A DNA stretch of 64,000 bases from Ktedonobacterales bacterium (lineage in GTDB: Bacteria; Chloroflexota; Ktedonobacteria; Ktedonobacterales; DATBGS01), in contig DATBHW010000042.1 in the NCBI GenBank assembly GCA_036557285.1, positions 59,412 to 123,411 of the forward strand. Reading direction: 5' to 3'. Positions 1 through 64,000 of this stretch are shown here, piece after piece. The notes beneath the pieces were generated by a model. It was not told where the DNA came from. It was given only the letters and a program-made list of their open reading frames with translations, and ran no database searches. How positions within the stretch are numbered: the first letter of the stretch is position 1; each line of letters opens with the position of its first letter. The position numbers were made by a program, and so were the translations under genes.

Positions 1-1038
1 TGCGACACGCGCCGCCTGGGCCGGATTAAGCGTGAGCATGCCCACAACCTCCTGAAGCGACAAATCCCCCATCTGCACGATATTTCTAAGCGCCTGATCC
101 ATCGTCAGCACGCTGCCGGTAATCGTCCCATCGGCCAGGCGCGCAACACCATGAATCACCTGGGCTGGCTGTCCGGCAAAGGTGAAGGGACCATCGGGAA
201 TACCTGCTGCGGAGAGCGCATCCGTAATCACAATCGTGCGCCCTGGCCCCAGACTCTTCATCACGATACTCATCATGGCCGGGTGGACATGCAGGCCATC
301 TGCAATCAACTCGCCATACACCTGGCTCGCCCCGGCAATCGCGCCCAGTGGGCCTGGATGGCGATGATGAAGCGGGCGCATCGCGTTGCAGCAGTGGGTG
401 GCATGCGTAATCCCCAGTTCAATCGCTTCCTGGGTTTGTTCATACGTCGCGTCGGTGTGGCCGATACTCACGGTGACGCCAGCTTCGACGAGCCGCCGGA
501 TCATTGCCGCAGCGCCGGGCAGTTCAGGGGCCAGAGTGATGAGGCGCAAATGACCACCGGCCAGCGCCAGCACACGCTCAATCTCAGCGACATCTGGCAG
601 GCGCAGCCATGATTGCATATGCGCCCCCCGGCGTTGGGCGCTGATATATGGCCCTTCCAGGTGAATCCCCAGCGGTTCAGCGCCAGATTCCTGAGCATCA
701 ATAGCCTCAACTGCCGCCTGCAACTGCGCTTCGGGCAGCGCGCCAGGCGTCCCGACTACGCCAATTAGAAACGAAGTGACACCTGTTTCCGGCGCCCAAC
801 GCATATAAGATTGAATCTCCCCGGCATCACTGGTATGTAAGTTATAGCCCCCTCCTCCGTGTGTATGCACATCAATAAACCCCGGCATCACGATCATATC
901 CGTCGCATCAATGACCGTCCCTGCCAGCTCAGATGAAGTGCCTACCGCCTGGATGTGTGCGCCATCAAGAGAAATGTCGCCGTCGGGAAGTTCAGAAACG
1001 GCGTCCACCAGATGGACGCCATGTAACATCAATCTCAT
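1..1038 (-). CDS. nagA: N-acetylglucosamine-6-phosphate deacetylase (C-terminus lies beyond the left window edge)
   Basis: The minus-strand frame is open from ATG at 1038 to position 1. It is absent from the supplied track because there is no in-window stop. My translation reads MRLMLHGVHLVD..PGFIDVHTHGGGGYN..IHLEGPYISAQRRGAH..ITLAPE..SIGHTDA..THCCNAM..IADGLHVHP, which are the NagA amidohydrolase signature motifs. Confidence 0.9.
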   Translation of the reverse strand, partial: MRLMLHGVHLVDAVSELPDGDISLDGAHIQAVGTSSELAGTVIDATDMIVMPGFIDVHTHGGGGYNLHTSDAGEIQSYMRWAPETGVTSFLIGVVGTPGALPEAQLQAAVEAIDAQESGAEPLGIHLEGPYISAQRRGAHMQSWLRLPDVAEIERVLALAGGHLRLITLAPELPGAAAMIRRLVEAGVTVSIGHTDATYEQTQEAIELGITHATHCCNAMRPLHHRHPGPLGAIAGASQVYGELIADGLHVHPAMMSIVMKSLGPGRTIVITDALSAAGIPDGPFTFAGQPAQVIHGVARLADGTITGSVLTMDQALRNIVQMGDLSLQEVVGMLTLNPAQAARVA

Positions 1039-1112
1039 GAATGCTCTCTCCACTCGAACTGCTGCTGGTTCGCGTTATCGGGTGAAACGCTTCAGATTCC
1101 TCCCTTCCAGGC

Positions 1113-1142
1113 TTGACAGCCAGCAGATTATCTGGCATTATA
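1113..1142 (+). promoter_or_regulatory. Candidate sigma-70 promoter for the GntR-murQ operon
   Basis: TTGACA at 1113-1118, then a 17-18 nt spacer and cATTATA at 1136-1142, in the nagA/GntR divergent intergenic region. Confidence 0.4.
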
Positions 1143-1151
1143 TTAGAAGAT

Positions 1152-1169
1152 ATGTGGTCTATACAACAT
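1152..1169. promoter_or_regulatory. DasR/NagR-type (dre-like) palindromic operator
   Basis: ATGTGGTCTATACAACAT has 14 of 18 positions self-complementary. Its core TGGTCTATACAA matches 10 of 12 positions of the GntR/HutC dre core TGGTCTAGACCA. It lies just downstream of the candidate -10 element, between nagA and the GntR gene. Confidence 0.5.
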
Positions 1170-1316
1170 ACTAATTATACCACCTGCTGTAGTAGTACCA
1201 TATCGGCGCAAGAAAATCAACCCTTCAATAACTCCAGGGCCTATGCTTACCGGCTGCTATCTCATATAATGCCTGGAGAGTTTGTGAACACGCTAGAAAG
1301 GTTGGGATGAGAGAGC

Positions 1317-2063
1317 ATGAGTACTATTTACCGGCATAGCCCTGTCCCTCGCTATCATCAGTTGAAAGAAATCTTACGAGAAAAGATTCGCTCCGGGGAA
1401 TGGAAGCCTGGCGACCTCATCCCATCTGAACGCGAATTAAGCGAAACCTATGGCATCAGCCGCATGACCACTCGCCAGGCCATCACCGATCTGGTGAACG
1501 AAGGCGTCTTCTACCGCGAGCAAGGCAAAGGCACATTTGTCACCCGCCACAAGATTACCCAGCAATTGATGCGCCTCACCGGCTTTACCGAAGATATTCG
1601 CGCGCGCGGCCAGCAGCCGAGTACAAAAGTGCTTTCGGTCCAGATGCGCCCCGCCACAGAGATCACCGCCGAAAAACTCCGTGTGAGTGTGGGCCATTTG
1701 ATCTTTTGCTTGCACCGGCTGCGCCTCGCCGATGGTGAGCCGCTTGCCATCGAGCTTTCTCATATCAATTTCAAGGGCTGCGAAAAGCTGCTGGAAGAAG
1801 ATTTGGAACAAAACTCACTCTATCGGCTGCTCGAATCGAAATACGGCGTGCCGCTCATGGAAGCCGAGCAAGAACTGGAGGCCGGGCTGGCAGGCAATGA
1901 AGAATCGCAAATCCTGAAAATCCCCGTTGGCAGTTCCGTTCTGTATACCCGCCGCACCACCTTTACTGACCGCTATCAGCCCATCGAGTACGCCAAATCT
2001 GTCTACTGCGGCAACAAATATATCTTCTATACCCACCTTCGGCGCGAGCAGTTGTTCTCTTAG
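1317..2063 (+). CDS. GntR/HutC-family transcriptional regulator (NagR/DasR-like)
   Basis: 248 aa. The N-terminal winged helix (LPSERELSETYGISRMTTRQAITDLVNEGVFYREQGKGTFV) is followed by a UTRA-like C-terminal domain. The gene sits in an amino-sugar gene context. Its TAG stop (2061-2063) lies inside the MITE copy. Confidence 0.85.
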   Translation: MSTIYRHSPVPRYHQLKEILREKIRSGEWKPGDLIPSERELSETYGISRMTTRQAITDLVNEGVFYREQGKGTFVTRHKITQQLMRLTGFTEDIRARGQQPSTKVLSVQMRPATEITAEKLRVSVGHLIFCLHRLRLADGEPLAIELSHINFKGCEKLLEEDLEQNSLYRLLESKYGVPLMEAEQELEAGLAGNEESQILKIPVGSSVLYTRRTTFTDRYQPIEYAKSVYCGNKYIFYTHLRREQLFS

Positions 2064-2165
2064 AGCGCCTCACACAACCTCCGCACGAGCAGGGGCGGGG
2101 TTGTAGCGCCGTCCTTCCAGGCGGCAGGGGTGGGGCCAACCGTCGGTTGTGTGAGGCATTCTTAG
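2059..2165. repeat. 107-bp MITE-like element, copy 1
   Basis: Runs CTTAGAGCGCCTCACACAACC...GGTTGTGTGAGGCATTCTTAG with roughly 20-bp imperfect terminal inverted repeats. It is about 95% identical by eye to the copies at 42921-43027 (inverted) and 52877-52983. Its centre carries the REP core GTAGCGCCGTCCTTCCAGGCGGC. Confidence 0.85.
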
Positions 2166-2209
2166 TGAAATATCAGAGGATATTGAACGAGCAGAGAAGG
2201 GCAGGCAGC

Positions 2210-3145
2210 ATGTCAGCCGATCCGAACGCGCGTCTTTCGCAGGGGCAGCCTTATAACCAACTCGCAACCGAACAGGTTAATCAGGCGACCAGGGAGATTG
2301 ACCGCATGACGCCTCTGGAGATCGTCCGCGCCATGAATGCGGAAGACGCCAGAGTCGCGGGCGCTGTTCAGCAGGAATTGCCACAGATCGCCAGAGCCAT
2401 TGAAGCGATTGCGGCGCGGCTGAGGCGTAGTGGTCGGCTGATCTATATGGGCGCTGGCACGTCGGGCCGCCTGGGCGCGCTCGATGCCTCGGAGTGTCCG
2501 CCAACCTTCAACACGCCCTCCGACATGATTATTGGCTGTATGGCTGGCGGCCCATCGGCCCTTACCAGGGCTATGGAGGACAAAGAGGACAGCGCCGAGT
2601 CTGGTAGGGCCGACGCGGCGCAGTTCAACATCACCGAGGCAGACGCGCTGGTGGGCATCACCGCCAGCGGGCGAACGGCTTATGTCCTTGGGGCCATCGC
2701 CTACGCCAGAGAACAAGGCGCGCTGACCATTGGCCTGGCCTGCAACGCTGGCACACCGCTGGAACAGCAGGTAGACATCATCATCGCGCCAATCGTCGGG
2801 CCAGAAGTCATCAGCGGCTCGACACGCCTGAAAGCAGGCACTGCGCAGAAGATGGTGCTGAATATGCTCAGCACCGGCGCGATGATTCTGCTGGGCAAGA
2901 CGTTCGGCAACCTGATGGTAGATGTTCAGCCGACTAACCAGAAACTCCATCAACGCGCTTTAGAGATCGTGCGGCAGGCTACCGGACTGGAGCAGGATGC
3001 CGCCGAGGCCCTGCTCGTGGCTTCAGGCGGCGAGGTCAAGACCGCCATCCTCGCAGCGCGCGCCAACATCGAGCCGGAGCAGGCCAGAGCGCGCCTTGCC
3101 GCACATGGCAGCATTCTTCGCGCAGCCCTGGACGCGCGCCCATGA
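2210..3145 (+). CDS. murQ: N-acetylmuramic acid 6-phosphate etherase
   Basis: SIS-domain protein with LIYMGAGTSGRLGALDASECPPTF..ASGRT..GSTRLKAGTAQKMVLNMLST..GNLMVDV. I chose the ATG at 2210 because the longer track start (2147) lies inside the MITE. Confidence 0.9.
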   Translation: MSADPNARLSQGQPYNQLATEQVNQATREIDRMTPLEIVRAMNAEDARVAGAVQQELPQIARAIEAIAARLRRSGRLIYMGAGTSGRLGALDASECPPTFNTPSDMIIGCMAGGPSALTRAMEDKEDSAESGRADAAQFNITEADALVGITASGRTAYVLGAIAYAREQGALTIGLACNAGTPLEQQVDIIIAPIVGPEVISGSTRLKAGTAQKMVLNMLSTGAMILLGKTFGNLMVDVQPTNQKLHQRALEIVRQATGLEQDAAEALLVASGGEVKTAILAARANIEPEQARARLAAHGSILRAALDARP

Positions 3146-4122
3146 CCAGCATTTCAGCCGATAAACATCCCAATCCTCATTTCCTGGGCATTGACGGCGG
3201 CGGCAGCAAAACGCTGGCCGTGATCGTAGATGCGCAGGGCATCGAGCGCGGGCGCGCGCTGGCTGGCAGCGCAAATTACGCGGCTGTCGGCGTCGAGCAA
3301 GCCATCAAACATCTCCACGCGGCGGCTGAGCAGGCAGCAGCCTGCGCCGCCTGCCGATTGCCTCTCAAGGCCGCGTGGCTTGGCCTGGCAGGCGTTGATC
3401 GGCCCGGCGATCTGGCTCTGCTCCTCCCCTGGCTTCAGTCGCTGGCCGACTTCATCCGTCTCACTAACGACGCCGAACTCCTGCTGAGCGCCCTGGATGA
3501 CGCCGTTGGCGTGGCGCTCGTCGCGGGAACCGGCTCAATCGCCCTGGGGAGAGACGCGCGCGGCGTTATCACGCGCGCTGGCGGTTGGGGGCATATCCTG
3601 GGGGATGAAGGCAGCGGCTATGACATAGGCCGCCTGGCCTTGCAGACGGCAACACGCGCTGCCGATGGCCGGGGCGAGGCCACCGCTCTGCTGGAGCATA
3701 TCATGACCCATTGGAACCTTGATAGACCAGACGATATGATCGGGCGTGTCTATAACAACGATGACAAAGCCGAAATCGCGCGCCTCTCGTCCCTGGTCTT
3801 CCTGGCGGCCCGCGCCGGAGATCACGCGGCGCGCAAGATTACGCGGCACGCCGCAGATGAACTGGCCCTCGCAGCCATCACCGTTTGCAACGCTCTTGAT
3901 TTCTCAGGCGGGCGCGTTGCTCTGGCGCTTGGCGGAGGACTGTTCCTGCACGAAGCCGCTTTCCGCAGCCAGACGCTGCGCCGCATCCGCCGCCGCCAGC
4001 CCCTTGGCCGCGTTGCTATCGTTGATCAGCCCGCGCTCAGCGCCGCCCGCGCGGCTATCCACCTGGAAACGGCCAGCACATGGGCCAACAAGCCAGCGCA
4101 CAATGTCTCTCAAAGGAGATAA
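3142..4122 (+). CDS. BadF/BadG/BcrA/BcrD-type ATPase; GlcNAc/MurNAc kinase (MurK-like)
   Basis: FLGIDGGGSKT phosphate-1 motif plus GTGSIA and GWGHILGDEGSG. A 4-bp ATGA overlap with the murQ stop suggests translational coupling. Confidence 0.75.
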   Translation: MTSISADKHPNPHFLGIDGGGSKTLAVIVDAQGIERGRALAGSANYAAVGVEQAIKHLHAAAEQAAACAACRLPLKAAWLGLAGVDRPGDLALLLPWLQSLADFIRLTNDAELLLSALDDAVGVALVAGTGSIALGRDARGVITRAGGWGHILGDEGSGYDIGRLALQTATRAADGRGEATALLEHIMTHWNLDRPDDMIGRVYNNDDKAEIARLSSLVFLAARAGDHAARKITRHAADELALAAITVCNALDFSGGRVALALGGGLFLHEAAFRSQTLRRIRRRQPLGRVAIVDQPALSAARAAIHLETASTWANKPAHNVSQRR

Positions 4123-4127
4123 CCCAC

Positions 4128-5735
4128 ATGCCAGGAGACACCACCGGAATGACCCTTGAGCAGCAAATCGGCCAGCTTTTTATGGTTGGCTTCGACGGAA
4201 CCAGCGCCTCGCCAGGGATCATTGACCTGATTCAGCGTTACCATGTTGGCGGCGTCATATTTTTTTCGCGCAACATCGCCAGCGCCCAGCAGGTCTCGGC
4301 GCTGACTCGCAGCCTGCAAGGAGCAGCAAAGGCAGCCGGGCATCGTTATCCCCTGCTCATCAGCATTGACCAGGAAAACGGCATGGTGCGGCGGCTGGGG
4401 CCGGATATGACCGCCTTTCCGGGCAGCATGGCCCTGGGCGCCATCGGCTCAGAGCAGATAACCTATGACGTGGCCCAGGCCACCGGCGAAGAACTCAAAG
4501 CCGTCGGCATCAACATGAACCTCGCGCCAGTTGCCGATGTCAACAACAACCCTGCCAATCCGGTCATCGGCGTGCGCTCGTTCGGCGAAGACCCCCAGCA
4601 GGTGGCCCGACTCACCGCCGCTGCGGTGCGGGGCTATCGCGCTGCTGGTATTATCACTGCGATCAAGCACTTTCCGGGTCATGGCGACACCGCAACGGAC
4701 TCTCATCGCGCCCTGCCAGTTGTCCCACACAGCATGGAGCGCCTGTCTGCCGTCGAACTCGTCCCCTTCAAGCGCGGCATCGAGGCGGGCGCAGACACGG
4801 TAATGATCGCGCACATCTCCCTGCCCGCCATTATGCCGCCCGATGGGCTGCCTGCCACCGTATCGCCCGCCGTCATACATGACCTGCTCCGCGAGCAGCT
4901 TGGCTATGAGGGCGTCGTCATCTCCGACTGTATGGAAATGGACGCCATCACCAAAACCGTTGGCGCTGAACAGGGATCGATACTGGCGCTGAAGGCTGGG
5001 ACCGATCTGGTCCTGGTCTCGCATCGCTATGACCGCCAGCGCGCCAGCATCGAGGCCGCACTAGCCGGAGCCAGATCAGGCGCGCTCCCCCCGGAAACCA
5101 TCAGCCAGGCCGTAGAGCGCGTGCTGCGCCTCAAGCAGCGCCTTGTATCCTGGGATGACGCCCTGCCCGCCGCGCCGCCAGCCTGGGCCGGCAGCGAAGC
5201 ACACCAACAGCTTGCTCAGCGCGCCTACGAACAATCAACCACCCTCGTCAGAAACGAAGATGCGCTGCTGCCGCTCCGCCTGGACCCGTCAGATGCGCTT
5301 CTCGTCCTCTTGCCCAGGCCCACTACTTTTTCCCAGGCTTCAGACAAAGCGCATCATCACAAGTTCTTTGCTGAAATCATCCGCCAGCGCCACAACGCGG
5401 TAAACATCCTCTCTCTTTCTCCTCAGCCAACCGAGGCCGAATACCAGCGGGCGCTGCAAGCCGCCAGGAGTGCAAAAGCAACCATCGTGCTCACTATGAA
5501 CGCCAATCTGGACAAACACCAGACACAACTTATGCAAGCCTTGCTCCAGACAGACGCACCCGTCATAGGCGTTGCTGTGGGCAATCCGTATGATTTGCTG
5601 GCTTTTCCGGCCCTGCGCACCTATCTCGCCACCTATGAATACACCCAGCCAGCCCTGGCGGCGGCGGCGCGCGTCCTCTTTGGCGAAATACAACCGCAAG
5701 GACGCTTGCCGGTGAGCCTCCCAGGACTGGCATAG
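4128..5735 (+). CDS. nagZ: Glycoside hydrolase family 3 beta-N-acetylhexosaminidase
   Basis: QIGQLFMVGF and KHFPGHGDTATDSH motifs, with the VISDCMEM nucleophile region. AAAGGAG lies 7 nt upstream of the ATG at 4128. Confidence 0.85.
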   Translation: MPGDTTGMTLEQQIGQLFMVGFDGTSASPGIIDLIQRYHVGGVIFFSRNIASAQQVSALTRSLQGAAKAAGHRYPLLISIDQENGMVRRLGPDMTAFPGSMALGAIGSEQITYDVAQATGEELKAVGINMNLAPVADVNNNPANPVIGVRSFGEDPQQVARLTAAAVRGYRAAGIITAIKHFPGHGDTATDSHRALPVVPHSMERLSAVELVPFKRGIEAGADTVMIAHISLPAIMPPDGLPATVSPAVIHDLLREQLGYEGVVISDCMEMDAITKTVGAEQGSILALKAGTDLVLVSHRYDRQRASIEAALAGARSGALPPETISQAVERVLRLKQRLVSWDDALPAAPPAWAGSEAHQQLAQRAYEQSTTLVRNEDALLPLRLDPSDALLVLLPRPTTFSQASDKAHHHKFFAEIIRQRHNAVNILSLSPQPTEAEYQRALQAARSAKATIVLTMNANLDKHQTQLMQALLQTDAPVIGVAVGNPYDLLAFPALRTYLATYEYTQPALAAAARVLFGEIQPQGRLPVSLPGLA

Positions 5736-5840
5736 ATCAGAAACCATTTGCTGATGGGAATGGGCCTTGCCTGTTGTTGTTGAAACTGCTATACTCCCAT
5801 TACGCCGACCAGGCAAAGCTCACAGGGGAGGAAAAATGTC

Positions 5841-7859
5841 GTGGCACAAGATGGGCAAGAAATTGCTGGCTACAAGCTGCTCAAGAAAATTGGCGAAGGT
5901 GGCATGGGGCAAGTCTTCCTTGCCGACCAGCTTCGTCTGAAGCGCCAGGTTGCCATCAAACTGGTGCATCTGGATGTCAAAGCCGATGTCCCGCCTGGGG
6001 GCGCCGAACCGGCGGAAGAGTTGACACGCGAGGCCGAGGCGCTGATGGCGCTGGAGCATCCGCATATTTTATCGCTGTATGATACCGGACGCGAGGGGGA
6101 CACCGCCTATCTGGTAATGCCCTACATTCCTGAAGGCTCGCTTCAGGACGCGCTGCGTTCTGGGCCACGCCAGCAGCTTCACCTCCCCTTGCCGCCTGGG
6201 GAAGCTCTGCTGTATATCGAGCAGGCTGCATCCGCCCTCCAGTACGCGCATGACCGCAACTTCATCCACCGCGACGTGAAACCAGCTAATTTTCTGATTC
6301 GTTCGCTTTCACGCTCCAGCGGAGGCGGGCGTGGCATGAAGCGTCTGCACCTCTTTCTCGCCGATTTTGGCCTTTCCAAGTTTCTCGCCTATTCCACCAA
6401 TACCACCCACCTCTCCGGCACGCCCACCTACATGGCTCCAGAGCAGTTCCAGGGCCACGCCAGCCCTGCCAGCGACCAATATTCGCTGGCGATCCTCTTC
6501 TTTTATCTCTTGACCGGCGATCTCCCCTATCGCGGCTCGCCCGTTGAACTCATGTTTCGTCATCTAAACGACGCCCCCCCATCTGTCGCCTCCCTGGTGA
6601 AAGGCATCCCTGAATCGCTTGCCAGCATCGTCCAGCGCGGCATGGCAAAGACACCAGAGGAACGTTATCCATCCGTAGGAAGCATGGCGGAGGCTGCCCG
6701 TGAGGCGCTGGCGGAGGCCGGCCTGGTCCCTTCGCACGACTCTTTTCCCATCATGCCAGCCGTTCGAGCCGCTGACCTGCAATCGGAAAAGCCCAGGGAA
6801 AAGCCCAAAGAATCCGGGCAAGATATTCCCCTGGCCCCGACGGCTGTGCTGGGGTCTTCAGGGGTGTCCTCTGCCGCCACCATCATCACCGACGATCTGG
6901 TAACATCAAGAGACCCTGTGGAGCCGAAGGCGCAGGCTGCCGAGAGTTCGCTGCCCACGATTGCAGGAAAGGTGGACGAAGGGTCACTTCCGACGCTTCC
7001 AGTCGAAAAACCCAGTCAGCCCCCCAAAGCGCCCAAAGGCGACAAACCAGCTTCGGAGGGTCGGCCACGCCGACGCGGTTTGATGGTCGCACTGGCCGCG
7101 CTGGCTGCCGTCGTGCTGTTGGGCGCTGTCCTGGGCGGCGGAGCGTTCATGCAAATAGGCCCATTCCAAAAGAGTACGCCGCAAAATAATACACCCGTCG
7201 CTCAGATTACTCAGCAGCCGACATCTGCGCCAACCACCACAGCCACGCTCGGACCAACACCCACACCCACGCAAGTGTTGGCAGCCGACCTTCTCACCCG
7301 CATCCTCGCGCAAAGCCCATTCGTCACCGTTGATCTGAACCAGGGGTCTGGACCGTGGGACGGGCCAGCCCTGCTTGATAAAAATGGGCGTGCTGATCTG
7401 CGTACCCCACCAGGCAGAGTAAATCTTACAAATGGCATCCTGACCTACAGCGCCCGGACGTTCCCGACTCCCCTGGCTATCGCCGTTGATTTGACGGCGG
7501 CATCCGACCGAGAGTTCTATATCCTGCTGGATACCACTACTACCGGAAAGAGCGGCCATCTCTATTATCGCCTGCGATTCACCAACAGCGCAGCCCCGCA
7601 GGCCGCGCACTCAACGAATAATAGAAACTTTACTAACGATGGCACAGCCTCCGGTGGAAGCACAGCCTGGACCGATGGTAAGAAGCATACGCTTATCCTC
7701 GTACTGGACGGCACACGCCTCTTGTCCTACTTCGATAACCATCCTCTGGTGGACGCGAAGATTCCTCTGCCTAACGCGCAGGCAAGGCTCATCCTGGCTA
7801 CCCGCGACTTTGCCTCGATAACAGGGATTCGCGCCTACCGCGTTCCGCAGACGACATAA
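5841..7859 (+). CDS. Ser/Thr protein kinase with one TM segment and an extracytoplasmic beta-sandwich-like domain
   Basis: GTG start preceded by GGAGG. Kinase motifs: GEGGMGQVF, AIK, HRDVKPANFLI, ADFGLSK, GTPTYMAPE. A Pro/Thr-rich linker and the TM segment LMVALAALAAVVLLGAVLGGGAF follow. Confidence 0.9.
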   Translation: MAQDGQEIAGYKLLKKIGEGGMGQVFLADQLRLKRQVAIKLVHLDVKADVPPGGAEPAEELTREAEALMALEHPHILSLYDTGREGDTAYLVMPYIPEGSLQDALRSGPRQQLHLPLPPGEALLYIEQAASALQYAHDRNFIHRDVKPANFLIRSLSRSSGGGRGMKRLHLFLADFGLSKFLAYSTNTTHLSGTPTYMAPEQFQGHASPASDQYSLAILFFYLLTGDLPYRGSPVELMFRHLNDAPPSVASLVKGIPESLASIVQRGMAKTPEERYPSVGSMAEAAREALAEAGLVPSHDSFPIMPAVRAADLQSEKPREKPKESGQDIPLAPTAVLGSSGVSSAATIITDDLVTSRDPVEPKAQAAESSLPTIAGKVDEGSLPTLPVEKPSQPPKAPKGDKPASEGRPRRRGLMVALAALAAVVLLGAVLGGGAFMQIGPFQKSTPQNNTPVAQITQQPTSAPTTTATLGPTPTPTQVLAADLLTRILAQSPFVTVDLNQGSGPWDGPALLDKNGRADLRTPPGRVNLTNGILTYSARTFPTPLAIAVDLTAASDREFYILLDTTTTGKSGHLYYRLRFTNSAAPQAAHSTNNRNFTNDGTASGGSTAWTDGKKHTLILVLDGTRLLSYFDNHPLVDAKIPLPNAQARLILATRDFASITGIRAYRVPQTT

Positions 7860-7864
7860 ACCCC

Positions 7865-8020
7865 GTAGCGCCGCCGTCTCAGCGGCCACTCGTAGCGCCG
7901 CCGTCCCGGCGGCCCAACGCTGGCCCAGGCGCGCGCTGCCCTTTCACGCAGTTCGCCGGGCGCCTGTGCTGGCACACATGCTGCGGGAAACCACCTGTAG
8001 CGCCAGAAAGGGGGCGCTCT
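7865..8020. repeat. REP-like cluster (two tandem GTAGCGCCGCCGTC-hairpin units plus a variant hairpin)
   Basis: GTAGCGCCGCCGTCTCAGCGGC at 7865-7886 and GTAGCGCCGCCGTCCCGGCGGC at 7892-7913. The variant is GTAGCGCCagaaagggGGCGCT near 7995-8020. The cluster is intergenic. Confidence 0.8.
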
Positions 8021-8022
8021 CC

Positions 8023-8706
8023 ATGCGTGTTGTTCGCTGGCTCCTCTCCTTGCTGCTGGGGTATGCGCTTGGCTCGTTCCCTTCCGGGGTGATGATCGGG
8101 CGCTGGAAGGGCGTTGATGTGCGCCGCTATGGCAGCGGCAGAACCGGCGCAACCAACGTGCTGCGCATCCTCGACCCTCGCAGCGCCGGACTGGTCGCTG
8201 TTCTGGATATACTCAAGGGCGCGCTGCCGGTATTGCTTTCGCGCGCGCTCTTCAAGCCGCGCGACGATTGGAACGACGCAGCCGCAGGTATGGGAGCAGT
8301 TCTCGGACACACACGCTCGATCTTCCTGCGCTTCCGGGGTGGGCGCGGCGTCCTGACCGCTGGCGGCGCGATGCTGCCCATGAACCCGTTCATCACCTGG
8401 ACCGCCCTGATAGCTGCCGCTGTGCCTATCGCCCTGACGCGCTATATCTCGTTGGGATCGATGATCGGCGTCTCCAGCCAGGCGGTGATGTCACTGTCTC
8501 TGGCGCTCAGTAAACGCGACTCCTGGGCGCACTTCGCTTACGCCCTCGTCAGCAGCGCCTGGGTGGTTGCCGAGCATCATGATAACATCCGGCGGCTGCT
8601 CGCAGGCACAGAGCGCAAAGTCGGCGAGAAAGTCCAGATCAAGCTGGAAACGGCTCAAACAGGCGCCTGCTCTGATAGCTCCTCTTTGCCCACCCAGGCG
8701 CGATAA
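8023..8706 (+). CDS. plsY: Glycerol-3-phosphate acyltransferase PlsY
   Basis: LLGYALGSFPSG, GSGRTGATNV, LDILKG, GHTRSIFLRFRGGRGV and HHDNIRRLLAGTE. The ATG at 8023 was chosen after AAAGGGGG. Confidence 0.85.
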   Translation: MRVVRWLLSLLLGYALGSFPSGVMIGRWKGVDVRRYGSGRTGATNVLRILDPRSAGLVAVLDILKGALPVLLSRALFKPRDDWNDAAAGMGAVLGHTRSIFLRFRGGRGVLTAGGAMLPMNPFITWTALIAAAVPIALTRYISLGSMIGVSSQAVMSLSLALSKRDSWAHFAYALVSSAWVVAEHHDNIRRLLAGTERKVGEKVQIKLETAQTGACSDSSSLPTQAR

Positions 8707-10337
8707 GCGTTGATCTGCTCGCGTTTTTGCCCTGCCGACCAGCCAAGCTGAAGGGCCATCAGTTTCGCCACATCTCCAGCAACGTCAGCGCCTCGCTGGC
8801 GATCTTCAATCGCCAGGCGCGTGCGGCGCTCCATCATATCTTCCAGTTTCAGCGCCATCTCAGCGCGGCAGGCATACGGCGCCTCCGCCCGAATATAGGG
8901 CAGATCAGGCACAATGCGCCGCGCCAGGCTGGCATCGTGATCGATCAGATCAAGCACCGCCAGCGCCTCACCGCCATAGTACAAGCCAAGATGCTCCACA
9001 ATATCCGCGCCCAGCCCCAACGCGCGCGCCCGCCTGGAAAGCTCCTCAGCAGCTTCCGACCAGCGTTCGGCCCCCAGCAGCAGCAAATGCTCGGTGGGAT
9101 GCCGAATTGGCAGATGATCACGCCGCGCCAGGTGATCAACCGTATCCTGGCCCATCCGACGCCAGGTCGTCAGCTTCCCGCCGACAATCGAAATCAGGCC
9201 GTTAGGGTGTTCCAGAATCGCGTGGGTGCGCGACAGATTCTTGCCCTGCGTCTTATCGCGCGAACGGACCAGCGGGCGATACCCCGCAAAGGTGCTTACC
9301 ACATCATCCTGGGTCAGATGCACGTCCAGATAGCGGTTCACATGCCGGATAAGATACTCAATGTCTTCCTGGCTGGTGGTGGGATGATCGAGATCGCCAG
9401 CGCCCGTATCGGTAGTCCCGATAATCGCCCGGCCCTCCCAGGGGATCACAAACAGGATGCGGTTATCTTCCGTCTGCGGCAGAACAATCGCCATCTCCTC
9501 CAGCCGCAGGCGCTCGCGTGAAACCACCAGATGCACGCCCTTGCTCGGCTGCACCTCAATTTGGGCTGCTCCGCCCGTCAGCGCCTCAATCCGTTCTGCC
9601 CAGACACCGCCCGCATTCACAAAATGGCGCGCCTGAATCGTCAACTCGCGCCCCGTCAGCTTATCGCGCACCTGCGCGGCAGAAAGCTTACCATCGCGCT
9701 GCTGGAAACCGATCACTTCCGCGTGGTTGGCAATGGCCGCGTTCCAGCGGGCCGCCGTTCGCAGCCCCACCAGCGTTAAGCGCGCGTCATCAAGCTGGGC
9801 ATCGTAATAGGTGAAAGCATTCCGCAGCTTTTCAGGCTTCAGCGCCGGAGCCAGCCTCAGTGCTTCTGCCTGGCTGATGCGGCGGTGGCGCTGAATGTTC
9901 CGACGTCCGGCCAGCGCATCATAAAGGTGCAGGCCAATATCCAGCACCCAGCTATTGCCTATGCCGCCTGGCAGCGTCACCGGCAAGCCCACCGGATGGC
10001 GATCACCCTGATACATCGGCAGCACAAAGCCCATCGGGCGCACCAGAAACGGCACATTCTCCAGCATCAGCCCGCGCTCAACCAGCGCCTCATGGATCAG
10101 GCCAAAATCGAATTGGGGCAGATAACGGATGCCCCCATGCGCCAGCTTCGTTGATTTACTGCTGGTGCCGCTGGCAAAGTCGCTGCGCTCCACCAGCGCC
10201 ACCGAATAGCCGCGTGTAGCCGCGTCAAGCGCAACGCCTGCTCCCGTAATGCCACCGCCGATGACCAGCACATCAAAAGGTTCGCGGGCCATCCGTTCGA
10301 GATATTCGCCGCGCGCCGCAGCCGAAAAGGTTTCCAT
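8655..10337 (-). CDS. glpD: FAD-dependent glycerol-3-phosphate dehydrogenase
   Basis: FDVLVIGGGITGAGVALDAATRGYSVALVE..SGTSSKSTKLAHGGIRYL. The internal ATG at 10337 (METFS) is preferred over the track start. Confidence 0.9.
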   Translation of the reverse strand: METFSAAARGEYLERMAREPFDVLVIGGGITGAGVALDAATRGYSVALVERSDFASGTSSKSTKLAHGGIRYLPQFDFGLIHEALVERGLMLENVPFLVRPMGFVLPMYQGDRHPVGLPVTLPGGIGNSWVLDIGLHLYDALAGRRNIQRHRRISQAEALRLAPALKPEKLRNAFTYYDAQLDDARLTLVGLRTAARWNAAIANHAEVIGFQQRDGKLSAAQVRDKLTGRELTIQARHFVNAGGVWAERIEALTGGAAQIEVQPSKGVHLVVSRERLRLEEMAIVLPQTEDNRILFVIPWEGRAIIGTTDTGAGDLDHPTTSQEDIEYLIRHVNRYLDVHLTQDDVVSTFAGYRPLVRSRDKTQGKNLSRTHAILEHPNGLISIVGGKLTTWRRMGQDTVDHLARRDHLPIRHPTEHLLLLGAERWSEAAEELSRRARALGLGADIVEHLGLYYGGEALAVLDLIDHDASLARRIVPDLPYIRAEAPYACRAEMALKLEDMMERRTRLAIEDRQRGADVAGDVAKLMALQLGWSAGQKREQINAYRAWVGKEELSEQAPV

Positions 10338-10520
10338 GCTCTTTTGGGCGCGGGTACCCACTGCCGAGAGAAGTGGGAGGAAGCGCCCCCTCCTTTCGCA
10401 TAGTTGACTTTCCACCTGCGTATCCTTATCCTCATACACCAGCAACAGACTCTATTTTCCACACACCTACAACGAGCAACTCCCTTTCCCAGCCACCACG
10501 CAGCAGGAAACACAGGCCGT

Positions 10521-11504
10521 TCAGACCTCGCGGGTAGTACGGCCACGCTCCTCCATCTCAGGGCCAGCCGCTCCTGGTTGCTCTCGGACGGTTCTGCCGC
10601 GTTCTTCAAGGGCGCTCGCTGCTTGTTCGTGGCGCGCCACCAGAACCGAGTGAATGCCCAGGTCATAGACCAGCGCCCCAATGACACCGCCGACGAGCGG
10701 CCCGACAATCGGCACCCACATATACCCTCCTGGGCCGGGAATAGCGAGCAGCCCATAGCCAACGGTGAACGCGAACAAACGCGGGCCAAAATCGCGCGCC
10801 GGGTTAATCGCATACCCTGCATTCAACCCAAAGGACAGGCCAATTGCCACCACGATCAAACCAATGATAAAAGGCGCGAGGTTCGATTGCACTGGCTGGT
10901 TCAACAGATCAACCACAGCAAAAATCAGGCCCACCAGCAGCGCCGTTCCCAACACCTGATCGGCGAATCCGGCCAGGTTCGAGACGGTCGCGGGAGGATT
11001 ACCCGGAATCTGCAACGAGTTCGGGAACGTGTAGAGAATCTTCGCTGACAAAATGGCCGCGTTGTTGGCTGTCACGCCGCGAATGATATGATTCGCGGCT
11101 TCATAGTTCGAGATAAACCAATTGTAGTTGAAGTACACCATCGCCGCGCCAGCATACGCCCCCAGGACTTGAGCAATCCAGTATGGGACGACCTTCGCCC
11201 AGGGAAACTTCCTCCGCAAAGCAAAGGCCAATGTGACCGCCGGATTGATGTGCGCGCCAGTCACCGCGCCAGCCACATAGACGCCCAGCATAACACCCAG
11301 ACCCCACCCCAGGGAAATCACCATCCAGTTATTGAACAGGGGATTGTTGAACCCCGTACCGGCTCCCAGGGCGATTGCCACAGCGCCATCGCCAAAGAGG
11401 ATCAGCACCATCGTACCCAGAAACTCAGCTATGAGTTCCCCCCAGATGCTGCCCAGGAACCTGTTCGCGCGAACACGATCAATGTTGAGCAATGAGCCTT
11501 GCAT
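10521..11504 (-). CDS. glpF: Aquaglyceroporin (MIP family) with an unusual charged C-terminal tail
   Basis: Two NPA boxes (HINPAVTLAF and AINPARDFGPR). AGGAG precedes the ATG at 11504; the longer track start (11648) reads through REP units. The tail is ..ALEERGRTVREQPGAAGPEMEERGRTTREV. Confidence 0.9.
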   Translation of the reverse strand: MQGSLLNIDRVRANRFLGSIWGELIAEFLGTMVLILFGDGAVAIALGAGTGFNNPLFNNWMVISLGWGLGVMLGVYVAGAVTGAHINPAVTLAFALRRKFPWAKVVPYWIAQVLGAYAGAAMVYFNYNWFISNYEAANHIIRGVTANNAAILSAKILYTFPNSLQIPGNPPATVSNLAGFADQVLGTALLVGLIFAVVDLLNQPVQSNLAPFIIGLIVVAIGLSFGLNAGYAINPARDFGPRLFAFTVGYGLLAIPGPGGYMWVPIVGPLVGGVIGALVYDLGIHSVLVARHEQAASALEERGRTVREQPGAAGPEMEERGRTTREV

Positions 11505-11528
11505 GTCTTGTTCTCCTAAAGAAGCTGT

Positions 11529-11660
11529 ATGTATCGCCGTCTCAGCGGCCACTTGTAGCGCCGCCTTCCAGGCGTCCATCCGCCTGTACCGCCGCCGTCC
11601 CTGGCGGCGAACCGCCGCGCTCGCGCGGACGCTGCCCCCTCCAGGCAAGCGCCACGCTTG
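11529..11660. repeat. REP-like cluster between glpK and glpF
   Basis: Three core-related units: GTATCGCCGTCTCAGCGGC, GTAGCGCCGCCTTCCAGGCG and GTACCGCCGCCGTCCCTGGCGGC. A GC-rich palindrome CGCGCTCGCGCG is also present. Confidence 0.75.
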
Positions 11661-11678
11661 TTCAGCAAGTGGTATTAC

Positions 11679-13214
11679 CTAAACAGTAAGGGCCTCGCGT
11701 TTTTGCTGCTGCGGCGTCTCCCAGTTGCGGGAGCGATCCACCGCCCGCTTCCAGTTCGCGTATAGTGCTTCGCGCTGATCTTTGCCCATGCGCGGCTCAA
11801 ACACCTGATCGAGCGCCCAGTGTTCGATCAGTTCCTGCTGATTACGCCAGAAGCCCGTCGCCAGGCCAGCCAGATACGCCGCGCCCTGCGCCGTCGTCTC
11901 GGCGACCCTGGGCCGCTCCACTGGCACGCCCAGAATATCCGCCTGGAATTGCAGCAGCAGATTATTGGCAACCGCGCCGCCATCCACGCGCAGCCGCCGC
12001 AGCGGCTCCTGGCTGTCCAGCGTCATCACTTCAGCCACGTCGCGGGTCTGATAGGCTATCGCTTCCAGCGTGGCTCTGGCGATATGCCCGGCAGTCGTCC
12101 CGCGTGTCAGGCCGACAATGGCGCCGCGCGCCCGGTCATCCCAATAGGGCGCGCCCAGCCCCACAAAAGCCGGAACCAGATAGACCCCGCCATTATCCGG
12201 CACAGTACTCGCCAGACCCTCCACCTGGCTGCTGCTCTTGATAATCCCCAGGCCGTCGCGCAGCCACTGCACCGCTGCCCCGGTGATAAAAATGCTCCCC
12301 TCCAGCGCGTAGGTCACATTGGGTCTGGCCGCATCCCCCAACCCCCAGGCGATGGTTGTCAGCAAGCCGCTGGGAGAAGGGACCGGCTTGCCGCCCGTGT
12401 TCATCAACATAAAGGAGCCAGTACCATAGGTATTTTTAGCCTGGCCCGCTTCATAACACACCTGGCCGAACGTAGCCGCCTGCTGATCGCCCGCGTCCCC
12501 GGCGATCTTGATCGGCCCACCAAAGAACTCCGAGGCCGCTTCTCCGTAGACGGCGCTCGATGGCATCACCTGCGGCAGCATCTGGCGTGGCACATCCAAT
12601 TCGTTGAGGATGACATCATCCCAATCCAACCTCTGGATGTTATAGAGCAGCGTGCGCGAAGCGTTAGAAAAGTCGGTGACATGCGCCTTGCCCTTCGTAA
12701 GCCGCCAGATCAAGAAGGTATCAACGGTGCCAAACAGAACCTCGCCCCGGCGGGCGCGTTCGCGCGCGCCCGGCACATGATCCAGAATCCATTTGACCTT
12801 CGTACCCGAAAAGTACGCATCTGTGACCAGGCCAGTGCGCGCCCGAATCTCTTTATCAAAGCCCTTCGCCTTCAGTTCATCGCAGATCGGCGCTGTCAGA
12901 CGGCTCTGCCAGACAATCGCGTTGAAGATCGGCCTGCCGGTATCGCGCTCCCACACAATCGTCGTTTCACGCTGATTGGTAATGCCAATCGCGGCAATAT
13001 CCGCAGCAGACGCGCCCGCGTTGTTTACCACCTGCCGCGCCACCTGAAGCTGCGAGTTCCAGATGTCCTCCGGGTCATGCTCGACCAGCCCTGGCCTGGG
13101 GTAAATCTGCGGAAACTCCTGCTGCGCCGTCTTCACAACAGCGCCATCGTGATTAAAAAGGATCGCGCGGGAACTGGTTGTACCCTGGTCCAGCGCCAAC
13201 ACATACTGAGGCAT
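11679..13214 (-). CDS. glpK: Glycerol kinase
   Basis: 511 aa. [48 protein letters not shown], a full-length FGGY/GlpK signature. Confidence 0.95.
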
Positions 13215-13346
13215 AACAAACCCTCCTGCTTCTCAGAATCTCTCAGCGCGCCAGCGATCAAGCTGGGCGCTTCGGAAATCCGGCAAGGAGTATGCCAGGG
13301 AGTATGCCTACGAGCAGCGCCGCTTTTCGTGAGCCTCGTCGGTGAG

Positions 13347-13370
13347 GCGCCCGGAAGGCGGCGCTATCAG
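13347..13370. repeat. Single REP unit (inverted orientation)
   Basis: GCGCCCGGAAGGCGGCGCTATCAG is the reverse-complement form of the GTAGCGCCGCC core. Confidence 0.6.
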
Positions 13371-13402
13371 CGGTATCCACAAGCATTCAAGAAGATCGGG
13401 TA

Positions 13403-13870
13403 TCACCCGACGATCTCAATGCTGGTGGCGTTGATGGTCCTGCCCTGACCAGTGCAGGAGCCAACGACGTAAATCTTGGAGCCGACGACAACGGCGCTTA
13501 CCGTAGCAGAATGACCATTCTGCGTGTAGCGAGTCCTTGAGTTGATGTGGATGGTGGCGGTGCTGCCATCCGACCTGGTAACGGTGATGGTCCTGCTGTT
13601 CACCTTTGAGACGACCAGTTCGCCATTACACTGGCCCGGCGTGCCTGGTCCGACAGTTGGCATCTGGCGGGTATCCACCCCGCCGGGCTTTGCGCCCTTT
13701 GCTGCCTGGACCTGGCTCGCGCCGAGCGTTGACCCCAGGAACGCGCCCATCCCCAGGGCAAGCGTCAATGCGAGGGCGATGCCCCCCCACCGAAGACGCC
13801 TGCGACCCCTCTGGCGTGGCGCAGGCGCCTGGGCAAACGAGGACACTGCTGGCTCTCCAAAGTCTTCCAT
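13403..13870 (-). CDS. Secreted/anchored hypothetical protein (DUF5666-like beta domain)
   Basis: An Arg-rich N-terminus is followed by the hydrophobic segment IALALTLALGMGAFLGSTLGA. The C-terminal pattern is TITVTRSDGSTATIHINSRTRYTQNG..VVGSKIYVVG. The family call comes from memory only. Confidence 0.55.
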   Translation of the reverse strand: MEDFGEPAVSSFAQAPAPRQRGRRRLRWGGIALALTLALGMGAFLGSTLGASQVQAAKGAKPGGVDTRQMPTVGPGTPGQCNGELVVSKVNSRTITVTRSDGSTATIHINSRTRYTQNGHSATVSAVVVGSKIYVVGSCTGQGRTINATSIEIVG

Positions 13871-14033
13871 TCATATCCCCCTTGAAGAAGCAACTGATGC
13901 GGCGAACGTACTCACCGCATTGCCGCATCGGTCGCACATTTTACGCCTTTGTCGGGAAGAGCCGAACAACAGTGTATGGGAAAGGAGCTAGTTTTTTGAC
14001 GAAGGGTGAGGCGCTGGCAAAGACAGGCGTCTC

Positions 14034-14072
14034 TGGACAAAAACAGCGCGCTCACCTCAGAGATGAGCGCGC
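14034..14072 (-). terminator. Rho-independent terminator after the Cys-rich gene
   Basis: On the minus strand: GCGCGCTCA, a 9-nt loop, TGAGCGCGC, then TGTTTTTGT. The stem spans 14046-14054 and 14064-14072. Confidence 0.6.
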
Positions 14073-14159
14073 GTGAGGCTGCATGCTCGCTAACTCGCGT
14101 TCCTGTTTATAAATGGCTATACAGCGGTGTTATATCAAATCTGCATGAAGAGGAGCGTT

Positions 14160-14546
14160 TTATTTGTAGCGCCCGAAGAAGCGTCTCCAACCCTTGCGAG
14201 GCGCTGGCATTTCGGCGCGTTCCAGGCCCAGCAGGTCTTCAATCGTAGTGATTGCCTCTTGAGCATCGGGCAGAGTGCGCCTTGCCTCCGGCGTGAGCGC
14301 GGTGGAAGCGCCCACGTCTCCTGGCGCTTTCCGGCGGGCAGCCGAGAAAAGCGCGGGCTGCAACGCCGCGCATCGTTCACAGAGAATCTCTACGCGCGGC
14401 GCCAGCATTGGCTGCATGCCGGGGCCATGTCCGGCGTGGGTTCGCTCCTCCAGGTGGTCAATACAGCAGGCGGCCCCACAGCTTCGGCAGACCGCTGCCG
14501 CCGATGTCGAAACGCCAGCGCGCAGGCACAGGTAACAGTTCATCAA
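14160..14546 (-). CDS. Small cysteine-rich protein (DUF2180-like)
   Basis: MMNCYLC..AAVCRSCGAACCIDH..ILCERC gives a CxxC/CxxC metal-binding-like pattern. A terminator lies downstream. Confidence 0.55.
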   Translation of the reverse strand: MMNCYLCLRAGVSTSAAAVCRSCGAACCIDHLEERTHAGHGPGMQPMLAPRVEILCERCAALQPALFSAARRKAPGDVGASTALTPEARRTLPDAQEAITTIEDLLGLERAEMPAPRKGWRRFFGRYK

Positions 14547-14637
14547 CGCCTCTCCTTTCCCACGCCACGCGGAGCGAGCGATCCCGTTCTTTTCTTCTCC
14601 ACCGTTTCTGGAACGGTAACAGATGGGCTATGCGCTG

Positions 14638-15972
14638 TCAAACGTTCAGGACATTTTCCTTATCAGCCTCAGCGATGCTGCGCGCCTTCTCTTGCAGCGG
14701 ACTCGTATAGCGGCGCAGCGCGGCCCAGCGCCACGCAATCCAGCCTGTCAGCAGGAAGGTTGCCAGCCCGCCGGTCACGATAGCAAAGGGCGCGCCCAAA
14801 AAAGCCGCCACCAGCCCGGCCTCTAGCTCGCCCAGTTGCGGGCCAGCGTCTGCCAGGAGCATATGGATGCTCGACATACGCCCCCGCACGTAATCGGGCG
14901 TCAGCGTGTGGCGAATCGTCGCCCGAATAATCGTAGAGACCGTATCGCCTGCGCCCGTCAGGCCAAAGAGAAGATACGAAAGCGCGAAAAACGGCGAAAG
15001 CCCGAAAAGCGCCGTCGCCAGCCCATAGGCCGCCACACTTCCCAGCATCGTCAAGCCTTGCCGCCGAACGTCCCGACGCAGCGACAGAATGACGCCCGTC
15101 GAGACAGCCCCCACCGGCTGAGCCGTCGCCAGCAGCCCATAGCCCTGCACGCCCACATGCAGCACGCGATCCGCCACGATGGGCAGCATCGTTCGCGCCG
15201 ACGAAAAGAAGGTCGCGTAAAAGTCAACCAGCATCGTACCCCAGATTAGCCGCGTGCCCCGTACAAAGCGCAGACCCTCCGCCAGCGAGCGCCAGCTAAT
15301 CTCGGATCGCTCTACGCCTGCCTGCCCACGATAGCGCAGCGCCCACACCGCGCCAAAGACCGCCACAAACGAAAGGGCATTGAGGGCATAGACCAGACCA
15401 ATCGCCAGATGAGCGATGGTCACGCCTGCCAGCGCCGGGCCAATGATCGTGCCGATCATCCAGATCAGCGAGTTCAGGCTCACGGCGTTGGTCAGATGCT
15501 CGCGGGGGACCAGTTGAGGCACAAGCGAGTTTTGGGCAGGCTCATCGAACGCCTCGATAGCGATACCGGCTGCCGTCAGCAGATAGAGCGCGATCAGCGT
15601 AATATGCCCCGTCAATGTAATTGCTGCCAGCACAGCGGCGATAGCCACCGAGCCAATATTGCACCATAGAATCAGTTTGCGGCGATCAAAGCGATCTGCC
15701 AGCAGCCCGCCGAGCAGCGCGAAGGTGATGATAGGGAAGACGCGCACCAATCCCAGCAGGCCCAGCCCCAGCGCCCCGGCGCTCACGGATACTTGATGCC
15801 CAAAGAATGTGGGGGTATAGGTTGTCCCTTGCAGCAGTTGATAGACGTGCCAGTTGATCGCCACCACCTGCATCTGCGAGCCGGTAGAAGAGATCAGTTC
15901 GCCGCCCCAAAAGAGCCGGAAGTCCCGATGCCGCAGGGCCGCCAGGCGAGGCGTAGTCGTGTTCGCGCTCAC
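14638..15972 (-). CDS. MFS transporter (EntS/MFS_3-like exporter)
   Basis: 444 aa and roughly 12 hydrophobic helices. Starts ..RHRDFRLFWGGELISSTGSQMQVVAINWHVY; GGLLADRFDRRK loop. GTG start after GGAGGGG. Confidence 0.85.
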   Translation of the reverse strand: MSANTTTPRLAALRHRDFRLFWGGELISSTGSQMQVVAINWHVYQLLQGTTYTPTFFGHQVSVSAGALGLGLLGLVRVFPIITFALLGGLLADRFDRRKLILWCNIGSVAIAAVLAAITLTGHITLIALYLLTAAGIAIEAFDEPAQNSLVPQLVPREHLTNAVSLNSLIWMIGTIIGPALAGVTIAHLAIGLVYALNALSFVAVFGAVWALRYRGQAGVERSEISWRSLAEGLRFVRGTRLIWGTMLVDFYATFFSSARTMLPIVADRVLHVGVQGYGLLATAQPVGAVSTGVILSLRRDVRRQGLTMLGSVAAYGLATALFGLSPFFALSYLLFGLTGAGDTVSTIIRATIRHTLTPDYVRGRMSSIHMLLADAGPQLGELEAGLVAAFLGAPFAIVTGGLATFLLTGWIAWRWAALRRYTSPLQEKARSIAEADKENVLNV

Positions 15973-16105
15973 AATCGCCCCTCCAGTTCGCGCATCTCAG
16001 CGTTTGGCACGCGACAGGCGTTCTGGATAGAGCAGGGCATGCGGCAAAGTCTCCTGACTGGCAAAGTTGGCAGCGCGATGAGGAACGGGCGTTCCACAGG
16101 CTCAC

Positions 16106-16135
16106 AGCATATCATGCCCCGCGCCAGGCTGTCAA
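16106..16135 (-). promoter_or_regulatory. Candidate promoter for the MFS gene
   Basis: Minus strand: TTGACA (16135-16130), 18-nt spacer, TATGCT (16111-16106). Confidence 0.4.
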
Positions 16136-16142
16136 GCCAGTT

Positions 16143-17027
16143 TCACGGCCAGGAGAGACCCATCGGGTTCGGAATGGGAACCCCGCCCCTTTCCACGATC
16201 AGCCCGCTCAATGGCCTGACAAGCTCAAGGAGCCGGGCCAGCTTCTCTTCTCCTAAATGACGCCAGGGCGGCATAGCTAACTCGTTGGTACGCTCCTCGA
16301 TAGCATTCCGGCCAGCCCAACCACGCTCCGTGAGTTTGCCTGTTTCGTCGAGCCAGCCTCGGCTCACCAGGCGCACCTGCGCGGCTTCCCACTCCTCATC
16401 GCTCCAGCCGCGACTGGGCTGGACCGTCTCCCTGGGCGCGCTGCCAGCCCCCACCAGCGTCAGGTGCGCTTCGCAGCCATCCAGTCCCTCAGCCAGCAGG
16501 GCGGCCACATGGCCGTCGCCTCGGAACTCGCGCAGCAGCGTCGCCGCGTGCCAGAGCGCCAGATGGGCCGCCGCAGGCCAGGGCAGCGCGAGATGCGCCG
16601 CAAAAAGCGGGCGGCCAGCCACGCTGCATCCCTCAATCGCCTGGCGCGCCAGATCAGCCGCTTCAGCCATCTCAGGGGCGCTTACCCGCTCGCCCAACAG
16701 TCGGCGCAGCGCCGCGTCGGCCCCCTCGAAGCGAGCCGCAAGCACCCGCTCAGGCGTCGAAAACTGCCAGGCATCGGGAATAGCCCGCGCCACCATGCGC
16801 GGATGAAAATTAAAGAAGGTCGCGGCCACTACGTTCGCCGACACCGGCCCCATCGCCGCCGTCCGCGAAGCAAAGTAGCCCATCCAATAGCCCTTCAGGC
16901 CAGCGGCAGTATAGCCTTCGCGGGCCTCCGGGGCAAAATAAACCATCGCGTGATATGGCTCCAGCGTCTTCCACGCCAGCCGGGCGGGATGCTGCTCCCA
17001 GGTGTTTGATGCAGATATGCTGCTCAA
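16143..17027 (-). CDS. Conserved hypothetical helical protein, translationally coupled to the AlkZ-like gene
   Basis: 294 aa. LEPYHAMVYFAPEAREGYTAAGLKGYWMGYFASRTAAMGPV..FFNFHP. Shares a 4-bp overlap (17024-17027) with the upstream gene. I cannot assign a confident family. Confidence 0.6.
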   Translation of the reverse strand: MSSISASNTWEQHPARLAWKTLEPYHAMVYFAPEAREGYTAAGLKGYWMGYFASRTAAMGPVSANVVAATFFNFHPRMVARAIPDAWQFSTPERVLAARFEGADAALRRLLGERVSAPEMAEAADLARQAIEGCSVAGRPLFAAHLALPWPAAAHLALWHAATLLREFRGDGHVAALLAEGLDGCEAHLTLVGAGSAPRETVQPSRGWSDEEWEAAQVRLVSRGWLDETGKLTERGWAGRNAIEERTNELAMPPWRHLGEEKLARLLELVRPLSGLIVERGGVPIPNPMGLSWP

Positions 17028-18175
17028 GATGATGCCTCCAATCCATTTTCCATATAGACTACTTCAGCCGGAGCGCCGAGGAAGACGCCCAACCGATCAG
17101 CCTCCTCCTGGATACTCCCCTTGATGGCGGCATCCAGCGAAATAAAGGGATCAATTCGTACCACCACCCGCTGGCTGCGCTTCTCGTGCCGCCAGACTCC
17201 AGCAATGCGACCACGCGCCAGCAGCACCGGAGAAATCCAGCCCGACTGCCGGGAAATCTGATCTTTGACTGAACCAGGGAGCAGATGCTCAATATGAGGA
17301 AGGACACCAATCAGGTAGGCATCAAATCCAGGCAGCAGGCGCGCTGGTGGTGGAAGGGGCAGATTTCCCACCTGTTCGATCATCGAGGTCAACGCCCACG
17401 CTTTCCAGCCGTCAACCGAAACCTCCGTGATCTCATCACCAAGCCGACGGAATGCCTCCCGAACCTCGCGGAGATACCTCGACCCCCACCAGTGCGCAAA
17501 ATCTTCAGGCGTCGCCGGGCCATACGTGGCAAGATAACGCCGCGTAATCGTGATTAGCATCTCATCCGCATCATAATCCTGCCAGGAGCCTATCCATTGG
17601 TCAGGCCGAACAAAGGTCACATGCTGCTCTTGCTTCGGCCCGAAACAGAGATAGCCATGATACGCCGCAGGCTTGAGCAGTTCGCCCCACCCGGAGCGCA
17701 GTACCGCTTCCACCTGCGCCAGGCCGGTAACACGGGCCACTTCTGCCGCCAGTTGCTCGCGGGTCAGGCAGCGTCCATCAAGCGCGATCCTCACCCTCTC
17801 AATGATCGCCAGAAGCTCCTCGCTGCTGAGGTTGTAATATTTCAGCCACGCGCCCGTAATACGGTGGCGAGTTCGCAGCGCAGCGGCCACCAGCGGAAAC
17901 TCTGCGGCATCGAATAGATGTAGCGTCCCGCGCATAGACCACGTTTTGACGAGTGAACGCTGCTTCCAGAGCAGTGCTGACAGCGTATCTGATGGCATAT
18001 CCTGCACACGCGCCCACAGCACAAGCTCCGCTGACGAAAGCACCTGGGCCTGAATACCAATAAGCGCGCCCGCGACTTCAAGCAGACGCTCAAAGGCCAC
18101 TCGCTCGCTGAGATGGTGCTGCACCAGTCGCCAGGCGCAAACTTGCTCCCAGGTCAGTACAAAAGGGTGCTTCAC
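17024..18175 (-). CDS. Winged-helix HTH_42 superfamily protein, AlkZ-like DNA glycosylase (Q-x-Q type)
   Basis: 383 aa. LTWEQVCAWRLVQHHL..VAGALIGIQAQVLSSAELVLWARV contains the Q-A-Q catalytic-motif pattern described for AlkZ-type interstrand-crosslink glycosylases. Confidence 0.7.
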   Translation of the reverse strand: MKHPFVLTWEQVCAWRLVQHHLSERVAFERLLEVAGALIGIQAQVLSSAELVLWARVQDMPSDTLSALLWKQRSLVKTWSMRGTLHLFDAAEFPLVAAALRTRHRITGAWLKYYNLSSEELLAIIERVRIALDGRCLTREQLAAEVARVTGLAQVEAVLRSGWGELLKPAAYHGYLCFGPKQEQHVTFVRPDQWIGSWQDYDADEMLITITRRYLATYGPATPEDFAHWWGSRYLREVREAFRRLGDEITEVSVDGWKAWALTSMIEQVGNLPLPPPARLLPGFDAYLIGVLPHIEHLLPGSVKDQISRQSGWISPVLLARGRIAGVWRHEKRSQRVVVRIDPFISLDAAIKGSIQEEADRLGVFLGAPAEVVYMENGLEASS

Positions 18176-18185
18176 TCCAACCCCA

Positions 18186-18500
18186 TCAATCTACCAGATC
18201 TCCTGGCGCTTCATACAGGCCGCTTGAACACGCAGAGATACGTGGATGTCCACCTATCTTTCCAGCCCGCAGCCGGGTTAGTGATCTGAATGTCTCCATT
18301 ATCCCCACTATTACGGGCTGAATGGAGACCAACTCCCAGCCTTGCCGCCCAAAGTCATCCAACAGCGGCATCAGCGCCTGGGCAGCATACATGGGAAACT
18401 TCTGCCCAGGCCATTTCTCTTGCAGAAATGACGCCTGCTGCCTGGCATCAGCCTCCAGGTACACAACCAGATGCTCCCAGGTAACGACATCGGCTGCCAT
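18186..18500 (-). CDS. Small hypothetical protein
   Basis: GAGGAAA lies upstream of the ATG at 18500 (MAADVVTWEHLVVYLEAD...). The longer track start (18602) is a translated REP palindrome. Confidence 0.5.
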   Translation of the reverse strand: MAADVVTWEHLVVYLEADARQQASFLQEKWPGQKFPMYAAQALMPLLDDFGRQGWELVSIQPVIVGIMETFRSLTRLRAGKIGGHPRISACSSGLYEAPGDLVD

Positions 18501-18521
18501 GCTGTTTTCCTCGCTTCCCAC

Positions 18522-18635
18522 GTGTACCGCCGCCGTCTCGGCGGCCATTCGTACCGCCGAGCCTGCGCGGACGTTGCCTCTTGCAGCGCAACGTTCCGGC
18601 AACCCAACGACGGGCCGCCGAGACGGCGGCGGTAC
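18522..18635. repeat. 114-bp palindromic REP pair (MITE-like)
   Basis: GTACCGCCGCCGTCTCGGCGGCC ... GGCCGCCGAGACGGCGGCGGTAC, with a nested hairpin ACGTTGC-N10-GCAACGT. Confidence 0.8.
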
Positions 18636-18665
18636 GAGCTACAGCGACCATCCTTTTAGCATCGA

Positions 18666-21600
18666 TTACGGCGTGATGCGCACTTCCAGTGGGCCAGGGT
18701 TCCCCGCCTGCTCCTCCTTGAACATATTGCGCACCAGCACTGCCCAGTGCTGCGCAGGCACATCCTTCGCTCTCGCGCTGCCTGGCGCTGCATGCCCGTT
18801 GCCGTCTGCCATCTCCCCTGGCAGCAGCGTCGGGCCAATAGCAGCCAGCGGCACGCGCAGTTCGGTCTTTTCCGCGAAGTCCAGCGCAAAGCGTTTCACC
18901 TGGCCGCCGCCAACCACGCGCGCCAGCCCATCTGGCAGGCAGACGTGCGCCACCAGACACGGCTCGTAGCGCGGCACACGAATCACCAGATCGAGCGCGT
19001 CGCCCACCTTGAAGACCGGCGCGGGCCTGCCATCCTTCTCCAGCGAAACCTCCACGTTCAGCGCGCTCTGGAAGGTATTCCAGTCCTCCACCAGTTCCGC
19101 CGTCACCTCCACCGTCAGCACACCCTTCAGGCAGGCTACCGATTCCACTCGCTCGGTGGACTCGATGGCTTCCGCCAGCGTCATCTGCTTGCCATTCAGT
19201 TCCAGCGCGTCCGCGCTGCCGCCGGTCACGCCAATGCCCGCCTCGCGCAGACCAATCATCAGCGCCAGCATCGCTCCCGTATCAACGGTGCTATAGAGAA
19301 TGCCCGCTTCGTTAGTCTGGCTGGTCAGATAATTGGTCGCTTTGATGACCAGCGGCAGATCGCGTGGTTCGCCTCCCGCCAGCAACGCGGCAGCCGCATA
19401 AGCCGTCTCCTCGCGTGAGCCGACGGCAGCGCCATGCAGCAGATAGGACGGCTGATCGCGCGGCACACGGACAACTGTTTGCCCATCCTGCTCGCTCAAA
19501 CGGCTGCGAACATACTCAGCCGCCTGCGCCTTCTTGGCGGCGCTGGGGCTGCTTGCCAGAAGCAGATAGGCGTCGTGGCAGTCGTTCACCCGCTCCGGCG
19601 GATACGTGATTTTGTAGACTTTGGCGGCGTCGCTTGCCATGCGACGAATCTCATTGAGAGCTTCGGCCATCGCCTGGCTGATCCCGCTCAAATGCTCTGG
19701 CCTGGGCAAATTCAACTGATGCCGCGTCCCGCCCGGCGCGTAATGATGGTCTGGCCCCCTGCCGCCGCCTTCATTCGGGGGATACATCGTATAACCCCTT
19801 CCCGGCAGATACATGCTCTGAATGCGCTTGACATAGGCCAGCGACGAGCTTTCGTATTCGTCGCGCAGTTCAGGCGTATCCAGGTTGGCGACATAGCCCG
19901 CCACCATCGCCAGCAGCTTGACCGAACTCTGCTCGATGCAGCCATGCGGATACGCGCAGGCCCCCTGCACAAAGACCTGGAAGGGCCGCTCCAGCCCCGG
20001 CAGCACGCGCAGGCTTTGCGCGCCAGCCTCTGCTCTGGTCAGCGTCTCGCCCGCCGTCAGCAGGCGCGTGCGCTTCACGATAGAGCGTATCTGCCCCGGC
20101 GGCGTCACAAAGCGTTCGCTCACATCCGCCTCGCCCGTCACCGCATCCTTCACAATCGCCGTAAATGCCCCTGGCTGCGCGGGGAAGCGCACCACCGCGC
20201 CGCTCTTGACCTCTTCGCCTGGCGCAAGGCGGCGACCATCCACCCACAGCGGTACTGGCTCGCCATCGCGCTGCACCTCCACGCGCGCCCGGCCACTGGC
20301 CGCGCCAACATACAGCGTCCCCTGCGCCTGATCGCCAGGGGAGACGAACGGCGAAAGCGTCAGATCACCATAAACGGGTAGCTGCGCCTCAAGCTGCGCC
20401 TCCTCGCGCGCCCAATCCAGCCCGGCCAGCCCAAACGCCTCGATACTATACGTCGTCAGTGCGTCGCCCAGCTTCACCGCCACCTCAGCCTGCCCCTTGA
20501 CATACACGATGCTGTTGTGAATCACCTCTGGAAACTCGACGCGAATCGGCGTGAGTTCGGCCTTCGCGGCCTGGGCAGGCTCGGCAGCACTCTTCTCAGG
20601 ACTGATAGTAATAGCCCGCGCCATGACCTCGTAGGGCGCAGCCTGCGGAGCAGCCGCTACCATTGCCATAGCCCGGCCACCCATGCGACCCCATCCGCCC
20701 CTTCCCGCAGGCGCGGCGGGCGGCATGCCAGCAAATGTCATCATAGGAGGCGCGGGCGGCAGGGGCGGCTCGTAGCCAGCGGCGTAGAGACTGGCCCCTG
20801 GAGCGCCGATACCTAGCCTGCCACGCTCTGTTGTCAGCGCCGCCTTGATGCGCGCCGCCAGTTCCACCTGCGGGTCGCTTGGCGTGATCAACCGCTGATC
20901 TTTGATAATCACCTGCACCGGCACAACCTGATCAGGCCGGTTTGTGCGCAAGATGATTTTGACGCGCTCGCCCGGCTTCGCTTTGCTGGGCGCTCTCGTC
21001 TCCAGTTTCAGACCGCTGGGACGGAGAGCGGCGCACCAGCCTTCCCAGGCTTTGCCCTTCACAAACGCCCCCACCAGCAGCAGGCCATACGGCGCGGGTA
21101 CAGTGAGCGTCAGCCGCGCGCCCGACGCGATATTCGCCTGCGTCTTGATCTGGGCTGTCTCGCCTGTGGTGGGCGCAATCATCACCGCGCGCAGCAGATC
21201 AACCTGCTCGCGCGCCACCAGTTCCACCTCTTCGCCTATCACCTGGCTCACCAGAAAGGGCGACGTATTCATACCGCGCGGCGAAACGTACAGGCCCCGG
21301 CAGACCTCCGCGCCGGGCAAAGGCAGCAGACTCATCTCCTGCGCCTGCCCTAGTTCGCTGATCGTCAGCGTCTCGCGGCGCTCCTGCTCGGACCCCTTCA
21401 GAGCCACCGTCGCGGTGCGCTCGCCCGCGACCACATTGAGGGTATAGGGACCAGCCCCGGTCAGTTCAACCTTGCCGGAGCAGCGCCCCCGCGCATCGGT
21501 CATCAACTGCTGGCGTTTGCCCACGCGCTGCCCGCGCTCCTGAAGCTCAACCTCCACCGCGCCGCTGTACGGCTGCCCAAAGGCGCGCAGCAGCAACGTG

Positions 21601-22223
21601 TAACTGAGCGCGCTGCCCTCCAGCGTCTGCCCCACCAGATCAGCCGTCAACGGGGCTAGGCGATACTCAGCCACCTCAAAGCGGCATGATCCCGCCTCAG
21701 TCCCATCCAGGCTGGCCTCGTATTCGCCTTCTGGCAAGCCAGCAATAGAACGCAGGCAAACGCCATACTCGTCAAGAGCAATGGCATAGCTGGCGTAGTG
21801 ATTGCCGCTCAGCCGAAGGGTCAGCTTCAATTCCTGATTGGGGCGCTGCGGCGAGGCGATCAACAGGCGCACGGCATCTTTGCCCGCCCGATACAGCGCC
21901 TTGTCGCTGGTCAGCGAGATCAGGTCGGGGCAGATAAACGAACTGCCCGCGATTTGCGCGCCCGGCAGCGTCACCTCTTGCTCGCCAAGAAAGACTATCG
22001 CGCCGCCCCGCTTGAACTCATCAATCGTAGCCTGACTAAAACCCAATTGGTCAACGCCGCGCACTGCCTCCTCGATCCAGCCAGGCCGGAAAAAGGCGAA
22101 ACGCTTACCGACCATCACCAGATCGCCTACGCGCTGGGCCAGCCGCCAGCCATCCAGCGTCACACGCTTGTCGCGCAGCCCGGCGGATGGGGGGGTTCCC
22201 TCGTCTGTCGTCTCTGCCATCAT
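18666..22223 (-). CDS. Alpha-2-macroglobulin-family thioester-containing protein with no recognisable signal peptide
   Basis: 1185 aa. MG-domain hallmarks: DKALYRAGKDAVRL, FEVAEYRLAPL and RVEFPEV. Thioester box YPHGCIEQSSVKLL (CIEQ codons at 19929-19940; Cys at about residue 762). The C-terminal receptor-like domain carries CLPDGLARV. The N-terminus MMAETTDEGTPPSAGLRDKR is hydrophilic. Confidence 0.8.
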   Translation of the reverse strand: MMAETTDEGTPPSAGLRDKRVTLDGWRLAQRVGDLVMVGKRFAFFRPGWIEEAVRGVDQLGFSQATIDEFKRGGAIVFLGEQEVTLPGAQIAGSSFICPDLISLTSDKALYRAGKDAVRLLIASPQRPNQELKLTLRLSGNHYASYAIALDEYGVCLRSIAGLPEGEYEASLDGTEAGSCRFEVAEYRLAPLTADLVGQTLEGSALSYTLLLRAFGQPYSGAVEVELQERGQRVGKRQQLMTDARGRCSGKVELTGAGPYTLNVVAGERTATVALKGSEQERRETLTISELGQAQEMSLLPLPGAEVCRGLYVSPRGMNTSPFLVSQVIGEEVELVAREQVDLLRAVMIAPTTGETAQIKTQANIASGARLTLTVPAPYGLLLVGAFVKGKAWEGWCAALRPSGLKLETRAPSKAKPGERVKIILRTNRPDQVVPVQVIIKDQRLITPSDPQVELAARIKAALTTERGRLGIGAPGASLYAAGYEPPLPPAPPMMTFAGMPPAAPAGRGGWGRMGGRAMAMVAAAPQAAPYEVMARAITISPEKSAAEPAQAAKAELTPIRVEFPEVIHNSIVYVKGQAEVAVKLGDALTTYSIEAFGLAGLDWAREEAQLEAQLPVYGDLTLSPFVSPGDQAQGTLYVGAASGRARVEVQRDGEPVPLWVDGRRLAPGEEVKSGAVVRFPAQPGAFTAIVKDAVTGEADVSERFVTPPGQIRSIVKRTRLLTAGETLTRAEAGAQSLRVLPGLERPFQVFVQGACAYPHGCIEQSSVKLLAMVAGYVANLDTPELRDEYESSSLAYVKRIQSMYLPGRGYTMYPPNEGGGRGPDHHYAPGGTRHQLNLPRPEHLSGISQAMAEALNEIRRMASDAAKVYKITYPPERVNDCHDAYLLLASSPSAAKKAQAAEYVRSRLSEQDGQTVVRVPRDQPSYLLHGAAVGSREETAYAAAALLAGGEPRDLPLVIKATNYLTSQTNEAGILYSTVDTGAMLALMIGLREAGIGVTGGSADALELNGKQMTLAEAIESTERVESVACLKGVLTVEVTAELVEDWNTFQSALNVEVSLEKDGRPAPVFKVGDALDLVIRVPRYEPCLVAHVCLPDGLARVVGGGQVKRFALDFAEKTELRVPLAAIGPTLLPGEMADGNGHAAPGSARAKDVPAQHWAVLVRNMFKEEQAGNPGPLEVRITP

Positions 22224-22402
22224 ATCTCTCCGTTTCTCTCTCTATCTCCTGGAAGGACGACTGATTGCCACCTGTGATTCCCCAAACAACACCATGCCTA
22301 TCCAGTCTACCAGAGCAAAGCAAAGATAACAAACGAAGAAACGGAGATGCTATAATGGACTCAAGAACCACTTGCGCAGCTAGCCGAACCGAGGGAAACC
22401 CC

Positions 22403-23008
22403 ATGATGCAGCACGAGACCCTAACCCTGTGGGGCGAGGTCGTCACTGACGCCCCCTATCCAATGAGCTTTGAGGAATTCGAGCGCCTGCCAGATGATGG
22501 CTGGCATTATGAATTAGTGCGAGGGAGATTAATTCGTATGCCCCCACCAGGAGGTCAGCATGCTAAGATCGCAGCAAAATTGATGGCTGCACTGCTCACC
22601 TATGCAGAGCAATCGAACCTGGGGGACGTGCTGGGCGAGATGGGCTTTCGCCTGCAAATACCTGGTGAATCAAAGCCAATCGAACTAGAACCGGATATAT
22701 CCTTTGTGCGAACTGGACGTGCGCCAGCCCCGGATAGTCCAGAATACCCCAAAGCCTGGAGCCTGGCCCCTGACCTGACCGTAGAGATAGCTTCACCCGA
22801 TCAATACCGACCTGAGATGGCCGAGAAGGCCCGACAGTACCTGGCCGCTGGCGTGCGCATCGTCTGGGTTCTCTGGCCGAAGCGTCAGCAAGTGGATGTC
22901 TGGCGCGCTGGCTACGACATACCCATTGATACCCTGGCGCTGAACGAGGCGCTGGATGGGCTGGAAGTGTTGCCCGGCTTCTCTTACCCCCTCTCAAAGC
23001 TCTTTTAA
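22403..23008 (+). CDS. Uma2-family (DUF820) restriction-endonuclease-fold protein
   Basis: MSFEEFERLPDDGWHYELVRGRLIRMPPPGGQHAKI..EPDISFV..PDLTVEIASP..KARQYLAAGVRIVWVL. GAGGGA precedes the ATG at 22403. Confidence 0.8.
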   Translation: MMQHETLTLWGEVVTDAPYPMSFEEFERLPDDGWHYELVRGRLIRMPPPGGQHAKIAAKLMAALLTYAEQSNLGDVLGEMGFRLQIPGESKPIELEPDISFVRTGRAPAPDSPEYPKAWSLAPDLTVEIASPDQYRPEMAEKARQYLAAGVRIVWVLWPKRQQVDVWRAGYDIPIDTLALNEALDGLEVLPGFSYPLSKLF

Positions 23009-23052
23009 TAAAACAGCCCCCACTTTTGCCGAAGGAAAAGCCACACGTCATA

Positions 23053-23553
23053 TCACTCCGCATCTGCGAGCCAGACGTGAACGGCTAGAGCGTGGTCGTT
23101 ATAGTGTTCGTAGGTCTCGGAAGCGATAATCTGCTGAAGCGCCTCTCCATCCAGCCAGGCAAACTTCCTGGGGTCTTTGAGCGTCTCCTCGCTGAGCGCC
23201 TCAATCGCTTGCTTCACCTGGGCATACGTAGCGTGAAACGCGGCCCACACCTCGTTCAGCGGGCGCGCTTTCGCCGCTGCATAAAATTGCTCATCCCAAT
23301 ACCCCATCTCATCAGATACCGAATGATCATCCAGCGGCGCTGGCTCCGTCCCCTCAAGAGTCTCCCGCAGGAGCATCAAGAGATGCTTCTGCCAGACCGT
23401 AAGATGCGCCAGCAGGTCTTTGATGGACCACGCGCCGATAACCCCAGGGGTAGTCAGTTGCCACCCATCCAGCGGAGCCAGCAGATCGGCAAACGCTTTA
23501 TACTCAGTCTCTATCGTGTCGAGGATGGTCGTTTTGTCCAGCAGTGCTTCCAT
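23053..23553 (-). CDS. Four-helix-bundle protein, ClbS/DfsB-like or DinB-like
   Basis: 166 aa. WSIKDLLAHLTVWQKHLLMLL and ..ETYEHYNDHALAVHVWL resemble DUF1706/ClbS spacing. I cannot separate this from the DinB fold by eye. Confidence 0.55.
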   Translation of the reverse strand: MEALLDKTTILDTIETEYKAFADLLAPLDGWQLTTPGVIGAWSIKDLLAHLTVWQKHLLMLLRETLEGTEPAPLDDHSVSDEMGYWDEQFYAAAKARPLNEVWAAFHATYAQVKQAIEALSEETLKDPRKFAWLDGEALQQIIASETYEHYNDHALAVHVWLADAE

Positions 23554-23577
23554 TGACGCTACTCCCTGATGCTGAGG

Positions 23578-23606
23578 TTGACAGCTTCTCTCTAACCTGC
23601 TATGAT
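23578..23606 (+). promoter_or_regulatory. Near-consensus sigma-70 promoter of the CGNR gene
   Basis: TTGACA (23578-23583), 17-nt spacer, TATGAT (23601-23606). Confidence 0.55.
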
Positions 23607-23670
23607 GTTATTGATGGTTAGATTATAACAGAAAAAATCTAACCTGTCAATGGCTCTTTAGTGGTTAGAT
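23591..23670. promoter_or_regulatory. Array of four alternating GGTTAGAT / ATCTAACC half-sites (candidate operator)
   Basis: TCTAACC at 23591-23597, GGTTAGAT at 23616-23623, ATCTAACC at 23637-23644 and GGTTAGAT at 23663-23670. The array overlaps and follows the promoter. Confidence 0.45.
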
Positions 23671-23722
23671 ACATAAGGGAATCAATGCCACGTCAGAGCG
23701 GAGAACTACGCGGAGGAATATC

Positions 23723-24388
23723 ATGAGCGCATCAGAAACAGCAGAGGCGCATCTCGATCTTGTAGGAGGGCGGCTTTGCCTCGATTTCATCAACACCGCA
23801 GATTCGCACGCCAGCGATCACCCGGAAGAGCATCTGACCAGCTACGCCGAACTGGTCGCCTGGAGCCAGCGCACGAACATTCTCAGCGAAGAGGAAGGCC
23901 AGCTTCTGCTCGCTGAAGCAGCCCAGCGGCCCATTGATGCGCTCGCCATCCTTCAGGAAGCCGGAGTCTTCCGCGAGGTGCTGTTTCGCATCTTCCTGGC
24001 AGCCCTGGCGGGCAAGACGCCCGGCACAGATGATCTCGTCATCTTCAACAACACACGCGCTCAAGCCCTGTCGCGCTCAGAGATCGCGCCAACTGCCAGC
24101 GGCTTTGCCTGGCACTGGAAGGTCAGCAAGCAGACCTTGGGCTGGATGCTCTGGCCGGTGGCACTCTCGGCAGCAGAACTGCTCCTCTCGCCCGACCTGA
24201 AACAAGTGAGAGAATGCTCCAGCCCTGATTGCGGCTGGCTCTTTCTGGACACCAGCAAGAACCACACGCGCCGCTGGTGTACGATGGAAAGCTGTGGCAA
24301 CCGCGACAAGGCCCGCCGCCACTACCAGCGCAAACGCCAGAGCGTCCAGACACAGGCACGCAAGCCGCAGGTGAGCGACTACTCGTAA
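23723..24388 (+). CDS. CGNR zinc-finger (ABATE-domain) putative regulator
   Basis: LDLVGGRLCLDFINT N-terminal domain. C-terminal C..C..WLFLDTSKNHTRRWCTMESCGNRDKARRHY. Confidence 0.85.
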   Translation: MSASETAEAHLDLVGGRLCLDFINTADSHASDHPEEHLTSYAELVAWSQRTNILSEEEGQLLLAEAAQRPIDALAILQEAGVFREVLFRIFLAALAGKTPGTDDLVIFNNTRAQALSRSEIAPTASGFAWHWKVSKQTLGWMLWPVALSAAELLLSPDLKQVRECSSPDCGWLFLDTSKNHTRRWCTMESCGNRDKARRHYQRKRQSVQTQARKPQVSDYS

Positions 24389-24515
24389 CACTTGCCGTAA
24401 CGATCAGCAGACGCCAGAGCAGATAAGATGCACACATGGGAAAGCCCAATGGTACAATTACTATGAGGAGCGTATCCATAGCGCGTCTGTAAAAGAGGCG
24501 CGGGGATGAAGTGAG

Positions 24516-25463
24516 ATGAACATTGACCCCATTCGCCTGATTCGCTGGGTAACGGGTACAAATCTGCCCGACGATTTATCCCTCAGCGACACTGACCCCG
24601 ACCCTGGCATCATGGGGCCGGACTCTCTTACCTGGCGGCTTCATCAAGAGCAGTGGCTCATTCTGGGCGGCGCGCGCGCCTTTCTGATGCAGGCCGCGCA
24701 TCCCAAAGTAGCCCAGGGCGCGCTCGACCACAGCGCCTACGCCGAAGACCCCTTTGGCCGCGTCTACCGCACCGTCATGGCAATGAGCGTCTTCCTGGTC
24801 GGCACAACCCACGAAGTCAATACGACGGCGCGCTACATCAATCGCCTGCACGCGACAGTGACCGGCACAATCAACCAGGCCAGCGCCGGACGGCATCCGG
24901 TGGGCGAGCCGTACAGCGGCATGGACCCTGACGCGCTGCTCTGGGTGCAGGTGGTCTTCGTTGATAGCATGCTCAGCGCCTATCAATCCTTCGTCGGCCC
25001 GCTCTCTGAGGCCGAGCGCGAGCAATACTGGCAAGAATCCCTGCGCTATGCCCGGCGGCTGGGCCTCACCGATGCCATCCTGCCAGCCAGCTACACTGCT
25101 ATGCAAGCCTATCTGCGCGAAGCCATTGCTTCCGGCGAAGTGGCCGTCAGCCCTGGAGCGCGCACCGTTGCGCAGACCGTCCTCTATCCTCCGCTGCCCT
25201 GGTATCGCCGCCCGTTCTGGGGAGTCGTGCGCTTGATTACCGGCGGGCAACTACCGCCAGCACTCCGGCACGGCTATGGCATGCGCTGGAGTTGGACGCG
25301 CCAGATAGCATTTAAGCTGGTTTCTGGCGCGCTGCGCCTGATGCGCCGCCTCTTTCCCCGCTCGCTGGGCCGCTCCGTTTTGGTGAACTTCGCCCAACGG
25401 CGCGCGCGTGGTGAGTTAGTCAACGAGCAGACTAAAACACCCAGCAGCGTCGTTGGCGTATAA
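24516..25463 (+). CDS. MpaB/DUF2236-family oxygenase-like protein
   Basis: LTWRLHQEQWLILGGARAFLMQAAHPKVAQGALDHS..DPFGRVYRT..YINRLH. Confidence 0.7.
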   Translation: MNIDPIRLIRWVTGTNLPDDLSLSDTDPDPGIMGPDSLTWRLHQEQWLILGGARAFLMQAAHPKVAQGALDHSAYAEDPFGRVYRTVMAMSVFLVGTTHEVNTTARYINRLHATVTGTINQASAGRHPVGEPYSGMDPDALLWVQVVFVDSMLSAYQSFVGPLSEAEREQYWQESLRYARRLGLTDAILPASYTAMQAYLREAIASGEVAVSPGARTVAQTVLYPPLPWYRRPFWGVVRLITGGQLPPALRHGYGMRWSWTRQIAFKLVSGALRLMRRLFPRSLGRSVLVNFAQRRARGELVNEQTKTPSSVVGV

Positions 25464-25557
25464 ATCCGGTCTGGAAAGCTCTGTGAAGCCAGTTTTTTTA
25501 GCGGACTCTTGATGATATACTGCGGACGGCAATCATATATAAGAGGAGTCCACAGTA

Positions 25558-26112
25558 ATGAGTACCATAGAGTTCATTTCCAACTTTTTCCTAGCCGCCG
25601 TTCCTGGCGTCCTCATTGCCCTCTTCGTGCATCAACTGGAGGTCAGGCGCTATAATCAACTGGAGGAGCGGGCCAACCAGAACGCGCGCAAGTTGCTCTC
25701 CCTGGAGATCCAAAGCAACCGCGCCTCGCTTGCATCTTTCTGGCAGGAAATCAACGACCTCGACACAGAGAAAGCCGAGATCACTTCAGACGAACACCTG
25801 ACAGCTATAACCGAAGGCGGCTTTTTGACGTATCCACTGCCTCATTGGAACTTCACTCGCTGGCAGCCCGCGCAGCCTAGCTGGCTCGTGATCGTGAGTG
25901 AAAAAGAAGTCGAACTTGTTGATCGCATCTATCGCAATCTCGAACTCATCACAGACCTGCACACCCGCATGGTTACGCTCAGCCCGCAAGAGCAGGAGTT
26001 GATGGCGCATGATCGCTTCTGGGCCAGCCGCTATGCAAGCATGCGCAATCGTCTGTTTCCCAGACTAGTTGAGGTGGTCAATCAGACACTGGCCGCCCGG
26101 AACCCCCTATAG
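25558..26112 (+). CDS. Hypothetical membrane-anchored protein
   Basis: The N-terminal hydrophobic helix FISNFFLAAVPGVLIALFV is followed by a helical soluble region. GAGGAG precedes the ATG. No family recognised. Confidence 0.5.
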   Translation: MSTIEFISNFFLAAVPGVLIALFVHQLEVRRYNQLEERANQNARKLLSLEIQSNRASLASFWQEINDLDTEKAEITSDEHLTAITEGGFLTYPLPHWNFTRWQPAQPSWLVIVSEKEVELVDRIYRNLELITDLHTRMVTLSPQEQELMAHDRFWASRYASMRNRLFPRLVEVVNQTLAARNPL

Positions 26113-26155
26113 CGCAGCAATCGGTGGAGCAGCAGCATAAGACAGGAGCCAGCAC

Positions 26156-27022
26156 ATGAGCAACAACACCGAGGAGCAGATCACTCAGAATGTGCTAGAC
26201 AGCATGGCACACACGCCAAACCCCAGGCTGAAAGCCGTGATGACCAGCCTCATCACGCATCTCCACACTTTTATTCGTGAGGTGGAACCCACCCAGGAAG
26301 AATGGGCATTGGGCATCCAGTTCCTCACCAGAATCGGCCAGATGTGCGACGATAAGCGCCAGGAGTTTATTCTGCTCTCCGACACCACCGGTGTCACCAT
26401 GCTGGTAGACGCGATCAATCATCGCGTGGCCGATGGCGCGACAGAAAGCACCATCTTCGGCCCCTTCTATCGTGAAGGGGCGGCTGAGCTTCCACTGGGA
26501 GCCAACATCAGCCAGGATGAACGAGGCGAGCCTGCTGTTGTCACCGGACGTGTGCTTTCCACCGATGGCACGCCAATCCCCAACGCGCTGCTCGATATTT
26601 GGGAAACCAACGAGAACGGGCTGTATGAGCAGCAAGACCCCGAACAGCCCGACATGAATCTGCGCGGCAAGTTTCGCACCGATAGCGAAGGCCGCTTCTG
26701 CTTTGTAGCGATCAAGCCCGTCTCCTATCCCATTCCCGATGATGGTCCCGTTGGGCAGATGCTTCGCGCAGTGGGTCGGCATCCCTATCGGCCAGCGCAC
26801 ATTCACCTGCTCATTTCGGCGCAAGGCTTCGCGCCGGTCACAACGCACCTGTTTGTCAAAGGCGATCAGTACCTCGATTCGGATGCCGTCTTTGGGACCA
26901 AAGACTCGCTGGTCGTTGATTTTATTCGCCATGACTCGGCGGAAGAGGCCGCGCGCTATCACGTCAAAGCGCCTTTTTACACCGTCGAATATGATTTCGC
27001 CTTAAGACCGCTCCGCCAGTAG
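26156..27022 (+). CDS. Intradiol ring-cleavage dioxygenase (hydroxyquinol/catechol 1,2-dioxygenase)
   Basis: FGPFYREGA..LDIWETNENGLYEQQ..GRFCFVAIKPVSYPIP..GRHPYRPAHIHLLISAQGF. Confidence 0.85.
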   Translation: MSNNTEEQITQNVLDSMAHTPNPRLKAVMTSLITHLHTFIREVEPTQEEWALGIQFLTRIGQMCDDKRQEFILLSDTTGVTMLVDAINHRVADGATESTIFGPFYREGAAELPLGANISQDERGEPAVVTGRVLSTDGTPIPNALLDIWETNENGLYEQQDPEQPDMNLRGKFRTDSEGRFCFVAIKPVSYPIPDDGPVGQMLRAVGRHPYRPAHIHLLISAQGFAPVTTHLFVKGDQYLDSDAVFGTKDSLVVDFIRHDSAEEAARYHVKAPFYTVEYDFALRPLRQ

Positions 27023-27033
27023 CATCCGTCCGC

Positions 27034-27095
27034 GTGTACCGCCGCCGTCCCTGGCGGCGCCTGGCGGGGATGTGGCGCAGGCTGCGCCCGCCTTC
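27034..27095. repeat. REP unit plus adjacent hairpin
   Basis: GTGTACCGCCGCCGTCCCTGGCGGC, then GCGCAGgctGCGC. Confidence 0.7.
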
Positions 27096-27155
27096 CCATT
27101 GGCATCTTCCCCTTAATTTTTCTCATCGCTTGAATTAAAAATATGTATATAACCT

Positions 27156-27184
27156 TTGACAATCTCGCTTCGTACCAGTATTAT
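27156..27184 (+). promoter_or_regulatory. Near-consensus sigma-70 promoter
   Basis: TTGACA (27156-27161), 17-nt spacer, TATTAT (27179-27184), in an unusually AT-rich stretch. AAGGAGGG RBS lies before the ATG at 27260. Confidence 0.55.
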
Positions 27185-27259
27185 TACCGCAGCAATGAAA
27201 AGAAATGTAGAGAGTGATAGGTCCAGGAGAAGAGCAAAGCAGCCCAAGGAGGGCCAAAC

Positions 27260-28267
27260 ATGCAGCAACCGGCATTGACACCCCAACAAGAGGCGATCCG
27301 CGAGATACGCGCACGCTACGAGCAGGGCAATATCTCGTTCGACCATTTTGAATATGCTCTGAACGCCTTGATTCAGGCGCAAACCCCGGAGGAATGTCGG
27401 GGCATTGTTCAGGAATTATCCACATTAAAAAACACCGCTCTGGACGCGCTCACCCCTCCAACTGCGCCTGCGTCTGTGAGCATGCCGCGCCAGGTGCAGT
27501 TGATCACCGTCCTCGGAGAGTTAAAGCGCATGCGGCGTCCCTGGAAGATGGGGCAGCGCACCCGCGTGCTGATGGGCATCGGCTCGCTCAAGCTCGATCT
27601 CCGCATGGCAACCATCCCACCGCAAGCACTGCTGGAGGTCTATTCGCTGATTGGCGAAGCCAAAATCTATGTACCTCGCAACATCCATGTGACTGTGCGG
27701 CAGTTCATCTTGATTGGGGAGAATAAAGCCCTGGGCGAAGAACGCAATGGCATCTTTAGCATGCTCGAAGAAGAAGAGTTTCCGGCGGAAGGTCCAGACG
27801 CCGCCTCCGCGCCACATCTCACCATTCATCAGATGATGCTGATCGGCTCGGCTCAGATAATCCCCTCTGGCGGCCCAGGAACCTTGTTCAGCGGACTCGG
27901 CGCCAGGCTGAGCGGGCTGGGGGAAGACTTGCAGGGCATTGATCTGCGCGGGGCGAATCTGGAGGGCGCTGATCTCAGCGGCAAGAATCTGGAGGGCGCG
28001 AAACTGATTGGGGCCAACCTGCGCGGCGTTGATTTCCACGGAGCGAATCTGAGGAAGGCTAACCTGCTGGGGGCCAATCTGGAGGAAGCCAATCTCAGCG
28101 GGGCAGACCTGACCCAAGCGAAGCTGTTTGGGGTTAACCTGAACGGGGCAAACTTGACCGGGGCGAGCCTGGGTGGGGCTAATTTGCGCGGAACCAACCT
28201 GGAGGGCGCCATAGCATTCGGCGCGCAGAGCGCATCTGCTCCGCCTTCACTGCCGCAGCCGCGTTAA
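27260..28267 (+). CDS. Three-part fusion: DUF1707-like N-terminus, LiaF-C/DUF2154-like middle, pentapeptide-repeat C-terminus
   Basis: [27 protein letters not shown]; [28 protein letters not shown]; then about 20 A(N/D)L-type pentapeptides ([34 protein letters not shown]...). Confidence 0.8.
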
Positions 28268-29487
28268 GCCGCAGCGCGCTGATCGCGCGGCCCATACCAG
28301 ATACCCTCTATTGCGTCCCACCGCCAGCCGGGCAGCGCGAGCGACACAGCGCATTGCCGCCAGCCTCCCTGGGCTGCGCGCGCCCCTTCAGCAATGCGCT
28401 GCTGCACCACTTCCCAGGCTGGCACCGCGCTGCTCGCGTCGGCTGCTTCGACGCTGCACGCGCCCACCGCCACAGCGCCACGCAGCGCCGCCTCTGGTCT
28501 TGCGCCGTCTAGCAGACTCGCCAGGAAACCGGCGATAGTCGCGTCCCCCGCGCCCGTCGTACCCACCACATGCGCCTGGAAGCAGGGGGCAAGCAGTTCG
28601 CGCCCGCGCCACTCCTGCTGATCGCCGCTGATTCCCCGGCCCGCGCTGCCCAGCCGTTGCCGATCAGCCGTCGTGCGCAGGTACAGCCCCTGGTCGCCCA
28701 GCTTCAACGCCACAACCGCCGCGCCAAACGCCAGGCACGCCTCAGCCAGCCGCGCCAGCGTATCACCGTCCATGCTCAGGACGATGTTCCCATGAGCGCG
28801 CGCCTGCAACACTCCAAACCTGGGACGGTCCAGCATAAACAGTAACTCCTCGGCGCTCGGCAGAAAGAGAGCGACCTGGGGCAAGACCCGTCGCAAGAAG
28901 GCCGCCCAATCAACCTGCCCAGCCTCGGATGCCGGATCGGGCAGCGCCATATCCAGCGAAGTGGTCACGCCCTGGCGGCGCGCGCGCTCCAGCATCGTGA
29001 CCAACTCCCGCCCATTCTCCTGATAGATGCGCCGCATCAGCGGTGGATAGCCGAAATGCAGGAAACGCGCGCCCTCCAGGTCCGCCGCCGCCAGATCAGC
29101 CGCCGCATAGGTATCGTTGACGCCTGGGCAGTGTAAGAAGATGCGGTCCACGCCCGGCGGGCTGATGACAACGCTGTACGACGTTGGCTCGCCGGGCGCG
29201 ACGATCATCCTGGCAGCCAGTTCGGGGTCCAGGCGGCGCAGCAAGTCCAGCAGCACGCCACCCAGCAAATCGTCGCCTACTTTGCCGAAGAGACGCGGTG
29301 GCACGCCCAGGCGATGCAGCGCCAGACCCACATTGGGAACCGGCCCGCCAGTCGCAAAGCGCGCCGGGCCAACATGTGTCAGCTTCCCAGGGGTAAGGAC
29401 AGCATTCTCTTTCCCAGCGGCAGCCTCAAACGCTGGGATGATGTCCACACAGCAATGCCCGGCAATGGCTATAGGACGCTCGACCAT
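28264..29487 (-). CDS. PfkB-family carbohydrate kinase with a C-terminal extension
   Basis: [39 protein letters not shown] precedes the ATG at 29487. Its stop shares the tetranucleotide TTAA (28264-28267) with the convergent gene. Confidence 0.8.
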
Positions 29488-29522
29488 GCCTGTCCTCCTT
29501 CCTGCTGCCGCTTGAAAGCGCC

Positions 29523-30359
29523 TCACGCCTCTTTCAAGCAGGCGCGCGCCTGCTCAGGTGTCGCGCCATCATGGACAATCGCCATCAGCGCCCGCGTCAT
29601 GCTCGTCGGCGCAGCGTGCTGAAAGACGTTGCGGCCATAGACGATGCCCGCCGCGCCTTGCTGCATCAACGCAGCCGTTCGGGCCAGGACTTCGTCATCC
29701 GGCGCGCGCCCGCCGCCGCGCACCAGCACTGGAACACCGCCTGCTATCTCGACAACGCGATGATATTCGCCAACCTGGTCGCTGGGATCAGCCTTGATAA
29801 TATCCGCGCCCAGTTCCACCGCCTGACGCACCAGTGGCAACATCTTCTGAAGATCGCCTTCGACCATATAGCCGCCGCTGCGCGCATCGGCTTGCATCAC
29901 CAACGGCTCGATCATCAGCGGCATGCCAAAGCGCGCACACTCCGCTTTCAGCGCGCAGATATTGGCAATGCACTGATGATACACCTTGGATTGATCGGGC
30001 AAGAGCAGCAGGTTCGCCACCACACAGGCGGCATCCAGCCGCAGCGCCTGCTCGATGGGCGCTGCAATCAACTGGCTGAAAAGATGCGCTGGCAGCACAG
30101 AACCATAGACATTCGCCGTATCGGTGCGCAAGACCAGCGACGGCTTTCCCTTGCCGGGAAGTTCCTGAAGGTGCTGCGCCTGGCCGACGCTCAGTTGGAT
30201 AGCATCGGGCGCTGCGGCAACGACGGCGCGAATGGTGGCGGGCATCGAGTCAATGCCCGCCAGGAACGAGACCTCATTAAAGAACCCGTGATCGATGGCG
30301 ACATCAAAACACTTGCCGTCAGCGGCAAAGAGACGGTTGAGTCGGGGCTGGACGTTCAT
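29523..30359 (-). CDS. Class I (DhnA/FbaB/LsrF-type) aldolase
   Basis: FDVAIDHGFFN..LVLRTD..MIEPL..GADIIKAD (Schiff-base Lys context)..VLVRGGG..GIVYGRNVFQ. Confidence 0.8.
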   Translation of the reverse strand: MNVQPRLNRLFAADGKCFDVAIDHGFFNEVSFLAGIDSMPATIRAVVAAAPDAIQLSVGQAQHLQELPGKGKPSLVLRTDTANVYGSVLPAHLFSQLIAAPIEQALRLDAACVVANLLLLPDQSKVYHQCIANICALKAECARFGMPLMIEPLVMQADARSGGYMVEGDLQKMLPLVRQAVELGADIIKADPSDQVGEYHRVVEIAGGVPVLVRGGGRAPDDEVLARTAALMQQGAAGIVYGRNVFQHAAPTSMTRALMAIVHDGATPEQARACLKEA

Positions 30360-30383
30360 AGAAAAACCATTCCTCGATTATTT

Positions 30384-30409
30384 GCCGCCGAGGCGGCGGC
30401 GCTGCAAGT
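30384..30409. repeat. Single REP unit (inverted orientation)
   Basis: GCCGCCGAGGCGGCGGCGCTGCAAGT. Confidence 0.6.
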
Positions 30410-30517
30410 AACAAACGGGGCATCATGGTATTATTATCGTACACCGCTCAATACCTGCACAACCGGGCAGTTGAAAACGGTTCTACCAAATCTGAGGTGT
30501 TGGCAAGCGAGGCGTGT

Positions 30518-30776
30518 TACTGGGAGCGCCGCCTCCCTTCGGAGAGGGCCGCTTGCCTCCTCCTGCGGGGAGCGGCCCTTGCGGGAATTGGGTTCCCGCA
30601 TTCTCCCTCGCTGCGCTCGGTCGCGGGCCGCTGCTGTTGCCCCGTCCTCTCGCTCCCGTTGGTCGCTCGCGCGTCCCTTCTTGGCGGCCAGCGTTGGCCT
30701 GCTGGTCCGCTGGCCTGGAGGGCGAACGTTCGCCAGGGCGCAGCGTTGGCCGCCTGGAAGGCGGCGCTACAAGTGA
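30518..30776. repeat. Roughly 260-bp composite REP/MITE-like element
   Basis: The left end ACTGGGAGCGCCGCCTCCC is inverted relative to the right end GCCGCCTGGAAGGCGGCGCTACAAGT. Internal CAGCGTTGGCC(T/G) modules are shared with the elements at 7914 and 35646. Confidence 0.7.
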
Positions 30777-30859
30777 CCCCTGATAATTGGTGGAACCGTT
30801 GAGAACACGTGTTGTCTTTGCCGCGCAGCACCAGCAGCAAAGCATATTCTGGAGGCAAT

Positions 30860-31894
30860 ATGGAAAAGTACGGCTATCGCTTTTCGTTCGGTCCCTGGAA
30901 TATTCACGAGGGCGCTGACCCCTTTGGGCCGCCGGTCCGGCCTCCACGTGACTTCGAGAGCAAACTGGCGGTCTTCACAGAACTGGGCTTCGATGCCGTA
31001 CAGTTCCACGATGACGATGCCGTCCCCGGCCTGGATGACCTTTCGGCGGCGCAAATCCACGAGCGAGCGCGAGCCATGCGCCAGAAGTTGGCTGATCAAG
31101 GGCTGGAAGCCGAATTTGTCGCGCCGCGCCTCTGGGAGCATGCCATGACTGTTGACGGCGCTTTCACTGCAAACGACGCCAGAGCCAGGGAGTACGCCAT
31201 TGAGCGCGCCAAAAAAGCCATAGACATCAGCCATGTCCTGGGAACCAATCTGCTGGTGCTGTGGCTGGCCCGCGAGGGAACCTATCTGCGCGAAGCCAAA
31301 GATGCCCGCCGCGCTACAGATCAGTTGCTGGAAGCAATCAACGCTCTACTGGAGTATGACCCGCAGGTGCGCATCGCCATCGAGCCAAAACCCAACGAGC
31401 CAATGGACCTGGCCTACATCCCAACCATCGGGCATGGCCTGGCCCTGAGCGGTCAGGCAAGCGATCCCGCCAGGGTGGGCGTCTTGATGGAGTCGGCGCA
31501 TGCCATTCTGGCGGGGCTGGACCCTTCAGACGAAATCGCCTTCGCCCTGTCTTTTAATAAGCTCTGGAGCGTGCATCTCAACGATCAGAACGGCCCCAAA
31601 TATGACCAGGACCGCTCCTTTGGCTCGGTTGATCTGCGCCGGGCGTTCAATCAAGTGCGCGTGCTGGACAGCAATCGCTACTGGACAATAGGAATGGTTG
31701 GCCTGGATGTCAAAGCCATTCGCACGCAGCCCGCGCTGCTGGCGACCAAACACCTGCGCAACAGCCTGCGCGCCTTCCTGCGGCTGGTCGAAGTCGTTCG
31801 CTCGGTAGATGAGCAAACGGTGAACGCGCTCATCAAAGAACGCGACTACGAAGAGCTTGACTGGCTCATCCTCAACTCGTTGATGGGCCGCTAA
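30860..31894 (+). CDS. Xylose-isomerase-like TIM-barrel sugar isomerase (class I XylA-like)
   Basis: FSFGPWNIHEGADPFGPPVRPP..GFDAVQFHDDDAVP..LLVLWLAREG..IAIEPKPNEP..WSVHLNDQNG. GGAGG precedes the ATG at 30860. Confidence 0.75.
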   Translation: MEKYGYRFSFGPWNIHEGADPFGPPVRPPRDFESKLAVFTELGFDAVQFHDDDAVPGLDDLSAAQIHERARAMRQKLADQGLEAEFVAPRLWEHAMTVDGAFTANDARAREYAIERAKKAIDISHVLGTNLLVLWLAREGTYLREAKDARRATDQLLEAINALLEYDPQVRIAIEPKPNEPMDLAYIPTIGHGLALSGQASDPARVGVLMESAHAILAGLDPSDEIAFALSFNKLWSVHLNDQNGPKYDQDRSFGSVDLRRAFNQVRVLDSNRYWTIGMVGLDVKAIRTQPALLATKHLRNSLRAFLRLVEVVRSVDEQTVNALIKERDYEELDWLILNSLMGR

Positions 31895-31908
31895 AAGCGT
31901 GTGGTCTT

Positions 31909-33807
<1,899 letters not shown>

Positions 33808-34103
33808 AGTAATTTCCTTCTCTTCCTGTTGTATCGGCGAGGTATCATTCATTCCTTTACGCGCTCTTTGACCCCTGTCATAATACACTACGTTTCAACA
33901 GCCAAACAGTTGAGAAACAGTCTCTTTCCTATGATCGGTCAGCCTGATTTTGGCCGGAAACTTGCGCGCCGGAGGACTATAGCAGGGAATAGAGGCAGCC
34001 GAACCCATGAGAACCTCCCCTTTCTTGCAGTGAACCGCGCAGAAAGCGTGTCAAGCCTTCTTGCGCCTTTTTGCCGCCAGCGTAAAGGAGCGATCACCTA
34101 CAG

Positions 34104-35606
34104 ATGCAGCCAGATAGCGTTAAAGCGCCGTTGATCCTGACCATAGATGCTGGCACCTCATCGGTGCGTGTCCAGTTGTATGACCATCAGGGCCGCCAGG
34201 TGGAAGGCGTTGCCAGCCACGAGCCATGCCACCTGCACACTACCGCCGAGGGGGCTGTCGAAGAACATCCCGATGAGATGCTGGCGCGCATCGAACGCTG
34301 CCTGGACGCCGCGCTGGAGCAGGCAAAAACGAGGTTGCTTGCCAGCGCCGTCAGCGGGGTTGCGTGCGATACCCTCGCCGCAACCATCCTGGCGATTGAC
34401 AAAGCCGGGCGGCCAATCACTCCCCTGATTACTTACGCCGACACCCGCAACGCTCAGGATTCGGAGGCGCTGCGCCGCCAGCTTGATGAACGCGCCATCC
34501 ATGATCGCACCGGCTGTATGCTGCGTTCCAGCTATTGGCCTGCGCGGCTCGCCTGGTTTCGACGAACTCAGCCGGAAGTCTGGCGCAATGCCGCGCGCTG
34601 GATCACGCTTGGAGAATACCTGGAACTGCGCCTGTTCGGGCAGAGCCGTGTCAGCTACTCTATCGCTTCATGGAGCGGCCTGCTTGACCGCCGGACGCTG
34701 CGCTGGGACGCGCCGCTGCTCGATGCCCTTGGCCTCACGCCGGAGCAGCTCTCCCCTCTCATAGAGAGAAACGAGCCGCTGCGCAGCCTCGCCGCGCCCT
34801 ATGCCAGCCGCTGGCCCGCGCTGCGTGACGTACCCTGGTTTCCAGCGATTGGCGACGGGGCCGCCGCGAATATAGGCAGTGGTTGCGTGAGCCACGAGCG
34901 CATCGCGCTCACCATTGGGACGAGCGGAGCCATGCGCGCAATCGTTGATGAGGTGCCTGAAGTGCCAGCGGGATTGTGGCTCTATCGGGTAGACCGTCGC
35001 CGCGCCTTGCTGGGCGGCGCAACCAGCGAAGGCGGCAACGTCTACGCCTGGATGAGACAGACGCTGCAACTGGGCCAGCCAGAGGCGCTTGAGCAAGCGT
35101 TAGAAGCTATGCCGCCTGATAGTCATGGGCTAACCGTCCTGCCCTTCCTGGCTGGCGAGCGCAGCCCCGGCTGGGCTGGCGATGTAAAAGCCACTATCAC
35201 CGGCCTCAGCCTCAGCGCCACGCCTCTCGACATCCTGCGCGCCAGCCTGGAGGCCGTCGCCTACCGCTTCGCCCTGATCGCTCAGGGCATCTGTAACCGG
35301 GCCGATTGCACGCATCGCTTCATCGCCAGCGGCGGCGGGCTGCTTCACTCCTCGGCCTGGATGCAGATTTTTGCGGACGTGCTGGGGCGGCCCGTCGTCG
35401 CTTCGGCTGAGCCGGAAGCTACCAGCCGGGGCGCTGCGCTGCTGGCGCTGGAAACCCTGGGCGCTATGCCCGCTATTGAGACGGTACCGGCTGCCGATGG
35501 AGCCATTTATCAGCCGAATCCTGAGCGCCAGGAGCGTTATCGCGCGGCCATCGCCCGCCAGCAGCGCCTCTATGATCTGCTCATTCCCCACAGCGCCCCC
35601 GCCTGA
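34104..35606 (+). CDS. FGGY-family carbohydrate kinase (gluconate/pentulose kinase-like)
   Basis: LTIDAGTSSVRVQLY..SYWPARLAW..GDGAAANIG..GTSGAMR..ASGGGLLHS. Confidence 0.85.
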   Translation: MQPDSVKAPLILTIDAGTSSVRVQLYDHQGRQVEGVASHEPCHLHTTAEGAVEEHPDEMLARIERCLDAALEQAKTRLLASAVSGVACDTLAATILAIDKAGRPITPLITYADTRNAQDSEALRRQLDERAIHDRTGCMLRSSYWPARLAWFRRTQPEVWRNAARWITLGEYLELRLFGQSRVSYSIASWSGLLDRRTLRWDAPLLDALGLTPEQLSPLIERNEPLRSLAAPYASRWPALRDVPWFPAIGDGAAANIGSGCVSHERIALTIGTSGAMRAIVDEVPEVPAGLWLYRVDRRRALLGGATSEGGNVYAWMRQTLQLGQPEALEQALEAMPPDSHGLTVLPFLAGERSPGWAGDVKATITGLSLSATPLDILRASLEAVAYRFALIAQGICNRADCTHRFIASGGGLLHSSAWMQIFADVLGRPVVASAEPEATSRGAALLALETLGAMPAIETVPAADGAIYQPNPERQERYRAAIARQQRLYDLLIPHSAPA

Positions 35607-35620
35607 CGAGCGCCAGTTGA

Positions 35621-35730
35621 GTGTAGCGCCGCCGTCTCGGCGGCTCAACGTTGGCCTGGCGGAACGTGGCCCCTTAGAGCGAGCGTTTGCCCAGGCGCGG
35701 CGGGTGGCCGCCGAGACGGCGGCGCTACAG
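35621..35730. repeat. 110-bp palindromic REP pair (archetype of the family)
   Basis: GTGTAGCGCCGCCGTCTCGGCGGC ... GCCGCCGAGACGGCGGCGCTACAG, with the internal module TCAACGTTGGCCTGGCGGAACGTGGCC. Confidence 0.85.
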
Positions 35731-35889
35731 GGTTCTCCTTGACCCGGCTTTCGCGTGATAGCTCAGCGACATGGCGCGTCTAAAGAAGCAGAACACACAT
35801 GTGTACTCCATCATGAAGCGCGCTGGTAGGCTGATCCGGCCAATCAAGCGACAGCCCCCTTCATGATGCTGCCGGAGGGAACGTAACCG

Positions 35890-36597
35890 ATGGCAAAGAA
35901 AGAACGGCTGCGTATGGCGCACACATCAGCCAGGGAAGAGGCATCCGACAAACAGCCAGAGCCGACACAACCACCGGCTGATGAAACATACCAGAACGCG
36001 GGAGACCTCTCAGCCCTGGTCGAGCAGGCGCGGGCAGGCGACCACGCGGCTTTTGAGGCGCTGGTGACACGCTTCCAGACACCTGTACGGCTTTACCTCG
36101 CGCACCTGATCGGTGATGATGAGCAGGCGCGCGATTTGACCCAGGATGTCTTCTGGCAAGCATGGACTGGCCTGCCAAAGCTGCGCGACACAATGTATTT
36201 TCGGGCCTGGCTCTTTCGCGTGGCAACTAATCGCGGGCGCTCCTGGTTACGCCACCGTCGGCTGATCAACTGGGTCTCATTAGACTGGCTCAATGGGGCC
36301 AGCGAAAACCGAACCATTAATCGAGAGCGAGCCGCTCTCCCTGGCGATGCGCTGCACGCCCCGGAAAGCGGATTTGAGGAGCGGCTGGCAGAAATAGAAA
36401 CGCTCCGGCAGGCGCTTCGCCAGGTTCCGGTGGAGTATCGCTCCTGCTTGCTGCTGCATCTCAGCCTGGGCTTTACTGTACCAGAGGTAGCAGATCAGTT
36501 GAGCCTCACCACTGGCGCGGTACGTATGCGGCTCTTTCGGGGTCTGGCGCTGCTGCGTCAGACCTTCAAGCAAGAAAGCGTGAGCGGCAGTGGATAA
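35890..36597 (+). CDS. ECF (group 4) RNA polymerase sigma factor
   Basis: Region 2: DDEQARDLTQDVFWQAW..FRAWLFRVATNRGRSWLR. Region 4: VPVEYRSCLLLHLSLGFTVPEVADQLSLTTGAVRMRLFRG. Confidence 0.9.
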   Translation: MAKKERLRMAHTSAREEASDKQPEPTQPPADETYQNAGDLSALVEQARAGDHAAFEALVTRFQTPVRLYLAHLIGDDEQARDLTQDVFWQAWTGLPKLRDTMYFRAWLFRVATNRGRSWLRHRRLINWVSLDWLNGASENRTINRERAALPGDALHAPESGFEERLAEIETLRQALRQVPVEYRSCLLLHLSLGFTVPEVADQLSLTTGAVRMRLFRGLALLRQTFKQESVSGSG

Positions 36598-36651
36598 GCG
36601 CGCCTGGACCATTCCCTGAGCAAGTCTGAAGCACCAGAAAGCGAGGCATTC

Positions 36652-38493
36652 ATGTCCTCGACGATATGTGAACATAGCGATGAATTACTCACGCTGGGAG
36701 CCATGCAGCTTCTCTCAGCGGAAGAACAAACCAGACTGGAGACGCAGGTGAGCGCCTGCGCAGCCTGCCGGGCGCGCTTTCAGGAATATCGTGCGCTGGC
36801 GGGTTCAATGCCCCAACTGGCGCTGCTCGAAACCGCCCCCTCCAAAGCACTGAACGGGAAGCAGCCTCCCAGCACAAATAGCTATGCGCCGCATCTCCCC
36901 ACGTTCTTCGGAGCAGGCGCAGCGGGCAAAAAGCCAGAAGACACCGGCTTTTCTAGTTCAGAGCAACCTATCGCCATTGGCCCACAGCGGCGCCGCGCCA
37001 ACCAGCGCCTTGTCAAAGTGCTGAGCAGCCTGGCCGCAGCCGTCATCCTGGTTGGCTTGATCGGCGGCTTCTGGCTTTTGATGCTGAGCCGCGCGTCTCA
37101 TACCCATAACCAGACCATCAACCAGCCGACGCAGCAGACGGTCATCGCTTACAACCCCTGTAGCAACGAAATAGCGAAAGGCGTTAACGGCATTTTCCCG
37201 GCCTGTGGCCTGATCGTGATGGATTACTCTCAGACCCCTCCAACGCTGAAAGTCATCAACCCGTCAACGGGTGAGCCGCTCTTCGGGGTGGACCCATTGC
37301 CGGTAGGCAATGCCCTGCTGGCCTCGCTCTCCGCAGACCGTCTCACCCTGGCGCTGGGCATTATTCCTAACCCGGCCACCGACCCCATTTCTATTCAGAT
37401 GGTCGGGATAGATCCCTGGAAACTGGGCGCGAAACTGCCTCTGCGAATAGCATCAACTGAGAGCCTTCAGAGCCTGGCAATCACTTCCAACGGCACGGGC
37501 GTCTACGCGGTCATCGAAGATTACTTACAAACGCCCATACAAGCGATATTACAGTATTACACCTATGCTCGTGGGACCGATACCCTCAAGCTCGGCTGGA
37601 GTGAGCCGCTGCCGTTTGTGCCAGGCAATGGGCTGATCGGTGATGGCTCATTCGCGCTCTCGGCTGATGGCAAAACAGCTTACCTCTTTAGCGCGGCAAC
37701 CAATCCCCCGCAGCTTGCCGCTGTGCCTCTGCAAGCCAACGGCACTGGCAGTCCGCACATCCTCCAGTTGCCTTCCATTGCTACTGGCGCAGAGCCGCCG
37801 CTTGGCGATGAGCACTACACGTACCGACCTGGCGACACAATCTATCAATGGTATCGGCCTGCCGTGATATTTGCGCCGCAGCAAAACAAGCTCTATCTCG
37901 TTCATGCCCAGGCAGCAGACCCCAACAAAGATATGCTGCTCGTCATTGATCTGGCACAAATGAAGGCCAGTCCAGACATCCCCATCCACGATGCAGGCCA
38001 GGCGCTGCCTGCTCTCAGTTTGCCAGCGCAGAGCGGCGCGGCGCTGGCAGCTTTTTCGGCGTTGTTCTCACCGCAGATCGCCCCAGCAATGGGCAGCAAT
38101 CCACTGACCTTGCAGCCGCAGATAGGGGTACAACCCTATAAAGGGTGGAAACCATACAATGGGCGAAAGGAAGTGGGCGCTGTCTCGCCAGATGGCCGCT
38201 GGATTTACCTGAGCGGCTCAAGCTCCTCGCCGCAGTTCAATTCAGATGGTTCGTGGAGCAGAAGTGAGCAGGAGACCGGCCTGGGCGTGTTGAAGATTGA
38301 TACTCAGACCGGCCAGGTTGTTGGGCGCTGGCTCAAGGGTTCATTCTACGACGGGCTGACCCTCGGCGGGGATGGCCGAAACCTGTATCTTAACGCCATC
38401 AACGCGCTCCTGGTCTTTGATACGCAGCAGCAGGAACTGACACAGGCGTTTCTGAACATTCAGAGCACCTGGTTCATCCTGGCCCTGCCCTGA
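36652..38493 (+). CDS. Anti-sigma factor (zf-HC2) with a TM segment and an extracytoplasmic beta-propeller-like domain
   Basis: N-terminal H..C..CAAC zinc motif (CEHSDELL..VSACAACRARFQEY). TM segment LSSLAAAVILVGLIGGFWLLML. Repeated S.DG..(A/I)Y(L/A) propeller-like units. The gene sits 55 bp after the sigma gene. Confidence 0.75.
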   Translation: MSSTICEHSDELLTLGAMQLLSAEEQTRLETQVSACAACRARFQEYRALAGSMPQLALLETAPSKALNGKQPPSTNSYAPHLPTFFGAGAAGKKPEDTGFSSSEQPIAIGPQRRRANQRLVKVLSSLAAAVILVGLIGGFWLLMLSRASHTHNQTINQPTQQTVIAYNPCSNEIAKGVNGIFPACGLIVMDYSQTPPTLKVINPSTGEPLFGVDPLPVGNALLASLSADRLTLALGIIPNPATDPISIQMVGIDPWKLGAKLPLRIASTESLQSLAITSNGTGVYAVIEDYLQTPIQAILQYYTYARGTDTLKLGWSEPLPFVPGNGLIGDGSFALSADGKTAYLFSAATNPPQLAAVPLQANGTGSPHILQLPSIATGAEPPLGDEHYTYRPGDTIYQWYRPAVIFAPQQNKLYLVHAQAADPNKDMLLVIDLAQMKASPDIPIHDAGQALPALSLPAQSGAALAAFSALFSPQIAPAMGSNPLTLQPQIGVQPYKGWKPYNGRKEVGAVSPDGRWIYLSGSSSSPQFNSDGSWSRSEQETGLGVLKIDTQTGQVVGRWLKGSFYDGLTLGGDGRNLYLNAINALLVFDTQQQELTQAFLNIQSTWFILALP

Positions 38494-38513
38494 TGAGGCG
38501 CTGGAGCGCACTA

Positions 38514-38540
38514 CTTGCAGCGCCGCCGTCCCTGGCGGCC
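38514..38540. repeat. Single REP unit
   Basis: CTTGCAGCGCCGCCGTCCCTGGCGGCC, between convergent genes. Confidence 0.6.
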
Positions 38541-38552
38541 AGATTTCGCCAT

Positions 38553-39017
38553 TCACAACGGATCGCTCAGCTTAAACGGCGAGGCCGGATCATCGTTCAG
38601 CAGGCGCAGCAGGGTATCGGGTGGGTTCACCCGCAGCGTCTGCGCGCTGTCCAGCACCTCTCGAAGCTCATCTGGATTCAGATCAAGCCTGGGATCCCAG
38701 CCAAATCGCTTCATATCCACGCGCCCATCCGGCTCAAAGCTCACCCCATCCTCCTCCAGCAGGGTGCGCATGCGGTCTTTCGCGCCAAATGCCTTGCTGC
38801 CAGTCAAGACACCCTCTTTACTAATCACGCGATGGGCGGGAACATTCAGGTTTGCCGGAGTCGCGCTCATAATCCAGCCAATCATCCGCGCCCCGCGCGG
38901 ATAGCCCACCGCACCCGCCAGCCAGCCATACGTCGTCACGCGCCCCTTGGGGCACGCCCGCACCAGCGCGTACACCTGGGCGCTGAGCTTGCCCGTCTGA
39001 TCTTTCGTAATCGCCAT
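38553..39017 (-). CDS. Alkyltransferase-like (ATL) protein: MGMT DNA-binding domain without the acceptor Cys
   Basis: VYALVRACPKGRVTTYGWLA..NVPAHRVIS. The canonical PCHRV is replaced by PAHRV, as in Ala-type ATLs. A C-terminal extension of about 60 aa follows. Confidence 0.8.
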   Translation of the reverse strand: MAITKDQTGKLSAQVYALVRACPKGRVTTYGWLAGAVGYPRGARMIGWIMSATPANLNVPAHRVISKEGVLTGSKAFGAKDRMRTLLEEDGVSFEPDGRVDMKRFGWDPRLDLNPDELREVLDSAQTLRVNPPDTLLRLLNDDPASPFKLSDPL

Positions 39018-39098
39018 CTCCCTGCCCCTCTCTAAAGGGCTGTTAGAATTAACGGTTCTTGCTCATAATTTAATACTTCCTGCACATATTAAAACACC

Positions 39099-39392
39099 TT
39101 GCAAGAGCCTGTTTGGCAATGTGGGAAGCGGGAGCCTGCTTTCTGCTGCTCGAAAGACACGTCAGCACTCCGAGCGACGCGCGTGGTTTTTTTTACCGGA
39201 TTTGGTGGACCTGGGCAGAATCCCTCTTGGAACACCTGTTGGCCTCTCGGTGGGAGACTGACAGAACCGTTTCGGCAGGTCTGCGACCGACTCGCGCAGG
39301 CGGGCTTCGTGGCGCCCGCCCCCGACCTCTACCGTGGTAAGATGACCACCTCGGTCGAAGCACAGCACCTATACCTGATCCGTTGTCCATGA
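39099..39392 (+). pseudogene. Probable relic of a dienelactone-hydrolase-family gene
   Basis: The ORF translation ..FRQVCDRLAQAGFVAPAPDLYRGKMTTSVEAQ resembles the N-terminal third of DLH enzymes (..GFVALAPDLYHGK..). It stops after fewer than 100 aa and no catalytic Cys/Ser-His region follows. Confidence 0.35.
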
Positions 39393-39435
39393 TCTTCTGT
39401 TCAGCGATAGCGCCATGACTCTTGGAGGTGTATTG

Positions 39436-39987
39436 ATGGACCCCTTGTGGAGAACCGCCCTTTGGCAGCAGTTCGGCGCGACGATTGATATGCTCGAAAA
39501 CGCCCTGCTCGCCTGCCCCAGCACGCTGTGGACTGCACACCTTTGGAGCGACCACTCCGACCCGCCACAGCCCTCGGAAGACGCCGCCTTCTGGTCGCTC
39601 ACCCATCACACTCTCTTCTGGCTCGACTTGTATCTCACCGGCTCCCTGGAAGGCTTCGCTCCCCCCACTCCCTTCACCCAGGATGAGTTTGGGCCAGCAG
39701 GTGGCCTTCCCGAACAGCCCTACACCAGGGAGGAGCTGCACAACTATCTGGTGAAACTGCGCCAGAAGTGCCAGGCCACGCTGCGCTCGTTGTCAGACGA
39801 GCAAGCTCGCCGTCAGGTTGCTTTCCCCTGGAGATGGTGGAAGCCGATGAGCTTTTTCGAGCTTCTGTTGTACACTATGCGCCACGTCCAGGAACATGCG
39901 GCCCAACTGAGCCTCTTTCTTGGACAGCACGGCATCCCGGACGAGGCGCTCGACTGGGTCGCGCGAGCGAAGGGTGACCGAGACTGA
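39436..39987 (+). CDS. DinB-family four-helix-bundle protein
   Basis: FGATIDMLENALLACP..HHTLFWLDLYL..LLYTMRHVQEHAAQLSLFLG. GGAGGTG precedes the ATG at 39436. Confidence 0.75.
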   Translation: MDPLWRTALWQQFGATIDMLENALLACPSTLWTAHLWSDHSDPPQPSEDAAFWSLTHHTLFWLDLYLTGSLEGFAPPTPFTQDEFGPAGGLPEQPYTREELHNYLVKLRQKCQATLRSLSDEQARRQVAFPWRWWKPMSFFELLLYTMRHVQEHAAQLSLFLGQHGIPDEALDWVARAKGDRD

Positions 39988-40000
39988 GACAAGGACTTTC

Positions 40001-41236
40001 ATGGTGAAAAAAGCTTCCGGCACGATCTACCCACTTTCCGCCCTCAGAGCGATGGTGCTGCATACCCAGCTCCTCACGATGCCCAATGGGGCATCGCCTG
40101 CCCCCACTCCCGACAACATCGTCGATCTGGTGACGGCGCTCGGCTATGTGCAGATTGATACGCTGCATGTGGTCAACCGCGCTCATTACATCACGCTGTG
40201 GGCGCGCTTCGGATCGTATGGCATTGGCAACCTCCACAAGTTGATCTACACCGCCGAGCAGCGCAGACTCTACGAAGGGTGGGGCCATGCCGCCAGCATC
40301 ATCTCGCTGGAACATTATCGCTACCATAGGTGGCGGATCAGTTCCAGCCATAGCGAGTGGCTGAACAAAAATGGCAACCGCGATCTGGCCGCTCAGACAT
40401 TGGAGCGCATCCGTTCGGAGGGTGGGCTGCGCGTTGCGGATTTCGAGTATAACGGTCCGCAGCGCGGAGCGTGGTATGACTGGAAGCCCCCGAAGATGGC
40501 GCTGGAGGTGTTGTTCGCCTATGGTGATCTGATGGTGGCAGATCGGGTGAACTTCCAGCGCGTGTACGATGTCAAAGAACGTGTCCTGCCGGAGTGGGTT
40601 GATACCACGCCTGTCGCCCCCGACGAAGCGCGCCGCTTCTGTCTGGAGCAGGCGGCGAAGGCGCTGGGTGTGTTCGAGCCGCGTCACCTTACCTGGTACG
40701 CTCACATGATGGCTACGCCTGCCAGATCAATTGTCAGGACGCTCATCGAGGAAGGCGTGCTGGTCGGGATTCAGGGTGAGTCAATAAACGGCGTCAAAAC
40801 GTGGATGGTGCATCACGACAACCTGCCGCTGCTTCAGCGTGCTGCCGAGGGCGATCTCAAAGCGGAGCGCACCACCTTTCTCGCCCCCTTCGATTCCCTG
40901 TTCTGGGCGTGGGAACGGGATCAAAGGCTGTGGGGCTTCAAGCAGGTGCTGGAATGCTACAAGCCTGCTACGGATCGTGTCTATGGGTACTTCTGCTTCC
41001 CGATCCTGCACAAGAATCGGCTGGTGGGGCGCTTCGATCCGAAGCTGGATCGCAAATCGGGGGTGCTGCATTTGAATGCCCTCTACCTTGAGCCGGGCAT
41101 CGAGCTGGATGATGAGCTTGTCGCCGGGGTCGCCACCGCCATGCGCGACTTCCTCTCGTGGCATGGCGCGAAGGGTCTCAAGATTGAGAAGAGCGATCCG
41201 CCAGCGTTCGGGGAAAAACTGATGAGCGCCCTGTAG
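40001..41236 (+). CDS. YcaQ-family winged-helix crosslink-repair DNA glycosylase (Q-x-D type)
   Basis: LGYVQIDTLHVVNRAHYITLWARF contains the Q-I-D catalytic pattern reported for YcaQ. Also VYGYFCFPILHKNRLVGRFDPKLDR. Confidence 0.85.
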   Translation: MVKKASGTIYPLSALRAMVLHTQLLTMPNGASPAPTPDNIVDLVTALGYVQIDTLHVVNRAHYITLWARFGSYGIGNLHKLIYTAEQRRLYEGWGHAASIISLEHYRYHRWRISSSHSEWLNKNGNRDLAAQTLERIRSEGGLRVADFEYNGPQRGAWYDWKPPKMALEVLFAYGDLMVADRVNFQRVYDVKERVLPEWVDTTPVAPDEARRFCLEQAAKALGVFEPRHLTWYAHMMATPARSIVRTLIEEGVLVGIQGESINGVKTWMVHHDNLPLLQRAAEGDLKAERTTFLAPFDSLFWAWERDQRLWGFKQVLECYKPATDRVYGYFCFPILHKNRLVGRFDPKLDRKSGVLHLNALYLEPGIELDDELVAGVATAMRDFLSWHGAKGLKIEKSDPPAFGEKLMSAL

Positions 41237-41307
41237 AAGTGATGTGTGGTTCGGGCATAATAACTACAGGCTCCGTTGTAGGCACGATAGTGCGATGAGA
41301 GCTATCT

Positions 41308-42012
41308 CTATGATAAGTGACTGTTCGGGGCGACCTGGCTCGCAACCTCCTGCATCCAGGGATAATGTTCGCGCAAATGCTTGGTCATGCGCCGGAGCGT
41401 CTTGGCTGCGGTCCACTCGGCTTCCCCCTGGATGTAGATACGAGCGCGTTGGAAAGGCGTCAGTCCACGCAGCACAGTCTCGTAGGTTCTCCCATTCTCG
41501 ATCAGCCTGAGGGAAAGCTCTTCCTCGGGAACAGGCAGCAGTGCTTCCGGCGCCTGCTCGGAGAGACAGCCGACATAGTGCGCCTCAGCTTTGAGTATAT
41601 GCTCAAGGTGGTCCGTCAGCGACCATTCACCAGGCTTGGGCGCGCAGTTTCTTTGAGCAGGCACAACCACGTTGTACAGGTGGGCGAGCAGGGCACGGGC
41701 AATTGCGGCGACCTGTAAGGCGGTCTCCATCTCCTGATCGGTTGGCGCGGGCAGGTCGGATTCGAACCGTGGTCCAGCCGGGTTCGCACGCAGGATTTCC
41801 TTGACTACGACATTTCTCAAGGAGACAGCCCCTTCAAGGAAGCAGAGTTGGTTCTGCTTTAACCAGCGGGCATAGTCTGCGATGGCTTCTGGCGCTTGCT
41901 GAATCGCCTCCTGGGTCGTTGCTGCGCTGACGAAACAACCAGGTAATTCACGAAAGAAAACGATGCTCTCGTCGGGGTCTGACCATTCTTCAATCAAGGC
42001 ATAAAAATCCAT
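41308..42012 (-). CDS. HicB-like (UPF0150) N-terminal domain fused to a DinB-like domain
   Basis: MDFYALIEEW..FFRELPGCFVSAATTQEAIQQAPEAIADYARWL, then LTDHLEHILKAEAHY..MTKHLREHYPWM. No hicA-like gene is adjacent. Confidence 0.6.
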   Translation of the reverse strand: MDFYALIEEWSDPDESIVFFRELPGCFVSAATTQEAIQQAPEAIADYARWLKQNQLCFLEGAVSLRNVVVKEILRANPAGPRFESDLPAPTDQEMETALQVAAIARALLAHLYNVVVPAQRNCAPKPGEWSLTDHLEHILKAEAHYVGCLSEQAPEALLPVPEEELSLRLIENGRTYETVLRGLTPFQRARIYIQGEAEWTAAKTLRRMTKHLREHYPWMQEVASQVAPNSHLS

Positions 42013-42154
42013 CGGTTTCCTTCCCTCTTCGTTTCAGACTCTCAATCAGGAGACCATCCGATCCTCAATGCGGGGAACCGCCCTTTCTCTTTTTGCAGCT
42101 GAGAAGGCGCAGGACAAGCGGAAATGCTCCTCTTCTCCTATAGGCGTCGAAGTA

Positions 42155-42907
42155 TTATTCATAATATTCCGGCGCGTGCCGCAGCGTTGCCCACTGCCCC
42201 GGATCATGGCCGAAGATCACTTTTGCGCCCGTCTCCTGCGCAAGCTGCCGCAGCCGGTTCATACTCTGGCGCGCGTCCTCTTTATTGGCGCAGGCTCCCA
42301 GCGCGTCTCTCAGCCAGAGCGCCTCTGTATACACCGCATCCACCGTCAGCAGCAGCGGCCCGCTTTCCGGCAGCCGCACCAGGAGCGAGTGATGGCCCGG
42401 CGTATGCCCAGGCGTTGCCAGCAGCCGCACATTCGGAGCCAACTCGTAATCGCCGCCAAACGTCTGAAACTGCACGCCTGGCCCCTCGAAAACCGGCAGA
42501 TAGCCTTCAGAAGTGCGCGCGGTCTCCAATTCCCGCGCATCAACCAGGATGGGGCGATGGGTTATATGCTGATTGCCGCCGCAGTGATCGAAGTGCAGAT
42601 GGCTGTTGACCACCATATCCAGATCGCCTGGCTTCAGACCAAGCAGCGCCAGTTGCCCAGGGATGGTTTGATGCTGGCCCATATCGGGAGCCATCTCTGG
42701 CGGGTTTGCCTCGCCTTCATCGGCCAACGCGCGCGGGTTGTCCACGCAATAATCCGGCAGCCCGGTATCAATGAGAATATGCTTCCCATCCACTTCCAGC
42801 AGCATTGCCGGAACTGGCAGCCGGAGACGATCCCCTTTTGGGGAACCCGGCATGATAACACTTGTCTCCAGATCAAGCGAACCGCAGTGCAGAAAGTAGA
42901 GGCGCAT
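42155..42907 (-). CDS. MBL-fold N-acyl-homoserine-lactonase-like hydrolase
   Basis: HLHFDHCGGN (HxHxDH), TPGHTPGH and FGHD. GGAGG RBS. Confidence 0.8.
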   Translation of the reverse strand: MRLYFLHCGSLDLETSVIMPGSPKGDRLRLPVPAMLLEVDGKHILIDTGLPDYCVDNPRALADEGEANPPEMAPDMGQHQTIPGQLALLGLKPGDLDMVVNSHLHFDHCGGNQHITHRPILVDARELETARTSEGYLPVFEGPGVQFQTFGGDYELAPNVRLLATPGHTPGHHSLLVRLPESGPLLLTVDAVYTEALWLRDALGACANKEDARQSMNRLRQLAQETGAKVIFGHDPGQWATLRHAPEYYE

Positions 42908-42920
42908 ACTTTTCCTCCCT

Positions 42921-43027
42921 CTAAGAATGCCTCACACAACCGACGGGTGGCCCCACCCCTGCCGCCTGGAAGGACGGCGCTCCAACCCCGCCCCTGCTCG
43001 TGCGGAGGGTGTGTGAGGCGCTCTAAG
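42921..43027. repeat. 107-bp MITE-like element, copy 2 (inverted)
   Basis: CTAAGAATGCCTCACACAACC...GGTGTGTGAGGCGCTCTAAG. It lies 14 nt upstream of the lactonase start codon. Confidence 0.85.
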
Positions 43028-43080
43028 AAGGGCCGCTTGCCTCGGCCCGGCAAGCTTTCAGAAACGGCAAGCGAGCGCGA

Positions 43081-43998
43081 TCAGCGATAGTGACGGCGCA
43101 ACTCGGAGGCATATTTCGCCCCCACTTCATCCGCGTGCGCCGCCAACCAATCGCTCAGGCGCGTCGGCGCAGTTGGAGGCTGGGCAGAAATGAGCAGATT
43201 CGCCATCAGCCCCCTGATCTCATCGCGTGTCAAAATCACATCGCCCAGCAGCAAACCCATCACTTTGCTGATCGCCAGCATCAGCCCAGGGCTGATGTAC
43301 ACGAGCCTGGCCTTGCGATGCAATGTTCGCGCCACCAGGCGCACCAGATCATCAAAGCGATAGGTCTCCGGGCCAACAGCGTCCATCAGCACCGGTTCTT
43401 GCTGCTCGCCAACCTTCACCATCAGATCAGCCAGGTCTTCTACGTAAATAGGCTGAAGCTGATAATCGCCTGCCCCCATAATAGCAAACAGTGGGAAACG
43501 TCGCACCAGCCAGGCGATATTGTTGATCAAAATCCCCTCCGGCCCAAACAGCACCGTTGGCCGCAGAATCGCGTAGGACAGCCCCGACTCCATCAGCGCG
43601 CGCTCCAGCCCGGCCTTGCCCTTGAAATAGGGCAGGGAAGAATCCTCTGAAGGATTGGAGATGCTGATATAGACCACGCGGCGCACGCCAGCCTCTTTGG
43701 CCGCCCGAAAGAGCGTCCAGGTATTCTCGACAGCGCGATCAAACGTCATCGGCCCATGCGCAAAACGAATCCAGTAGCTGATATAAAACGTGCTGGCCCC
43801 TTCCAGGCTTTTCACCAGCGCGCCAAAGTCATCAAAGTGATAGGGGAACGAGGTCACCTGATCGCCAAACGGGTTGGGGCTATGGGGGTGGCCGGTCAGC
43901 GTGCGAACCCGCTTGCCCTTTGCCAGCAGGCGTTCTGTCAGATATTTGCCGGTGAAGCTAAACGCTCCGGTTACGACGTTTATTTCAGGATCAGCCAT
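43081..43998 (-). CDS. NAD(P)-binding SDR/NmrA-like oxidoreductase
   Basis: INVVTGAFSFTGKYLTERLL Rossmann motif. GGGAGG precedes the ATG at 43998. Confidence 0.75.
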   Translation of the reverse strand: MADPEINVVTGAFSFTGKYLTERLLAKGKRVRTLTGHPHSPNPFGDQVTSFPYHFDDFGALVKSLEGASTFYISYWIRFAHGPMTFDRAVENTWTLFRAAKEAGVRRVVYISISNPSEDSSLPYFKGKAGLERALMESGLSYAILRPTVLFGPEGILINNIAWLVRRFPLFAIMGAGDYQLQPIYVEDLADLMVKVGEQQEPVLMDAVGPETYRFDDLVRLVARTLHRKARLVYISPGLMLAISKVMGLLLGDVILTRDEIRGLMANLLISAQPPTAPTRLSDWLAAHADEVGAKYASELRRHYR

Positions 43999-44074
43999 CA
44001 ATGCGCCTCCCAAAAAAAATTCGCCTTTTAGTCTGTGTCGCCTGCGTGCAGCGCCGACGTCAGAGGCGGCGTTG

Positions 44075-44788
44075 CTAATCTGCCAGCCGTACTAATCCAG
44101 CGTCGCGCAGATGGCAGATGTCATTCAGCCCCAGCAGCACACGCATGCCATCCTTCACACGCACCACATTCACCGAGGTATTAACCACCGGGAAAAAGAA
44201 ATCGCGCTCCAGCCCCAGTGTCACAGCGAGGTAGGTGTTAATCACACCGCCATGCGAAAAGACAGCGAGGCGCTGCCCCACGTGGCGCGCCGCCAGGCCA
44301 TCAATCGCCGCCAGCACCCGCGCGCGGAACTCACTGCCCGGCTCGCTCCCCGGAATCGAAGACCAGTAGCCAGAGCGCGCCACCATGCGCACAATTGTAT
44401 TCAACCGCTCGCGCAGAGCAGCCGCGTAGGCATCCGGCGACACCCCTTGAGGCAACCCATCTCCAATCTTGCCCAGGCGAATCTCGCGCACCTCCGGCTC
44501 AATCCCTACCTCCAGACCCTGCGCCCGCGCCAGCGCCTCGGCGGTTTCGCGCGCCCGGCGATAAGGGCTGCTGTAGATCGCATCGAAGGGCGTCTCCTTC
44601 AGCCGGGCAGCCAGCGCCTCAGCCTGCTGCCGACCAAGGCTGCTTAGCGGCTGCTCGTCATACGTCCCCCCCGGCACAATCTCGTCGCCCGCTGGCAAGG
44701 CGTCCCCATGACGAATCAGAAAGATTTCAGTCGCCCCATACTTACGACTCAAAAATGGCTGCTCAATCGGCGTTTCAGCACTGCTCAA
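44075..44788 (-). CDS. Histidine phosphatase (phosphoglycerate-mutase-like) family protein
   Basis: EIFLIRHGDA (RHG motif), SSPYRRARETA and VFSHGGVI. Confidence 0.85.
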   Translation of the reverse strand: MSSAETPIEQPFLSRKYGATEIFLIRHGDALPAGDEIVPGGTYDEQPLSSLGRQQAEALAARLKETPFDAIYSSPYRRARETAEALARAQGLEVGIEPEVREIRLGKIGDGLPQGVSPDAYAAALRERLNTIVRMVARSGYWSSIPGSEPGSEFRARVLAAIDGLAARHVGQRLAVFSHGGVINTYLAVTLGLERDFFFPVVNTSVNVVRVKDGMRVLLGLNDICHLRDAGLVRLAD

Positions 44789-44888
44789 ACGTTATCGCTC
44801 CTTTTAGCGTCAGGGATAGATTAGCGTCAGGATTTCAGCAGATTCATCCTAGATGATAGCAACAGACGAGCGCCCAGATCAACCGCGC

Positions 44889-46088
44889 TCAAACCTCCTC
44901 TGCTGTACCAAGCACAAACTTGAGATAGCGGCCCTCCGGGAAATGCGCCGGAACAGGATGATCGAGCGGCTGCCCCGCTTCGTGCAAAATCAGGAAGCGC
45001 CTGCCCAGGCTGGCCGCCGCCTGGCTCAGCGTCTCCTTGAACATATCAGGCGATACGTAACTCGTGCAGCTTGCCGCCGCCAGCAGCCCCCCTGGCCGCA
45101 CGCAGCGCAGCGCCAACTGATGCAGGCGGATATAGCCGCGCAATGCCGCGTGCAGATGCTTCTTGCTGTGCGCGAAGCTCGGCGGGTCCAGAATCACCAG
45201 ATCAAACAGCCGCCCCTCGCGGGCAAAGCGCGCCAGCAGGGCAAAGCAATCCTCTACCAGAAACTCGTAGCTGTCGGGATCAAAGCCATTAAGGGCAAAG
45301 TTGGCCGCTGCTTCGCTGGCGCTGGCCGAGGCAACATCGCAGCTCGTGATGGCGCTTGCCCCGCCGCGCGCCGCGTACAGCGAAAACGCGCCGGTATACG
45401 AGAAGCAGTTCAACACCGTTCGCCCCGCGCACCAGCCTTCTAAAAAGCGTCGGTTCTCACGATGGTCCAGAAAGAGGCCCGTCTTCTGCCCAACAAACAG
45501 GTTGGCATGGAAGCGCAGCCCATGCTCCTCAACGATCAGATCGCGTGGGGGCAGCGCGCCCCACAGCCGCTCGATCTTGCCCACTGCTTCTGGCTCATCC
45601 TCCGCGCTTGCACCTGCGGCGGCAGGCGCTTTCCTCCGCAGCACAATCCCCCGCAGCGGAGCCGCCGCTCGCAGCCCATCGGTCAGCCAGGGCAGCAGCG
45701 CCTCCGCGCTCTCACAATAGGTATGCAGGGCCGCGAACGCGCCATACAGATCAACCGTCACGCCGGGCAGCCCATCGGCCTCGCCAAATATCCAGCGATA
45801 GGCGCTGATTCGCTGCTCGCGCAGCGGCGCGCGCAGTTCCCAGGCGCGCTGCACCCGCCCGCGCAGCCACGCAGCATCAGGCACTTGGCGCGGCGAAAAA
45901 AGGCGCAGCGCAATCTGGCTTCTGGCATCCCAGAGGCCATAGGCGCTGAAGCCCCCGCAGCGCACGCGCACCCACGCGCCAGAAGGCAGCGAGGGAGGCG
46001 CGTCAATCTGATTGCGATACACCCAGGGGTGGCCCGCTGCCAGCCGGGGCTTCAGCGCCGAAGGTAAGGTTATTTCAGGAAGTTTCAT
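44889..46088 (-). CDS. Class I SAM-dependent rRNA methyltransferase (RlmI-like, PUA domain)
   Basis: GHPWVYRNQI, NCFSYTGAFS and LDPPSFAHSKK. Confidence 0.8.
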   Translation of the reverse strand: MKLPEITLPSALKPRLAAGHPWVYRNQIDAPPSLPSGAWVRVRCGGFSAYGLWDARSQIALRLFSPRQVPDAAWLRGRVQRAWELRAPLREQRISAYRWIFGEADGLPGVTVDLYGAFAALHTYCESAEALLPWLTDGLRAAAPLRGIVLRRKAPAAAGASAEDEPEAVGKIERLWGALPPRDLIVEEHGLRFHANLFVGQKTGLFLDHRENRRFLEGWCAGRTVLNCFSYTGAFSLYAARGGASAITSCDVASASASEAAANFALNGFDPDSYEFLVEDCFALLARFAREGRLFDLVILDPPSFAHSKKHLHAALRGYIRLHQLALRCVRPGGLLAAASCTSYVSPDMFKETLSQAAASLGRRFLILHEAGQPLDHPVPAHFPEGRYLKFVLGTAEEV

Positions 46089-47052
46089 GGCTCCCCAAAA
46101 AGGCTATTAACATCTCGTTAAACTGATCAGTCGCCTCTAAATAGGGATGATGCCCGCACTGAGCATACACCTCCAGCCGCGCGTCGGCGCGCAGCGCCCG
46201 CAGCGTCTCCGAATCCTGCGTTGGTACCGTCCTATCCTCTTCGCCCCAGATCGCCAGTGTCGGCAGCTTCAGTTCCGCGTAATCTTTGCGCACCCGCTGA
46301 TCGGTCCCGCCGATCAAACCCACAACGGCGCGGCCCGTTCGCACCAGACCCCGCACCATGTTTTGCTGCTGAAACAGCAGATGCGCGCTATCGGCCCAGG
46401 CCAGCGCGCCCTCCGGGCTGGCCCGTCCGGCGAAGCGCCAGTTGGCGCGTTCGATCAGCTCCTCTCGCGTAGGTGGCTGAAAGCGATAGCGAGCAAGCGC
46501 AGCCGAGAAGCCGGATGGCGTCAAAACACGGCGCCAGGGCAGCTTCACTCCCTCTGGCCTGGGGCGGCGAAAGCGCAAACCGGCGACAATCAGGGCCATT
46601 CCTGGGAGAGTCGCAAGGCGCATCAGGCGCACATCGCGCTTCGCTCCAAAACCCAGCGGCGCCACCAACACCAGCTTTGCCACGCGCTCCGGGCAGCGGC
46701 GCGCCAGCCGCACCGCAACCGCGCCGCCCATCGAATGCCCCACTACAAAAGTCTGCTGCATGCCCAGGCTATCCATCAGGCCGATCAATTGGTCCACCCA
46801 GCGGTCCAGGCTATAGCGCCCATGCGGCTTTGCCGAGCGGCCCATGCCCCATAATTCAGGCGCAACCACGCGAAAGCCCGCCTGCTCCAGCGGCCCAATA
46901 TTCAGCGTAAAATTACGCGCCGTCCCCCCAAACCCATGCACGAACAAGACCGGCTGGCCGTCCAGCGGCCCGGCCTCAAAATAAAACGTCGCCCGATCTT
47001 GCTCCCCCAGCAGCCGACCAGGAAACGCCTCTGATGGCAACGAAGCGGTCAT
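46075..47052 (-). CDS. Alpha/beta-fold hydrolase
   Basis: VLFVHGFGG, VGHSMGG nucleophile elbow, and C-terminal CGHHPYLE. 14-bp overlap with the downstream gene. Confidence 0.8.
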   Translation of the reverse strand: MTASLPSEAFPGRLLGEQDRATFYFEAGPLDGQPVLFVHGFGGTARNFTLNIGPLEQAGFRVVAPELWGMGRSAKPHGRYSLDRWVDQLIGLMDSLGMQQTFVVGHSMGGAVAVRLARRCPERVAKLVLVAPLGFGAKRDVRLMRLATLPGMALIVAGLRFRRPRPEGVKLPWRRVLTPSGFSAALARYRFQPPTREELIERANWRFAGRASPEGALAWADSAHLLFQQQNMVRGLVRTGRAVVGLIGGTDQRVRKDYAELKLPTLAIWGEEDRTVPTQDSETLRALRADARLEVYAQCGHHPYLEATDQFNEMLIAFLGSHETS

Positions 47053-47269
47053 ACCTCATCCTCACTTTGGCTGTTTCATGCCCCTATTCTAACATTGCTC
47101 CTTCCCTTTCGCCACCCCCGTTTTAGTCGGTCCCTGGCGGCGCTCCAACGCGCGGTGCGTTTCTTTGTGTACTACTACAATCACCGCCAACGCCTGTATC
47201 TGTCCCATCCAGCCTATTGCGGACGCTTGCCTCTACTTAATTAGCCACTCCCAAGCTTCGAGAAGCCCC

Positions 47270-47298
47270 TTGACGGCCTGATAGTGATATGCTAGGAT
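47270..47298 (+). promoter_or_regulatory. Candidate sigma-70 promoter
   Basis: TTGACG (47270-47275), 17-nt spacer, TAGGAT (47293-47298). Confidence 0.45.
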
Positions 47299-47367
47299 GC
47301 TGGCACCGAATAAGGGTTGAGGGTTGGTCGGCAAGGATTGAGTCTGGAGGGGCAAGAGGAGAAAACA

Positions 47368-47802
47368 ATGCCGCGTGCTGGTTCGGCTTTTCGTCTCACA
47401 GAGCGACAATTCGCGCGACTTCAGGCCATCATCCAGTCAGAATATGCCGCCTTTGGCTGGCAATTGCCACTCTCGCAATTGGATATACTTGCCACCAGCG
47501 TGGCCCGCACCTGCGCGGGCATGAATGGATACTACAGCGAAGCCGGCGCCCGCCGGGTAGCGCGCACCTGGGCATGGCTGCGCGCGGATGTCTTCCCTGG
47601 CGACCCCCTTATTGCCTACACACAAGCCGTCATCGAGCGCGAGCGCCGCACCTGGAAACTCTCCGCGCTTGCCACCCATGATATGCGCCGCATGGCCCTG
47701 GATTCACTCTACTTTACTTATATCCATAAAGGCAGCTATTCCCTGAACGATGTCTGGGAAAATGCCCGAGCCTTCGCGCGCGGCGTCACGCCTGGCCGCT
47801 AG
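47368..47802 (+). CDS. Hypothetical protein
   Basis: AGAGGAG precedes the ATG at 47368 (MPRAGSAFRLTERQFARLQAIIQ...). No family recognised. Confidence 0.5.
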   Translation: MPRAGSAFRLTERQFARLQAIIQSEYAAFGWQLPLSQLDILATSVARTCAGMNGYYSEAGARRVARTWAWLRADVFPGDPLIAYTQAVIERERRTWKLSALATHDMRRMALDSLYFTYIHKGSYSLNDVWENARAFARGVTPGR

Positions 47803-47812
47803 AAGTAGGATA

Positions 47813-47870
47813 CCAGTTGCAGCGCCACCTTTCAGGCGATTTGCTACCTGAAAGGTGGCGCTGCAACTGG
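47813..47870. repeat. Perfect 24-bp inverted repeat (REP-variant hairpin) between convergent genes
   Basis: CCAGTTGCAGCGCCACCTTTCAGG, 10-nt loop, CCTGAAAGGTGGCGCTGCAACTGG. No flanking T-tract, so it is not a canonical intrinsic terminator. Confidence 0.85.
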
Positions 47871-47907
47871 TGAGCGCGCTGCCCATGCCGCATGCAGATT
47901 TACAGAA

Positions 47908-50229
47908 TCATATATTGCCGCTTGTATTGCCGCTGCCGTTATGAAGCGCCTGGAAAACGCGCTCCGGTGTCATCGGAATCTGCGTCACCCGCGCGCCAGT
48001 GGCATTGGCAATAGCGTTGGCAATCACAGCAGCCCCCGGAATGACTGGTGGCTCGCCAACGCCCTTCGCCCCAAAGGGACCATTCGACGAAGCCACCTCA
48101 ACCAGCATCGTATCAATCTTCGGCGCAACTCTCGCGCCCGGAATGGCATATTCCATGAAGCTGCTGTTCAATAACTGGCCCTGCTGATCGTAGAGCATCT
48201 GCTCGTAGAGCGCCCAGCCCAACCCCTGCACAATCCCGCCCATCATCTGCCCCTCCACTTCGGCAGGGTTGATAGCAAAGCCGACATCCTGCGCCGCCGC
48301 ATACTCCAGCACCGATGCCTGCCCAGTCTCAGAGTCCACCGCCACCCGTGCTACATGCGCTGTGAACATCGGCGCGCCACCTGTGATCGCCACCGAGCCA
48401 CGTCCAAAGACCGGCTCATAACGTGCGCCAAAGCTCATCGTCTGGGTAGCAATATCGCTGAGATCGATGCCCCGCGCAGCCGCGCCGCGCACCTGAACAC
48501 GCCCTGGCAGCAGTTCTAGATCGCCCGTCGCGGCTTCCAGCCTGTCTGCGGCAATGTCCAGAATCTGGCGGCGAGCATCTTCGGCGGCCTGTTTGACAGC
48601 AGCCCCAAGCGTATAGGTCACTTTGCTGCCGCCCGTTGCCCCCATAAACGGGGAGGCGTCGGTATCGGCATGCACCAGGCGAATTGATTCAGGAGACTGG
48701 TTCAGGATTTCAGCGGCAATCAGCTTCAGCGTCGTATCCGAGCCGGTAAGGTCCACCGACCCCACCACCAAGGTCAGCGTGCCATCACCATCCATACGGC
48801 AGGCAGCCGAAGCAGGCTCCAGACCACCGGGCCAGCCACCCACCGCCACACCGACCCCAATCTTGCGGCCCAGCGCGTCGGTCTCATTGGCGCGGCGATT
48901 CTTCCAGAGCGGATGCTCAGCAACCTTCTCCAGACATTGGCGCAGGCCAATCGCTGGAAAGGCCGGGCCGTCAGGCCGCTTATCGCCCTCGACAATCGCG
49001 TTGTGCAGGCGAAACTCCAGCGGGTCCAGCCCCAGCGCGTGCGCCAGAGCGTCCATATGTGATTCGATGGCAAAGGTCGCTTGTGGCGCGCCAGGCGCGC
49101 GATAAGCCCCTGATCCTGGCTTATGGGTAAGCACCTCATACCCGCGCAGGTCGAGATTGGGGCAGCGATAATAGCCGCCAACCATAATAGCCGCGATGCC
49201 AGCAGGCGCGCCAGGATACGCTCCGGCGTCAAAGACCAGCCGAGCCTGAAGCGCCGTTAGCGTGCCATCGCGTTTTGCCCCCGCCTTGATCGTAATGATG
49301 CTCTGTGGTGCAGGATTGCCCGCCAGAAAATCGTCGCTGCGCGTAAAGCTAAGCAGCACCGGCTTGCGCACCGCCACCGCCAGCGCAGCCACCAGCGGCT
49401 CCAGCAGAATAAACTTGCCGCCAAAACCACCACCTACCGGCATCGCCACCACCCGTATTTGATGCTCTGGAAGTTTGAGCGCGGCAGCAACCTCAGAGCG
49501 CGCGTAAAACATCGCCTGAGTGCTTGCCCACACCGTCACCTGGCCCAGCGGGTCTATCGCCGCTGCCACCGCCTGCGGTTCTATGTAGGTCTGATGAACC
49601 ATACTCGTGCGATAGGTCTCTTCCAGCACCACATCAGCCTCGCGGAATCCTTCTTCTACATCCCCGCGCTTGAAACGCGGATGAGAAGCAACATTGACGG
49701 AGAGGTCTTCTTTTTCGGCGTCCGCGTCCTCGGATTGCGCCACAGCAGCGTGCATCCCGGCTTCGGCATCGGCAGCCTCATGTGAAAGGTGCGGATGCAC
49801 AGGTGGCGCTCCAGGCAGCATAGCCACCAGCGGATCACTCACAGCGGCCAGCGGCTCGTAATCAATAGCCACCAGATCAGCCGCATCCTGGGCAACCGCC
49901 GGATCAGAAGCCAGGGCCATTGCTACCGGCTGCCCCCGGAACAGCACATAGTCATGAGCCAGCGGCGAGCGATGGCGCGAGGATTCATCCTCTCTGCTGC
50001 GGGTCATCGGCAGGTCATCAGCCGTCAGCACAGCAAAGACGCCAGGGAGCGCCAGCGCGGCGCTCTTATCAACGCTGCGAATGCGCGCGTGCGCATAGGG
50101 GCTGAGAATCGGGCGAGCATACAGCAGCCCATCAAGAGGGAGATCGGCGGTATAGCGGGTCTGCCCCGTGAGCTTTTCTGGCCCATCAACCCGGCGCACA
50201 GAATGTCCAAGGTAGGTATACTCTGGCAT
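47908..50229 (-). CDS. Xanthine-dehydrogenase-family molybdopterin-binding large subunit (aldehyde oxidase/CoxL-like)
   Basis: VRRVDGPEKLTGQTRYTADL, PVGGGFGGKF and GVGEPP. GAGGAA precedes the ATG at 50229. No [2Fe-2S] or FAD subunit gene is adjacent. Confidence 0.85.
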   Translation of the reverse strand: MPEYTYLGHSVRRVDGPEKLTGQTRYTADLPLDGLLYARPILSPYAHARIRSVDKSAALALPGVFAVLTADDLPMTRSREDESSRHRSPLAHDYVLFRGQPVAMALASDPAVAQDAADLVAIDYEPLAAVSDPLVAMLPGAPPVHPHLSHEAADAEAGMHAAVAQSEDADAEKEDLSVNVASHPRFKRGDVEEGFREADVVLEETYRTSMVHQTYIEPQAVAAAIDPLGQVTVWASTQAMFYARSEVAAALKLPEHQIRVVAMPVGGGFGGKFILLEPLVAALAVAVRKPVLLSFTRSDDFLAGNPAPQSIITIKAGAKRDGTLTALQARLVFDAGAYPGAPAGIAAIMVGGYYRCPNLDLRGYEVLTHKPGSGAYRAPGAPQATFAIESHMDALAHALGLDPLEFRLHNAIVEGDKRPDGPAFPAIGLRQCLEKVAEHPLWKNRRANETDALGRKIGVGVAVGGWPGGLEPASAACRMDGDGTLTLVVGSVDLTGSDTTLKLIAAEILNQSPESIRLVHADTDASPFMGATGGSKVTYTLGAAVKQAAEDARRQILDIAADRLEAATGDLELLPGRVQVRGAAARGIDLSDIATQTMSFGARYEPVFGRGSVAITGGAPMFTAHVARVAVDSETGQASVLEYAAAQDVGFAINPAEVEGQMMGGIVQGLGWALYEQMLYDQQGQLLNSSFMEYAIPGARVAPKIDTMLVEVASSNGPFGAKGVGEPPVIPGAAVIANAIANATGARVTQIPMTPERVFQALHNGSGNTSGNI

Positions 50230-50587
50230 GTTGCGCTTGTTCCTCACTTTACCAAAAATTGCCTGTCTTTTTTCCTTGACAGAAGGCATTGTAGTCCATG
50301 ACTTCGGGTGATCGCTAGCAGTTCATTCTACTGCAAGAACTGACACTATTGCCAGCGTTTCTTGCGGTTGCCCGTAAATGGGCGCAATCTGGCCGCCAAA
50401 TTACCCCCTTGTGCTTGCTCAGTAGCTCTGCTAAGATTTTGCCCGAAGCAGACGCGCAAGCCTCGGACGGACCTGGGGGGCAGCGCGCGGTCAGGGCGTG
50501 GAAAAGGATCACGCGCCGCCTTGAGCGCGGCACGCTTCGCCTCTATTGAACATACTGTTGCCTGCAACGCAGGAAAGGAATGCGGCA

Positions 50588-52279
50588 ATGGCCAGCAAAA
50601 ATCCAGAGAAGGATGCACAGGAAAGCACAGCGGATACCAAGATAGAGGTAGCCGTGCTGGCGGATAACAGCGGAGCGGAGGGGCAGGCCGAAGTGGTCGT
50701 GGATGAGGCTGGGGAGCATGCGGAGCAGCTAGAAATAGATCGTCCTGAGGCGACGGCAGAGGAGGCAGCGAGCGCAGAGAGCGGTGAGCAGGAAGCGCCC
50801 GATGAAGCTGAAGCCAACGTCCTCGTTGTCAGCGCCGCTGCAAGTGGCGAAGACGAACAATCAGAAACATTAGCGGAACTCGCGGACGAACTGCCCGCCG
50901 ATGCGTCTTCAGACGAAGAATCCCATGCTGAACCCGAAGGCGCTGAAGCGGAACCCAGCGAGGCCGCTGAAGCAACAGAGGAACAGGCTGCCGAAGAGCC
51001 AGCAGCCGAAGAAGCAGCAGCGGTAGCTGAGGCAGAGAGCGCAGCCGCAGAGGCGGAAGCGCCCAGCATGGAAGCTGAAGCCGCCGAAGCGAGCGAAGAA
51101 GCAGCAGCGGCTGAGGAAGCTGCCGAAGCAGTGGCTGAAGTATCTGCTATGGAGGAAGCCCCTGCGGAAGCTGAGGCTGCCGAAGTTGAAGCGGAAGCCC
51201 CTGCGGCAGAAGCCGAAGCGGCTGAAGCAGCCGAGGAGGCGCCTGCGGCTGAGGAGGCTGAAGCCGTTGCGGCGGCTGAAGAAACTCCTGCGGCTGAGGA
51301 GGCCGAAGCTCCTGTCTCCGAAACCGAAGCGGCTGCCGAGGCTGCAACACTGGAGGAAGCGGCTGAAGTCTTTGAGGAGGCCATCGCAGAAATCAGGGAA
51401 GCGATAGAGGCAGCCGAGGAGGCACACGCCGAGGCCGAAGCGGAAGCCGCCCCGGAAGCAGCGGCTGAGATGGAAGCCGAGTCTGCCGAAGCAGCGGCTG
51501 AAGTCGAGGAGGCAGCCGAGGCTGTAGCCGAAACTGAGGAAGAAGCCGAAGCAGTAGCCGAGGTCGAAGCTGAGGAAGAAGCCGAAGAGGTAGCCGAGGT
51601 AACTGCTGAAGCCGAAGCCATCGCTGAAGAAACAGCAGTGGTAGCTGAGGCCGAAGCCGTCGCCGAGGCCGCTCAAGAGGCAATAGAGGAGGCCGAGGTC
51701 CAGACCGAAGCCGCCCAAGAAGCAGAGGCCGAAGCTGAGGTTCCTTCAGCAGAGGCAGAGGAAGCAGAGGCAGTGGCCGAAGCGCCCGCAGCGGAAGAAG
51801 CCGCCGCTGAAGCCGAACCTGCCGCTGAGGCAGAGGAAGCGCCAGCAGAAGAGCCTGCCCCCGCAGCAGCGAGCGCAGAGGCCGCGCGAGAACCCGTCAC
51901 GATTGTTGCCCATCAATTGATCGCCGTCGGGCCGAACCGCGAACCCCGTATTCTGCTGCACCGTTATCACGGGCGAACCGGTCAGCCCCTGGGTGGAGCG
52001 CCTATGCTCTGGGATACCGCCCGCGCCGCTCGCTTCTTCCATCAAAAAGCGGTCAGCGGCCAGGCAAGCGGGCATGAAACGCTCGTGCATATCCCTGAAG
52101 AGCAAACTGTCGTCATCATGGCTGGTGATGGCGACATCATCAGCGTCCATGAAGAGGTTGCCAGAGCCATCTTCCCAGCCATCGCGCAGCATCGCGCGTC
52201 CTGGGCAGAAGAGCAATGGGACATCCCAGCCGAATATCACCAGGCATCCCCCGCCCTCTCATTCGATGATTGGGCATAA
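50588..52279 (+). CDS. Polyanionic Glu/Ala-rich low-complexity protein with a globular C-terminal domain of about 130 aa
   Basis: ATG at 50588 after GGAAAGGAA. Roughly 430 residues are almost only E, A, plus some V/P/T/S (..AEAEAAEVEAEAPAAEAEAAEAAEEAPAAEE..). After the first ~50 residues I see only one basic residue (R in EIREAI). The C-terminal part begins EPVTIVAHQLIAVGPNREPRILLHRYHGRTG... Confidence 0.7.
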   Translation: MASKNPEKDAQESTADTKIEVAVLADNSGAEGQAEVVVDEAGEHAEQLEIDRPEATAEEAASAESGEQEAPDEAEANVLVVSAAASGEDEQSETLAELADELPADASSDEESHAEPEGAEAEPSEAAEATEEQAAEEPAAEEAAAVAEAESAAAEAEAPSMEAEAAEASEEAAAAEEAAEAVAEVSAMEEAPAEAEAAEVEAEAPAAEAEAAEAAEEAPAAEEAEAVAAAEETPAAEEAEAPVSETEAAAEAATLEEAAEVFEEAIAEIREAIEAAEEAHAEAEAEAAPEAAAEMEAESAEAAAEVEEAAEAVAETEEEAEAVAEVEAEEEAEEVAEVTAEAEAIAEETAVVAEAEAVAEAAQEAIEEAEVQTEAAQEAEAEAEVPSAEAEEAEAVAEAPAAEEAAAEAEPAAEAEEAPAEEPAPAAASAEAAREPVTIVAHQLIAVGPNREPRILLHRYHGRTGQPLGGAPMLWDTARAARFFHQKAVSGQASGHETLVHIPEEQTVVIMAGDGDIISVHEEVARAIFPAIAQHRASWAEEQWDIPAEYHQASPALSFDDWA

Positions 52280-52339
52280 CGCACAAGAACACAATATCGG
52301 CCCAGTAGCGCATCTTTTTTAGTGCGAACAACGCTCATC

Positions 52340-52656
52340 TCTTGCCTCCTGCAAAGCACAACGGCGTGCTATACGCAGCGCAAAAGAGAAGCACCAAGTC
52401 GGTGAGGAGCAGGAAAGCGCCCGGCGGCTCTATGCCCAACGGACGCCGATAGATGAGAGCTTCGGCTGATAAGACACCGGGGCGCAACCTCGCGCCAGGG
52501 ACATCTATGTCGTACTGCGCTGCGGCCCAAACACACCGCACCAGACGAGCATGAGGCAGAAACGCCTGCCCAACCGGGCGACGAAGCGCCACCGGCGCTC
52601 AGTTGTAAGAAGCGTATCTCTATCCAGAACCAACCGGAATGAAACAGAAGACAAAA
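52340..52656 (+). ncRNA. Candidate structured noncoding RNA or long 3' UTR (unclassified)
   Basis: About 320 nt with no credible ORF on either strand. Many local hairpins: AGCACaacggcGUGCU, AGCuucgGCU, GGCGCaaccucGCGCC, AGCGCCaccGGCGCU. It ends at a strong terminator hairpin. Confidence 0.25.
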
Positions 52657-52699
52657 ACGGCAGCAGTGTTTCCACGCCCGCACTGCTGCCGTCTTTTTG
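52657..52699 (+). terminator. Strong bidirectional-looking intrinsic terminator
   Basis: ACGGCAGCAGTG, 12-nt loop, CACTGCTGCCGT, then CTTTTTG. An A-run (ACAAAAA) lies upstream. Confidence 0.65.
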
Positions 52700-52713
52700 C
52701 AAGTAATTTCTTC

Positions 52714-52743
52714 TTGACGTTTTGTTGGCCGGTGTGATAGAGT
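52714..52743 (+). promoter_or_regulatory. Candidate promoter of the aspS leader
   Basis: TTGACG (52714-52719), 18-nt spacer, TAGAGT (52738-52743), about 20 nt before Stem I. Confidence 0.4.
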
Positions 52744-52762
52744 CACATTACAAGAAAGAAAC

Positions 52763-53147
52763 GGCTGTGATGGGGACGGGTTCGGAGGCTACACAGCGTT
52801 CAGAGAGCGATGTCCTGGCTGAGAACAGCGCCGCTGCTCCTCTCGAATGACCCCCCTGAGCCAACCAGTGAACTGGCTTAGAGCGCCTCACACAACCTCC
52901 ACACGAGCAGGGGCGGGGTTGTAGCGCCGTCCTGCCAGGCGGCAGGGGTGGGGCCAACCGCCGGTTTTGTGAGGCATTCTTAGCTGCGCCATAGTAACTG
53001 GCTTCGGCAGCGCCCGTTATCGCGCGATGGTTTCTTGCTTCCCCTTGAACAGAAGCATCAACCGCTGAGGCCCCACGTTGGGGCAAATGGTGGTGGTACC
53101 ACGATACGGCTGTACGCCCTCGTCCTCCAAACGGACGAGGGCTTTTT
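52763..53147 (+). promoter_or_regulatory. T-box riboswitch leader of aspS, interrupted by a MITE
   Basis: Stem I spans 52763-52862. It has a K-turn (GGC-UGU-GA-UGGGG ... CCCC-U-GA-GCC), an AG bulge AGAGAG at 52802-52807, a distal loop CCUGGCUGAGA and specifier-loop sequence GAAUGACC. The T-box sequence AAAUGGUGGUGGUACCACG is at 53085-53103. The terminator GCCCUCGUCC/GGACGAGGGC plus U5 is at 53116-53147. Confidence 0.7.
52877..52983. repeat. 107-bp MITE-like element, copy 3 (inside the T-box leader)
   Basis: CTTAGAGCGCCTCACACAACC...GGTTTTGTGAGGCATTCTTAG. It starts 15 nt after Stem I. Confidence 0.85.
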
Positions 53148-53289
53148 GTCGCTCGCACAGAGCTGGAGCAACGATATGCGTGACAACGATCTTCGGGAAG
53201 GCGTCTAACGCCCTGCCTGGCCTGCCCAGGACGCCCTTCCCAATCACTCCAGGGCAGGCAAACATCACTGAAGACAGGGAGGGATTTGC

Positions 53290-54597
53290 ATGCAGCGTAT
53301 TCGCACAACTGAGGCTCGCGCACACCAGGGCGAGCGCGTTTCTGTCGCTGGCTGGCTCCATTCACTCCGACGCCTGGGAGCCGTGAACTTTCTCGTCATT
53401 CGTGACGGCTGGGGGACCATCCAGGCCGTCGCAGAGAGCGAAGCTGAATTAGCGCCGCTCCTGGCAGAAGAGGCAGGCGTAGAAACTGTTCTGGCAATCG
53501 AAGGGCTGGTTGTCAGCAATGCGCAGGCTCCTGGCGGCTGTGAATTGCACGAATTGTCCATCAAGCTGATCGCGCCGGTCACTGAAGCGCCTCCGGTAAC
53601 GATCAGCAAGCGCGCCGTCAAGGCCAGCCAGAGTACCATCCTCGACCATGCCGTCGTCACAAACCGCCATCCAGAGCGGCGCGCCATCCTTCAACTCGGC
53701 GCAGGCGTCCTGGCTGGCTTCCGGGCTGCCCTGGGAGAGCAAGGCTTTACCGAGATACAAACGCCCAAGATCGTTGCCTCCGCCACCGAAAGCGGCGCAA
53801 ACGTCTTTTGCCTCGACTATTTTGGGCGGCCAGCCTATCTGGCACAAAGTCCGCAGTTTTACAAGCAGATCATGGTGGGCGTCTTCGAGCGCGTCTTCGA
53901 GGTTGGCCCAGTCTTTCGCGCAGAGCCACATGATACCGCGCGCCATATCAACGAATATGTGAGCCTGGATGTGGAGTTTGGCTTTATCGAAAGCCATCAT
54001 ACCGTGATGGCGCTTTTACGCGACCTGCTGGCGAGCATCTTTACAACATTGGCACAGCGCCATGCTGACGAGCTAGCCCTACTGGAGACGAAGCTGCCCG
54101 CTGTGCCTGTCGAGATTCCCAGCATTCACTTCAGCGACGCCCAGGAACTCATCTACCAGCGTCATGGCGCCGACGTGCGTGGCGAACCCGACCTTTCGCC
54201 CCAGGACGAGCGCCGACTTGGCGAATGGGCGCGTGAACAATTCGGCAGCGATTTCCTGTATGTGATCGGCTACCCGATGCGCAAACGCCCATTCTATACA
54301 CATCCAGACCCATCGCGTCCAGAATATTCCAACTCATTCGACTTGATCTTCCGGGGCATGGAACTGGCTACAGGTGGGCAGCGCCTGCATCGCTACGCCG
54401 ATTACATTGCGGCGCTGGAGGCAGCGCATTTGCCCATCGAACCATTCGAGGCGTATATCGAAGCGTTCCGTTACGGCATGCCGCCACATGGAGGGTTTGC
54501 CTTCGGCCTGGAGCGTTTGTTGATGCAGCTTACTGGCGTCTCAAACATCAAGCTGGCTGCACTCTTCCCCCGCGACCTTGCGCGGCTTACACCCTAA
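53290..54597 (+). CDS. aspS: Aspartate--tRNA ligase, type 2 (archaeal/eukaryotic-like; possibly non-discriminating)
   Basis: 435 aa. OB-fold N-terminus VSVAGWLHSLRRLGAVNFLVIRD. Motif 2: VGPVFRAEPHDTARHINEY. Motif 3: GGFAFGLERL. GGGAGGG RBS. Confidence 0.9.
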   Translation: MQRIRTTEARAHQGERVSVAGWLHSLRRLGAVNFLVIRDGWGTIQAVAESEAELAPLLAEEAGVETVLAIEGLVVSNAQAPGGCELHELSIKLIAPVTEAPPVTISKRAVKASQSTILDHAVVTNRHPERRAILQLGAGVLAGFRAALGEQGFTEIQTPKIVASATESGANVFCLDYFGRPAYLAQSPQFYKQIMVGVFERVFEVGPVFRAEPHDTARHINEYVSLDVEFGFIESHHTVMALLRDLLASIFTTLAQRHADELALLETKLPAVPVEIPSIHFSDAQELIYQRHGADVRGEPDLSPQDERRLGEWAREQFGSDFLYVIGYPMRKRPFYTHPDPSRPEYSNSFDLIFRGMELATGGQRLHRYADYIAALEAAHLPIEPFEAYIEAFRYGMPPHGGFAFGLERLLMQLTGVSNIKLAALFPRDLARLTP

Positions 54598-54691
54598 CCA
54601 CTCAGAACAAGGATGCCAGACGTTGCGCGCGCCTGGTATCCTCTTTTGTAGAGAGCGTGATACCCTGTCAGAAGGGAGATGAGAGCGAGCC

Positions 54692-55129
54692 ATGAAACCC
54701 TCAAGGCAAGGAACAGACAGCCGCGCGAAAAAGGGGCTGCTCTGGTTGTGGACACTGGCCGCCGGATTGGTAGGCGTGGGCGTCGGGCTGCTGGTGTTGA
54801 TCTTCGAGCATGCCCCCATGAACGACACCCCTGCAACCCCCCAGGAAATCTTTGTCTTTATGCAAGCCGCGCTCTTGCTGGGCTTTGGGGCGGGCCTGGT
54901 CTCACCCTCCGCCTGGGTCGGCAAGCGCGGCTCAGCCGCCCTGGCTGGATTGCTAGGCAGCGCGGCGCTCTTCCTGATCGTCGCTGTACAGGTGGTAGAC
55001 GCTGGCAATGGCACTGCGCTTTTCTTTGGCTGCTTCACTCTGCCCTTCCTGCTGGTCAGTGTCCTGGGCGGAATCTTCGGCTCCTGGATTGGCGCGCTGC
55101 TGGCCGATATGCGCAGAGGCGAAGGATAA
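54692..55129 (+). CDS. Small integral membrane protein (about 4 TM segments)
   Basis: Four hydrophobic segments (LLWLWTLAAGLVGVGVGLLVLIF, FVFMQAALLLGFGAGLV, ALAGLLGSAALFLIVAV, FFGCFTLPFLLVSVLGGIFGSWIGALL). Confidence 0.6.
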   Translation: MKPSRQGTDSRAKKGLLWLWTLAAGLVGVGVGLLVLIFEHAPMNDTPATPQEIFVFMQAALLLGFGAGLVSPSAWVGKRGSAALAGLLGSAALFLIVAVQVVDAGNGTALFFGCFTLPFLLVSVLGGIFGSWIGALLADMRRGEG

Positions 55130-55252
55130 CGAAGAGTGAAGGCTTCCAGGGCGCCGTCCAGACAATCTCTTGACCTCCTGTGTATCAATATGATAGGCTC
55201 TGTCCTGTAATCAAGCGGCTATGCTTGCACCCCACAGCAGAAAAGAAGGCAT

Positions 55253-55963
55253 ATGTTGATGCTCAAAGGTCTCGATCAAGACGATCTGGCCCACTGGAAC
55301 CCTGTCCAGCTTGCCCAGCGGTGCGCTGTCGAGCAGCAGCACTATCACCAGCATGTTCCTTCTGATGATCGCTACTGCCTTGAGCTATTTCTACGCGCCA
55401 TCCACCAGCGCGATGAGCTTGCCTGGAAACTGATTGCCGATCAATTCAGCGGGACAGTGCTGGGCTGGCTGCGTCAGCATCCCTGCGCCAGCCGGCTCCG
55501 AAATCAAGAAGAACCAGATGCCTACGTGAGCGCCGCCTTCAGCAAGTTCTGGCTGGCAACTGCCTCTCCTGGGGCCACCACCCCTGACTTTCGGACACTG
55601 GCAAGCGTCCTCGCCTATCTGCGTAGTTGTCTCAACAGCGTCGTGCTGGACGAAATGCGGCAACTCAAGACCCGCTCGCGCGAAGGGCCGCTGGAGGATA
55701 TGAGCGACACAGCAGTAGATGAACCTTTGCGCCAGTCGGTTCAGGAACTCTGGACCGTCATCGAGCGCGCCCTGCCAGACCGGCGGGAACAGCGTCTGGT
55801 CTATCTCCTCTTTGTGCTTGACCTCAAACCGCGCGACGTGGTACGAATAGCTCCACAAGATTTTCCTACCGCGCAAGAGGTATACCGGCTGACGCGCAAC
55901 GTCCTTGATCGCTTGCGCCGTAATCCCGCCCTGCGCGCCTGGGTGGAGGCTGATGATCTATAA
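55253..55963 (+). CDS. Sigma-70-family (ECF-like) sigma factor with an N-terminal extension
   Basis: Region-2-like: CLELFLRAIHQRDELAWKLIADQFSGTVLGWL..AFSKFWLA..AYLRSCLNSVVLDEMR. Region-4-like HTH: LPDRREQRLVYLLFVLDLKPRDVVRIAP..AQEVYRLTRNVLDRLRRN. Confidence 0.75.
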   Translation: MLMLKGLDQDDLAHWNPVQLAQRCAVEQQHYHQHVPSDDRYCLELFLRAIHQRDELAWKLIADQFSGTVLGWLRQHPCASRLRNQEEPDAYVSAAFSKFWLATASPGATTPDFRTLASVLAYLRSCLNSVVLDEMRQLKTRSREGPLEDMSDTAVDEPLRQSVQELWTVIERALPDRREQRLVYLLFVLDLKPRDVVRIAPQDFPTAQEVYRLTRNVLDRLRRNPALRAWVEADDL

Positions 55964-56173
55964 TATTCAGAAACCAGATGCAAAAAGAACGGGAGTGGCT
56001 CGTTCTTCTCAATACTGAGAGAGCGCGATACCTGGGCGCGTTTAGCCACCGCGCCGCTAGTGCGCTTTCTACCAGGAAGGATACGCGCCTCCGTCGGCAC
56101 CACGGCAGCCATAGGTAGCGATTCTACGAGGGGTTGTATCTTCCTCATATTTTGAGAAAAGGAGTACCCGACA

Positions 56174-56956
56174 ATGGATGGTCCTAGCCCCCATATACTC
56201 AATGAGGATGATCTGGTCGCTGCTGCCTTAGACTCCGATGCTTTGACTGCTGAGGCCAGGCAGCATCTTGCCCAATGCCCGACCTGTGCCAAACAGGCTG
56301 CGTCATATCAACGATTCATGTCTGCGCTCACCTCCAAACTCTATCGTTGGGACTGCCCCACTACCCAGGAGATCAGCGACTACGCTGCGGGACGACTACG
56401 CGGCAAGCGCCGCCACACGCTCGCCCTGCATTTCAAACGCTGCCCACACTGCACCGAGGAACTGGAGATCAGTCGGCAATTCCTGAGTCCAGCCCCACAG
56501 GCAGCAGCTGCACCAGGCTTGCGATCCCCAGCAGCCAATCTTCAACCACTTCCCCCACGCCAACGCCTCGTAGCGCGGCTGCTGCCGCACCGCACGGCAG
56601 GCGCGGCGCTGGCAGGCATCCGTGGAAGCAGCAGCCAGGGCAACGAAGGCTGGCCTCGCCAATATCAATTCGATACGATCTCCCTCTCCCTGCATCGCGC
56701 TGTTCCGCCAGCAGGTGGAAGTGGCTCCATGCTGCTTGGCCTGATTTCACGCGCCGAGGCCCCGCCCGATGCGTTCAGCAACATAGAGATACATCTGCTC
56801 CTTTCAGATGCTCCAGATAAGCCGCCCCTTGCCACTGAACAGATTGACGATCTTGGCAACTTTGTCCTCAGCCCTGTCCCCACTGGCCGTTTCGACCTGC
56901 TTATTGTGCTGCCAGAGGGTGATCTGGTCATCGAAGGGCTTGAACTCAGTGGATGA
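56174..56956 (+). CDS. Soluble zinc-finger anti-sigma-like protein
   Basis: AAAGGAG RBS. Two H/C..CxxC units (HLAQCPTCAKQ and HFKRCPHCTEE). An Ala/Pro/Gln-rich linker and a C-terminal beta-sandwich-like segment (GNFVLSPVPTGRFDLLIVLPEGDLVIEG) follow. No TM segment. Confidence 0.65.
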   Translation: MDGPSPHILNEDDLVAAALDSDALTAEARQHLAQCPTCAKQAASYQRFMSALTSKLYRWDCPTTQEISDYAAGRLRGKRRHTLALHFKRCPHCTEELEISRQFLSPAPQAAAAPGLRSPAANLQPLPPRQRLVARLLPHRTAGAALAGIRGSSSQGNEGWPRQYQFDTISLSLHRAVPPAGGSGSMLLGLISRAEAPPDAFSNIEIHLLLSDAPDKPPLATEQIDDLGNFVLSPVPTGRFDLLIVLPEGDLVIEGLELSG

Positions 56957-56963
56957 ACCGTCA

Positions 56964-59900
56964 ATGAACGCTCACACATTTGTCTCTGGCCTGTTACCCT
57001 TGCAAGGGGAGGCCATCACACGCTATTTCGCAGAGCATGCTCCCGCAGCAGATGACCTGGACACCATCGCCCAACTCCTCAAAGACGAAGCCCAGGCCCA
57101 GGAGACCCGCGACCTGGAACAGTCGCTCATCATTGCCGATCAGCTATTGGCATTCGCTGATTGGACAGGCAGCCCTCGCCATCGTGCGCTGGGCCTGCTG
57201 GAGCGCGGCAACGTCCTCATGCTCCAGGGCCACCACCGCGAAGCCATCGACTGCTTCGATACCGCCGGAGCCGATTTCCTCAAGGCAGGCGATGAAATTG
57301 GCTGGGCGCGCACCAGAATAAGCTACCTTTTCTGCGCCTCGCGCATTGGCCTGGCTGAGCAAGCCCTTCAACATGTTGAGCGGGCACGCGAGGTTTTTCT
57401 CTCCCATGATGAGTATGGACGCGCCGCCGATCTGGAGACGAATCTGGCAATTGCCTTGTCAGGCGTTGGGCGTTACCAGGAAGCCCTGGCAGCCTATGAC
57501 CGAATTCTGCTGATCATTAGTTCCAGGGAAACGGGCGATATGCTGAGCCGCAAAGCACGGGTGCTCACAAACAAAGCATTTGTTTTAGAGATGCAGGGCG
57601 ATTTACACGGCGCTATCACCTGTCTTCAGGAAGCTCGCGCCATCTTTGCTGCACAGCAACAGCTCCGCGCAGGTGCCGCCGCTGATCTTAATCAGGCTTG
57701 GTTACGGGCGAGTCTGGGCCAATATAGCGCAGCCTTACATCTCTACCATCAGGCAAGGGAATATTATCAGCAGCATGCTATTCCCAACGCCCTCGCTGCT
57801 GTGAATGCCGATATGGCCCATTGCCTTTTGCGCCTGAATCGCCCAGTCGAAGCACTCAAACTGGCCGAAGAAGCGGTTGCCCTCTGTCAGACGTTGGATG
57901 AAACCTCGGAACTCGGCACCATGCTTGTCTATCTCGCACGAGCGCAGGCAGCTTGCAACAAACCTGAAGCAGCACTGCTGACACTGAAAGAAGCTCGTCG
58001 GCAGTTTGAAAGTGTTGGCAATCTTCCTTCAGCCGGGTTAGCAATACTCACGGTAGCTGAGCTTTTGATTCAGTCAAGAGACCAGCTAGCCCAGGCCCTC
58101 GAAAGTGCTAAAGAAGCGATGAGCATCTTCTATGCTCATCACATGGAACATTTAATTGCTGAAGCTCATCTGCTCCAGGGGCGGGCCTACGAACTATCAG
58201 ATAATGTCGTTCTGGCAGCAGAGCTAGGCAATAAAGCCCTGAAGGAAGCCCGGCAGGCTCACATTCCCTGGCTGGAATTTGGCTGTGAACTCCTGCTTGG
58301 CCGATTAATGCAGCGGCAAGGGAACCTGGAGGCAGCAGAGCAACACTATCAGGCCGCGCTCACCTTACTTGAAGGCTTGATGACCTGGCTCGTGCGCGAC
58401 CAGCGCAGCACGTTCTTGACCGACAAAGAAGATGTTTTTAGCGCCCTGATCAGCCTCTCGCTGAAGCGCAGCAACCCCAACAGGGCGCTGGAGTATCTGG
58501 AACGCATGAAATCCCAAGTGCTGCGCGAATATCTGACGCGCTCCTCTGAGATTCGGCTCAAAGCAAGCGATCCCGAAGAAGCGCGCCTCTTGCAAGAACT
58601 GCAACGGCTGCGCCAGGAACTGCATGTCTCTAGCGCCCAAGTAGTTCTAACGGAAAAGACTGTCCAAAGCTCCACACTTGCCGAGCAAGCAGCAGCAGCC
58701 AGAGGAGCGCCAACCGATGTCATTGAGACAGAAAAAGCCCAACAAAACACCCTCCTGAATCAGCAGAAGGCCGAGCAGCGCCGCCGCGAGCAGGCCATCA
58801 GCGAATTATTAGAGCGGGCTTATCTCCAACACGAGAGTTCCCGCTTTACCCTCTTTGCCACTGGGCAAGGAGGGCATCAGGCCCATAGCCCACTTTCAAT
58901 TGAACACCTGTCTGACCTGATGCCAGAAGGCAGCGTCCTGCTGGAATACTTCACTCAAGGCGATGATCTGCTCATCTTTACCCTTCATGCCCGGCATCGC
59001 CGCACTGAAATAACGCATGTTCCTGGCGCGGCCAATCGGATCAGCCGGATGCTCCCGCTTTTTCGTACCAATGTTGATCTGGTCGCTCAGCATCTCATGA
59101 GCCAGCCCGCCGGGGCAAACATTGATCCCATGCTCACCGTCAATATCCAGGGCCTTGCCCGCAGACTCTATGATCTCCTGCTGAAACCCATTGAAATCCA
59201 TATACCAACCGATGGACGGCTCATCATCGTGCCTTATGGCCTGCTCCATCTGCTGCCCTTTCATGCGCTGCACAGCGAGGTGGGCTACCTGATCGAGCGG
59301 TGCGAAGTGGCCTATCTGCCCGCTGCTGCCATGCTCGCGCTCCAGGAGAGCCAGCGCGCAGCACTACCGCGCACCAGCGATGGGCAGGGGAACATTCTGG
59401 TGCTGGGGCACTCTCATGGCGGGCTGCTGCCCCACGCGCTGCACGAGGCACACAGCGTCGCACATTTATTGGGAGCAAGCCCTTTCCTCGACGAGCAGGC
59501 AACTATTGAGCGATTGAGCGGCGCAGCCGGGAGCTACAACATCATCCACATTGCTGCGCATGGGCAGAATCGCGCCGACGCGCCCGACTTCTCCTATCTG
59601 CAACTGGCCGATGGGCAACTAAGTATGATTGATGTCTTCAACCTGGATTTACCCGCTGAGCTTATTACCTTGAGCGGCTGCGAAACCGGGCTGGTTGTCA
59701 TCGGTGGCGGCGATGAACTTCTGGGATTGGGGCGCGGCTTTCTTTACGCCGGAGCGCGCTCGCTTCTGATGAGCCTCTGGCGCGTGGAAGATGCCAGCAC
59801 CGCTCTATTGATGGAACGCTTTTATCAAGGGCTTCTGGCCGGGCAGTCACGGGCAGGCGCGCTGCGTGGCGCCCAGCAGGCGCTTCTGGCAGACGCTCGT

Positions 59901-59987
59901 GCTGGCAAAAGCCCGGCTGCCTGGCAGCATCCGTATTTCTGGGCGCCCTTCCGCCTGCTCGGCGCCTCCGACCCCGTCGCACTCTAA
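56964..59987 (+). CDS. TPR-repeat + CHAT-domain (caspase-like) protease
   Basis: ATG at 56964, 8 nt after the upstream stop. About 650 aa of TPR-like helical repeats and a coiled-coil segment are followed by a CHAT domain. The His-Cys dyad sits in IIHIAAHG (His codon 59559-59561) and LSGCETG (Cys codon 59679-59681). Confidence 0.85.
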   Translation: MNAHTFVSGLLPLQGEAITRYFAEHAPAADDLDTIAQLLKDEAQAQETRDLEQSLIIADQLLAFADWTGSPRHRALGLLERGNVLMLQGHHREAIDCFDTAGADFLKAGDEIGWARTRISYLFCASRIGLAEQALQHVERAREVFLSHDEYGRAADLETNLAIALSGVGRYQEALAAYDRILLIISSRETGDMLSRKARVLTNKAFVLEMQGDLHGAITCLQEARAIFAAQQQLRAGAAADLNQAWLRASLGQYSAALHLYHQAREYYQQHAIPNALAAVNADMAHCLLRLNRPVEALKLAEEAVALCQTLDETSELGTMLVYLARAQAACNKPEAALLTLKEARRQFESVGNLPSAGLAILTVAELLIQSRDQLAQALESAKEAMSIFYAHHMEHLIAEAHLLQGRAYELSDNVVLAAELGNKALKEARQAHIPWLEFGCELLLGRLMQRQGNLEAAEQHYQAALTLLEGLMTWLVRDQRSTFLTDKEDVFSALISLSLKRSNPNRALEYLERMKSQVLREYLTRSSEIRLKASDPEEARLLQELQRLRQELHVSSAQVVLTEKTVQSSTLAEQAAAARGAPTDVIETEKAQQNTLLNQQKAEQRRREQAISELLERAYLQHESSRFTLFATGQGGHQAHSPLSIEHLSDLMPEGSVLLEYFTQGDDLLIFTLHARHRRTEITHVPGAANRISRMLPLFRTNVDLVAQHLMSQPAGANIDPMLTVNIQGLARRLYDLLLKPIEIHIPTDGRLIIVPYGLLHLLPFHALHSEVGYLIERCEVAYLPAAAMLALQESQRAALPRTSDGQGNILVLGHSHGGLLPHALHEAHSVAHLLGASPFLDEQATIERLSGAAGSYNIIHIAAHGQNRADAPDFSYLQLADGQLSMIDVFNLDLPAELITLSGCETGLVVIGGGDELLGLGRGFLYAGARSLLMSLWRVEDASTALLMERFYQGLLAGQSRAGALRGAQQALLADARAGKSPAAWQHPYFWAPFRLLGASDPVAL

Positions 59988-60107
59988 GCAGCGCCTTCAT
60001 CTGCAAATAGCTGTTTACAAATCGTTTTCTTTGATAGGTGGCTTACAGAGACCGACACCCCGGCGCTATGTGAATGCAACCAGGTTCCTTGTATCAGGAG
60101 GACTTTT

Positions 60108-61943
60108 ATGGTGAATCGCCCCAGACCGCCAGCGCATCCAGCTTTTAAAGGCGCTCTCCCAGCCCTCGATGGGCGCATCATTGAGCCGCTCTATTGGATT
60201 CCGAACGAACTGGCCGTGACGGTTCGTTCTCCAATGGCGCCAACGCTGGAGCAGCTACAAACCCTCAGCGCCCGCCTGAAACGGCTGCTCAGCGAAGTCG
60301 GCATCAGCGTTGTTCCTTTTTACGCTGGCGGCCAGCGACTCTCACGCCAGGGCGCAAAGCGTGATCTCTCAGAGCCGGAAGAAACAGTTACCGAGCAAAA
60401 GTATGTTCAGGTGGGGATAGAGGTTGGACGGATTGGACGGACCTCTGCTCAAACCCTGGTGGAAGTTGAGCTTGAGGAGCAGTGGCAGGCTGAGTACAGG
60501 CGTCGTCCCAACCGACTTCCCGGCGTTCATTCCTTTGGCAATGGCCCAACAGGCATTGCTGTCGTCTTTTATACCCTGCTCACTCATCGCCAGCGCCGAG
60601 GAGACCAGAGGGACAGCGTACAGATAGCGGTTGATCACATCAACCAGAACCTGCACCTGCGCAACCCTGGAGAAAATGCGCTGCGCGTCCTGGCCGCCAT
60701 GCCGAACTGGCTGACATATGGCTCAGGGCAAATTCCAGAGCCAGCCACTGGACCAGGCGCGCCACCGATGTGGTCCCCAGACGCGCCCCCTCCCAGCGGC
60801 TCCTGGGTTTTTAAGCAGCCGCACTTTGCCGCTCTGGTTCAGCAAAACAAGCAGCAGCCAGCGGGACACGTTACCGTCATCATTCTGGATACCGCGCTCG
60901 GAGATAACAACGCGGTCATCACACGCGCCCAGCAGGTTCCAGATTACGCAAACAATCTGTTGCTGAAGCAGATTGTGGGCGATCTCAATCAAGGCAAGAT
61001 GCTTATTGATACGAGCATTCCCACTTATATGCTGCCTGGCAACCAGTTCGGCGCGGGCCAGGATGACCTGGGGCGGCCTTTCGTCTATAATATGGTTGAT
61101 CATGGCCTCTTCATCGCGGGCATCATTTACAGCATCGCCCCACAAGCGGAGATAAAACTGGTGCGCACCCAGAATCCCTATGGCGCGGGAGATATGAACG
61201 TTTTCTTGCATGCTCTCGACGAAGTGGGCCAGCGCCAGGACACACAACAGATCGTGTTGAATCTCAGCATGGGCGCGCTGCCACCCCTGGAGGAACTCCA
61301 TCAAATCTGGTTTGGCTCTGGCTGCTGCTGCGATGCGCCGCCTTTTGCTGATGCTTTGCAAACCCTCGAAAAATTGCATCTGGGGCTGCGTATTGCCATT
61401 CGCTCACTGGTGGAAAAAGGGGTCGTGATCGTTGCCGCCGCTGGCAACGACTCGATAGGTAAGAATCCGCCACATGGGCCACGCTATCCGGCTCGCTATG
61501 AGGACGTGCTGGGGGTTGCAGCTGTGAACCGCCACGAACAAGCCGCCGCATATTCCAACCAGGCCAATGTAGACCATTGGGGCAGCGGCATTGCCACCTT
61601 TGGCGGCGAAGAGCCGAACGACGACAGCGATACGCTCGCCTGGTATCTGGGTACATCGCCGAATCAACCTGGCCCACCCGATGCCGTCCATAGCCTCTAT
61701 CTGAATCCAACCTATCCGCCGCTCAATGCAGATGATTCTGGCGCTGGCGGCTCAAACAACTCTGGCTGGGCCTGGTGGTCGGGGACATCGTTTGCCACCG
61801 CCGTCGCCAGTGGGCTGGCAGCGCATCATGTGCTGGCTGGCATGCACGGGCAGCAGGTCATCCAGGCCATCTTAAATGGTCTGGCTTCCGCTCCCTACTC
61901 CCAACGGCTACAGGCTCCTATTCTGGAAGTAGCGGAAGAATAG
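60108..61943 (+). CDS. S8-family subtilisin-like serine peptidase with an unknown N-terminal domain of about 250 aa and no signal peptide
   Basis: AGGAGG RBS. Triad: VIILDTALGD (Asp codon 60887-60889), DHGLFIAGII (His codon 61101-61103), GTSFATAVASG (Ser codon 61788-61790). Oxyanion NLSMGA. Confidence 0.85.
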   Translation: MVNRPRPPAHPAFKGALPALDGRIIEPLYWIPNELAVTVRSPMAPTLEQLQTLSARLKRLLSEVGISVVPFYAGGQRLSRQGAKRDLSEPEETVTEQKYVQVGIEVGRIGRTSAQTLVEVELEEQWQAEYRRRPNRLPGVHSFGNGPTGIAVVFYTLLTHRQRRGDQRDSVQIAVDHINQNLHLRNPGENALRVLAAMPNWLTYGSGQIPEPATGPGAPPMWSPDAPPPSGSWVFKQPHFAALVQQNKQQPAGHVTVIILDTALGDNNAVITRAQQVPDYANNLLLKQIVGDLNQGKMLIDTSIPTYMLPGNQFGAGQDDLGRPFVYNMVDHGLFIAGIIYSIAPQAEIKLVRTQNPYGAGDMNVFLHALDEVGQRQDTQQIVLNLSMGALPPLEELHQIWFGSGCCCDAPPFADALQTLEKLHLGLRIAIRSLVEKGVVIVAAAGNDSIGKNPPHGPRYPARYEDVLGVAAVNRHEQAAAYSNQANVDHWGSGIATFGGEEPNDDSDTLAWYLGTSPNQPGPPDAVHSLYLNPTYPPLNADDSGAGGSNNSGWAWWSGTSFATAVASGLAAHHVLAGMHGQQVIQAILNGLASAPYSQRLQAPILEVAEE

Positions 61944-61948
61944 GAAGC

Positions 61949-62014
61949 AGCGGCACAGCGAATGGCGCTACAGGCAGCGGCCTATTGTCGGTAGCGCCAC
62001 TCGCTGTGCTGGCG
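61949..62014. repeat. REP-variant long hairpin directly after the S8 gene
   Basis: GCACAGCGAatGGCGCTAC, 19-nt loop, GTAGCGCCacTCGCTGTGC. Confidence 0.6.
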
Positions 62015-62174
62015 TAGCGTCGGCCCACGCTCGTCAGCTTCTCCGCTCCATTGACAGACACGCCTGCCGGGTATATCCTGCTGCCATCAGCTCCACGCTC
62101 CTGGCTATCATGCAATCTGCGCCATCCACGTGCTCAGATGCTCATGCTCAGGTTCTAAGGAAGGAGTTTCCTTG

Positions 62175-64000
62175 ATGGCTACCACCGAACTTACCTCCGC
62201 CTCTCAGACCATCTTTAGCGAAAGCGAATTTGCAACCCTCCGCGCCATCTGCGATACCTTTGTTCCCGCCATCCAGGCAGAAGACGACCCCCATCGCTTC
62301 TACGCGACATCGGCCAGCGACCTCAAAGTCCCCGACCTGATCGCCGCAACTGTTGCCCAGCTTCCCGAAGAGGCCCGCGCACAATTGAGGCAATTGCTTG
62401 GCCTGCTGGATAAACCGCTGGTGAACCTGCTCTTCTCCGGCCAGTTTGCGCACTTTCGCACACTCAACCAGGATCAGCGCGAAGCTGTGCTGCGAAGCTG
62501 GGCGGCCAGCGGCATGCAGATGCGGCGGCAGGCGTTTGCGGCGCTCAAGCGCGCAGCAGTTGTCACCTATTACGCCGCTGTTGGCGAAGACGGCAAAAAT
62601 CCTGCCTGGAAAGCTATTAACTATCCTGGCCCTTTCAGCCCGCCTCCCAGCGTACCCAAGCCGATCAAACCCACCGAAATCACCGCCGCTACCACCCTGG
62701 ATTGTGATGTGGTCGTGATCGGCTCTGGCGCGGGCGGCGGAGTAGTAGCGGGCGAATTGGCGGCTGCGGGCAAAGCGGTGATCGTGCTTGAGATGGGCGG
62801 TTATTATAACGAATCCGATTTCATCCACTACGAAGGCGCAGGCTATCAGAAACTCTATCTAGGCGGCGGCGCGCTGACCACCAGAGATCAAGGCGTAACG
62901 CTCGTTGCTGGAAGTTGCCTGGGTGGTGGCACCGTCGTCAACTACTGCACCAGCTTCCGCACTCCCGACGACGTGCGCGAGGAATGGGCCACAAAGCACA
63001 AGCTTCCCGCCTTCACCACCAGAGACTACGACGACAGTATGGATGCCATCTCCCAGCGCATCAACGTCAACCGCGACCAGAGCAAGCCTTCCAGACACGA
63101 AGAACTGATGAGCAAGGGCCTGGAAAAACTCGGCTGGCACGTGGACAGGCTGCCACGCGATGTACGCAACTGCCCACAGGATCATGGCTGCGGCTACTGC
63201 ATGTTTGGCTGCCAGCGCAGCGCCAAGCAATCCACGCTTATCACCTATTTGCAGGATGCCTATCAGCAAGGCGCGAAGATGATCGTCAACTGCCGCGCTG
63301 ACCGCATCTTGATCGAGCAAGGGCAGGCTGTTGGCGTGGCTGCCACTGCCACCACCCCTTCTGGCGAGCGACACGCTCTGACCGTGCGGGCCAAAGTCGT
63401 AGTTGCCGCCGCAGGCTCGCTCCAGACGCCCGCGCTGCTCCTGCGCTCCGGCCTGACCAATCCGGCCATCGGGCGCTACCTGCGCCTGCACCCGGCCACT
63501 GGCGTCTGGGGCGTGCTGCGCGAGGACGCTGAGCCATTCGGTGGGCCGCTGCAAGCGTTGTATTCCGAGCAGTTCGCCAACCTTCAGGACGGCTACGGCT
63601 TCAGATTCGAGTGGGTACCCATCCACCCAGGCACGCTCTCGCTCAGCATGCCCTGGACCTCTGGCCGCCAGCATAAAGACGTGATGCGCCGCTATCGGCA
63701 TATCGTCCCCCTGGGCATTTTGCTGCGCGACCACGAAAGCGGTCAGGTGACGATTGATAAGCGCGGCGAATCGATAATTGACTATCGCCTGGCTCCTTAT
63801 GACCGCGCCCATATGCGCAAAGGGATTGAGGCGGCCACCCAGGTGCTAGAAGCCATCAATGTCGAAGAGATCATCGCGCCGTCGCCTCAGTGGATCAGCT
63901 ACCGCCCCGGCGCATCGGGCAGCCGCGCCGACTTCCTGCGCCGCGTAGAAGCTACCGGCTATCGCCCAAACTACTTTGGCCTGATTACCTATCACCAGAT
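62175..64000 (+). CDS. GMC-family FAD oxidoreductase (long-chain alcohol-oxidase-like); C-terminus beyond the right window edge
   Basis: AAGGAG lies 8 nt before the ATG at 62175. The frame stays open to the window end, so the gene is absent from the track. My translation includes DCDVVVIGSGAGGGVVAGELAAAGKAVIVLEMG and GSCLGGGTVVNY. Confidence 0.85.
   Translation, partial: MATTELTSASQTIFSESEFATLRAICDTFVPAIQAEDDPHRFYATSASDLKVPDLIAATVAQLPEEARAQLRQLLGLLDKPLVNLLFSGQFAHFRTLNQDQREAVLRSWAASGMQMRRQAFAALKRAAVVTYYAAVGEDGKNPAWKAINYPGPFSPPPSVPKPIKPTEITAATTLDCDVVVIGSGAGGGVVAGELAAAGKAVIVLEMGGYYNESDFIHYEGAGYQKLYLGGGALTTRDQGVTLVAGSCLGGGTVVNYCTSFRTPDDVREEWATKHKLPAFTTRDYDDSMDAISQRINVNRDQSKPSRHEELMSKGLEKLGWHVDRLPRDVRNCPQDHGCGYCMFGCQRSAKQSTLITYLQDAYQQGAKMIVNCRADRILIEQGQAVGVAATATTPSGERHALTVRAKVVVAAAGSLQTPALLLRSGLTNPAIGRYLRLHPATGVWGVLREDAEPFGGPLQALYSEQFANLQDGYGFRFEWVPIHPGTLSLSMPWTSGRQHKDVMRRYRHIVPLGILLRDHESGQVTIDKRGESIIDYRLAPYDRAHMRKGIEAATQVLEAINVEEIIAPSPQWISYRPGASGSRADFLRRVEATGYRPNYFGLITYHQ

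Follow-up and report, generated by a model that had tools for sequence, protein, structure and literature searches.

The gene at positions 18666 to 22223 on the minus strand of the window, the whole 64,000-nt stretch of Ktedonobacterales DNA that we analysed, encodes a thioester protein of the alpha-2-macroglobulin (A2M)/TEP/complement fold that carries no export signal. The most likely explanation, to which we assign a probability of about one half, is that it acts inside the cell, is triggered by cleavage of a bait and represents a third type of bacterial A2M. Until now, bacterial A2Ms have been divided into two types, both periplasmic and both from Gram-negative bacteria (PMC5764988).

The 1185-aa open reading frame is present as given in the preliminary description, and its translation contains all of the strings quoted there: FEVAEYRLAPL (aa 182-192), RVEFPEV (aa 561-567), an insert rich in P/A/M/G and GCIEQ (aa 761-765). 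The product has an identical entry in the database, P0001 (VH599_12425), which derives from a Ktedonobacterales metagenome-assembled genome; the source of the gene is a soil Ktedonobacterales. More than 217 homologues were recovered by database search, and dN/dS among relatives lies between 0.08 and 0.24, so we regard this as a real gene. Its features, all on the minus strand, are as follows.

18666..22223, minus: whole gene, a leaderless A2M/TEP-fold thioester protein of 1185 aa (open reading frame, translation, fold match E~1e-29)
22227..22244, minus: start-site context, in-frame TAG at 22242-22244 and Shine-Dalgarno GGAGAG at 22227-22232 (sequence)
21939..22172, minus: family-specific N-terminal alpha/beta domain, aa 18-95, with a conserved G39-x-x-F42-x-F44 strand (alignments, stand-alone model)
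21399..21926, minus: two MG-like beta-sandwich domains, aa 100-275, including FEVAEYRLAPL (model, Foldseek)
21258..21398, minus: highly conserved linker, aa 276-322, KGSEQERRETLTISELG...SLLPLP (alignment, model)
20814..21257, minus: two more MG-like domains, aa 323-470, the second being the N-terminal half of the bait-bearing MG6 equivalent (model, Foldseek)
20556..20792, minus: bait-like region, aa 478-556, rich in A/P/G/M (model disorder, hypervariability)
20523..20543, minus: post-bait motif RVEFPEV, aligned with VRKYFPET of human A2M (profile-to-PDB alignment)
20001..20555, minus: beta-rich post-bait region, aa 557-741 (model, Foldseek)
19239..19991, minus: helical thioester domain (TED), aa 745-995 (all-helical in the model; profile match to human A2M TED)
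19929..19943, minus: thioester motif G761-C762-I763-E764-Q765, with the Cys codon TGC at 19938-19940 (alignment)
18669..19052, minus: C-terminal beta-sandwich, receptor-binding/MG8-like, aa 1058-1185 (alignment, model, Foldseek)

Homology to the A2M superfamily is clear at the level of the family and the fold, and marginal at the level of the single sequence. When the window protein alone was compared with Pfam, only sub-threshold matches to TED_complement (E 0.061, aa 938-985) and A2M (E 0.14) were returned, and MG2 (PF01835) was not matched. PF00207 does score above the cut-off in the family members P0246, P0177 and P0197. A profile of the family aligns with human A2M at E 3e-6 along two collinear segments, one covering the post-bait R..FPE motif and the other the C-terminal portion of the TED; its match to the thioester part of YfhM is weak. 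By tblastn, aa 573-868 are 24-30% identical to classical Gram-negative A2Ms. The AF2 model of the window protein has a pLDDT of 73.5, and its inter-domain packing is only moderately confident (pTM 0.52). In Foldseek this model aligns over its entire length with A2ML1, CD109, TEP1, C5, human A2M and the A2Ms of Salmonella and E. coli at E values of 1e-29 to 1e-28, and the predicted structure thus places the protein in the A2M/TEP/complement superfamily at fold level. The earlier proposal of A2M and TED homology holds for the family profile and the fold, although the Pfam matches of the single sequence stay below threshold.

The modelled architecture is compact. The N-terminal domain, modelled alone (pLDDT 74.5), is not a signal peptide and matched no fold in the PDB (best E 2.5). 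The linker at aa 276-322 contains many invariant columns (mean pairwise identity 0.70) and is modelled at pLDDT <50; its motif is also kept in the wider-family consensus. Downstream of the bait, R561, F564 and E566 are invariant in the alignment, and we interpret aa 557-741 as the latter half of MG6, followed by MG7 and the opening half of CUB, the CUB assignment being a reading of the model's secondary structure only. The C-terminal domain is modelled as a beta-sandwich resembling receptor-binding/MG8 domains, in agreement with the receptor-like domain first suspected at this end of the protein; it carries an invariant VRNMFKEE motif and a second hypervariable insert (aa 1133-1157, 18753-18827).

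The two elements on which a protease-triggered mechanism would depend are both present. The insert rich in P/A/M/G that was initially called bait-like is indeed disordered (pLDDT <50 across aa 490-565 of the AF2 model) and hypervariable, ranging from 52 to 108 aa in length with a mean pairwise identity of 0.16, as against 0.52-0.81 in the MG, TED, CUB and RBD regions and 0.37 in the N-terminal domain. It directly precedes the post-bait motif aligned with human A2M, and in the model this variable bait is inserted in the MG6-equivalent domain, ahead of R-x-x-FPE. The thioester box, proposed to be intact, proved so: G761, C762 and Q765 are invariant in all 26 aligned sequences, C-x-E-Q is found in 102 of the 103 Cys forms, and the wider family keeps CxEQ, mostly as CCEQ, across hundreds of clusters. 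As in Type I-like A2Ms, the CXEQ motif stands at the start of the TED.

Comparison with characterised systems shows where this protein departs from them. It shares with Type I A2Ms (ECAM/YfhM, Sa-A2M) the common architecture of MG domains, bait, CUB/TED and C-terminal beta-sandwich, the motif Y-P-[HFY]-G-C-[IV]-E-Q and a close structural match (Foldseek E~3e-29), and both are monomer-sized, which makes a snap-trap mechanism plausible. Type I proteins, however, are 1680-1950 aa long with the thioester at 1200-1470, whereas the window protein has 1185 aa with the thioester at 762, around four MG-type domains before the bait instead of around eight, and an unrelated N-terminal domain; the extended N-terminal region of Type I (MG0/NIE + MG1-MG6, total ~1650 aa) is absent from it. 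Type I A2Ms, moreover, are periplasmic, bear a signal peptide or lipobox and are encoded next to pbpC. Neither export signal is found in the window protein and, as the preliminary description had it, no pbpC lies beside the gene; nor is a PBP encoded in any orthologous locus examined. Type II A2Ms (Pseudomonas MagD/E. coli YfaS) are likewise bacterial and combine the A2M fold with a bait, but MagD is without CXEQ, has a signal peptide of 21 residues, resides in the periplasm in association with the inner membrane and belongs to the six-gene mag operon (PMC5764988), whereas the window protein has CXEQ, no signal peptide and no mag-like operon. The eukaryotic A2M/TEP/complement proteins (human A2M, A2ML1, CD109, insect TEP1, C3/C5) are structurally the closest (E 1e-29 to 1e-28) and also have a hypervariable bait, but are secreted, glycosylated and disulfide-rich, with MG1-MG6 ahead of the bait; they are only 10-14% identical to the window protein, which has no anaphylatoxin domain or processing sites. 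Gram-positive thioester-domain adhesins such as SfbI (PMC4450167) similarly belong to monoderm hosts and attach covalently by means of an internal Cys-Gln thioester. Their fold is unrelated, without MG domains or bait and with a thioester domain of another type than that of A2M, and they are secreted and wall-anchored.

A pointer to the site of action is the family-wide lack of an export signal. Seven codons 5' of the ATG at 22223, the window gene has an in-frame TAG, and the ATG is itself preceded at 3 nt by the Shine-Dalgarno sequence GGAGAG. The TAG excludes an N-terminal extension with a hidden signal peptide, and the leaderless start originally proposed is upheld. The family comprises at least 363 clusters at 50% identity from Ktedonobacteria, Myxococcota, Acidobacteriota and Eremiobacterota, and we found no annotation or literature on a leaderless A2M-type family. 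Judged by a hydrophobicity heuristic rather than SignalP, all 330 family proteins examined lack a hydrophobic stretch of the signal-peptide kind, and neither a membrane helix nor a Tat motif was found in them; the adjacent S53 lipoproteins, taken as positive controls, score 3.1-3.8, and each of the 11 classical A2Ms that the scan also recovered bears a signal peptide or a lipobox. Orthologues are thus uniformly leaderless by this measure, including those of the diderm Myxococcota and Acidobacteriota. In certain family members the A2M part is joined to Pkinase+FHA, FHA, ankyrin, MshEN or MerR domains, and no membrane helix separates it from the attached domain.

The choice between non-classical export and an intracellular trap had been left open at the outset. 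The sequence evidence now leans towards the second, both because homologues are leaderless in diderm phyla, whose classical A2Ms do bear signals, and because of the fusions to cytoplasmic domains. Given the lack of any export signal, action in the cytoplasm would be most likely. Ktedonobacter, moreover, stains Gram-positive (PMC3236041), so the host would have no periplasm like the one that houses the known types (PMC5764988). If the protein behaves like monomeric bacterial A2Ms, the Cys762-Gln765 thioester would form upon folding and remain buried. An endopeptidase would then cleave the exposed, fast-evolving bait loop (aa ~478-556), and the ensuing conformational change would uncover the thioester, which could acylate a nearby nucleophile so that the protease is covalently captured or tagged. 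Candidate targets may include phage proteases, proteases delivered by competitors and endogenous ones.

An alternative that we consider unlikely is a classical extracytoplasmic trap that is exported without an N-terminal signal and guards the filament cell wall from foreign or self proteases. The route out would be an unrecognised signal within the N-terminal domain, a secretion system dedicated to the protein or hyphal lysis, and the N-terminal domain, being without a known fold, could serve in targeting. All A2M-family proteins characterised so far work outside the cytoplasm, and the partner of Type I is a cell-wall enzyme (PMC5764988). In Ktedonobacteraceae-type loci, one or two S53-like lipoprotein peptidases lie upstream (in all seven distinct loci with an upstream flank) and a CHAP cell-wall hydrolase lies downstream in most, though not in L027. 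This precedent and the synteny with envelope proteins could count against an intracellular role. However, the synteny is limited to one family-level clade and absent from that of the window gene, where no conserved protease partner is found next to the gene, and the genes concerned are divergent or 130-240 nt apart. Export is also difficult to reconcile with the absence of signal peptides from all 330 proteins, diderm phyla included, where membrane crossing would be needed, and with the kinase, FHA, MerR, MshEN and ankyrin fusions that lack a membrane helix.

The immediate surroundings of the window gene add little. Its neighbours are an unannotated 138-aa ORF, an AlkZ-like glycosylase, HTH_67, MFS, Uma2 and DUF1706/DinB genes. 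A small unknown protein and DNA-repair genes had been reported beside it, but immediate neighbours differ even in an 80%-identical relative, and this lack of conservation deprives them of functional meaning; the DNA-repair genes are incidental.

It is also possible, if rather doubtful, that the protein is an intracellular TEP/complement-like sensor or tagging module and not a protease inhibitor. The bait-like segment would then be a regulatory or recognition loop, and a proteolytic or other trigger would expose the thioester to mark a target covalently or to switch a signalling module. The Pkinase+FHA, FHA, MerR and MshEN fusions suggest that the A2M body feeds signalling; there are two hypervariable loops (the bait and the C-terminal-domain insert) and not one; and TEP1, CD109 and C5 match the structure as strongly as inhibitor A2Ms do. 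Against this, Pfam detected no signalling domain in the window protein, and the bait lies before the R..FPE motif exactly as in inhibitor A2Ms. No PADLOC defence model was matched, no relatives were found on viral contigs, and there was no defence-island context in the few loci examined.

Further evidence bearing on the thioester comes from homologues in which its Cys codon is replaced. Within the window's own clade, 14 homologue clusters have an in-frame TGA at this position. Six distinct DNA loci have TGA at the codon corresponding to Cys762, followed by 435-439 open codons. The frame 3' of the TGA has a dN/dS of 0.08-0.22, and from the TGA to the following ATG only synonymous substitutions occur; among 38 neighbouring genes, 9 use TGA as a normal stop codon. 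In all six loci a SECIS-like hairpin with a 6-bp stem and a GGUC apical loop, the same loop sequence as in the E. coli fdhF SECIS, begins 14 nt after the UGA. Its stem pairs throughout and shows one compensatory C-G to U-A exchange and two one-sided changes, although six sequences give this comparison low statistical power. Cys forms of this clade lack the hairpin. The TGA loci gave no match to an Rfam SECIS model, and no tRNA-Sec was found within these loci, which are contig fragments. The conserved hairpin, together with purifying selection on the downstream frame, makes it likely that the TGA in these sister-lineage homologues is read as selenocysteine. A UGA at Cys within a conserved frame and a SECIS-like hairpin are, on sequence grounds, features of the sister lineages and not of the window gene.

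In the tree, the Cys forms are interspersed with the TGA forms. This alternation, with its hairpin, apparently reflects selection on the warhead, and we count it towards the intracellular-trap reading. The arrangement resembles that of bacterial selenoproteins with Cys homologues (FdhF), in which TGA likewise falls exactly at the reactive Cys with a hairpin after it. Sec forms the redox centre of known selenoproteins, whereas here it would carry the acyl group of an internal ester, giving a putative selenoester. In synthetic peptide chemistry selenoesters show much faster acyl transfer; we know of none from native proteins, and the literature searched held no precedent for an internal selenoester in a natural protein.

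That the thioester motif and bait are relics of a non-reactive scaffold, a mis-called start or a decaying gene is highly improbable and largely refuted: Pfam models do match below threshold only, and the thioester-less Type II MagD shows that the fold works without the bond (PMC5764988), but G761, C762 and Q765 are invariant, CxEQ is kept across hundreds of clusters, the Cys position has apparently been recoded to selenocysteine and not lost, dN/dS is 0.08-0.24, and the upstream stop and Shine-Dalgarno sequence fix the start.

More speculatively, and at long odds, the family may be a cytoplasmic counterpart of A2M/TEP/complement innate immunity, with the bait as a tripwire cut by proteases of phages or injected effectors and a warhead upgraded from thioester to selenoester in the window clade (G-U-I-Q-Q), the GCIEQ of the window protein being a recent Sec-to-Cys reversion. 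The freed thioester would covalently capture the intruder or switch on attached kinase, FHA, MerR or MshEN signalling.

Overall, our analysis points to a third group of bacterial A2Ms that is large, unannotated, leaderless and compact, that keeps the thioester motif, and that spans monoderm Ktedonobacteria and the diderm Myxococcota, Acidobacteriota and Eremiobacterota, in some cases with cytoplasmic signalling domains. The alternation of Cys and TGA at the thioester position constitutes a natural experiment on warhead reactivity and may reveal a selenoester; if so, an internal selenoester would, to our knowledge, be seen here for the first time in a natural protein. If these proteins are intracellular, the combination of bait and covalent capture known from animal humoral immunity would operate in the bacterial cytoplasm too, raising the question of which proteases are guarded against.

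The A2M-like gene occupies the minus strand of the window at 18666..22223 and encodes a protein of 1185 aa. Each of the strings quoted in the preliminary description, which had read this protein as a leaderless, alpha-2-macroglobulin (A2M)-like thioester protein, is found in its translation, and that identification holds at the level of the reading frame, the start site, and both profile and fold homology. An identical protein is already recorded from a Ktedonobacterales metagenome-assembled genome (VH599_12425), and a database search returned more than 217 homologues of 1130-1250 aa, nearly all of them labelled Ktedonobacterales or Ktedonobacteraceae. Ktedonobacter itself is a filamentous, spore-forming soil bacterium with Gram-positive staining (PMC3236041).

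Searches with the single sequence gave sub-threshold Pfam scores (TED_complement, E 0.061; A2M, E 0.14), no NCBIfam match, and only noise when phmmer was run against the PDB. A1, a profile made from 26 sequences of the family, matched human A2M with an E-value of 3e-6 in two collinear stretches, the first placing RVEFPEV on VRKYFPET directly after the human bait, and the second covering the C-terminal half of the thioester domain (TED). The same profile made weak contact with the thioester region of E. coli YfhM, and tblastn aligned classical Gram-negative A2Ms at 24-30% identity across aa 573-868. An AlphaFold model of the protein (pLDDT 73.5, pTM 0.52) matched A2ML1, CD109, Salmonella and E. 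coli A2M, TEP1, C5 and human A2M over its own full length (E 1e-29 to 1e-28). The protein is thus a member of the A2M family, but a distant one.

We read the predicted model as a small alpha/beta N-terminal domain (aa 18-95), four MG-like sandwiches (aa 100-470), a disordered loop (aa 490-565), further beta domains (aa 567-741), an all-helical TED (aa 745-995) and a C-terminal beta-sandwich. Modelled separately, the N-terminal domain produced no fold match. A linker at aa 276-322 (window 21258-21398; KGSEQERRETLTISELG...SLLPLP) ranks with the best-conserved parts of the protein, and its conservation extends to the wider family, despite a modelled pLDDT below 50; domain insertions in the wider family lie near it.

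The reported lack of an export leader is borne out by the gene itself and by its relatives. The frame upstream of ATG 22223 is closed by a TAG (22242-22244) seven codons before it, so an N-terminal extension is impossible and a hidden signal peptide is ruled out; a Shine-Dalgarno sequence (GGAGAG) stands 3 nt 5' of this ATG. All 119 Ktedonobacteria homologues examined have a hydrophilic N-terminus, the sole moderately hydrophobic stretch being a conserved strand, G-x-x-F-x-F. Signal peptides were assessed with a hydrophobicity heuristic (Kyte-Doolittle, 10 residues), using S53 lipoproteins and classical A2Ms as controls: the maximum was at most 2.23 in the 119 homologues versus 3.1-3.8 in neighbouring S53 lipoproteins, and a signal peptide, anchor or lipobox was present in 11/11 classical A2M ORFs with a complete 5' end from the same genome scan. 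Those 11 proteins are 1680-1950 aa long and carry the thioester at residues 1200-1470.

Leaderlessness extends well beyond the Ktedonobacteria. Searched against 1.84 billion cluster representatives, the A1 profile recovered 668 clusters with E<=1e-3, of which 363 reached E<=1e-30; most are 1100-1350 aa long and aligned end to end. This wider family (P0122-P0358; loci L043 and L044) comprises at least 363 clusters at 50% identity, and includes Myxococcota (Minicystis rosea, Archangium lansingense, Polyangiaceae, Byssovorax), Acidobacteriota, Candidatus Xenobia/Eremiobacterota and Riflebacteria; almost all members are annotated as 'hypothetical protein'. Cultured carriers include Ktedonosporobacter rubrisoli (EPA93_25835), Archangium and Minicystis. 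They have in common the N-terminal domain, R..FPE, a C-terminal RNMF.EE and a thioester-type motif, x-C-C-E-Q-T, with C729, C730 and Q732 invariant in the wider-family alignment (A2). None of the 211 proteins examined has a signal-peptide-like N-terminus, and no membrane helix was seen. Several members are fused to additional domains, confirmed with Pfam:

P0123: protein kinase and FHA
P0137: FHA
P0177: ankyrin repeats
P0197: MshEN
P0246: MerR-type HTH

Cases with TPR, and more with MshEN or FHA, appear in precomputed annotations, and zinc-ribbon modules are fused to some members. These extra domains are typical of cytoplasmic signalling. Together with the leaderlessness of the wider family they form the strongest available argument for intracellular work, and imply that the missing leader is not merely a quirk of monoderm export. 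The earlier suggestion of an unusual, intracellular thioester protein gains support from the same two features. We favour, with a probability of about one half, an intracellular, bait-triggered thioester protein that would covalently capture or mark endopeptidases. No relatives were found on viral contigs, PADLOC gave no match for the A2M-like protein, and the two wider-family loci share no partner gene. The genome-contig scan was dominated by classical A2Ms because one of its patterns was the shared thioester motif, and the metagenome scan yielded 6 loci only.

Two types of bacterial A2M have been described, both periplasmic and both from Gram-negatives: Type I, with a CXEQ motif and pairing with pbpC, and Type II (MagD), which is without CXEQ and belongs to a six-gene mag operon (PMC5764988). 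A 2026 review describes bacterial homologues with extra N-terminal MG0/NIE domains (PMC12939704). The window protein resembles Type I in its fold, bait position and thioester motif, but lacks three of its defining features, namely the export signal, the pairing with pbpC and the extended N-terminus; pbpC is indeed missing among the window neighbours, as first reported. It shares none of the features that define Type II. We therefore assign it to the A2M superfamily as a type of its own.

The window neighbours of the gene are an unannotated 138-aa ORF, an AlkZ-like glycosylase, HTH_67, MFS, Uma2 and DUF1706/DinB. In L026, the locus of an 80%-identical relative, the order is DUF1706, AzlC, AzlD, the A2M-like gene, HTH_67 and MFS, with the 138-aa ORF, AlkZ and Uma2 all absent; a further homologue locus, L030, is similar. 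The small unannotated ORF and DNA-repair genes noted beside the gene are therefore present as described, but their lack of conservation in L026 and L030 makes the DNA-repair neighbourhood incidental. The 138-aa ORF, AlkZ-like gene and Uma2 were rejected as operon partners, and no operon partner is conserved in the window's clade. The differences indicate local rearrangement around the A2M-like gene:

22265-23008 (+): full-length Uma2 endonuclease gene, where L026 and L030 have AzlC/AzlD
17024-18602 (-): 138-aa ORF and AlkZ-like gene, a pair inserted downstream of the A2M-like gene relative to L026 and L030

Two further observations concern other parts of the window:

50546-52279 (+): 577-aa ORF, mostly extremely Glu/Ala-rich low complexity followed by a short globular C-terminus, coinciding with a local anomaly of AT skew (0.30) and GC skew along the composition profile
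12761-12842 (-): ARAGORN tRNA-Glu(ttc) call within the glycerol kinase ORF 11679-13214 (-), probably a false positive

Genomic context also bears on non-classical export to the cell surface, which we consider unlikely. The main evidence for such an envelope-related role comes from synteny in the Ktedonobacteraceae. Every Ktedonobacteraceae-type locus that has an upstream flank (L001, L002/3, L005, L006, L008, L009 and L027/28) carries there, in divergent orientation, genes for one or two S53-like peptidases bearing clear lipoprotein signals, the flanking peptidases of this group being S53/S8-like. A CHAP-domain protein is encoded downstream in L001, L002/3 and L005-L009, as well as in L035/L036, but is absent in L027.

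L001, 5215-7857 and 11569-12720: flanking-gene layout, shared by L002, L005, L006, L008, L009 and L027

This arrangement is, however, clade-restricted, absent from the window's clade and without obvious co-transcription, and may be no more than a result of common descent. In one locus only, L029, a chain of a leaderless sedolisin and a 100-aa ORF leads into the A2M-like gene and overlaps its start. A sensing or tagging function inside the cell, with no inhibition, is a rather doubtful alternative, and it is very improbable that the thioester motif and bait are relics: G761, C762 and Q765 are invariant across the 26 sequences of A1, and C-x-E-Q is present in 102/103 Cys-bearing homologues. In the bait-like segment (aa 478-556) pairwise identity averages 0.16 and length varies from 52 to 108 aa, while the MG, TED, CUB and RBD regions range from 0.52 to 0.81 and the N-terminal domain is lower, at 0.37. 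There is a second hypervariable insert in the C-terminal receptor-binding-like domain (aa 1133-1157, window 18753-18827; mean pairwise identity 0.14, length 6-60 aa).

The thioester position itself varies in an unexpected way. In the window's own clade, 14 clusters of homologues (68-82% identical, 740-793 aa) all stop at ...ACKYPHG (...GACKYPHG in 13/14), one residue before the thioester Cys, and six distinct DNA loci (L030, L031, L032, L037/38, L039/40 and L041/42) have a TGA there. Records carrying TGA forms include JGI Ga0484956_0002799 and NCBI JBAIGK010000533. Positions are as follows:

TGA codon: L030, 10221-10223; L031, 9998; L032, 9498; L037, 12314; L039, 4855; L041, 10874; homologous to window 19938-19940
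Hairpin GGCCAA-GGUC-UUGGCU: L030, 10238-10253; corresponding positions in the five remaining TGA loci
Covarying residue: window 19932-19934 (Glu764) versus L030, 10227-10229 (Gln); L027, 10293-10340

Where the contig is long enough, the frame beyond the TGA stays open for 435-439 codons to the normal C-terminus. The part downstream of the TGA is under purifying selection, with dN/dS of 0.08-0.22 and dS up to 0.9, and substitutions in the 30 nt from the TGA to the next ATG are all synonymous, which favours translation through the TGA over re-initiation. TGA is an ordinary stop in 9/38 neighbouring genes. A SECIS-like 6-bp hairpin (about -7 kcal/mol) follows the UGA by 14 nt in 6/6 loci, with a GGUC tetraloop like that at the apex of the fdhF SECIS in E. 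coli. Its pairing is kept throughout, with one compensatory change (C-G to U-A, in L041/42) and two one-sided changes, although six sequences afford low statistical power. The hairpin is absent from same-clade Cys forms, including the window, and when about 600 kb of related DNA was scanned mechanically for ORF-TGA-ORF junctions followed by such a hairpin, essentially these sites alone were returned. Rfam holds no matching model. An extended lower stem was considered and rejected; it is not conserved across the six sequences and so does not explain the accompanying E-to-Q change, in which the residue two places beyond the Cys/Sec site changes with it (U-I-Q-Q in the six TGA forms versus C-I-E-Q). 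P0025 (GCIQQ), the one Cys form that has Q, retains a similar hairpin, which suggests a recent switch. The fragment P0245 ends in ...KYPFG, a hint of TGA forms in its lineage also.

TGA and Cys forms are intermingled in a neighbour-joining tree, with TGA on the basal branches and the window protein as the sister of a TGA form; a recent reversion of one base may therefore account for its TGC. The parsimonious reading of these sequences would place selenocysteine at the acyl-carrying position, and the TGA forms are accordingly candidates for A2M-like proteins with selenocysteine and hence a 'selenoester'. Neither the window nor the homologue loci yielded a tRNA-Sec. Our literature searches returned nothing useful on Ktedonobacteria and selenium and no paper joining selenocysteine with A2M or thioester proteins, and the selenoesters they retrieved were synthetic ligation reagents only. 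What makes this family noteworthy is its size and uniform leaderlessness, the fusion of members to domains of cytoplasmic signalling, and the apparent exchange of Cys and Sec at the warhead.

Follow-up and report, generated by a model that had tools for sequence, protein, structure and literature searches.

A Ktedonobacterales protein family with a long polyanionic Glu/Ala tract of even charge density and variable length

To our knowledge, long and purely polyanionic disordered proteins are much studied in eukaryotes and hardly known in bacteria. Prothymosin-alpha, for example, is polyanionic and stays unfolded when bound to basic proteins. In Alphaproteobacteria the polar hub PopZ binds clients through its N-terminus and assembles through its C-terminal domain, the two being joined by a disordered acidic linker whose composition is conserved, and the ribosomal stalk P-proteins of archaea and eukaryotes carry an Ala/Glu-rich flexible arm with an acidic/hydrophobic C-terminal peptide that recruits partners. 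The acidic tip of SSB, a short and conserved C-terminal peptide of acidic and aromatic residues, and the tail of HMGB1 follow the same logic as the acidic C-terminal tail of Hfq. The latter is a tethered disordered segment, a nucleic-acid mimic that competes for basic surfaces (PMC5606850). In the delta factor (RpoE) of the RNA polymerase of Firmicutes such as Bacillus subtilis, a tethered acidic region acts as a nucleic-acid competitor (PMC5424795, section “Delta factor”); this polyanionic region drives RNA or DNA off the polymerase, and the folded and acidic parts are both needed (PMC5424795). Among eukaryotic proteins, MARCKS consists of 30.7% Ala and 16% Glu (PMC5424795).

We analyzed a 64,000-nucleotide stretch of Ktedonobacterales DNA, called the window below, in which the original prediction, made from the sequence alone, had placed a Glu/Ala polyanionic tract fused to a small unknown domain. 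Composition and family searches bear this description out, and the predicted ORF is present at exactly 50588-52279 on the plus strand, with its ATG at 50588 and its stop codon ending at 52279. Judged from the alignments of its relatives, the architecture of the protein is an acidic N-terminal region of ~100 amino acids, a Glu/Ala tract, and a C-terminal domain of ~130 amino acids that ends in a conserved peptide:

50588..52279, plus strand: CDS, 563 amino acids, net charge about -148 at pH 7

50588..50887, plus strand: conserved acidic N-terminal region, residues 1-100, net charge -25

50888..51886, plus strand: polyanionic Glu/Ala tract, residues 101-433, with 117 Glu, 139 Ala, 0 Lys, and 1 Arg

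51638..51739, plus strand: conserved island within the tract, residues 351-384, VVAEAxAxAEAAQEAxEEAEVQxEA

51887..52276, plus strand: conserved C-terminal domain, residues 434-563, net charge -5

52256..52276, plus strand: extreme C-terminal peptide LSFDDWA-COOH, in which S, F, D, W, and A are invariant

The 50588-52279 ORF is a genuine protein-coding gene. Stop codons counted in all frames show that the sense frame is open from end to end (563 to 744 codons) in all six full-length orthologues, running unbroken from the conserved N-terminus through to the conserved C-terminal domain, and the indels among the six species are all in frame, with zero frameshifts. Each antisense frame contains 3 to 12 stops in these orthologues, and the open stretches on that strand (195 to 503 codons) differ in frame and length between species and end inside the tract. 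Frameshifts in relatives, or conservation of an antisense Ser/Ala frame in place of the sense frame, had been named beforehand as possible refutations, and neither was found. Low-complexity GCN/GAR DNA keeps long stretches open on both strands, and the third-position excess in the tract fits the antisense Ser/Ala frame too; because the two frames share the wobble position, the codon-position test cannot tell them apart, and the choice of frame inside the tract was decided by the stop-codon counts. Across all six frames of the window, this is the only ORF with an 80-residue stretch of net acidic fraction ≥0.2, so that a chance origin is dismissed. The check for expression signals was likewise positive, since a candidate promoter, the Shine-Dalgarno sequence, and a structured leader are all conserved, as is the ATG. 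An alternative in-frame TTG lies at 50546; the stretch from there is not kept as protein in relatives.

Ala makes up 32% and Glu 26% of the whole protein. Residues 53 to 433 (381 amino acids) are 73.8% Glu plus Ala and include 129 Glu, 5 Asp, 2 His, 0 Lys, and 1 Arg, giving a net charge of about -133, and R270 is indeed the single basic residue that had been noticed in the tract. For residues 101 to 433 the net charge is about -118 and the net charge per residue (NCPR) -0.35. The original estimate of about 430 residues stands in that a long tract exists, but the Lys/Arg-poor span is 381 amino acids and the strict Glu/Ala part ~333 (101-433); its start, put near residue 50, falls later, as residues 50 to 100 belong to the more varied conserved N-terminal region. 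The tract uses a mixture of all four Ala codons and of both Glu codons. Imperfect repetition without a clean tandem repeat had been described, in agreement with the short, weak, local arrays returned by Tandem Repeats Finder (2 to 5 copies, 65 to 91% matches), which cover a minority of the tract; the defined unit in many copies that marks a tandem-repeat protein was not seen. No residue periodicity, including the heptad (3.5 or 7) or 3.6-residue period of a coiled coil or amphipathic helix, rose consistently above the shuffle null across the three orthologues tested. The alternation of Glu and Lys/Arg typical of single alpha-helix (SAH/ER-K) domains is absent, with 0 Lys and 1 to 2 Arg per tract. 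A full-length AlphaFold2 run, aligned with family fragments, yielded a low-confidence model (pLDDT 59) with helices at 139-198 and 245-383 (pLDDT 75 to 90). Neither a signal peptide nor a transmembrane segment was found (maximum Kyte-Doolittle 19-residue average, 0.86), and from its acidic N-terminus and hydropathy the protein is judged to be cytoplasmic.

Whether tract length varies among relatives had been suggested as a check, and it does, from 334 to 514 amino acids. The tracts of the six orthologues measure 334, 396, 411, at least 377 (a lower bound, the locus being partly masked by Ns), 462, and 514 amino acids, and their NCPR values are, in the same order, -0.35, -0.36, -0.35, -0.36, -0.34, and -0.33. 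Summed over 2,488 tract residues, there are 853 Glu, 1 Lys, and 6 Arg. One transition suffices to turn a Glu codon into a Lys codon, and among 1,117 mismatched Glu columns Lys or Arg stands opposite Glu just twice. Mean identity is 51% in the tract versus 68 to 70% or more in the domain, island, and tip, and shuffled sequences reach most of the score of pairwise tract alignments, which composition alone thus largely explains. These comparisons indicate that selection acts on the charge of the tract rather than on its sequence, with Lys and Arg almost fully excluded and length and sequence drifting. Polypeptides with an absolute NCPR above ~0.35 behave like expanded polyelectrolytes. A constant charge density at free length and sequence favors bulk-electrostatic roles generally, without picking one of the roles first suggested (mimic, cation buffer, bristle, or scaffold).

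The flanking regions and one part of the tract are conserved in sequence. Mean identity of the N-terminal region is 59% in the six orthologues, with short conserved motifs (SENPEMDAQE, VEVAVL, EHAEQLEID, EAEANVLVV, and ETLAELA), and three additional N-terminal fragments were found; the region is predicted to be disordered (AlphaFold2 pLDDT <50). The island at residues 351-384, which is free of Pro and Gly and carries a hydrophobic V/I stripe, reaches a mean identity of 70%, equal to that of the C-terminal domain, and is found in every sequence covering that part of the tract, the L002 and L007 fragments included. It may form a helix and serve as a binding motif. The separate conserved region formed by the N-terminal ~100 amino acids, the island, and the invariant peptide at the extreme C-terminus were all absent from the original prediction.

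The C-terminal domain (130 amino acids) had been called conserved-looking, and it is 60 to 81% identical in nine relatives, with invariant motifs that include GDGDxIxVHExVA, FPxIAxxR, and W. Changes fall mostly at the third codon position (50 there versus 9 at position 2), a pattern indicative of purifying selection. Modeled alone with AlphaFold2 (pLDDT 80, pTM 0.76), the domain has the order b-b-b-a-b-b-b-a; the full-length model contradicts this one for residues 434-490, the first half of the domain. Since it is mildly acidic, the domain is not an obvious nucleic-acid binder. The search for a recognizable relative of this domain gave a negative answer: no match at E<0.001 or TM>0.5 was obtained with Foldseek among solved or predicted-viral structures (PDB and BFVD), nor any sequence relative in Pfam, NCBIfam, or the PDB. 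The terminal peptide, SFD[DQ]WA, is present in 10 of 10 sequences with D or Q at one position as the sole variation, and has a pLDDT <50 in the domain model. We consider it a candidate docking peptide.

Besides the window protein, five full-length orthologues of 624 to 744 amino acids were found in Ktedonobacterales genomes and metagenomes, and billion-scale protein searches matched only fragments of the same family. By these searches, the gene is restricted to Ktedonobacterales, soil bacteria of the phylum Chloroflexota. No meaningful match to the family was found in Pfam (nine members searched), NCBIfam, or PADLOC, which also returned no defense or anti-defense match, in PDB sequence searches with a single sequence or a profile, or with Foldseek against PDB and BFVD; the literature searched does not describe the family. 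Because the tract breaks metagenome assemblies, almost all database copies are fragments and a family model is lacking, and the family illustrates why genes with such tracts escape notice. Several candidate relatives were rejected. The match to a WD40 protein (P0005, E = 6.6e-4) is a false positive caused by low complexity. A Cellulomonas locus (L006) encodes a Fic protein that has only 29 residues in common with the C-terminal domain; this local similarity lies past the core of the Cellulomonas Fic protein (hhalign probability 50%), and the Fic core motif HxFx(D/E)GNGRxxR, the Fic fold, and a Pfam Fic match are all absent from our family. DUF7012 (PF22792) matched the N-terminal region in one of nine family members at 14 bits (E = 0.051), against a gathering cutoff of 27 bits.

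The gene is transcribed divergently from an orphan molybdo-enzyme gene, as had been recognized; this neighbor, at 47908-50289 on the minus strand, encodes a xanthine-dehydrogenase-family Mo-binding subunit, and no Fe-S or FAD partner gene adjoins it. Synteny is conserved (Mo-enzyme / polyanionic-protein gene / [Thg1-like] / T-box / AspRS) and uninformative, as the neighboring proteins are 75 to 88% identical and the genomes hence closely related. Downstream genes differ in L007, the most divergent homologue. Three elements were found in the sequence upstream of the gene:

50409..50437, plus strand: candidate promoter, with -35 TTGTGC (50409-14), a 17-nt spacer ending in TG (extended -10), and -10 TAAGAT (50432-37)

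50443..50540, plus strand: structured 5' leader element of ~98 nt, with a mean nucleotide column identity of 82% over seven loci

50561..50580, plus strand: small hairpin CCUGC-aac-GCAGG (50561-73) whose 3' end overlaps the Shine-Dalgarno sequence, with a stem invariant in seven loci

Both promoter hexamers and the TG are invariant in seven loci, and the distal intergenic part is unalignable; the element probably acts as a promoter, and was missed by a simple scanner because its -35 matches at just 3 of 6 positions. The leader contains a hairpin (50485-50516) with a covarying stem and a 14- to 15-nt loop that opens with an invariant GGGCGUGGAA. Compensatory double changes occur in 4 of 8 pairs, 94.6% of cells are paired, and 1 of 500 shuffles was as good. 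A three-way-junction model of the leader is 93% paired, and its G-U pairs are compatible with the plus strand only. Rfam returned no match at E≤0.1 for 12 kb of sequence, and for 321 nt searched at E≤10 it returned noise alone. With a covariance model (R1), a scan of 178 kb of sequence located the leader upstream of this gene and detected no second copy. The loop GGGCGUGGAA bears a loose resemblance to the T-box core; a T-box was rejected, as there is no covariance-model match and the regulatory logic is wrong for a Glu/Ala-rich product. The small hairpin gives no covariation information because of its invariant stem. The Shine-Dalgarno sequence GGAAAGGAA at 50572-80 is invariant except for one base in one of seven loci and is followed 7 nt downstream by the ATG, in keeping with the reasonable RBS originally noted.

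Our preferred reading, which we put forward tentatively, is that the protein is a docked polyelectrolyte chain that acts by bulk charge, competing with nucleic acids or binding cationic partners. The C-terminal domain, its tip, or both would dock the protein on a partner or assemble it, and the long polyanionic chain would act by bulk electrostatics and excluded volume. The chain might occupy or shield cationic surfaces, namely those of basic nucleic-acid-binding proteins and their counter-ions, and would thereby compete with DNA, RNA, or polyphosphate, excluding them from the location of the protein. Specific contacts would be supplied by the conserved island and the N-terminal motifs, and expression may be controlled by the gene-specific structured 5' leader. 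Counting against this mechanism are the long AlphaFold2 helices in parts of the tract (pLDDT 75 to 90), which fit a rod better than a coil, the net charge of -5 on the C-terminal domain, the lack of an assigned fold for that domain, and its differing models from the two AlphaFold2 runs.

The same data do not tell the docked chain apart from a cation buffer or a condensate scaffold. A reservoir in which ~120 to 180 carboxylates per molecule bind Mg2+, Ca2+, K+, or polyamines, like calsequestrin, and in which the leader senses the ion, would account for an extreme carboxylate density conserved at free length, for the dedicated structured leader, and for the invariant DGD, H, and E residues of the C-terminal domain. 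We nevertheless think it unlikely, because no known ion-binding motif or family was matched, the leader matches none of the Mg2+, Mn2+, or NiCo riboswitches in Rfam, and the N-terminal motifs, island, folded domain, and terminal peptide would be superfluous for a buffer. Equally unlikely is a PopZ-like condensate or hub scaffold, in which a terminal oligomerization domain and client-binding motifs would be separated by an acidic linker that sets the material properties through its length and charge. Such a scaffold fits the conserved ends with a middle conserved in composition only, and the linker that varies in length at fixed charge density. However, the family has no homology to PopZ, whose C-terminal oligomerization domain (DUF2497) has no Pfam match in it, and at a net charge of -148, with neither cationic nor aromatic stickers (the tract has one aromatic residue), self-association is improbable unless a polycationic partner is present.

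Still less do we expect the tract to be a spacer or rod, in which long Ala/Glu alpha-helices, or an Ala-rich coiled coil, hold the N- and C-terminal parts at a fixed distance. Ala and Glu favor helix (PMC5424795), in line with the two modeled helices, and the longest Pro/Gly-free run in the window protein is 96 residues. Pro content and spacing, however, differ among orthologues (in L004 there are 33 Pro and the longest Pro/Gly-free run is 51 residues), and tract length differs by 180 residues, so that no fixed distance is maintained. Moreover, the tract lacks the Lys/Arg needed to form i to i+4 salt bridges, the defining feature of single alpha-helix domains, the periodicity of a coiled coil was not found, and AlphaFold2 frequently models conditionally disordered Ala/Glu sequences as helices. 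A stress protectant or solubilizer of the Hero or LEA type, shielding proteins in desiccation, heat, or sporulation, is a distant prospect: the composition and predicted disorder would suit it, as would the lifestyle of Ktedonobacteria, which are mycelial spore formers of harsh soils, but the folded domain, invariant tip, and gene-specific leader would be left unexplained, no stress-gene context is present around the gene, and the family is much narrower than that of a general protectant would be. That the ORF encodes no functional protein, being a spurious product of GC-rich low-complexity DNA or the reverse of a real antisense Ser/Ala gene, is in effect already refuted by the frame conservation described above.

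The six species offer a natural experiment in which tract length varies by >50%, NCPR shifts by no more than 10%, and lysine is all but excluded, a combination that shows selection on a bulk physical property and not on sequence. A bolder and improbable extension is that the family represents a “protein polyanion” under riboswitch-like control, equivalent in bacteria to prothymosin-alpha or polyphosphate, with charge density as the sole selected property of the tract; anchored by a new fold and a docking peptide, it would organize basic proteins of the nucleoid, ribosome, or RNA polymerase, or the counter-ions of these proteins, in the large mycelial cells of these bacteria. If this were true, the leader would belong to a new class of RNA that senses a ligand or a protein. 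The folded domain as a handle, the candidate docking peptide, and the dedicated structured leader make the family experimentally tractable, and it could show how bacteria deploy protein polyelectrolytes beside DNA, RNA, and polyphosphate.

The resemblances to described systems are partial. The protein DNA mimics Ocr and ArdA share the carboxylate richness, which on their surfaces imitates the DNA backbone, but they are folded, have precisely spaced charges, and reside on mobile elements, whereas the tract described here is low-complexity and chromosomal. Like the stalk P-proteins, the family combines an Ala/Glu-rich stretch with a conserved C-terminal peptide; there is no homology, the peptide here follows a folded domain, and the tract is >10 times longer. 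A polyanionic or Ala/Glu-rich composition is shared with the eukaryotic prothymosin-alpha and MARCKS, again without homology, and those proteins lack a folded domain, MARCKS also containing a basic effector segment, whereas our protein is assigned to the bacterial cytoplasm. The three-part layout with a middle kept in composition rather than sequence recalls PopZ, whose linker, however, is ~80 amino acids long and rich in Pro, Glu, and Asp. The window protein resembles SSB in its short conserved acidic/aromatic C-terminal peptide; unlike the tails of Hfq, SSB, and HMGB1, which span tens of residues and each regulate the basic core to which they belong, its tract runs to hundreds of residues and its folded domain carries a net charge of -5. 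As in delta, a folded domain (130 amino acids) is joined to a long polyanionic region (about -118, residues 101-433), a resemblance of mechanism and not of membership, as the HARE-HTH core-binding domain of RpoE has no Pfam or NCBIfam match in nine members of the family. In contrast to delta, the order is reversed, with the acidic part N-terminal, and the tract is 4 to 6 times longer, Ala/Glu- rather than Asp/Glu-rich, and accompanied by conserved N-terminal motifs.

The acidic-protein gene lies within a listed ORF, 50546-52279 (+). It starts with an ATG at 50588, and its 563-aa product consists of 32% Ala and 26% Glu, with a charge of about -148 at pH 7. Between residues 53 and 433, Glu and Ala make up 73.8% of the sequence, and 129 Glu, 5 Asp, 0 Lys, 1 Arg (R270), and 2 His are found there (net charge -133). 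Across all frames of the 64-kb window, this is the sole ORF with at least one 80-residue stretch whose net acidic fraction is 0.2 or more. A Glu/Ala polyanionic tract, as put forward in the original prediction, is thus borne out by composition, charge, and uniqueness within the window, while the proposed length of ~430 residues is an overestimate: the Lys/Arg-poor span covers ~380 residues, of which ~333 form the strictly Glu/Ala part. The tract was also rightly described as imperfectly repetitive. Tandem Repeats Finder returned only short local arrays (2 to 5 copies, 65 to 91% match), and no residue periodicity rose consistently above a shuffle null across the three orthologues tested. Tract codons are mixed (GAA 69, GAG 48), with all four Ala codons in use. 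Because a hydrophobic segment is absent (the Kyte-Doolittle 19-residue average peaks at 0.86), we infer that the protein is cytoplasmic.

With the C-terminal 130 aa as the query, one fragment was matched in a word index of 5.8 billion protein clusters, and exhaustive phmmer against 1.84 billion representatives gave three true matches, every one a fragment; one of them (P0002) has an acidic Glu/Ala stretch N-terminal to the C-terminal domain. A GTDB scan with one genome per species yielded four loci (66 to 81% identity), all labelled Ktedonobacterales MAGs. One metagenome scan by the invariant leader pattern provided two further full-length copies, and three additional N-terminal fragments were found in metagenomes. 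The full-length orthologues measure 563 (window), 624, 634, 638, 692, and 744 aa. In all six, the sense frame is unbroken by frameshifts and alone runs its full length without a stop, while antisense frames carry 3 to 12 stops each, and the longest antisense open stretch differs in frame and length from species to species. Both observations favor the sense gene, leaving a non-gene or a conserved antisense Ser/Ala frame extremely improbable. Tract substitutions fall predominantly at the third codon position, an excess that does not discriminate because the antisense Ser/Ala frame shares the sense wobble position. The C-terminal domain does discriminate, with 50 position-3 changes versus 9 at position 2 between the window and its relative L003. 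By these comparisons the ORF is a genuine gene, conserved in its sense frame.

The ~220 nt 5′ of the ATG show 82% mean column identity over seven loci, exceeding the coding sequence, and the remainder of the intergenic region is unalignable. Three elements are found in this region:

50409-50437, + strand: invariant TTGTGC, 17-nt spacer, and TG-n-TAAGAT
50443-50540, + strand: 98-nt leader element, between the promoter-like site and the CCUGC-aac-GCAGG hairpin
50561-73, + strand: hairpin with the invariant stem CCUGC-aac-GCAGG

The first is read as a candidate extended -10 promoter, and the last runs into GGAAAGGAA (50572-80), which ends 7 nt ahead of the ATG. Within the leader, a hairpin at 50485-50516 has a loop of 14 to 15 nt beginning with invariant GGGCGUGGAA. 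Compensatory double changes occur in 4 of its 8 pairs, a count biased by the helix having been drawn by eye from the same sequences as were scored; 94.6% of cells are paired, and 1 of 500 shuffles was equally good. A three-way-junction model of the leader is 93% paired, and the G-U pairs are compatible with the + strand only. The alternative register of the minimum-free-energy fold was rejected on alignment inspection, since variants in two loci (L010 and L012) break it but rescue the by-eye helix. Rfam contained no match to the leader, and a covariance model run over 178 kb found it only upstream of the acidic-protein gene. We consider the leader a candidate new cis-regulatory RNA; its conservation supports the view that the gene is transcribed and its translation regulated. 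The expression signals as a whole (promoter-like hexamers, GGAAAGGAA site, and leader) are conserved, again in favor of a gene.

The orthologue alignment splits the protein into three parts, the tract (residues 101 to 433) lying between two conserved ends and containing one conserved island:

Residues 1-100: N-terminal region, net charge -25, mean identity 59% among orthologues
Residues 351-384: island in the tract, VVAEAxAxAEAAQEAxEEAEVQxEA, 70% mean identity
Residues 434-563: C-terminal domain, 60 to 81% identity in relatives

The N-terminal region contains the short invariant motifs SENPEMDAQE, VEVAVL, EHAEQLEID, EAEANVLVV, and ETLAELA. Invariant in the C-terminal domain are GDGDxIxVHExVA, FPxIAxxR, and W, and the protein terminates in an invariant SFD[DQ]WA-COOH peptide. 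The island is as conserved as the folded C-terminal domain. The six tracts measure 334, 396, 411, at least 377 (a lower bound, Ns masking part of that locus), 462, and 514 residues, with net charges per residue of -0.35, -0.36, -0.35, -0.36, -0.34, and -0.33, respectively. Pooled (2,488 residues), they contain 853 Glu, 24 Asp, 1 Lys, and 6 Arg. A Glu-to-Lys change takes one G-to-A transition; Lys or Arg is the partner in 2 of the 1,117 aligned columns with a mismatched Glu. Pairwise tract alignment scores are mostly matched by shuffled sequences (window-L003, 659 real versus 459 shuffled; L003-L004, 536 versus 514, z = 1.6); therefore, positional homology fades fast and composition is kept. 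At the sequence level, selection is shown to act on the net charge density and near-absence of basic residues of the tract, and on both ends, the island, and the terminal peptide, but not on tract sequence or length. Conserved charge with free sequence and length is the signature of a bulk polyelectrolyte region tethered by specific modules.

Neither single sequences nor a profile found a family match in Pfam, NCBIfam, PADLOC, or PDB sequences. The sole entry in the family searches was DUF7012 (14 bits versus a cutoff of 27, 1 of 9 members). A profile of ten C-terminal domains against the 5.8 billion clusters retrieved only five fragments, all of the same family. A Cellulomonas tblastn "relative" was rejected as a Fic protein (29 residues in common, hhalign probability 50%). 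Since these searches gave nothing outside, the family is, on present databases, an orphan confined to Ktedonobacterales. The majority of its database entries are N- or C-terminal fragments ending in the tract (L001, L002, L007, L008, L010), and a run of Ns lies inside the tract of one genome copy (L005, ~5480-5580). Assemblies systematically break in the Glu/Ala tract, which explains why nearly all copies are fragments and why the family lacks a model or annotation.

The gene order is a divergent Mo subunit, the acidic-protein gene, an optional Thg1-like gene, a T-box leader, and AspRS, kept in every locus spanning both flanks (L003, L004, L005, L009, L012). Neighboring proteins are 75 to 88% identical between loci, which marks close relatives, so the synteny carries little functional weight; in L007, the most divergent homologue, the downstream genes differ. 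The remaining neighbors (alpha/beta hydrolase, methyltransferase, histidine phosphatase) suggest no pathway. The xanthine-dehydrogenase/aldehyde-oxidase Mo-binding large subunit (47908-50289, -) has no adjacent [2Fe-2S] or FAD subunit gene, an arrangement present in 5 of 5 loci showing the upstream flank (L003, L004, and L005 by Pfam; L009 and L012 by 80 to 84% identity). A long hairpin at 47801-47882 weakly matches miRNA precursors on both strands; since it sits between the convergent ends of the Mo gene and a 161-aa ORF (47317-47802, +), it is probably a bidirectional terminator. Downstream, a T-box match (RF00230, 52758-53130, +; 56 bits, E = 2.6e-10, under the gathering score of 93) lies directly 5′ of a class II AspRS gene (53290-54597), with a promoter-like site at 52714-52743 and a terminator-like hairpin and T-run at 53116-53142. 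The Thg1-like gene (256 aa, tRNA-His guanylyltransferase family) lies between the acidic-protein gene and AspRS in L003 (10890-11660) and L005; L012 has an ORF there matched by size and place only, and no Thg1-sized ORF was seen there in L004 and L009. It is cleanly missing from the window, with a breakpoint near 52710. The ~135 nt ahead of the breakpoint (~52575-52710) are conserved and, because tblastx scores are equal in all frames, non-coding. Elsewhere, a cluster at 56174-61943 (zf-HC2 anti-sigma-like protein, 1,059-aa TPR-CHAT protein, S8 subtilase) could represent a signalling or protease module. The sole tRNA of the window, tRNA-Glu(UUC) (12761-12842, -), falls within two long overlapping mechanical ORFs (11679-13214, -; 11820-13448, +), so both are at least partly spurious.

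As is established for disordered proteins as polymers, a chain whose net charge per residue is about -0.35, with hardly any opposite charge, adopts an expanded form and binds counter-ions strongly. The best-supported model of those considered, still tentative, is a docked polyanion: the SFD[DQ]WA tip and/or the C-terminal domain would dock the protein, and the tract would either shield cationic surfaces or compete for them with nucleic acids or polyphosphate. Cation or polyamine buffering is unlikely, and a PopZ-like condensate scaffold equally so. Slightly less probable still is a helical spacer, which the analyses of the tract disfavor. The full-length AlphaFold2 model (pLDDT 59) draws helices at 139-198 and 245-383 (pLDDT 75 to 90), with residues 1-136 (pLDDT <50 across the N-terminal region) and Pro-rich stretches disordered. 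We do not take these helices as evidence for a rod, because the tract lacks the Lys/Arg needed for single-alpha-helix stabilization, has no heptad pattern or conserved Pro spacing, and differs in length by 180 residues between orthologues. Pro content likewise differs between orthologues, from 11 to 39 per tract, and uninterrupted stretches without Pro or Gly reach 96 residues in the window and 51 in L004. For the C-terminal domain, the full-length and domain-only models disagree over the first half; only the predicted second half (b-b-b-a) is reproducible. A Hero/LEA-like protectant role is quite improbable.

As a general kind, folded modules with a tethered acidic disordered region are already known. 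What sets this instance apart is the scale (330 to 510 residues), the Ala/Glu chemistry with nearly no basic residues, a charge density demonstrably conserved while length is free, and a domain without a recognized family together with a private structured leader. Judged by its sequence, the protein is in no described family; it is tractable and possibly tied to bacterial polyelectrolyte biology, within a very narrow phylogenetic range. The delta subunit of Bacillus subtilis RNA polymerase acts as a docked polyanion that competes with nucleic acids (PMC5424795), and the acidic tails of Hfq act by the same kind of competition or shielding (PMC5606850). We propose that the acidic protein resembles both as a tethered polyanion at cationic surfaces.

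Follow-up and report, generated by a model that had tools for sequence, protein, structure and literature searches.

What becomes of a riboswitch when a mobile element lands inside it? The leader of aspS raises this question in the 64,000-nt stretch of Ktedonobacterales DNA analysed here (the window hereafter), which has a G+C content of 60% and whose sequence is also contained within a contig of JGI metagenome 3300036835. A sequence-only reading of this DNA had placed a MITE between Stem I and the antiterminator of the aspS T-box, and had left two outcomes standing, namely that the riboswitch tolerates the insert as an extra stem or that it has been disabled.

Against the two NCBIfam equivalogs for aspartate--tRNA(Asn) ligase, the product of aspS scores 529.6 bits (cut-off 353) and 387.4 bits (cut-off 368.4), above the cut-off in each case. 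On these scores it is a non-discriminating type-2 AspRS, in line with the earlier remark that type-2 enzymes are often non-discriminating. The Chloroflexi genomes analysed by Wels et al. (2008, PMC2494555) are without AsnRS, with Asn-tRNA made via transamidation. Gene callers placed a spurious ORF over the leader and shortened aspS.

By sequence and model alignment, the leader of this gene is a standard transcriptional T-box with all of the usual parts (Table 1). In E-value mode, the Rfam model RF00230 aligned from model position 1 to 219 with 52758-53130 (56.3 bits, E 1.4e-11), leaving 123 nt unaligned in the loop of the next stem after Stem I. The search of the whole window with this model returned no other T-box, and in particular none separate and downstream of the MITE, so that a single full-length T-box spans the element. 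Besides its K-turn (GGC-UGU-GA-U-GGGG ... CCCC-U-GA-GCC), Stem I has AGAGAG as a bulge (52802-52807) and GGCUGAGAA as its distal loop (52817-52825). The T-box sequence proper, AAAUGGUGGUGGUACCACG, occupies 53085-53103 with a UGGU bulge, and the 5′ strand of the terminator overlaps the 3′ strand of the antiterminator. The sequence-only reading had located Stem I with its K-turn, bulge and distal loop, together with the T-box sequence and a terminator of ten base pairs and U5, and each of these modules is found where it had been put; Stem II, Stem IIA/B and Stem III, which emerged from the Rfam alignment and covariation, had been overlooked. The Stem IIA helix (helix 2 of the covariation analysis) is 96.6% paired, and the GCGC on its 3′ side is able to form the IIB pseudoknot.

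Rfam sets the gathering score of RF00230 at 93 bits, and at that score neither the window nor any of 16 relatives gave a match. Eight homologues that carry no MITE scored 43.7-87.7 bits, and the three closest MITE-less leaders 66.0-75.1 bits. Because these 11 MITE-less homologues also fall below 93 bits, the shortfall is a property of the clade and is not caused by the MITE; the Rfam threshold misses the whole Chloroflexota aspS clade of T-boxes. The region 52300-53400 holds a sole promoter-like site, which sits upstream of Stem I, and the MITE would therefore lie inside the transcript. No MITE-borne promoter, nor any promoter-like site downstream of Stem I, was found in the same region.

Table 1. 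Features of the aspS leader and copies of the repeat, in window coordinates.
Feature	Position	Strand	Basis or remark
MITE copy 2	2059-2165	+	96.3% identity; between GntR/UTRA regulator gene and SIS-domain gene
MITE copy 3	42921-43027	-	93.5% identity; between epimerase gene and MBL-fold hydrolase gene (- strand)
Sigma-70-type promoter: TTGACG, 18-nt spacer, TG, TAGAGT	52714-52743	+	Predicted; start would fall just 5′ of Stem I
Complete transcriptional T-box leader of aspS, ~390 nt including MITE	52758-53147	+	RF00230
Stem I	52763-52862	+	Sequence and Rfam alignment
Specifier codon GAC (Asp)	52849-52851	+	Register from relatives
Stem II 5′ strand: base helix CCAGU (52865-52869), S-turn GAA (52870-52872)	52865-52872	+	Covariation
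Upper Stem II helix, 5′ strand UGGC (partner GCCA, 52988-52991)	52874-52877	+	Sequence
MITE-like repeat, leader copy, 107 bp	52877-52983	+	Self-comparison; in Stem II apical loop
Stem II 3′ strand: GCCA, U, S-turn AGUA (52993-52996), base helix ACUGG (52997-53001)	52988-53001	+	Covariation
Stem IIA hairpin CGGC..CCCG with conserved CCGUUA	53005-53027	+	Rfam alignment; includes downstream GCGC
Stem III (GCCCCA-CGU-UGGGGC) and T-box sequence	53069-53103	+	Sequence and Rfam alignment
Intrinsic terminator: 10-bp stem (53116-53142), U5 (53143-53147)	53116-53147	+	Nearly invariant in clade
SD GGAG (53165-53168) and 10-codon uORF (53176-53208)	53165-53208	+	Conservation, six leaders
Helices A (53195-53205):B (53230-53241) and C (53220-53227):C′ (53252-53259)	53195-53259	+	Covariation
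aspS SD CAGGGAGGGA	53275-53284	+	
aspS	53290-54597	+	435 aa, class II synthetase (Pfam)

The inserted repeat has several features of a MITE, being short and non-coding and having dispersed near-identical copies with terminal inverted repeats, and on these grounds we class it as MITE-like. All three copies in the window are exactly 107 bp long with unrelated flanks, and each lies between genes, in the same orientation as those on either side; a 23-mer from the MITE end matched three times in the window and not once in 100 shuffles. The end sequence is GAGCGCCTCACA, and the terminal inverted repeats, GAGCGCCUCACA and UGUGAGGCAUUC, are imperfect; CTTAGAGCGCCTCACA and TGTGAGGCATTCTTAG match at 13 of 16 positions by hand count. 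Folding of the element as RNA gives -52.6 kcal/mol (z -3.7) with its ends paired, which bears out the earlier description of a complete copy whose inverted repeats pair into a hairpin of their own. The leader copy has GGTTTTGTG in place of the GGTTGTGTG of the other copies, a G-to-T change that creates a predicted weak terminator-like site at 52947-52971.

In its length of 107 bp, non-coding and multi-copy nature, inverted repeats, RNA hairpin and intergenic placement, the element resembles described bacterial MITEs (PMC10969869). It departs from them in that CTTAG stands at both ends and masks any target duplication; since CTTAG flanks every one of the three copies, a duplication is inseparable from the MITE ends. 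Outside its own organism, no match was found in plasmids or in viral contigs, nor in ~850 kb from the loci of relatives, and ~140 kb of DNA from the closest relatives held no copy. Metagenome contigs gave zero matches to an empty-site 23-mer and a MITE 21-mer, both weak negatives in that the MITE scan missed even the source contig and this sample is apparently absent from the collection.

A dispersed repeat in a metagenomic contig could have been misplaced in the leader during assembly, and the short-read Logan contigs do break within the repeat. These contigs, from the two SRA runs SRR11614855 and SRR11613358, stop at 52923 and begin again at 52937, and as they cover each side, both MITE junctions (from 52877 onward and up to 52983) are seen independently. 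The whole MITE-bearing leader is moreover spanned by contigs of the two JGI samples 3300036835 and 3300037153, the second of which has an identical leader and differs by 2 SNPs elsewhere, at 52611 and 52623. An assembly artefact is therefore highly improbable, and we treat the insertion as real.

The location of the insert within the T-box fold was resolved by comparison with relatives. The comparison set comprised 80 Chloroflexota loci with related aspS genes, most of them with a T-box upstream. Their leaders share a Stem II located 3′ of the K-turn, with a 5-bp base helix and a GAA / AGUA or ACUA S-turn; the S-turn is followed by an apex of variable length and then by the IIA hairpin with CCGUUA. 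With Stem II strands set by flanking anchors only, so that complementarity played no part in their selection, 221 of 285 base-helix cells pair, as against 177 ± 5.5 in 2000 shuffles (maximum 197). When 67 leaders were aligned with a CM, each of the five base-helix pairs showed changes on both sides, with pairing in 90.9% of cells; none of 500 shuffles reached the observed values, and slid controls were 21-48% paired. A purpose-built Stem II covariance model matched the window only at 52849-52890 (25 bits), probably owing to the maximum hit length of the model.

In the window, the upper helix UGGC/GCCA closes the loop that holds the MITE, and we conclude from this alignment that Stem II has the MITE in its apical loop. 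The placement between Stem I and the antiterminator given by the sequence-only reading is thus made more exact by the RF00230 alignment and covariation. A free extra stem, as had been envisaged, was rejected, since the element is flanked by UGGC and GCCA and so prolongs Stem II. Removal of the MITE together with one CTTAG yields CUGGC-UUAGCUGC-GCCAU, a 4-bp helix with an 8-nt loop, which compares with CUGGC-UGGACAC-GCCAC at the apex of a MITE-less relative (L092). The 107-bp element would accordingly have entered at a CTTAG in an 8-nt apical loop, for a net gain of 102 nt.

The closest relatives found share the gene order and an AspRS of 82-86% identity, and their leaders are the same except that the MITE is absent. 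From AGAGAG to the T-box sequence these leaders measure 189-194 nt, versus 290 nt (188 + 102) in the window; the comparison with MITE-less leaders that had been proposed for this locus thus returns the same leader, with its spacing restored once 102 nt are taken out. Across relatives, the Stem II apex ranges from ~9 to 96 nt (median 22), compared with 120 nt in the window and 18 nt before insertion, and the long apices fold as end-to-end hairpins. In several Caldilineae-type genomes the apex expansions consist of heptamer repeats (GGTAATC and like) that recur elsewhere in the same loci, and dispersed repeats therefore occupy the Stem II apex in other lineages too.

Two candidate codons lie side by side in the specifier loop, the Asp codon of Table 1 and an Asn codon, AAU, at 52846-52848; both are where the earlier reading had seen them, and it had left undecided which of them is presented. 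With the helix GGGG/CCCC fixed by the K-turn, GAAUGACC makes up the 3′ side of the specifier loop and divides into GAA (S-turn), U, GAC and C. The triplet in this register is GAC in 63 of 67 relatives and AAC in the other four (L019, L024, L079, L080). The preceding triplet takes 21 different values, with an Asn codon in 20 of the 67. As it is variable and overlaps the S-turn, AAU was rejected as specifier, and GAC is the codon presented. C-ending specifiers dominate in two-codon families (TBDB preprint, 10.1101/2020.06.17.157016).

The base that follows the codon is C, at 52852, rather than the usual purine of T-boxes. It is A in ~60 of 67 relatives, whereas five of the 67 have C (L036, L059), U (L011, L060) or G (L066) instead. 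All of the closest relatives have A. The variable base of the T-box bulge is U in the window, and C or U in 38 and 29 relatives, respectively; either would fit G73, which we take to be the discriminator of bacterial tRNA-Asp and tRNA-Asn. With GAC in a conserved register and a bulge base that fits, the T-box is, as read from its sequence, a sensor of tRNA-Asp. By the same register, Asn sensing has arisen before the same gene family through a change of one base, as the four AAC leaders show.

With these assignments, the leader resembles the long-Stem-I transcriptional T-boxes with a Stem II (RF00230; B. subtilis tyrS) in its canonical modules and their canonical order. It also shares with RF00230 T-boxes a codon matching the regulated synthetase, a UGGN bulge and a mutually exclusive terminator and antiterminator. 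In contrast to that type, its Stem II apex is lengthened by a mobile-element insertion of 102 nt, its codon is followed by C and, as in the Chloroflexota aspS clade, its score is below gathering.

Several lines of evidence bear on whether the switch still operates. As its terminal inverted repeats pair, the MITE would form a self-contained, irregular hairpin in the RNA, lengthening Stem II away from the working parts, namely the mid-stem S-turn, the IIA/B hinge and the discriminator. The S-turn in mid-stem is the functional element of Stem II, and insertions occur in all T-box domains (Zhang 2020, PMC7583486). The predicted structure of the flanks is unchanged with or without the MITE, and the energy difference of -50.8 kcal/mol is near that of the MITE alone. 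After deletion of the MITE, the leader deviates from consensus in 4 of 106 columns (those at least 85% conserved, leave-one-out), ranking 17 of 41. This ordinary deviation, together with an intact terminator and T-box sequence, gives no sign of decay. Between the two outcomes originally proposed, the intact modules, ordinary consensus deviation and variable apex thus favour toleration over disablement, and we consider it likely that the insertion is tolerated and the switch still working. Uncharged tRNA-Asp would then stabilise the antiterminator and allow read-through into aspS, and we infer that antitermination still works in the MITE-bearing leader.

There are counter-points to toleration, and most of them are also the grounds on which the MITE might be thought to have disabled the T-box, leaving the terminator constitutive or the leader decaying. 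At 56.3 bits, the window scores 10-19 bits below the closest MITE-less leaders (66.0-75.1 bits). At two conserved positions of the specifier loop this lineage carries a private substitution, with G replacing A at 52778 and C replacing A at 52852, and these could weaken tRNA binding. The 120-nt apex exceeds the longest in relatives (96 nt), and a long imperfect duplex could attract RNase III, as is reported for the S. aureus met T-box leader (PMC7913692). The leader copy also holds the weak terminator-like site noted above, and because the insertion is seen in one lineage only, long-term retention is without support. Disablement could come about if the insert disturbed co-transcriptional folding or parted Stem I from the discriminator, and aspS expression would then rest on leaky read-through or on the uORF module downstream.

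Nonetheless, terminator, antiterminator, T-box bulge, Stem III, IIA/B, S-turns, K-turn and both T-loops are all intact, the deviation from consensus is that of an ordinary member of the clade, and relatives hold hairpins of 54-96 nt at the same spot. The terminator is perfectly preserved, although a constitutive one before what is possibly the only AspRS gene would be strongly counter-selected, and no alternative promoter was found in 52300-53400 that could bypass it. A disabled T-box is on balance unlikely.

Alternatively, the hairpin may have been co-opted, as a pause site widening the decision window, as an RNase III or other processing site by which mRNA stability is set, or as a new contact. 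Its stable fold and the co-orientation of all three intergenic copies with their flanking genes would be compatible with such a role, and lineage-specific insertions in T-boxes may have functions (Zhang 2020, PMC7583486). However, finding all three copies co-oriented does not reach significance, and the leader copy, at 93-96% identity to the other two, is unremarkable for its family; the closest relatives lack the MITE, and no sequence feature points to a specific added function. We regard co-option as improbable, more so than disablement, and retain toleration of the insert as the preferred reading.

Comparison with sister leaders revealed more than plain spacer in the 140 nt that separate the terminator from aspS. 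They contain a putative uORF (Table 1), ATG CGT GAC AAC GAT CTT CGG GAA GGC GTC TAA, encoding MRDNDLREGV, with 7 nt between its SD and ATG. In six leaders, all four SD positions (100%) and 25 of the 33 uORF positions (76%) are invariant, versus 18% of the terminator-to-SD spacer and 0% of the SD-to-ATG spacer; the first 30 nt of aspS itself, at 57%, are below the uORF. Substitutions within the uORF include synonymous (GAT/GAC, CTT/CTG, GTC/GTT) and stop-preserving (TAA/TAG) ones as well as three amino-acid changes, at codons 2, 7 and 9. Among 79 homologous leaders, 15 have Asp/Asn-rich uORFs, against 5.25 ± 2.0 in shuffles.

More extreme peptides are encoded at the same place in distant leaders with long spacers: MDNDGDDNDREEGTEHL in Dictyobacter, and MADDENDNDIEEGA, MPDDDDCSDDSDLEG, MDDDDDTGDANPGEDA and MNDEDADDNDNDDNDDNDRRVCAL in others. 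Cultured relatives with the uORF are Dictyobacter alpinus, D. aurantiacus and D. arantiisoli. The Asp/Asn-rich peptides of relatives reach ...DDNDNDDNDDND...

The 3′ end of the uORF contains helix A of a covarying fold, whose helix order, A-C-B-C′, corresponds to an H-type pseudoknot topology. In 11 sequences, 95.9% of cells in A:B and C:C′ are paired and seven pairs have changes on both sides; none of 500 shuffles reached the observed level, and slid controls gave 33-52%. In the six leaders, 88-92% of positions in strands C, B and C′ are invariant, versus 20-27% for the inter-helix loops. Three further leaders (L058, L061, L063) have the same topology in unrelated sequences, with helices assigned by eye.

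Together, the cognate codons and their conservation suggest that the uORF probably encodes an Asp/Asn leader peptide that would work alongside the T-box, as a ribosome-based check on tRNA charging. A ribosome stalling just upstream of the pseudoknot-type fold would set aspS translation or mRNA fate. No U-tract follows C′, so the output is more likely translational, or exerted through Rho or mRNA stability, than a conventional terminator. In folds with the ribosome footprint masked, the SD became more accessible with a ribosome at the uORF stop, inconsistently among homologues; overall, ViennaRNA ribosome-masked folds and uORF-helix duplex z-scores were noisy and gave no consistent regulatory logic. 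Combining the two modules, we propose a two-stage sensor in which the T-box would read tRNA-Asp during transcription and the leader peptide would monitor charging, of tRNA-Asn as well as of tRNA-Asp, a model to which we assign even chances.

A precedent for the tandem arrangement is the B. subtilis rtpA (anti-TRAP) operon, where rtpLP, a leader peptide with Trp codons, accompanies a T-box (Chen and Yanofsky 2003/2004, cited in PMC10327191). In both systems a T-box terminator precedes a short ORF rich in cognate codons upstream of the regulated gene, an arrangement that would allow tRNA to be sensed at transcription and at translation in tandem. In contrast to rtpA, the regulated gene here encodes an aminoacyl-tRNA synthetase, the Asp and Asn codons match its two tRNA substrates, and the end of the uORF lies within a covarying pseudoknot-type fold and does not overlap the SD downstream. 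The attenuators of pheST in gamma-proteobacteria and of trpS and leuS in Streptomyces (PMC1262725) are likewise built of a cognate-codon ORF before a synthetase gene, the short ORF overlapping alternative RNA helices; they differ in that no U-tract terminator follows C:C′ here.

Extra structured RNA within a canonical T-box is known from the S. aureus glyS and met leaders (PMC4574755, PMC11404447, PMC7913692). Unlike those insertions, the insert here is a recognisable dispersed repeat with other genomic copies, and its origin by transposition into a loop is therefore visible. The open-access literature yielded no report of a MITE in a T-box and none of an aspS leader peptide; one review naming both MITE and T-box contained only speculation on T-box-like motifs in BOX elements. 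What appears to be new, from comparison of these sequences, is a Stem II lengthened by a mobile element and an undescribed Asp/Asn leader-peptide module.

Lineage-specific insertions in every T-box domain are listed as an open problem in reviews (PMC7583486), and for one of them the origin can here be read directly, as a mobile repeat that entered the apical loop of Stem II. We propose that MITEs and other dispersed hairpin repeats entering the Stem II apex may be a visible route to such insertions; taken jointly with the two-stage sensor, this proposal is about as apt to prove right as wrong. The MITE-less sister leaders are natural controls for the tolerance of Stem II to extra RNA and for the kinetic window of the switch. 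If real, the leader-peptide module would be a second example of tandem control by T-box and leader peptide, and it would explain how a synthetase that serves two tRNAs senses both.

The specifier register, the leader codon position read by tRNA, holds AAC (Asn) rather than GAC (Asp) in four related type-2 aspS leaders (L019, L024, L079 and L080; see table). Because AAC replaces GAC in these leaders, a one-base specifier change apparently puts the same aspS gene family under tRNA-Asn control. Two private substitutions mark the specifier loop of the window lineage: position 52778, in the 5′ strand of the loop, has changed from A to G, and the purine that follows the codon, 52852, from A to C. 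Both equivalent positions are A in all the closest relatives, and the effect of the private changes may be neutral, compensatory or slightly harmful. A second T-box (19976-20274, 72.8 bits) was observed in the close relative L092, directly 5′ of a gene for ornithine carbamoyltransferase (20359-21303).

The MITE copy in the leader stands apart at 52947-52971, where it reads GGTTTTGTG and the other two copies read GGTTGTGTG, a difference that produces a weak terminator-like hairpin and T-run inside the repeat. Those two copies, at 2059-2165 and 42921-43027, are both intergenic and share the orientation of their neighbouring genes; the TAG stop of a GntR/UTRA gene (1317-2063) falls within CTTAG at the left end of the former. 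The Stem II apex of Caldilineae-type relatives is formed by a 54-96-nt hairpin made of repeated heptamers (GGTAATC and AGTAATC, with their complements). These heptamers are also found at other places within the same loci, and therefore represent a second kind of dispersed repeat at the same T-box site.

Downstream of the T-box terminator and ahead of the aspS Shine-Dalgarno sequence (SD) lies a covarying, pseudoknot-type fold of helices A:B and C:C′, one strand of which is the 3′ end of a conserved ten-codon uORF with its own SD. Asp/Asn-rich uORFs occupy the same position in 15 of 79 related leaders. On the upstream side, a strong hairpin is probably a bidirectional terminator that insulates the aspS leader; it is also the breakpoint of two short JGI contigs. 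The intergenic content 5′ of the leader differs among the close relatives L090, L091 and L095, containing a mannosyltransferase-like, IS605 OrfB/TnpB or Thg1-like gene, which suggests a local insertion hot spot.

Coordinates of leader-associated features in the window and in related Chloroflexota loci (L-numbers)
Feature	Locus	Position	Remark
uORF module: SD, uORF MRDNDLREGV (10 codons), A:B / C:C′ fold	window	53165-53259	conserved
Strong hairpin flanked by an A-run and a T-run, AAAAACGGCAGCAGTG...CACTGCTGCCGTCTTTTT	window	52655-52697	immediately 5′ of aspS promoter
AAC-specifier leader	L019	about 3419-3435	
AAC-specifier leader	L024	about 3643-3655	
AAC-specifier leaders	L079, L080	5′ of 4001	
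Variable upstream region	L090	8073-9362	
Variable upstream region	L091	7829-9424	
Variable upstream region	L095	8719-9489	
Heptamer-repeat sites	L032	3692-3766, 5331-5344, 8888-8981	
Heptamer-repeat site	L070	3705-3779	
Heptamer-repeat site	L051	3571-3648	
Heptamer-repeat sites	L073	5317, 6296	

In the JGI annotation, an ORF of 114 aa is called at 53017-53361 (-), spanning the T-box, terminator and uORF on the opposite strand, and aspS, at 404 aa, begins 31 codons too late, at 53383. These two calls appear to be annotation errors due to the long structured leader. Across the window leader (52758-53130), L001-L009, L090, L092 and L095, the aspS T-boxes of this Chloroflexota clade all score under the RF00230 gathering cut-off (43.7-87.7 versus 93 bits), and standard annotation will overlook them.
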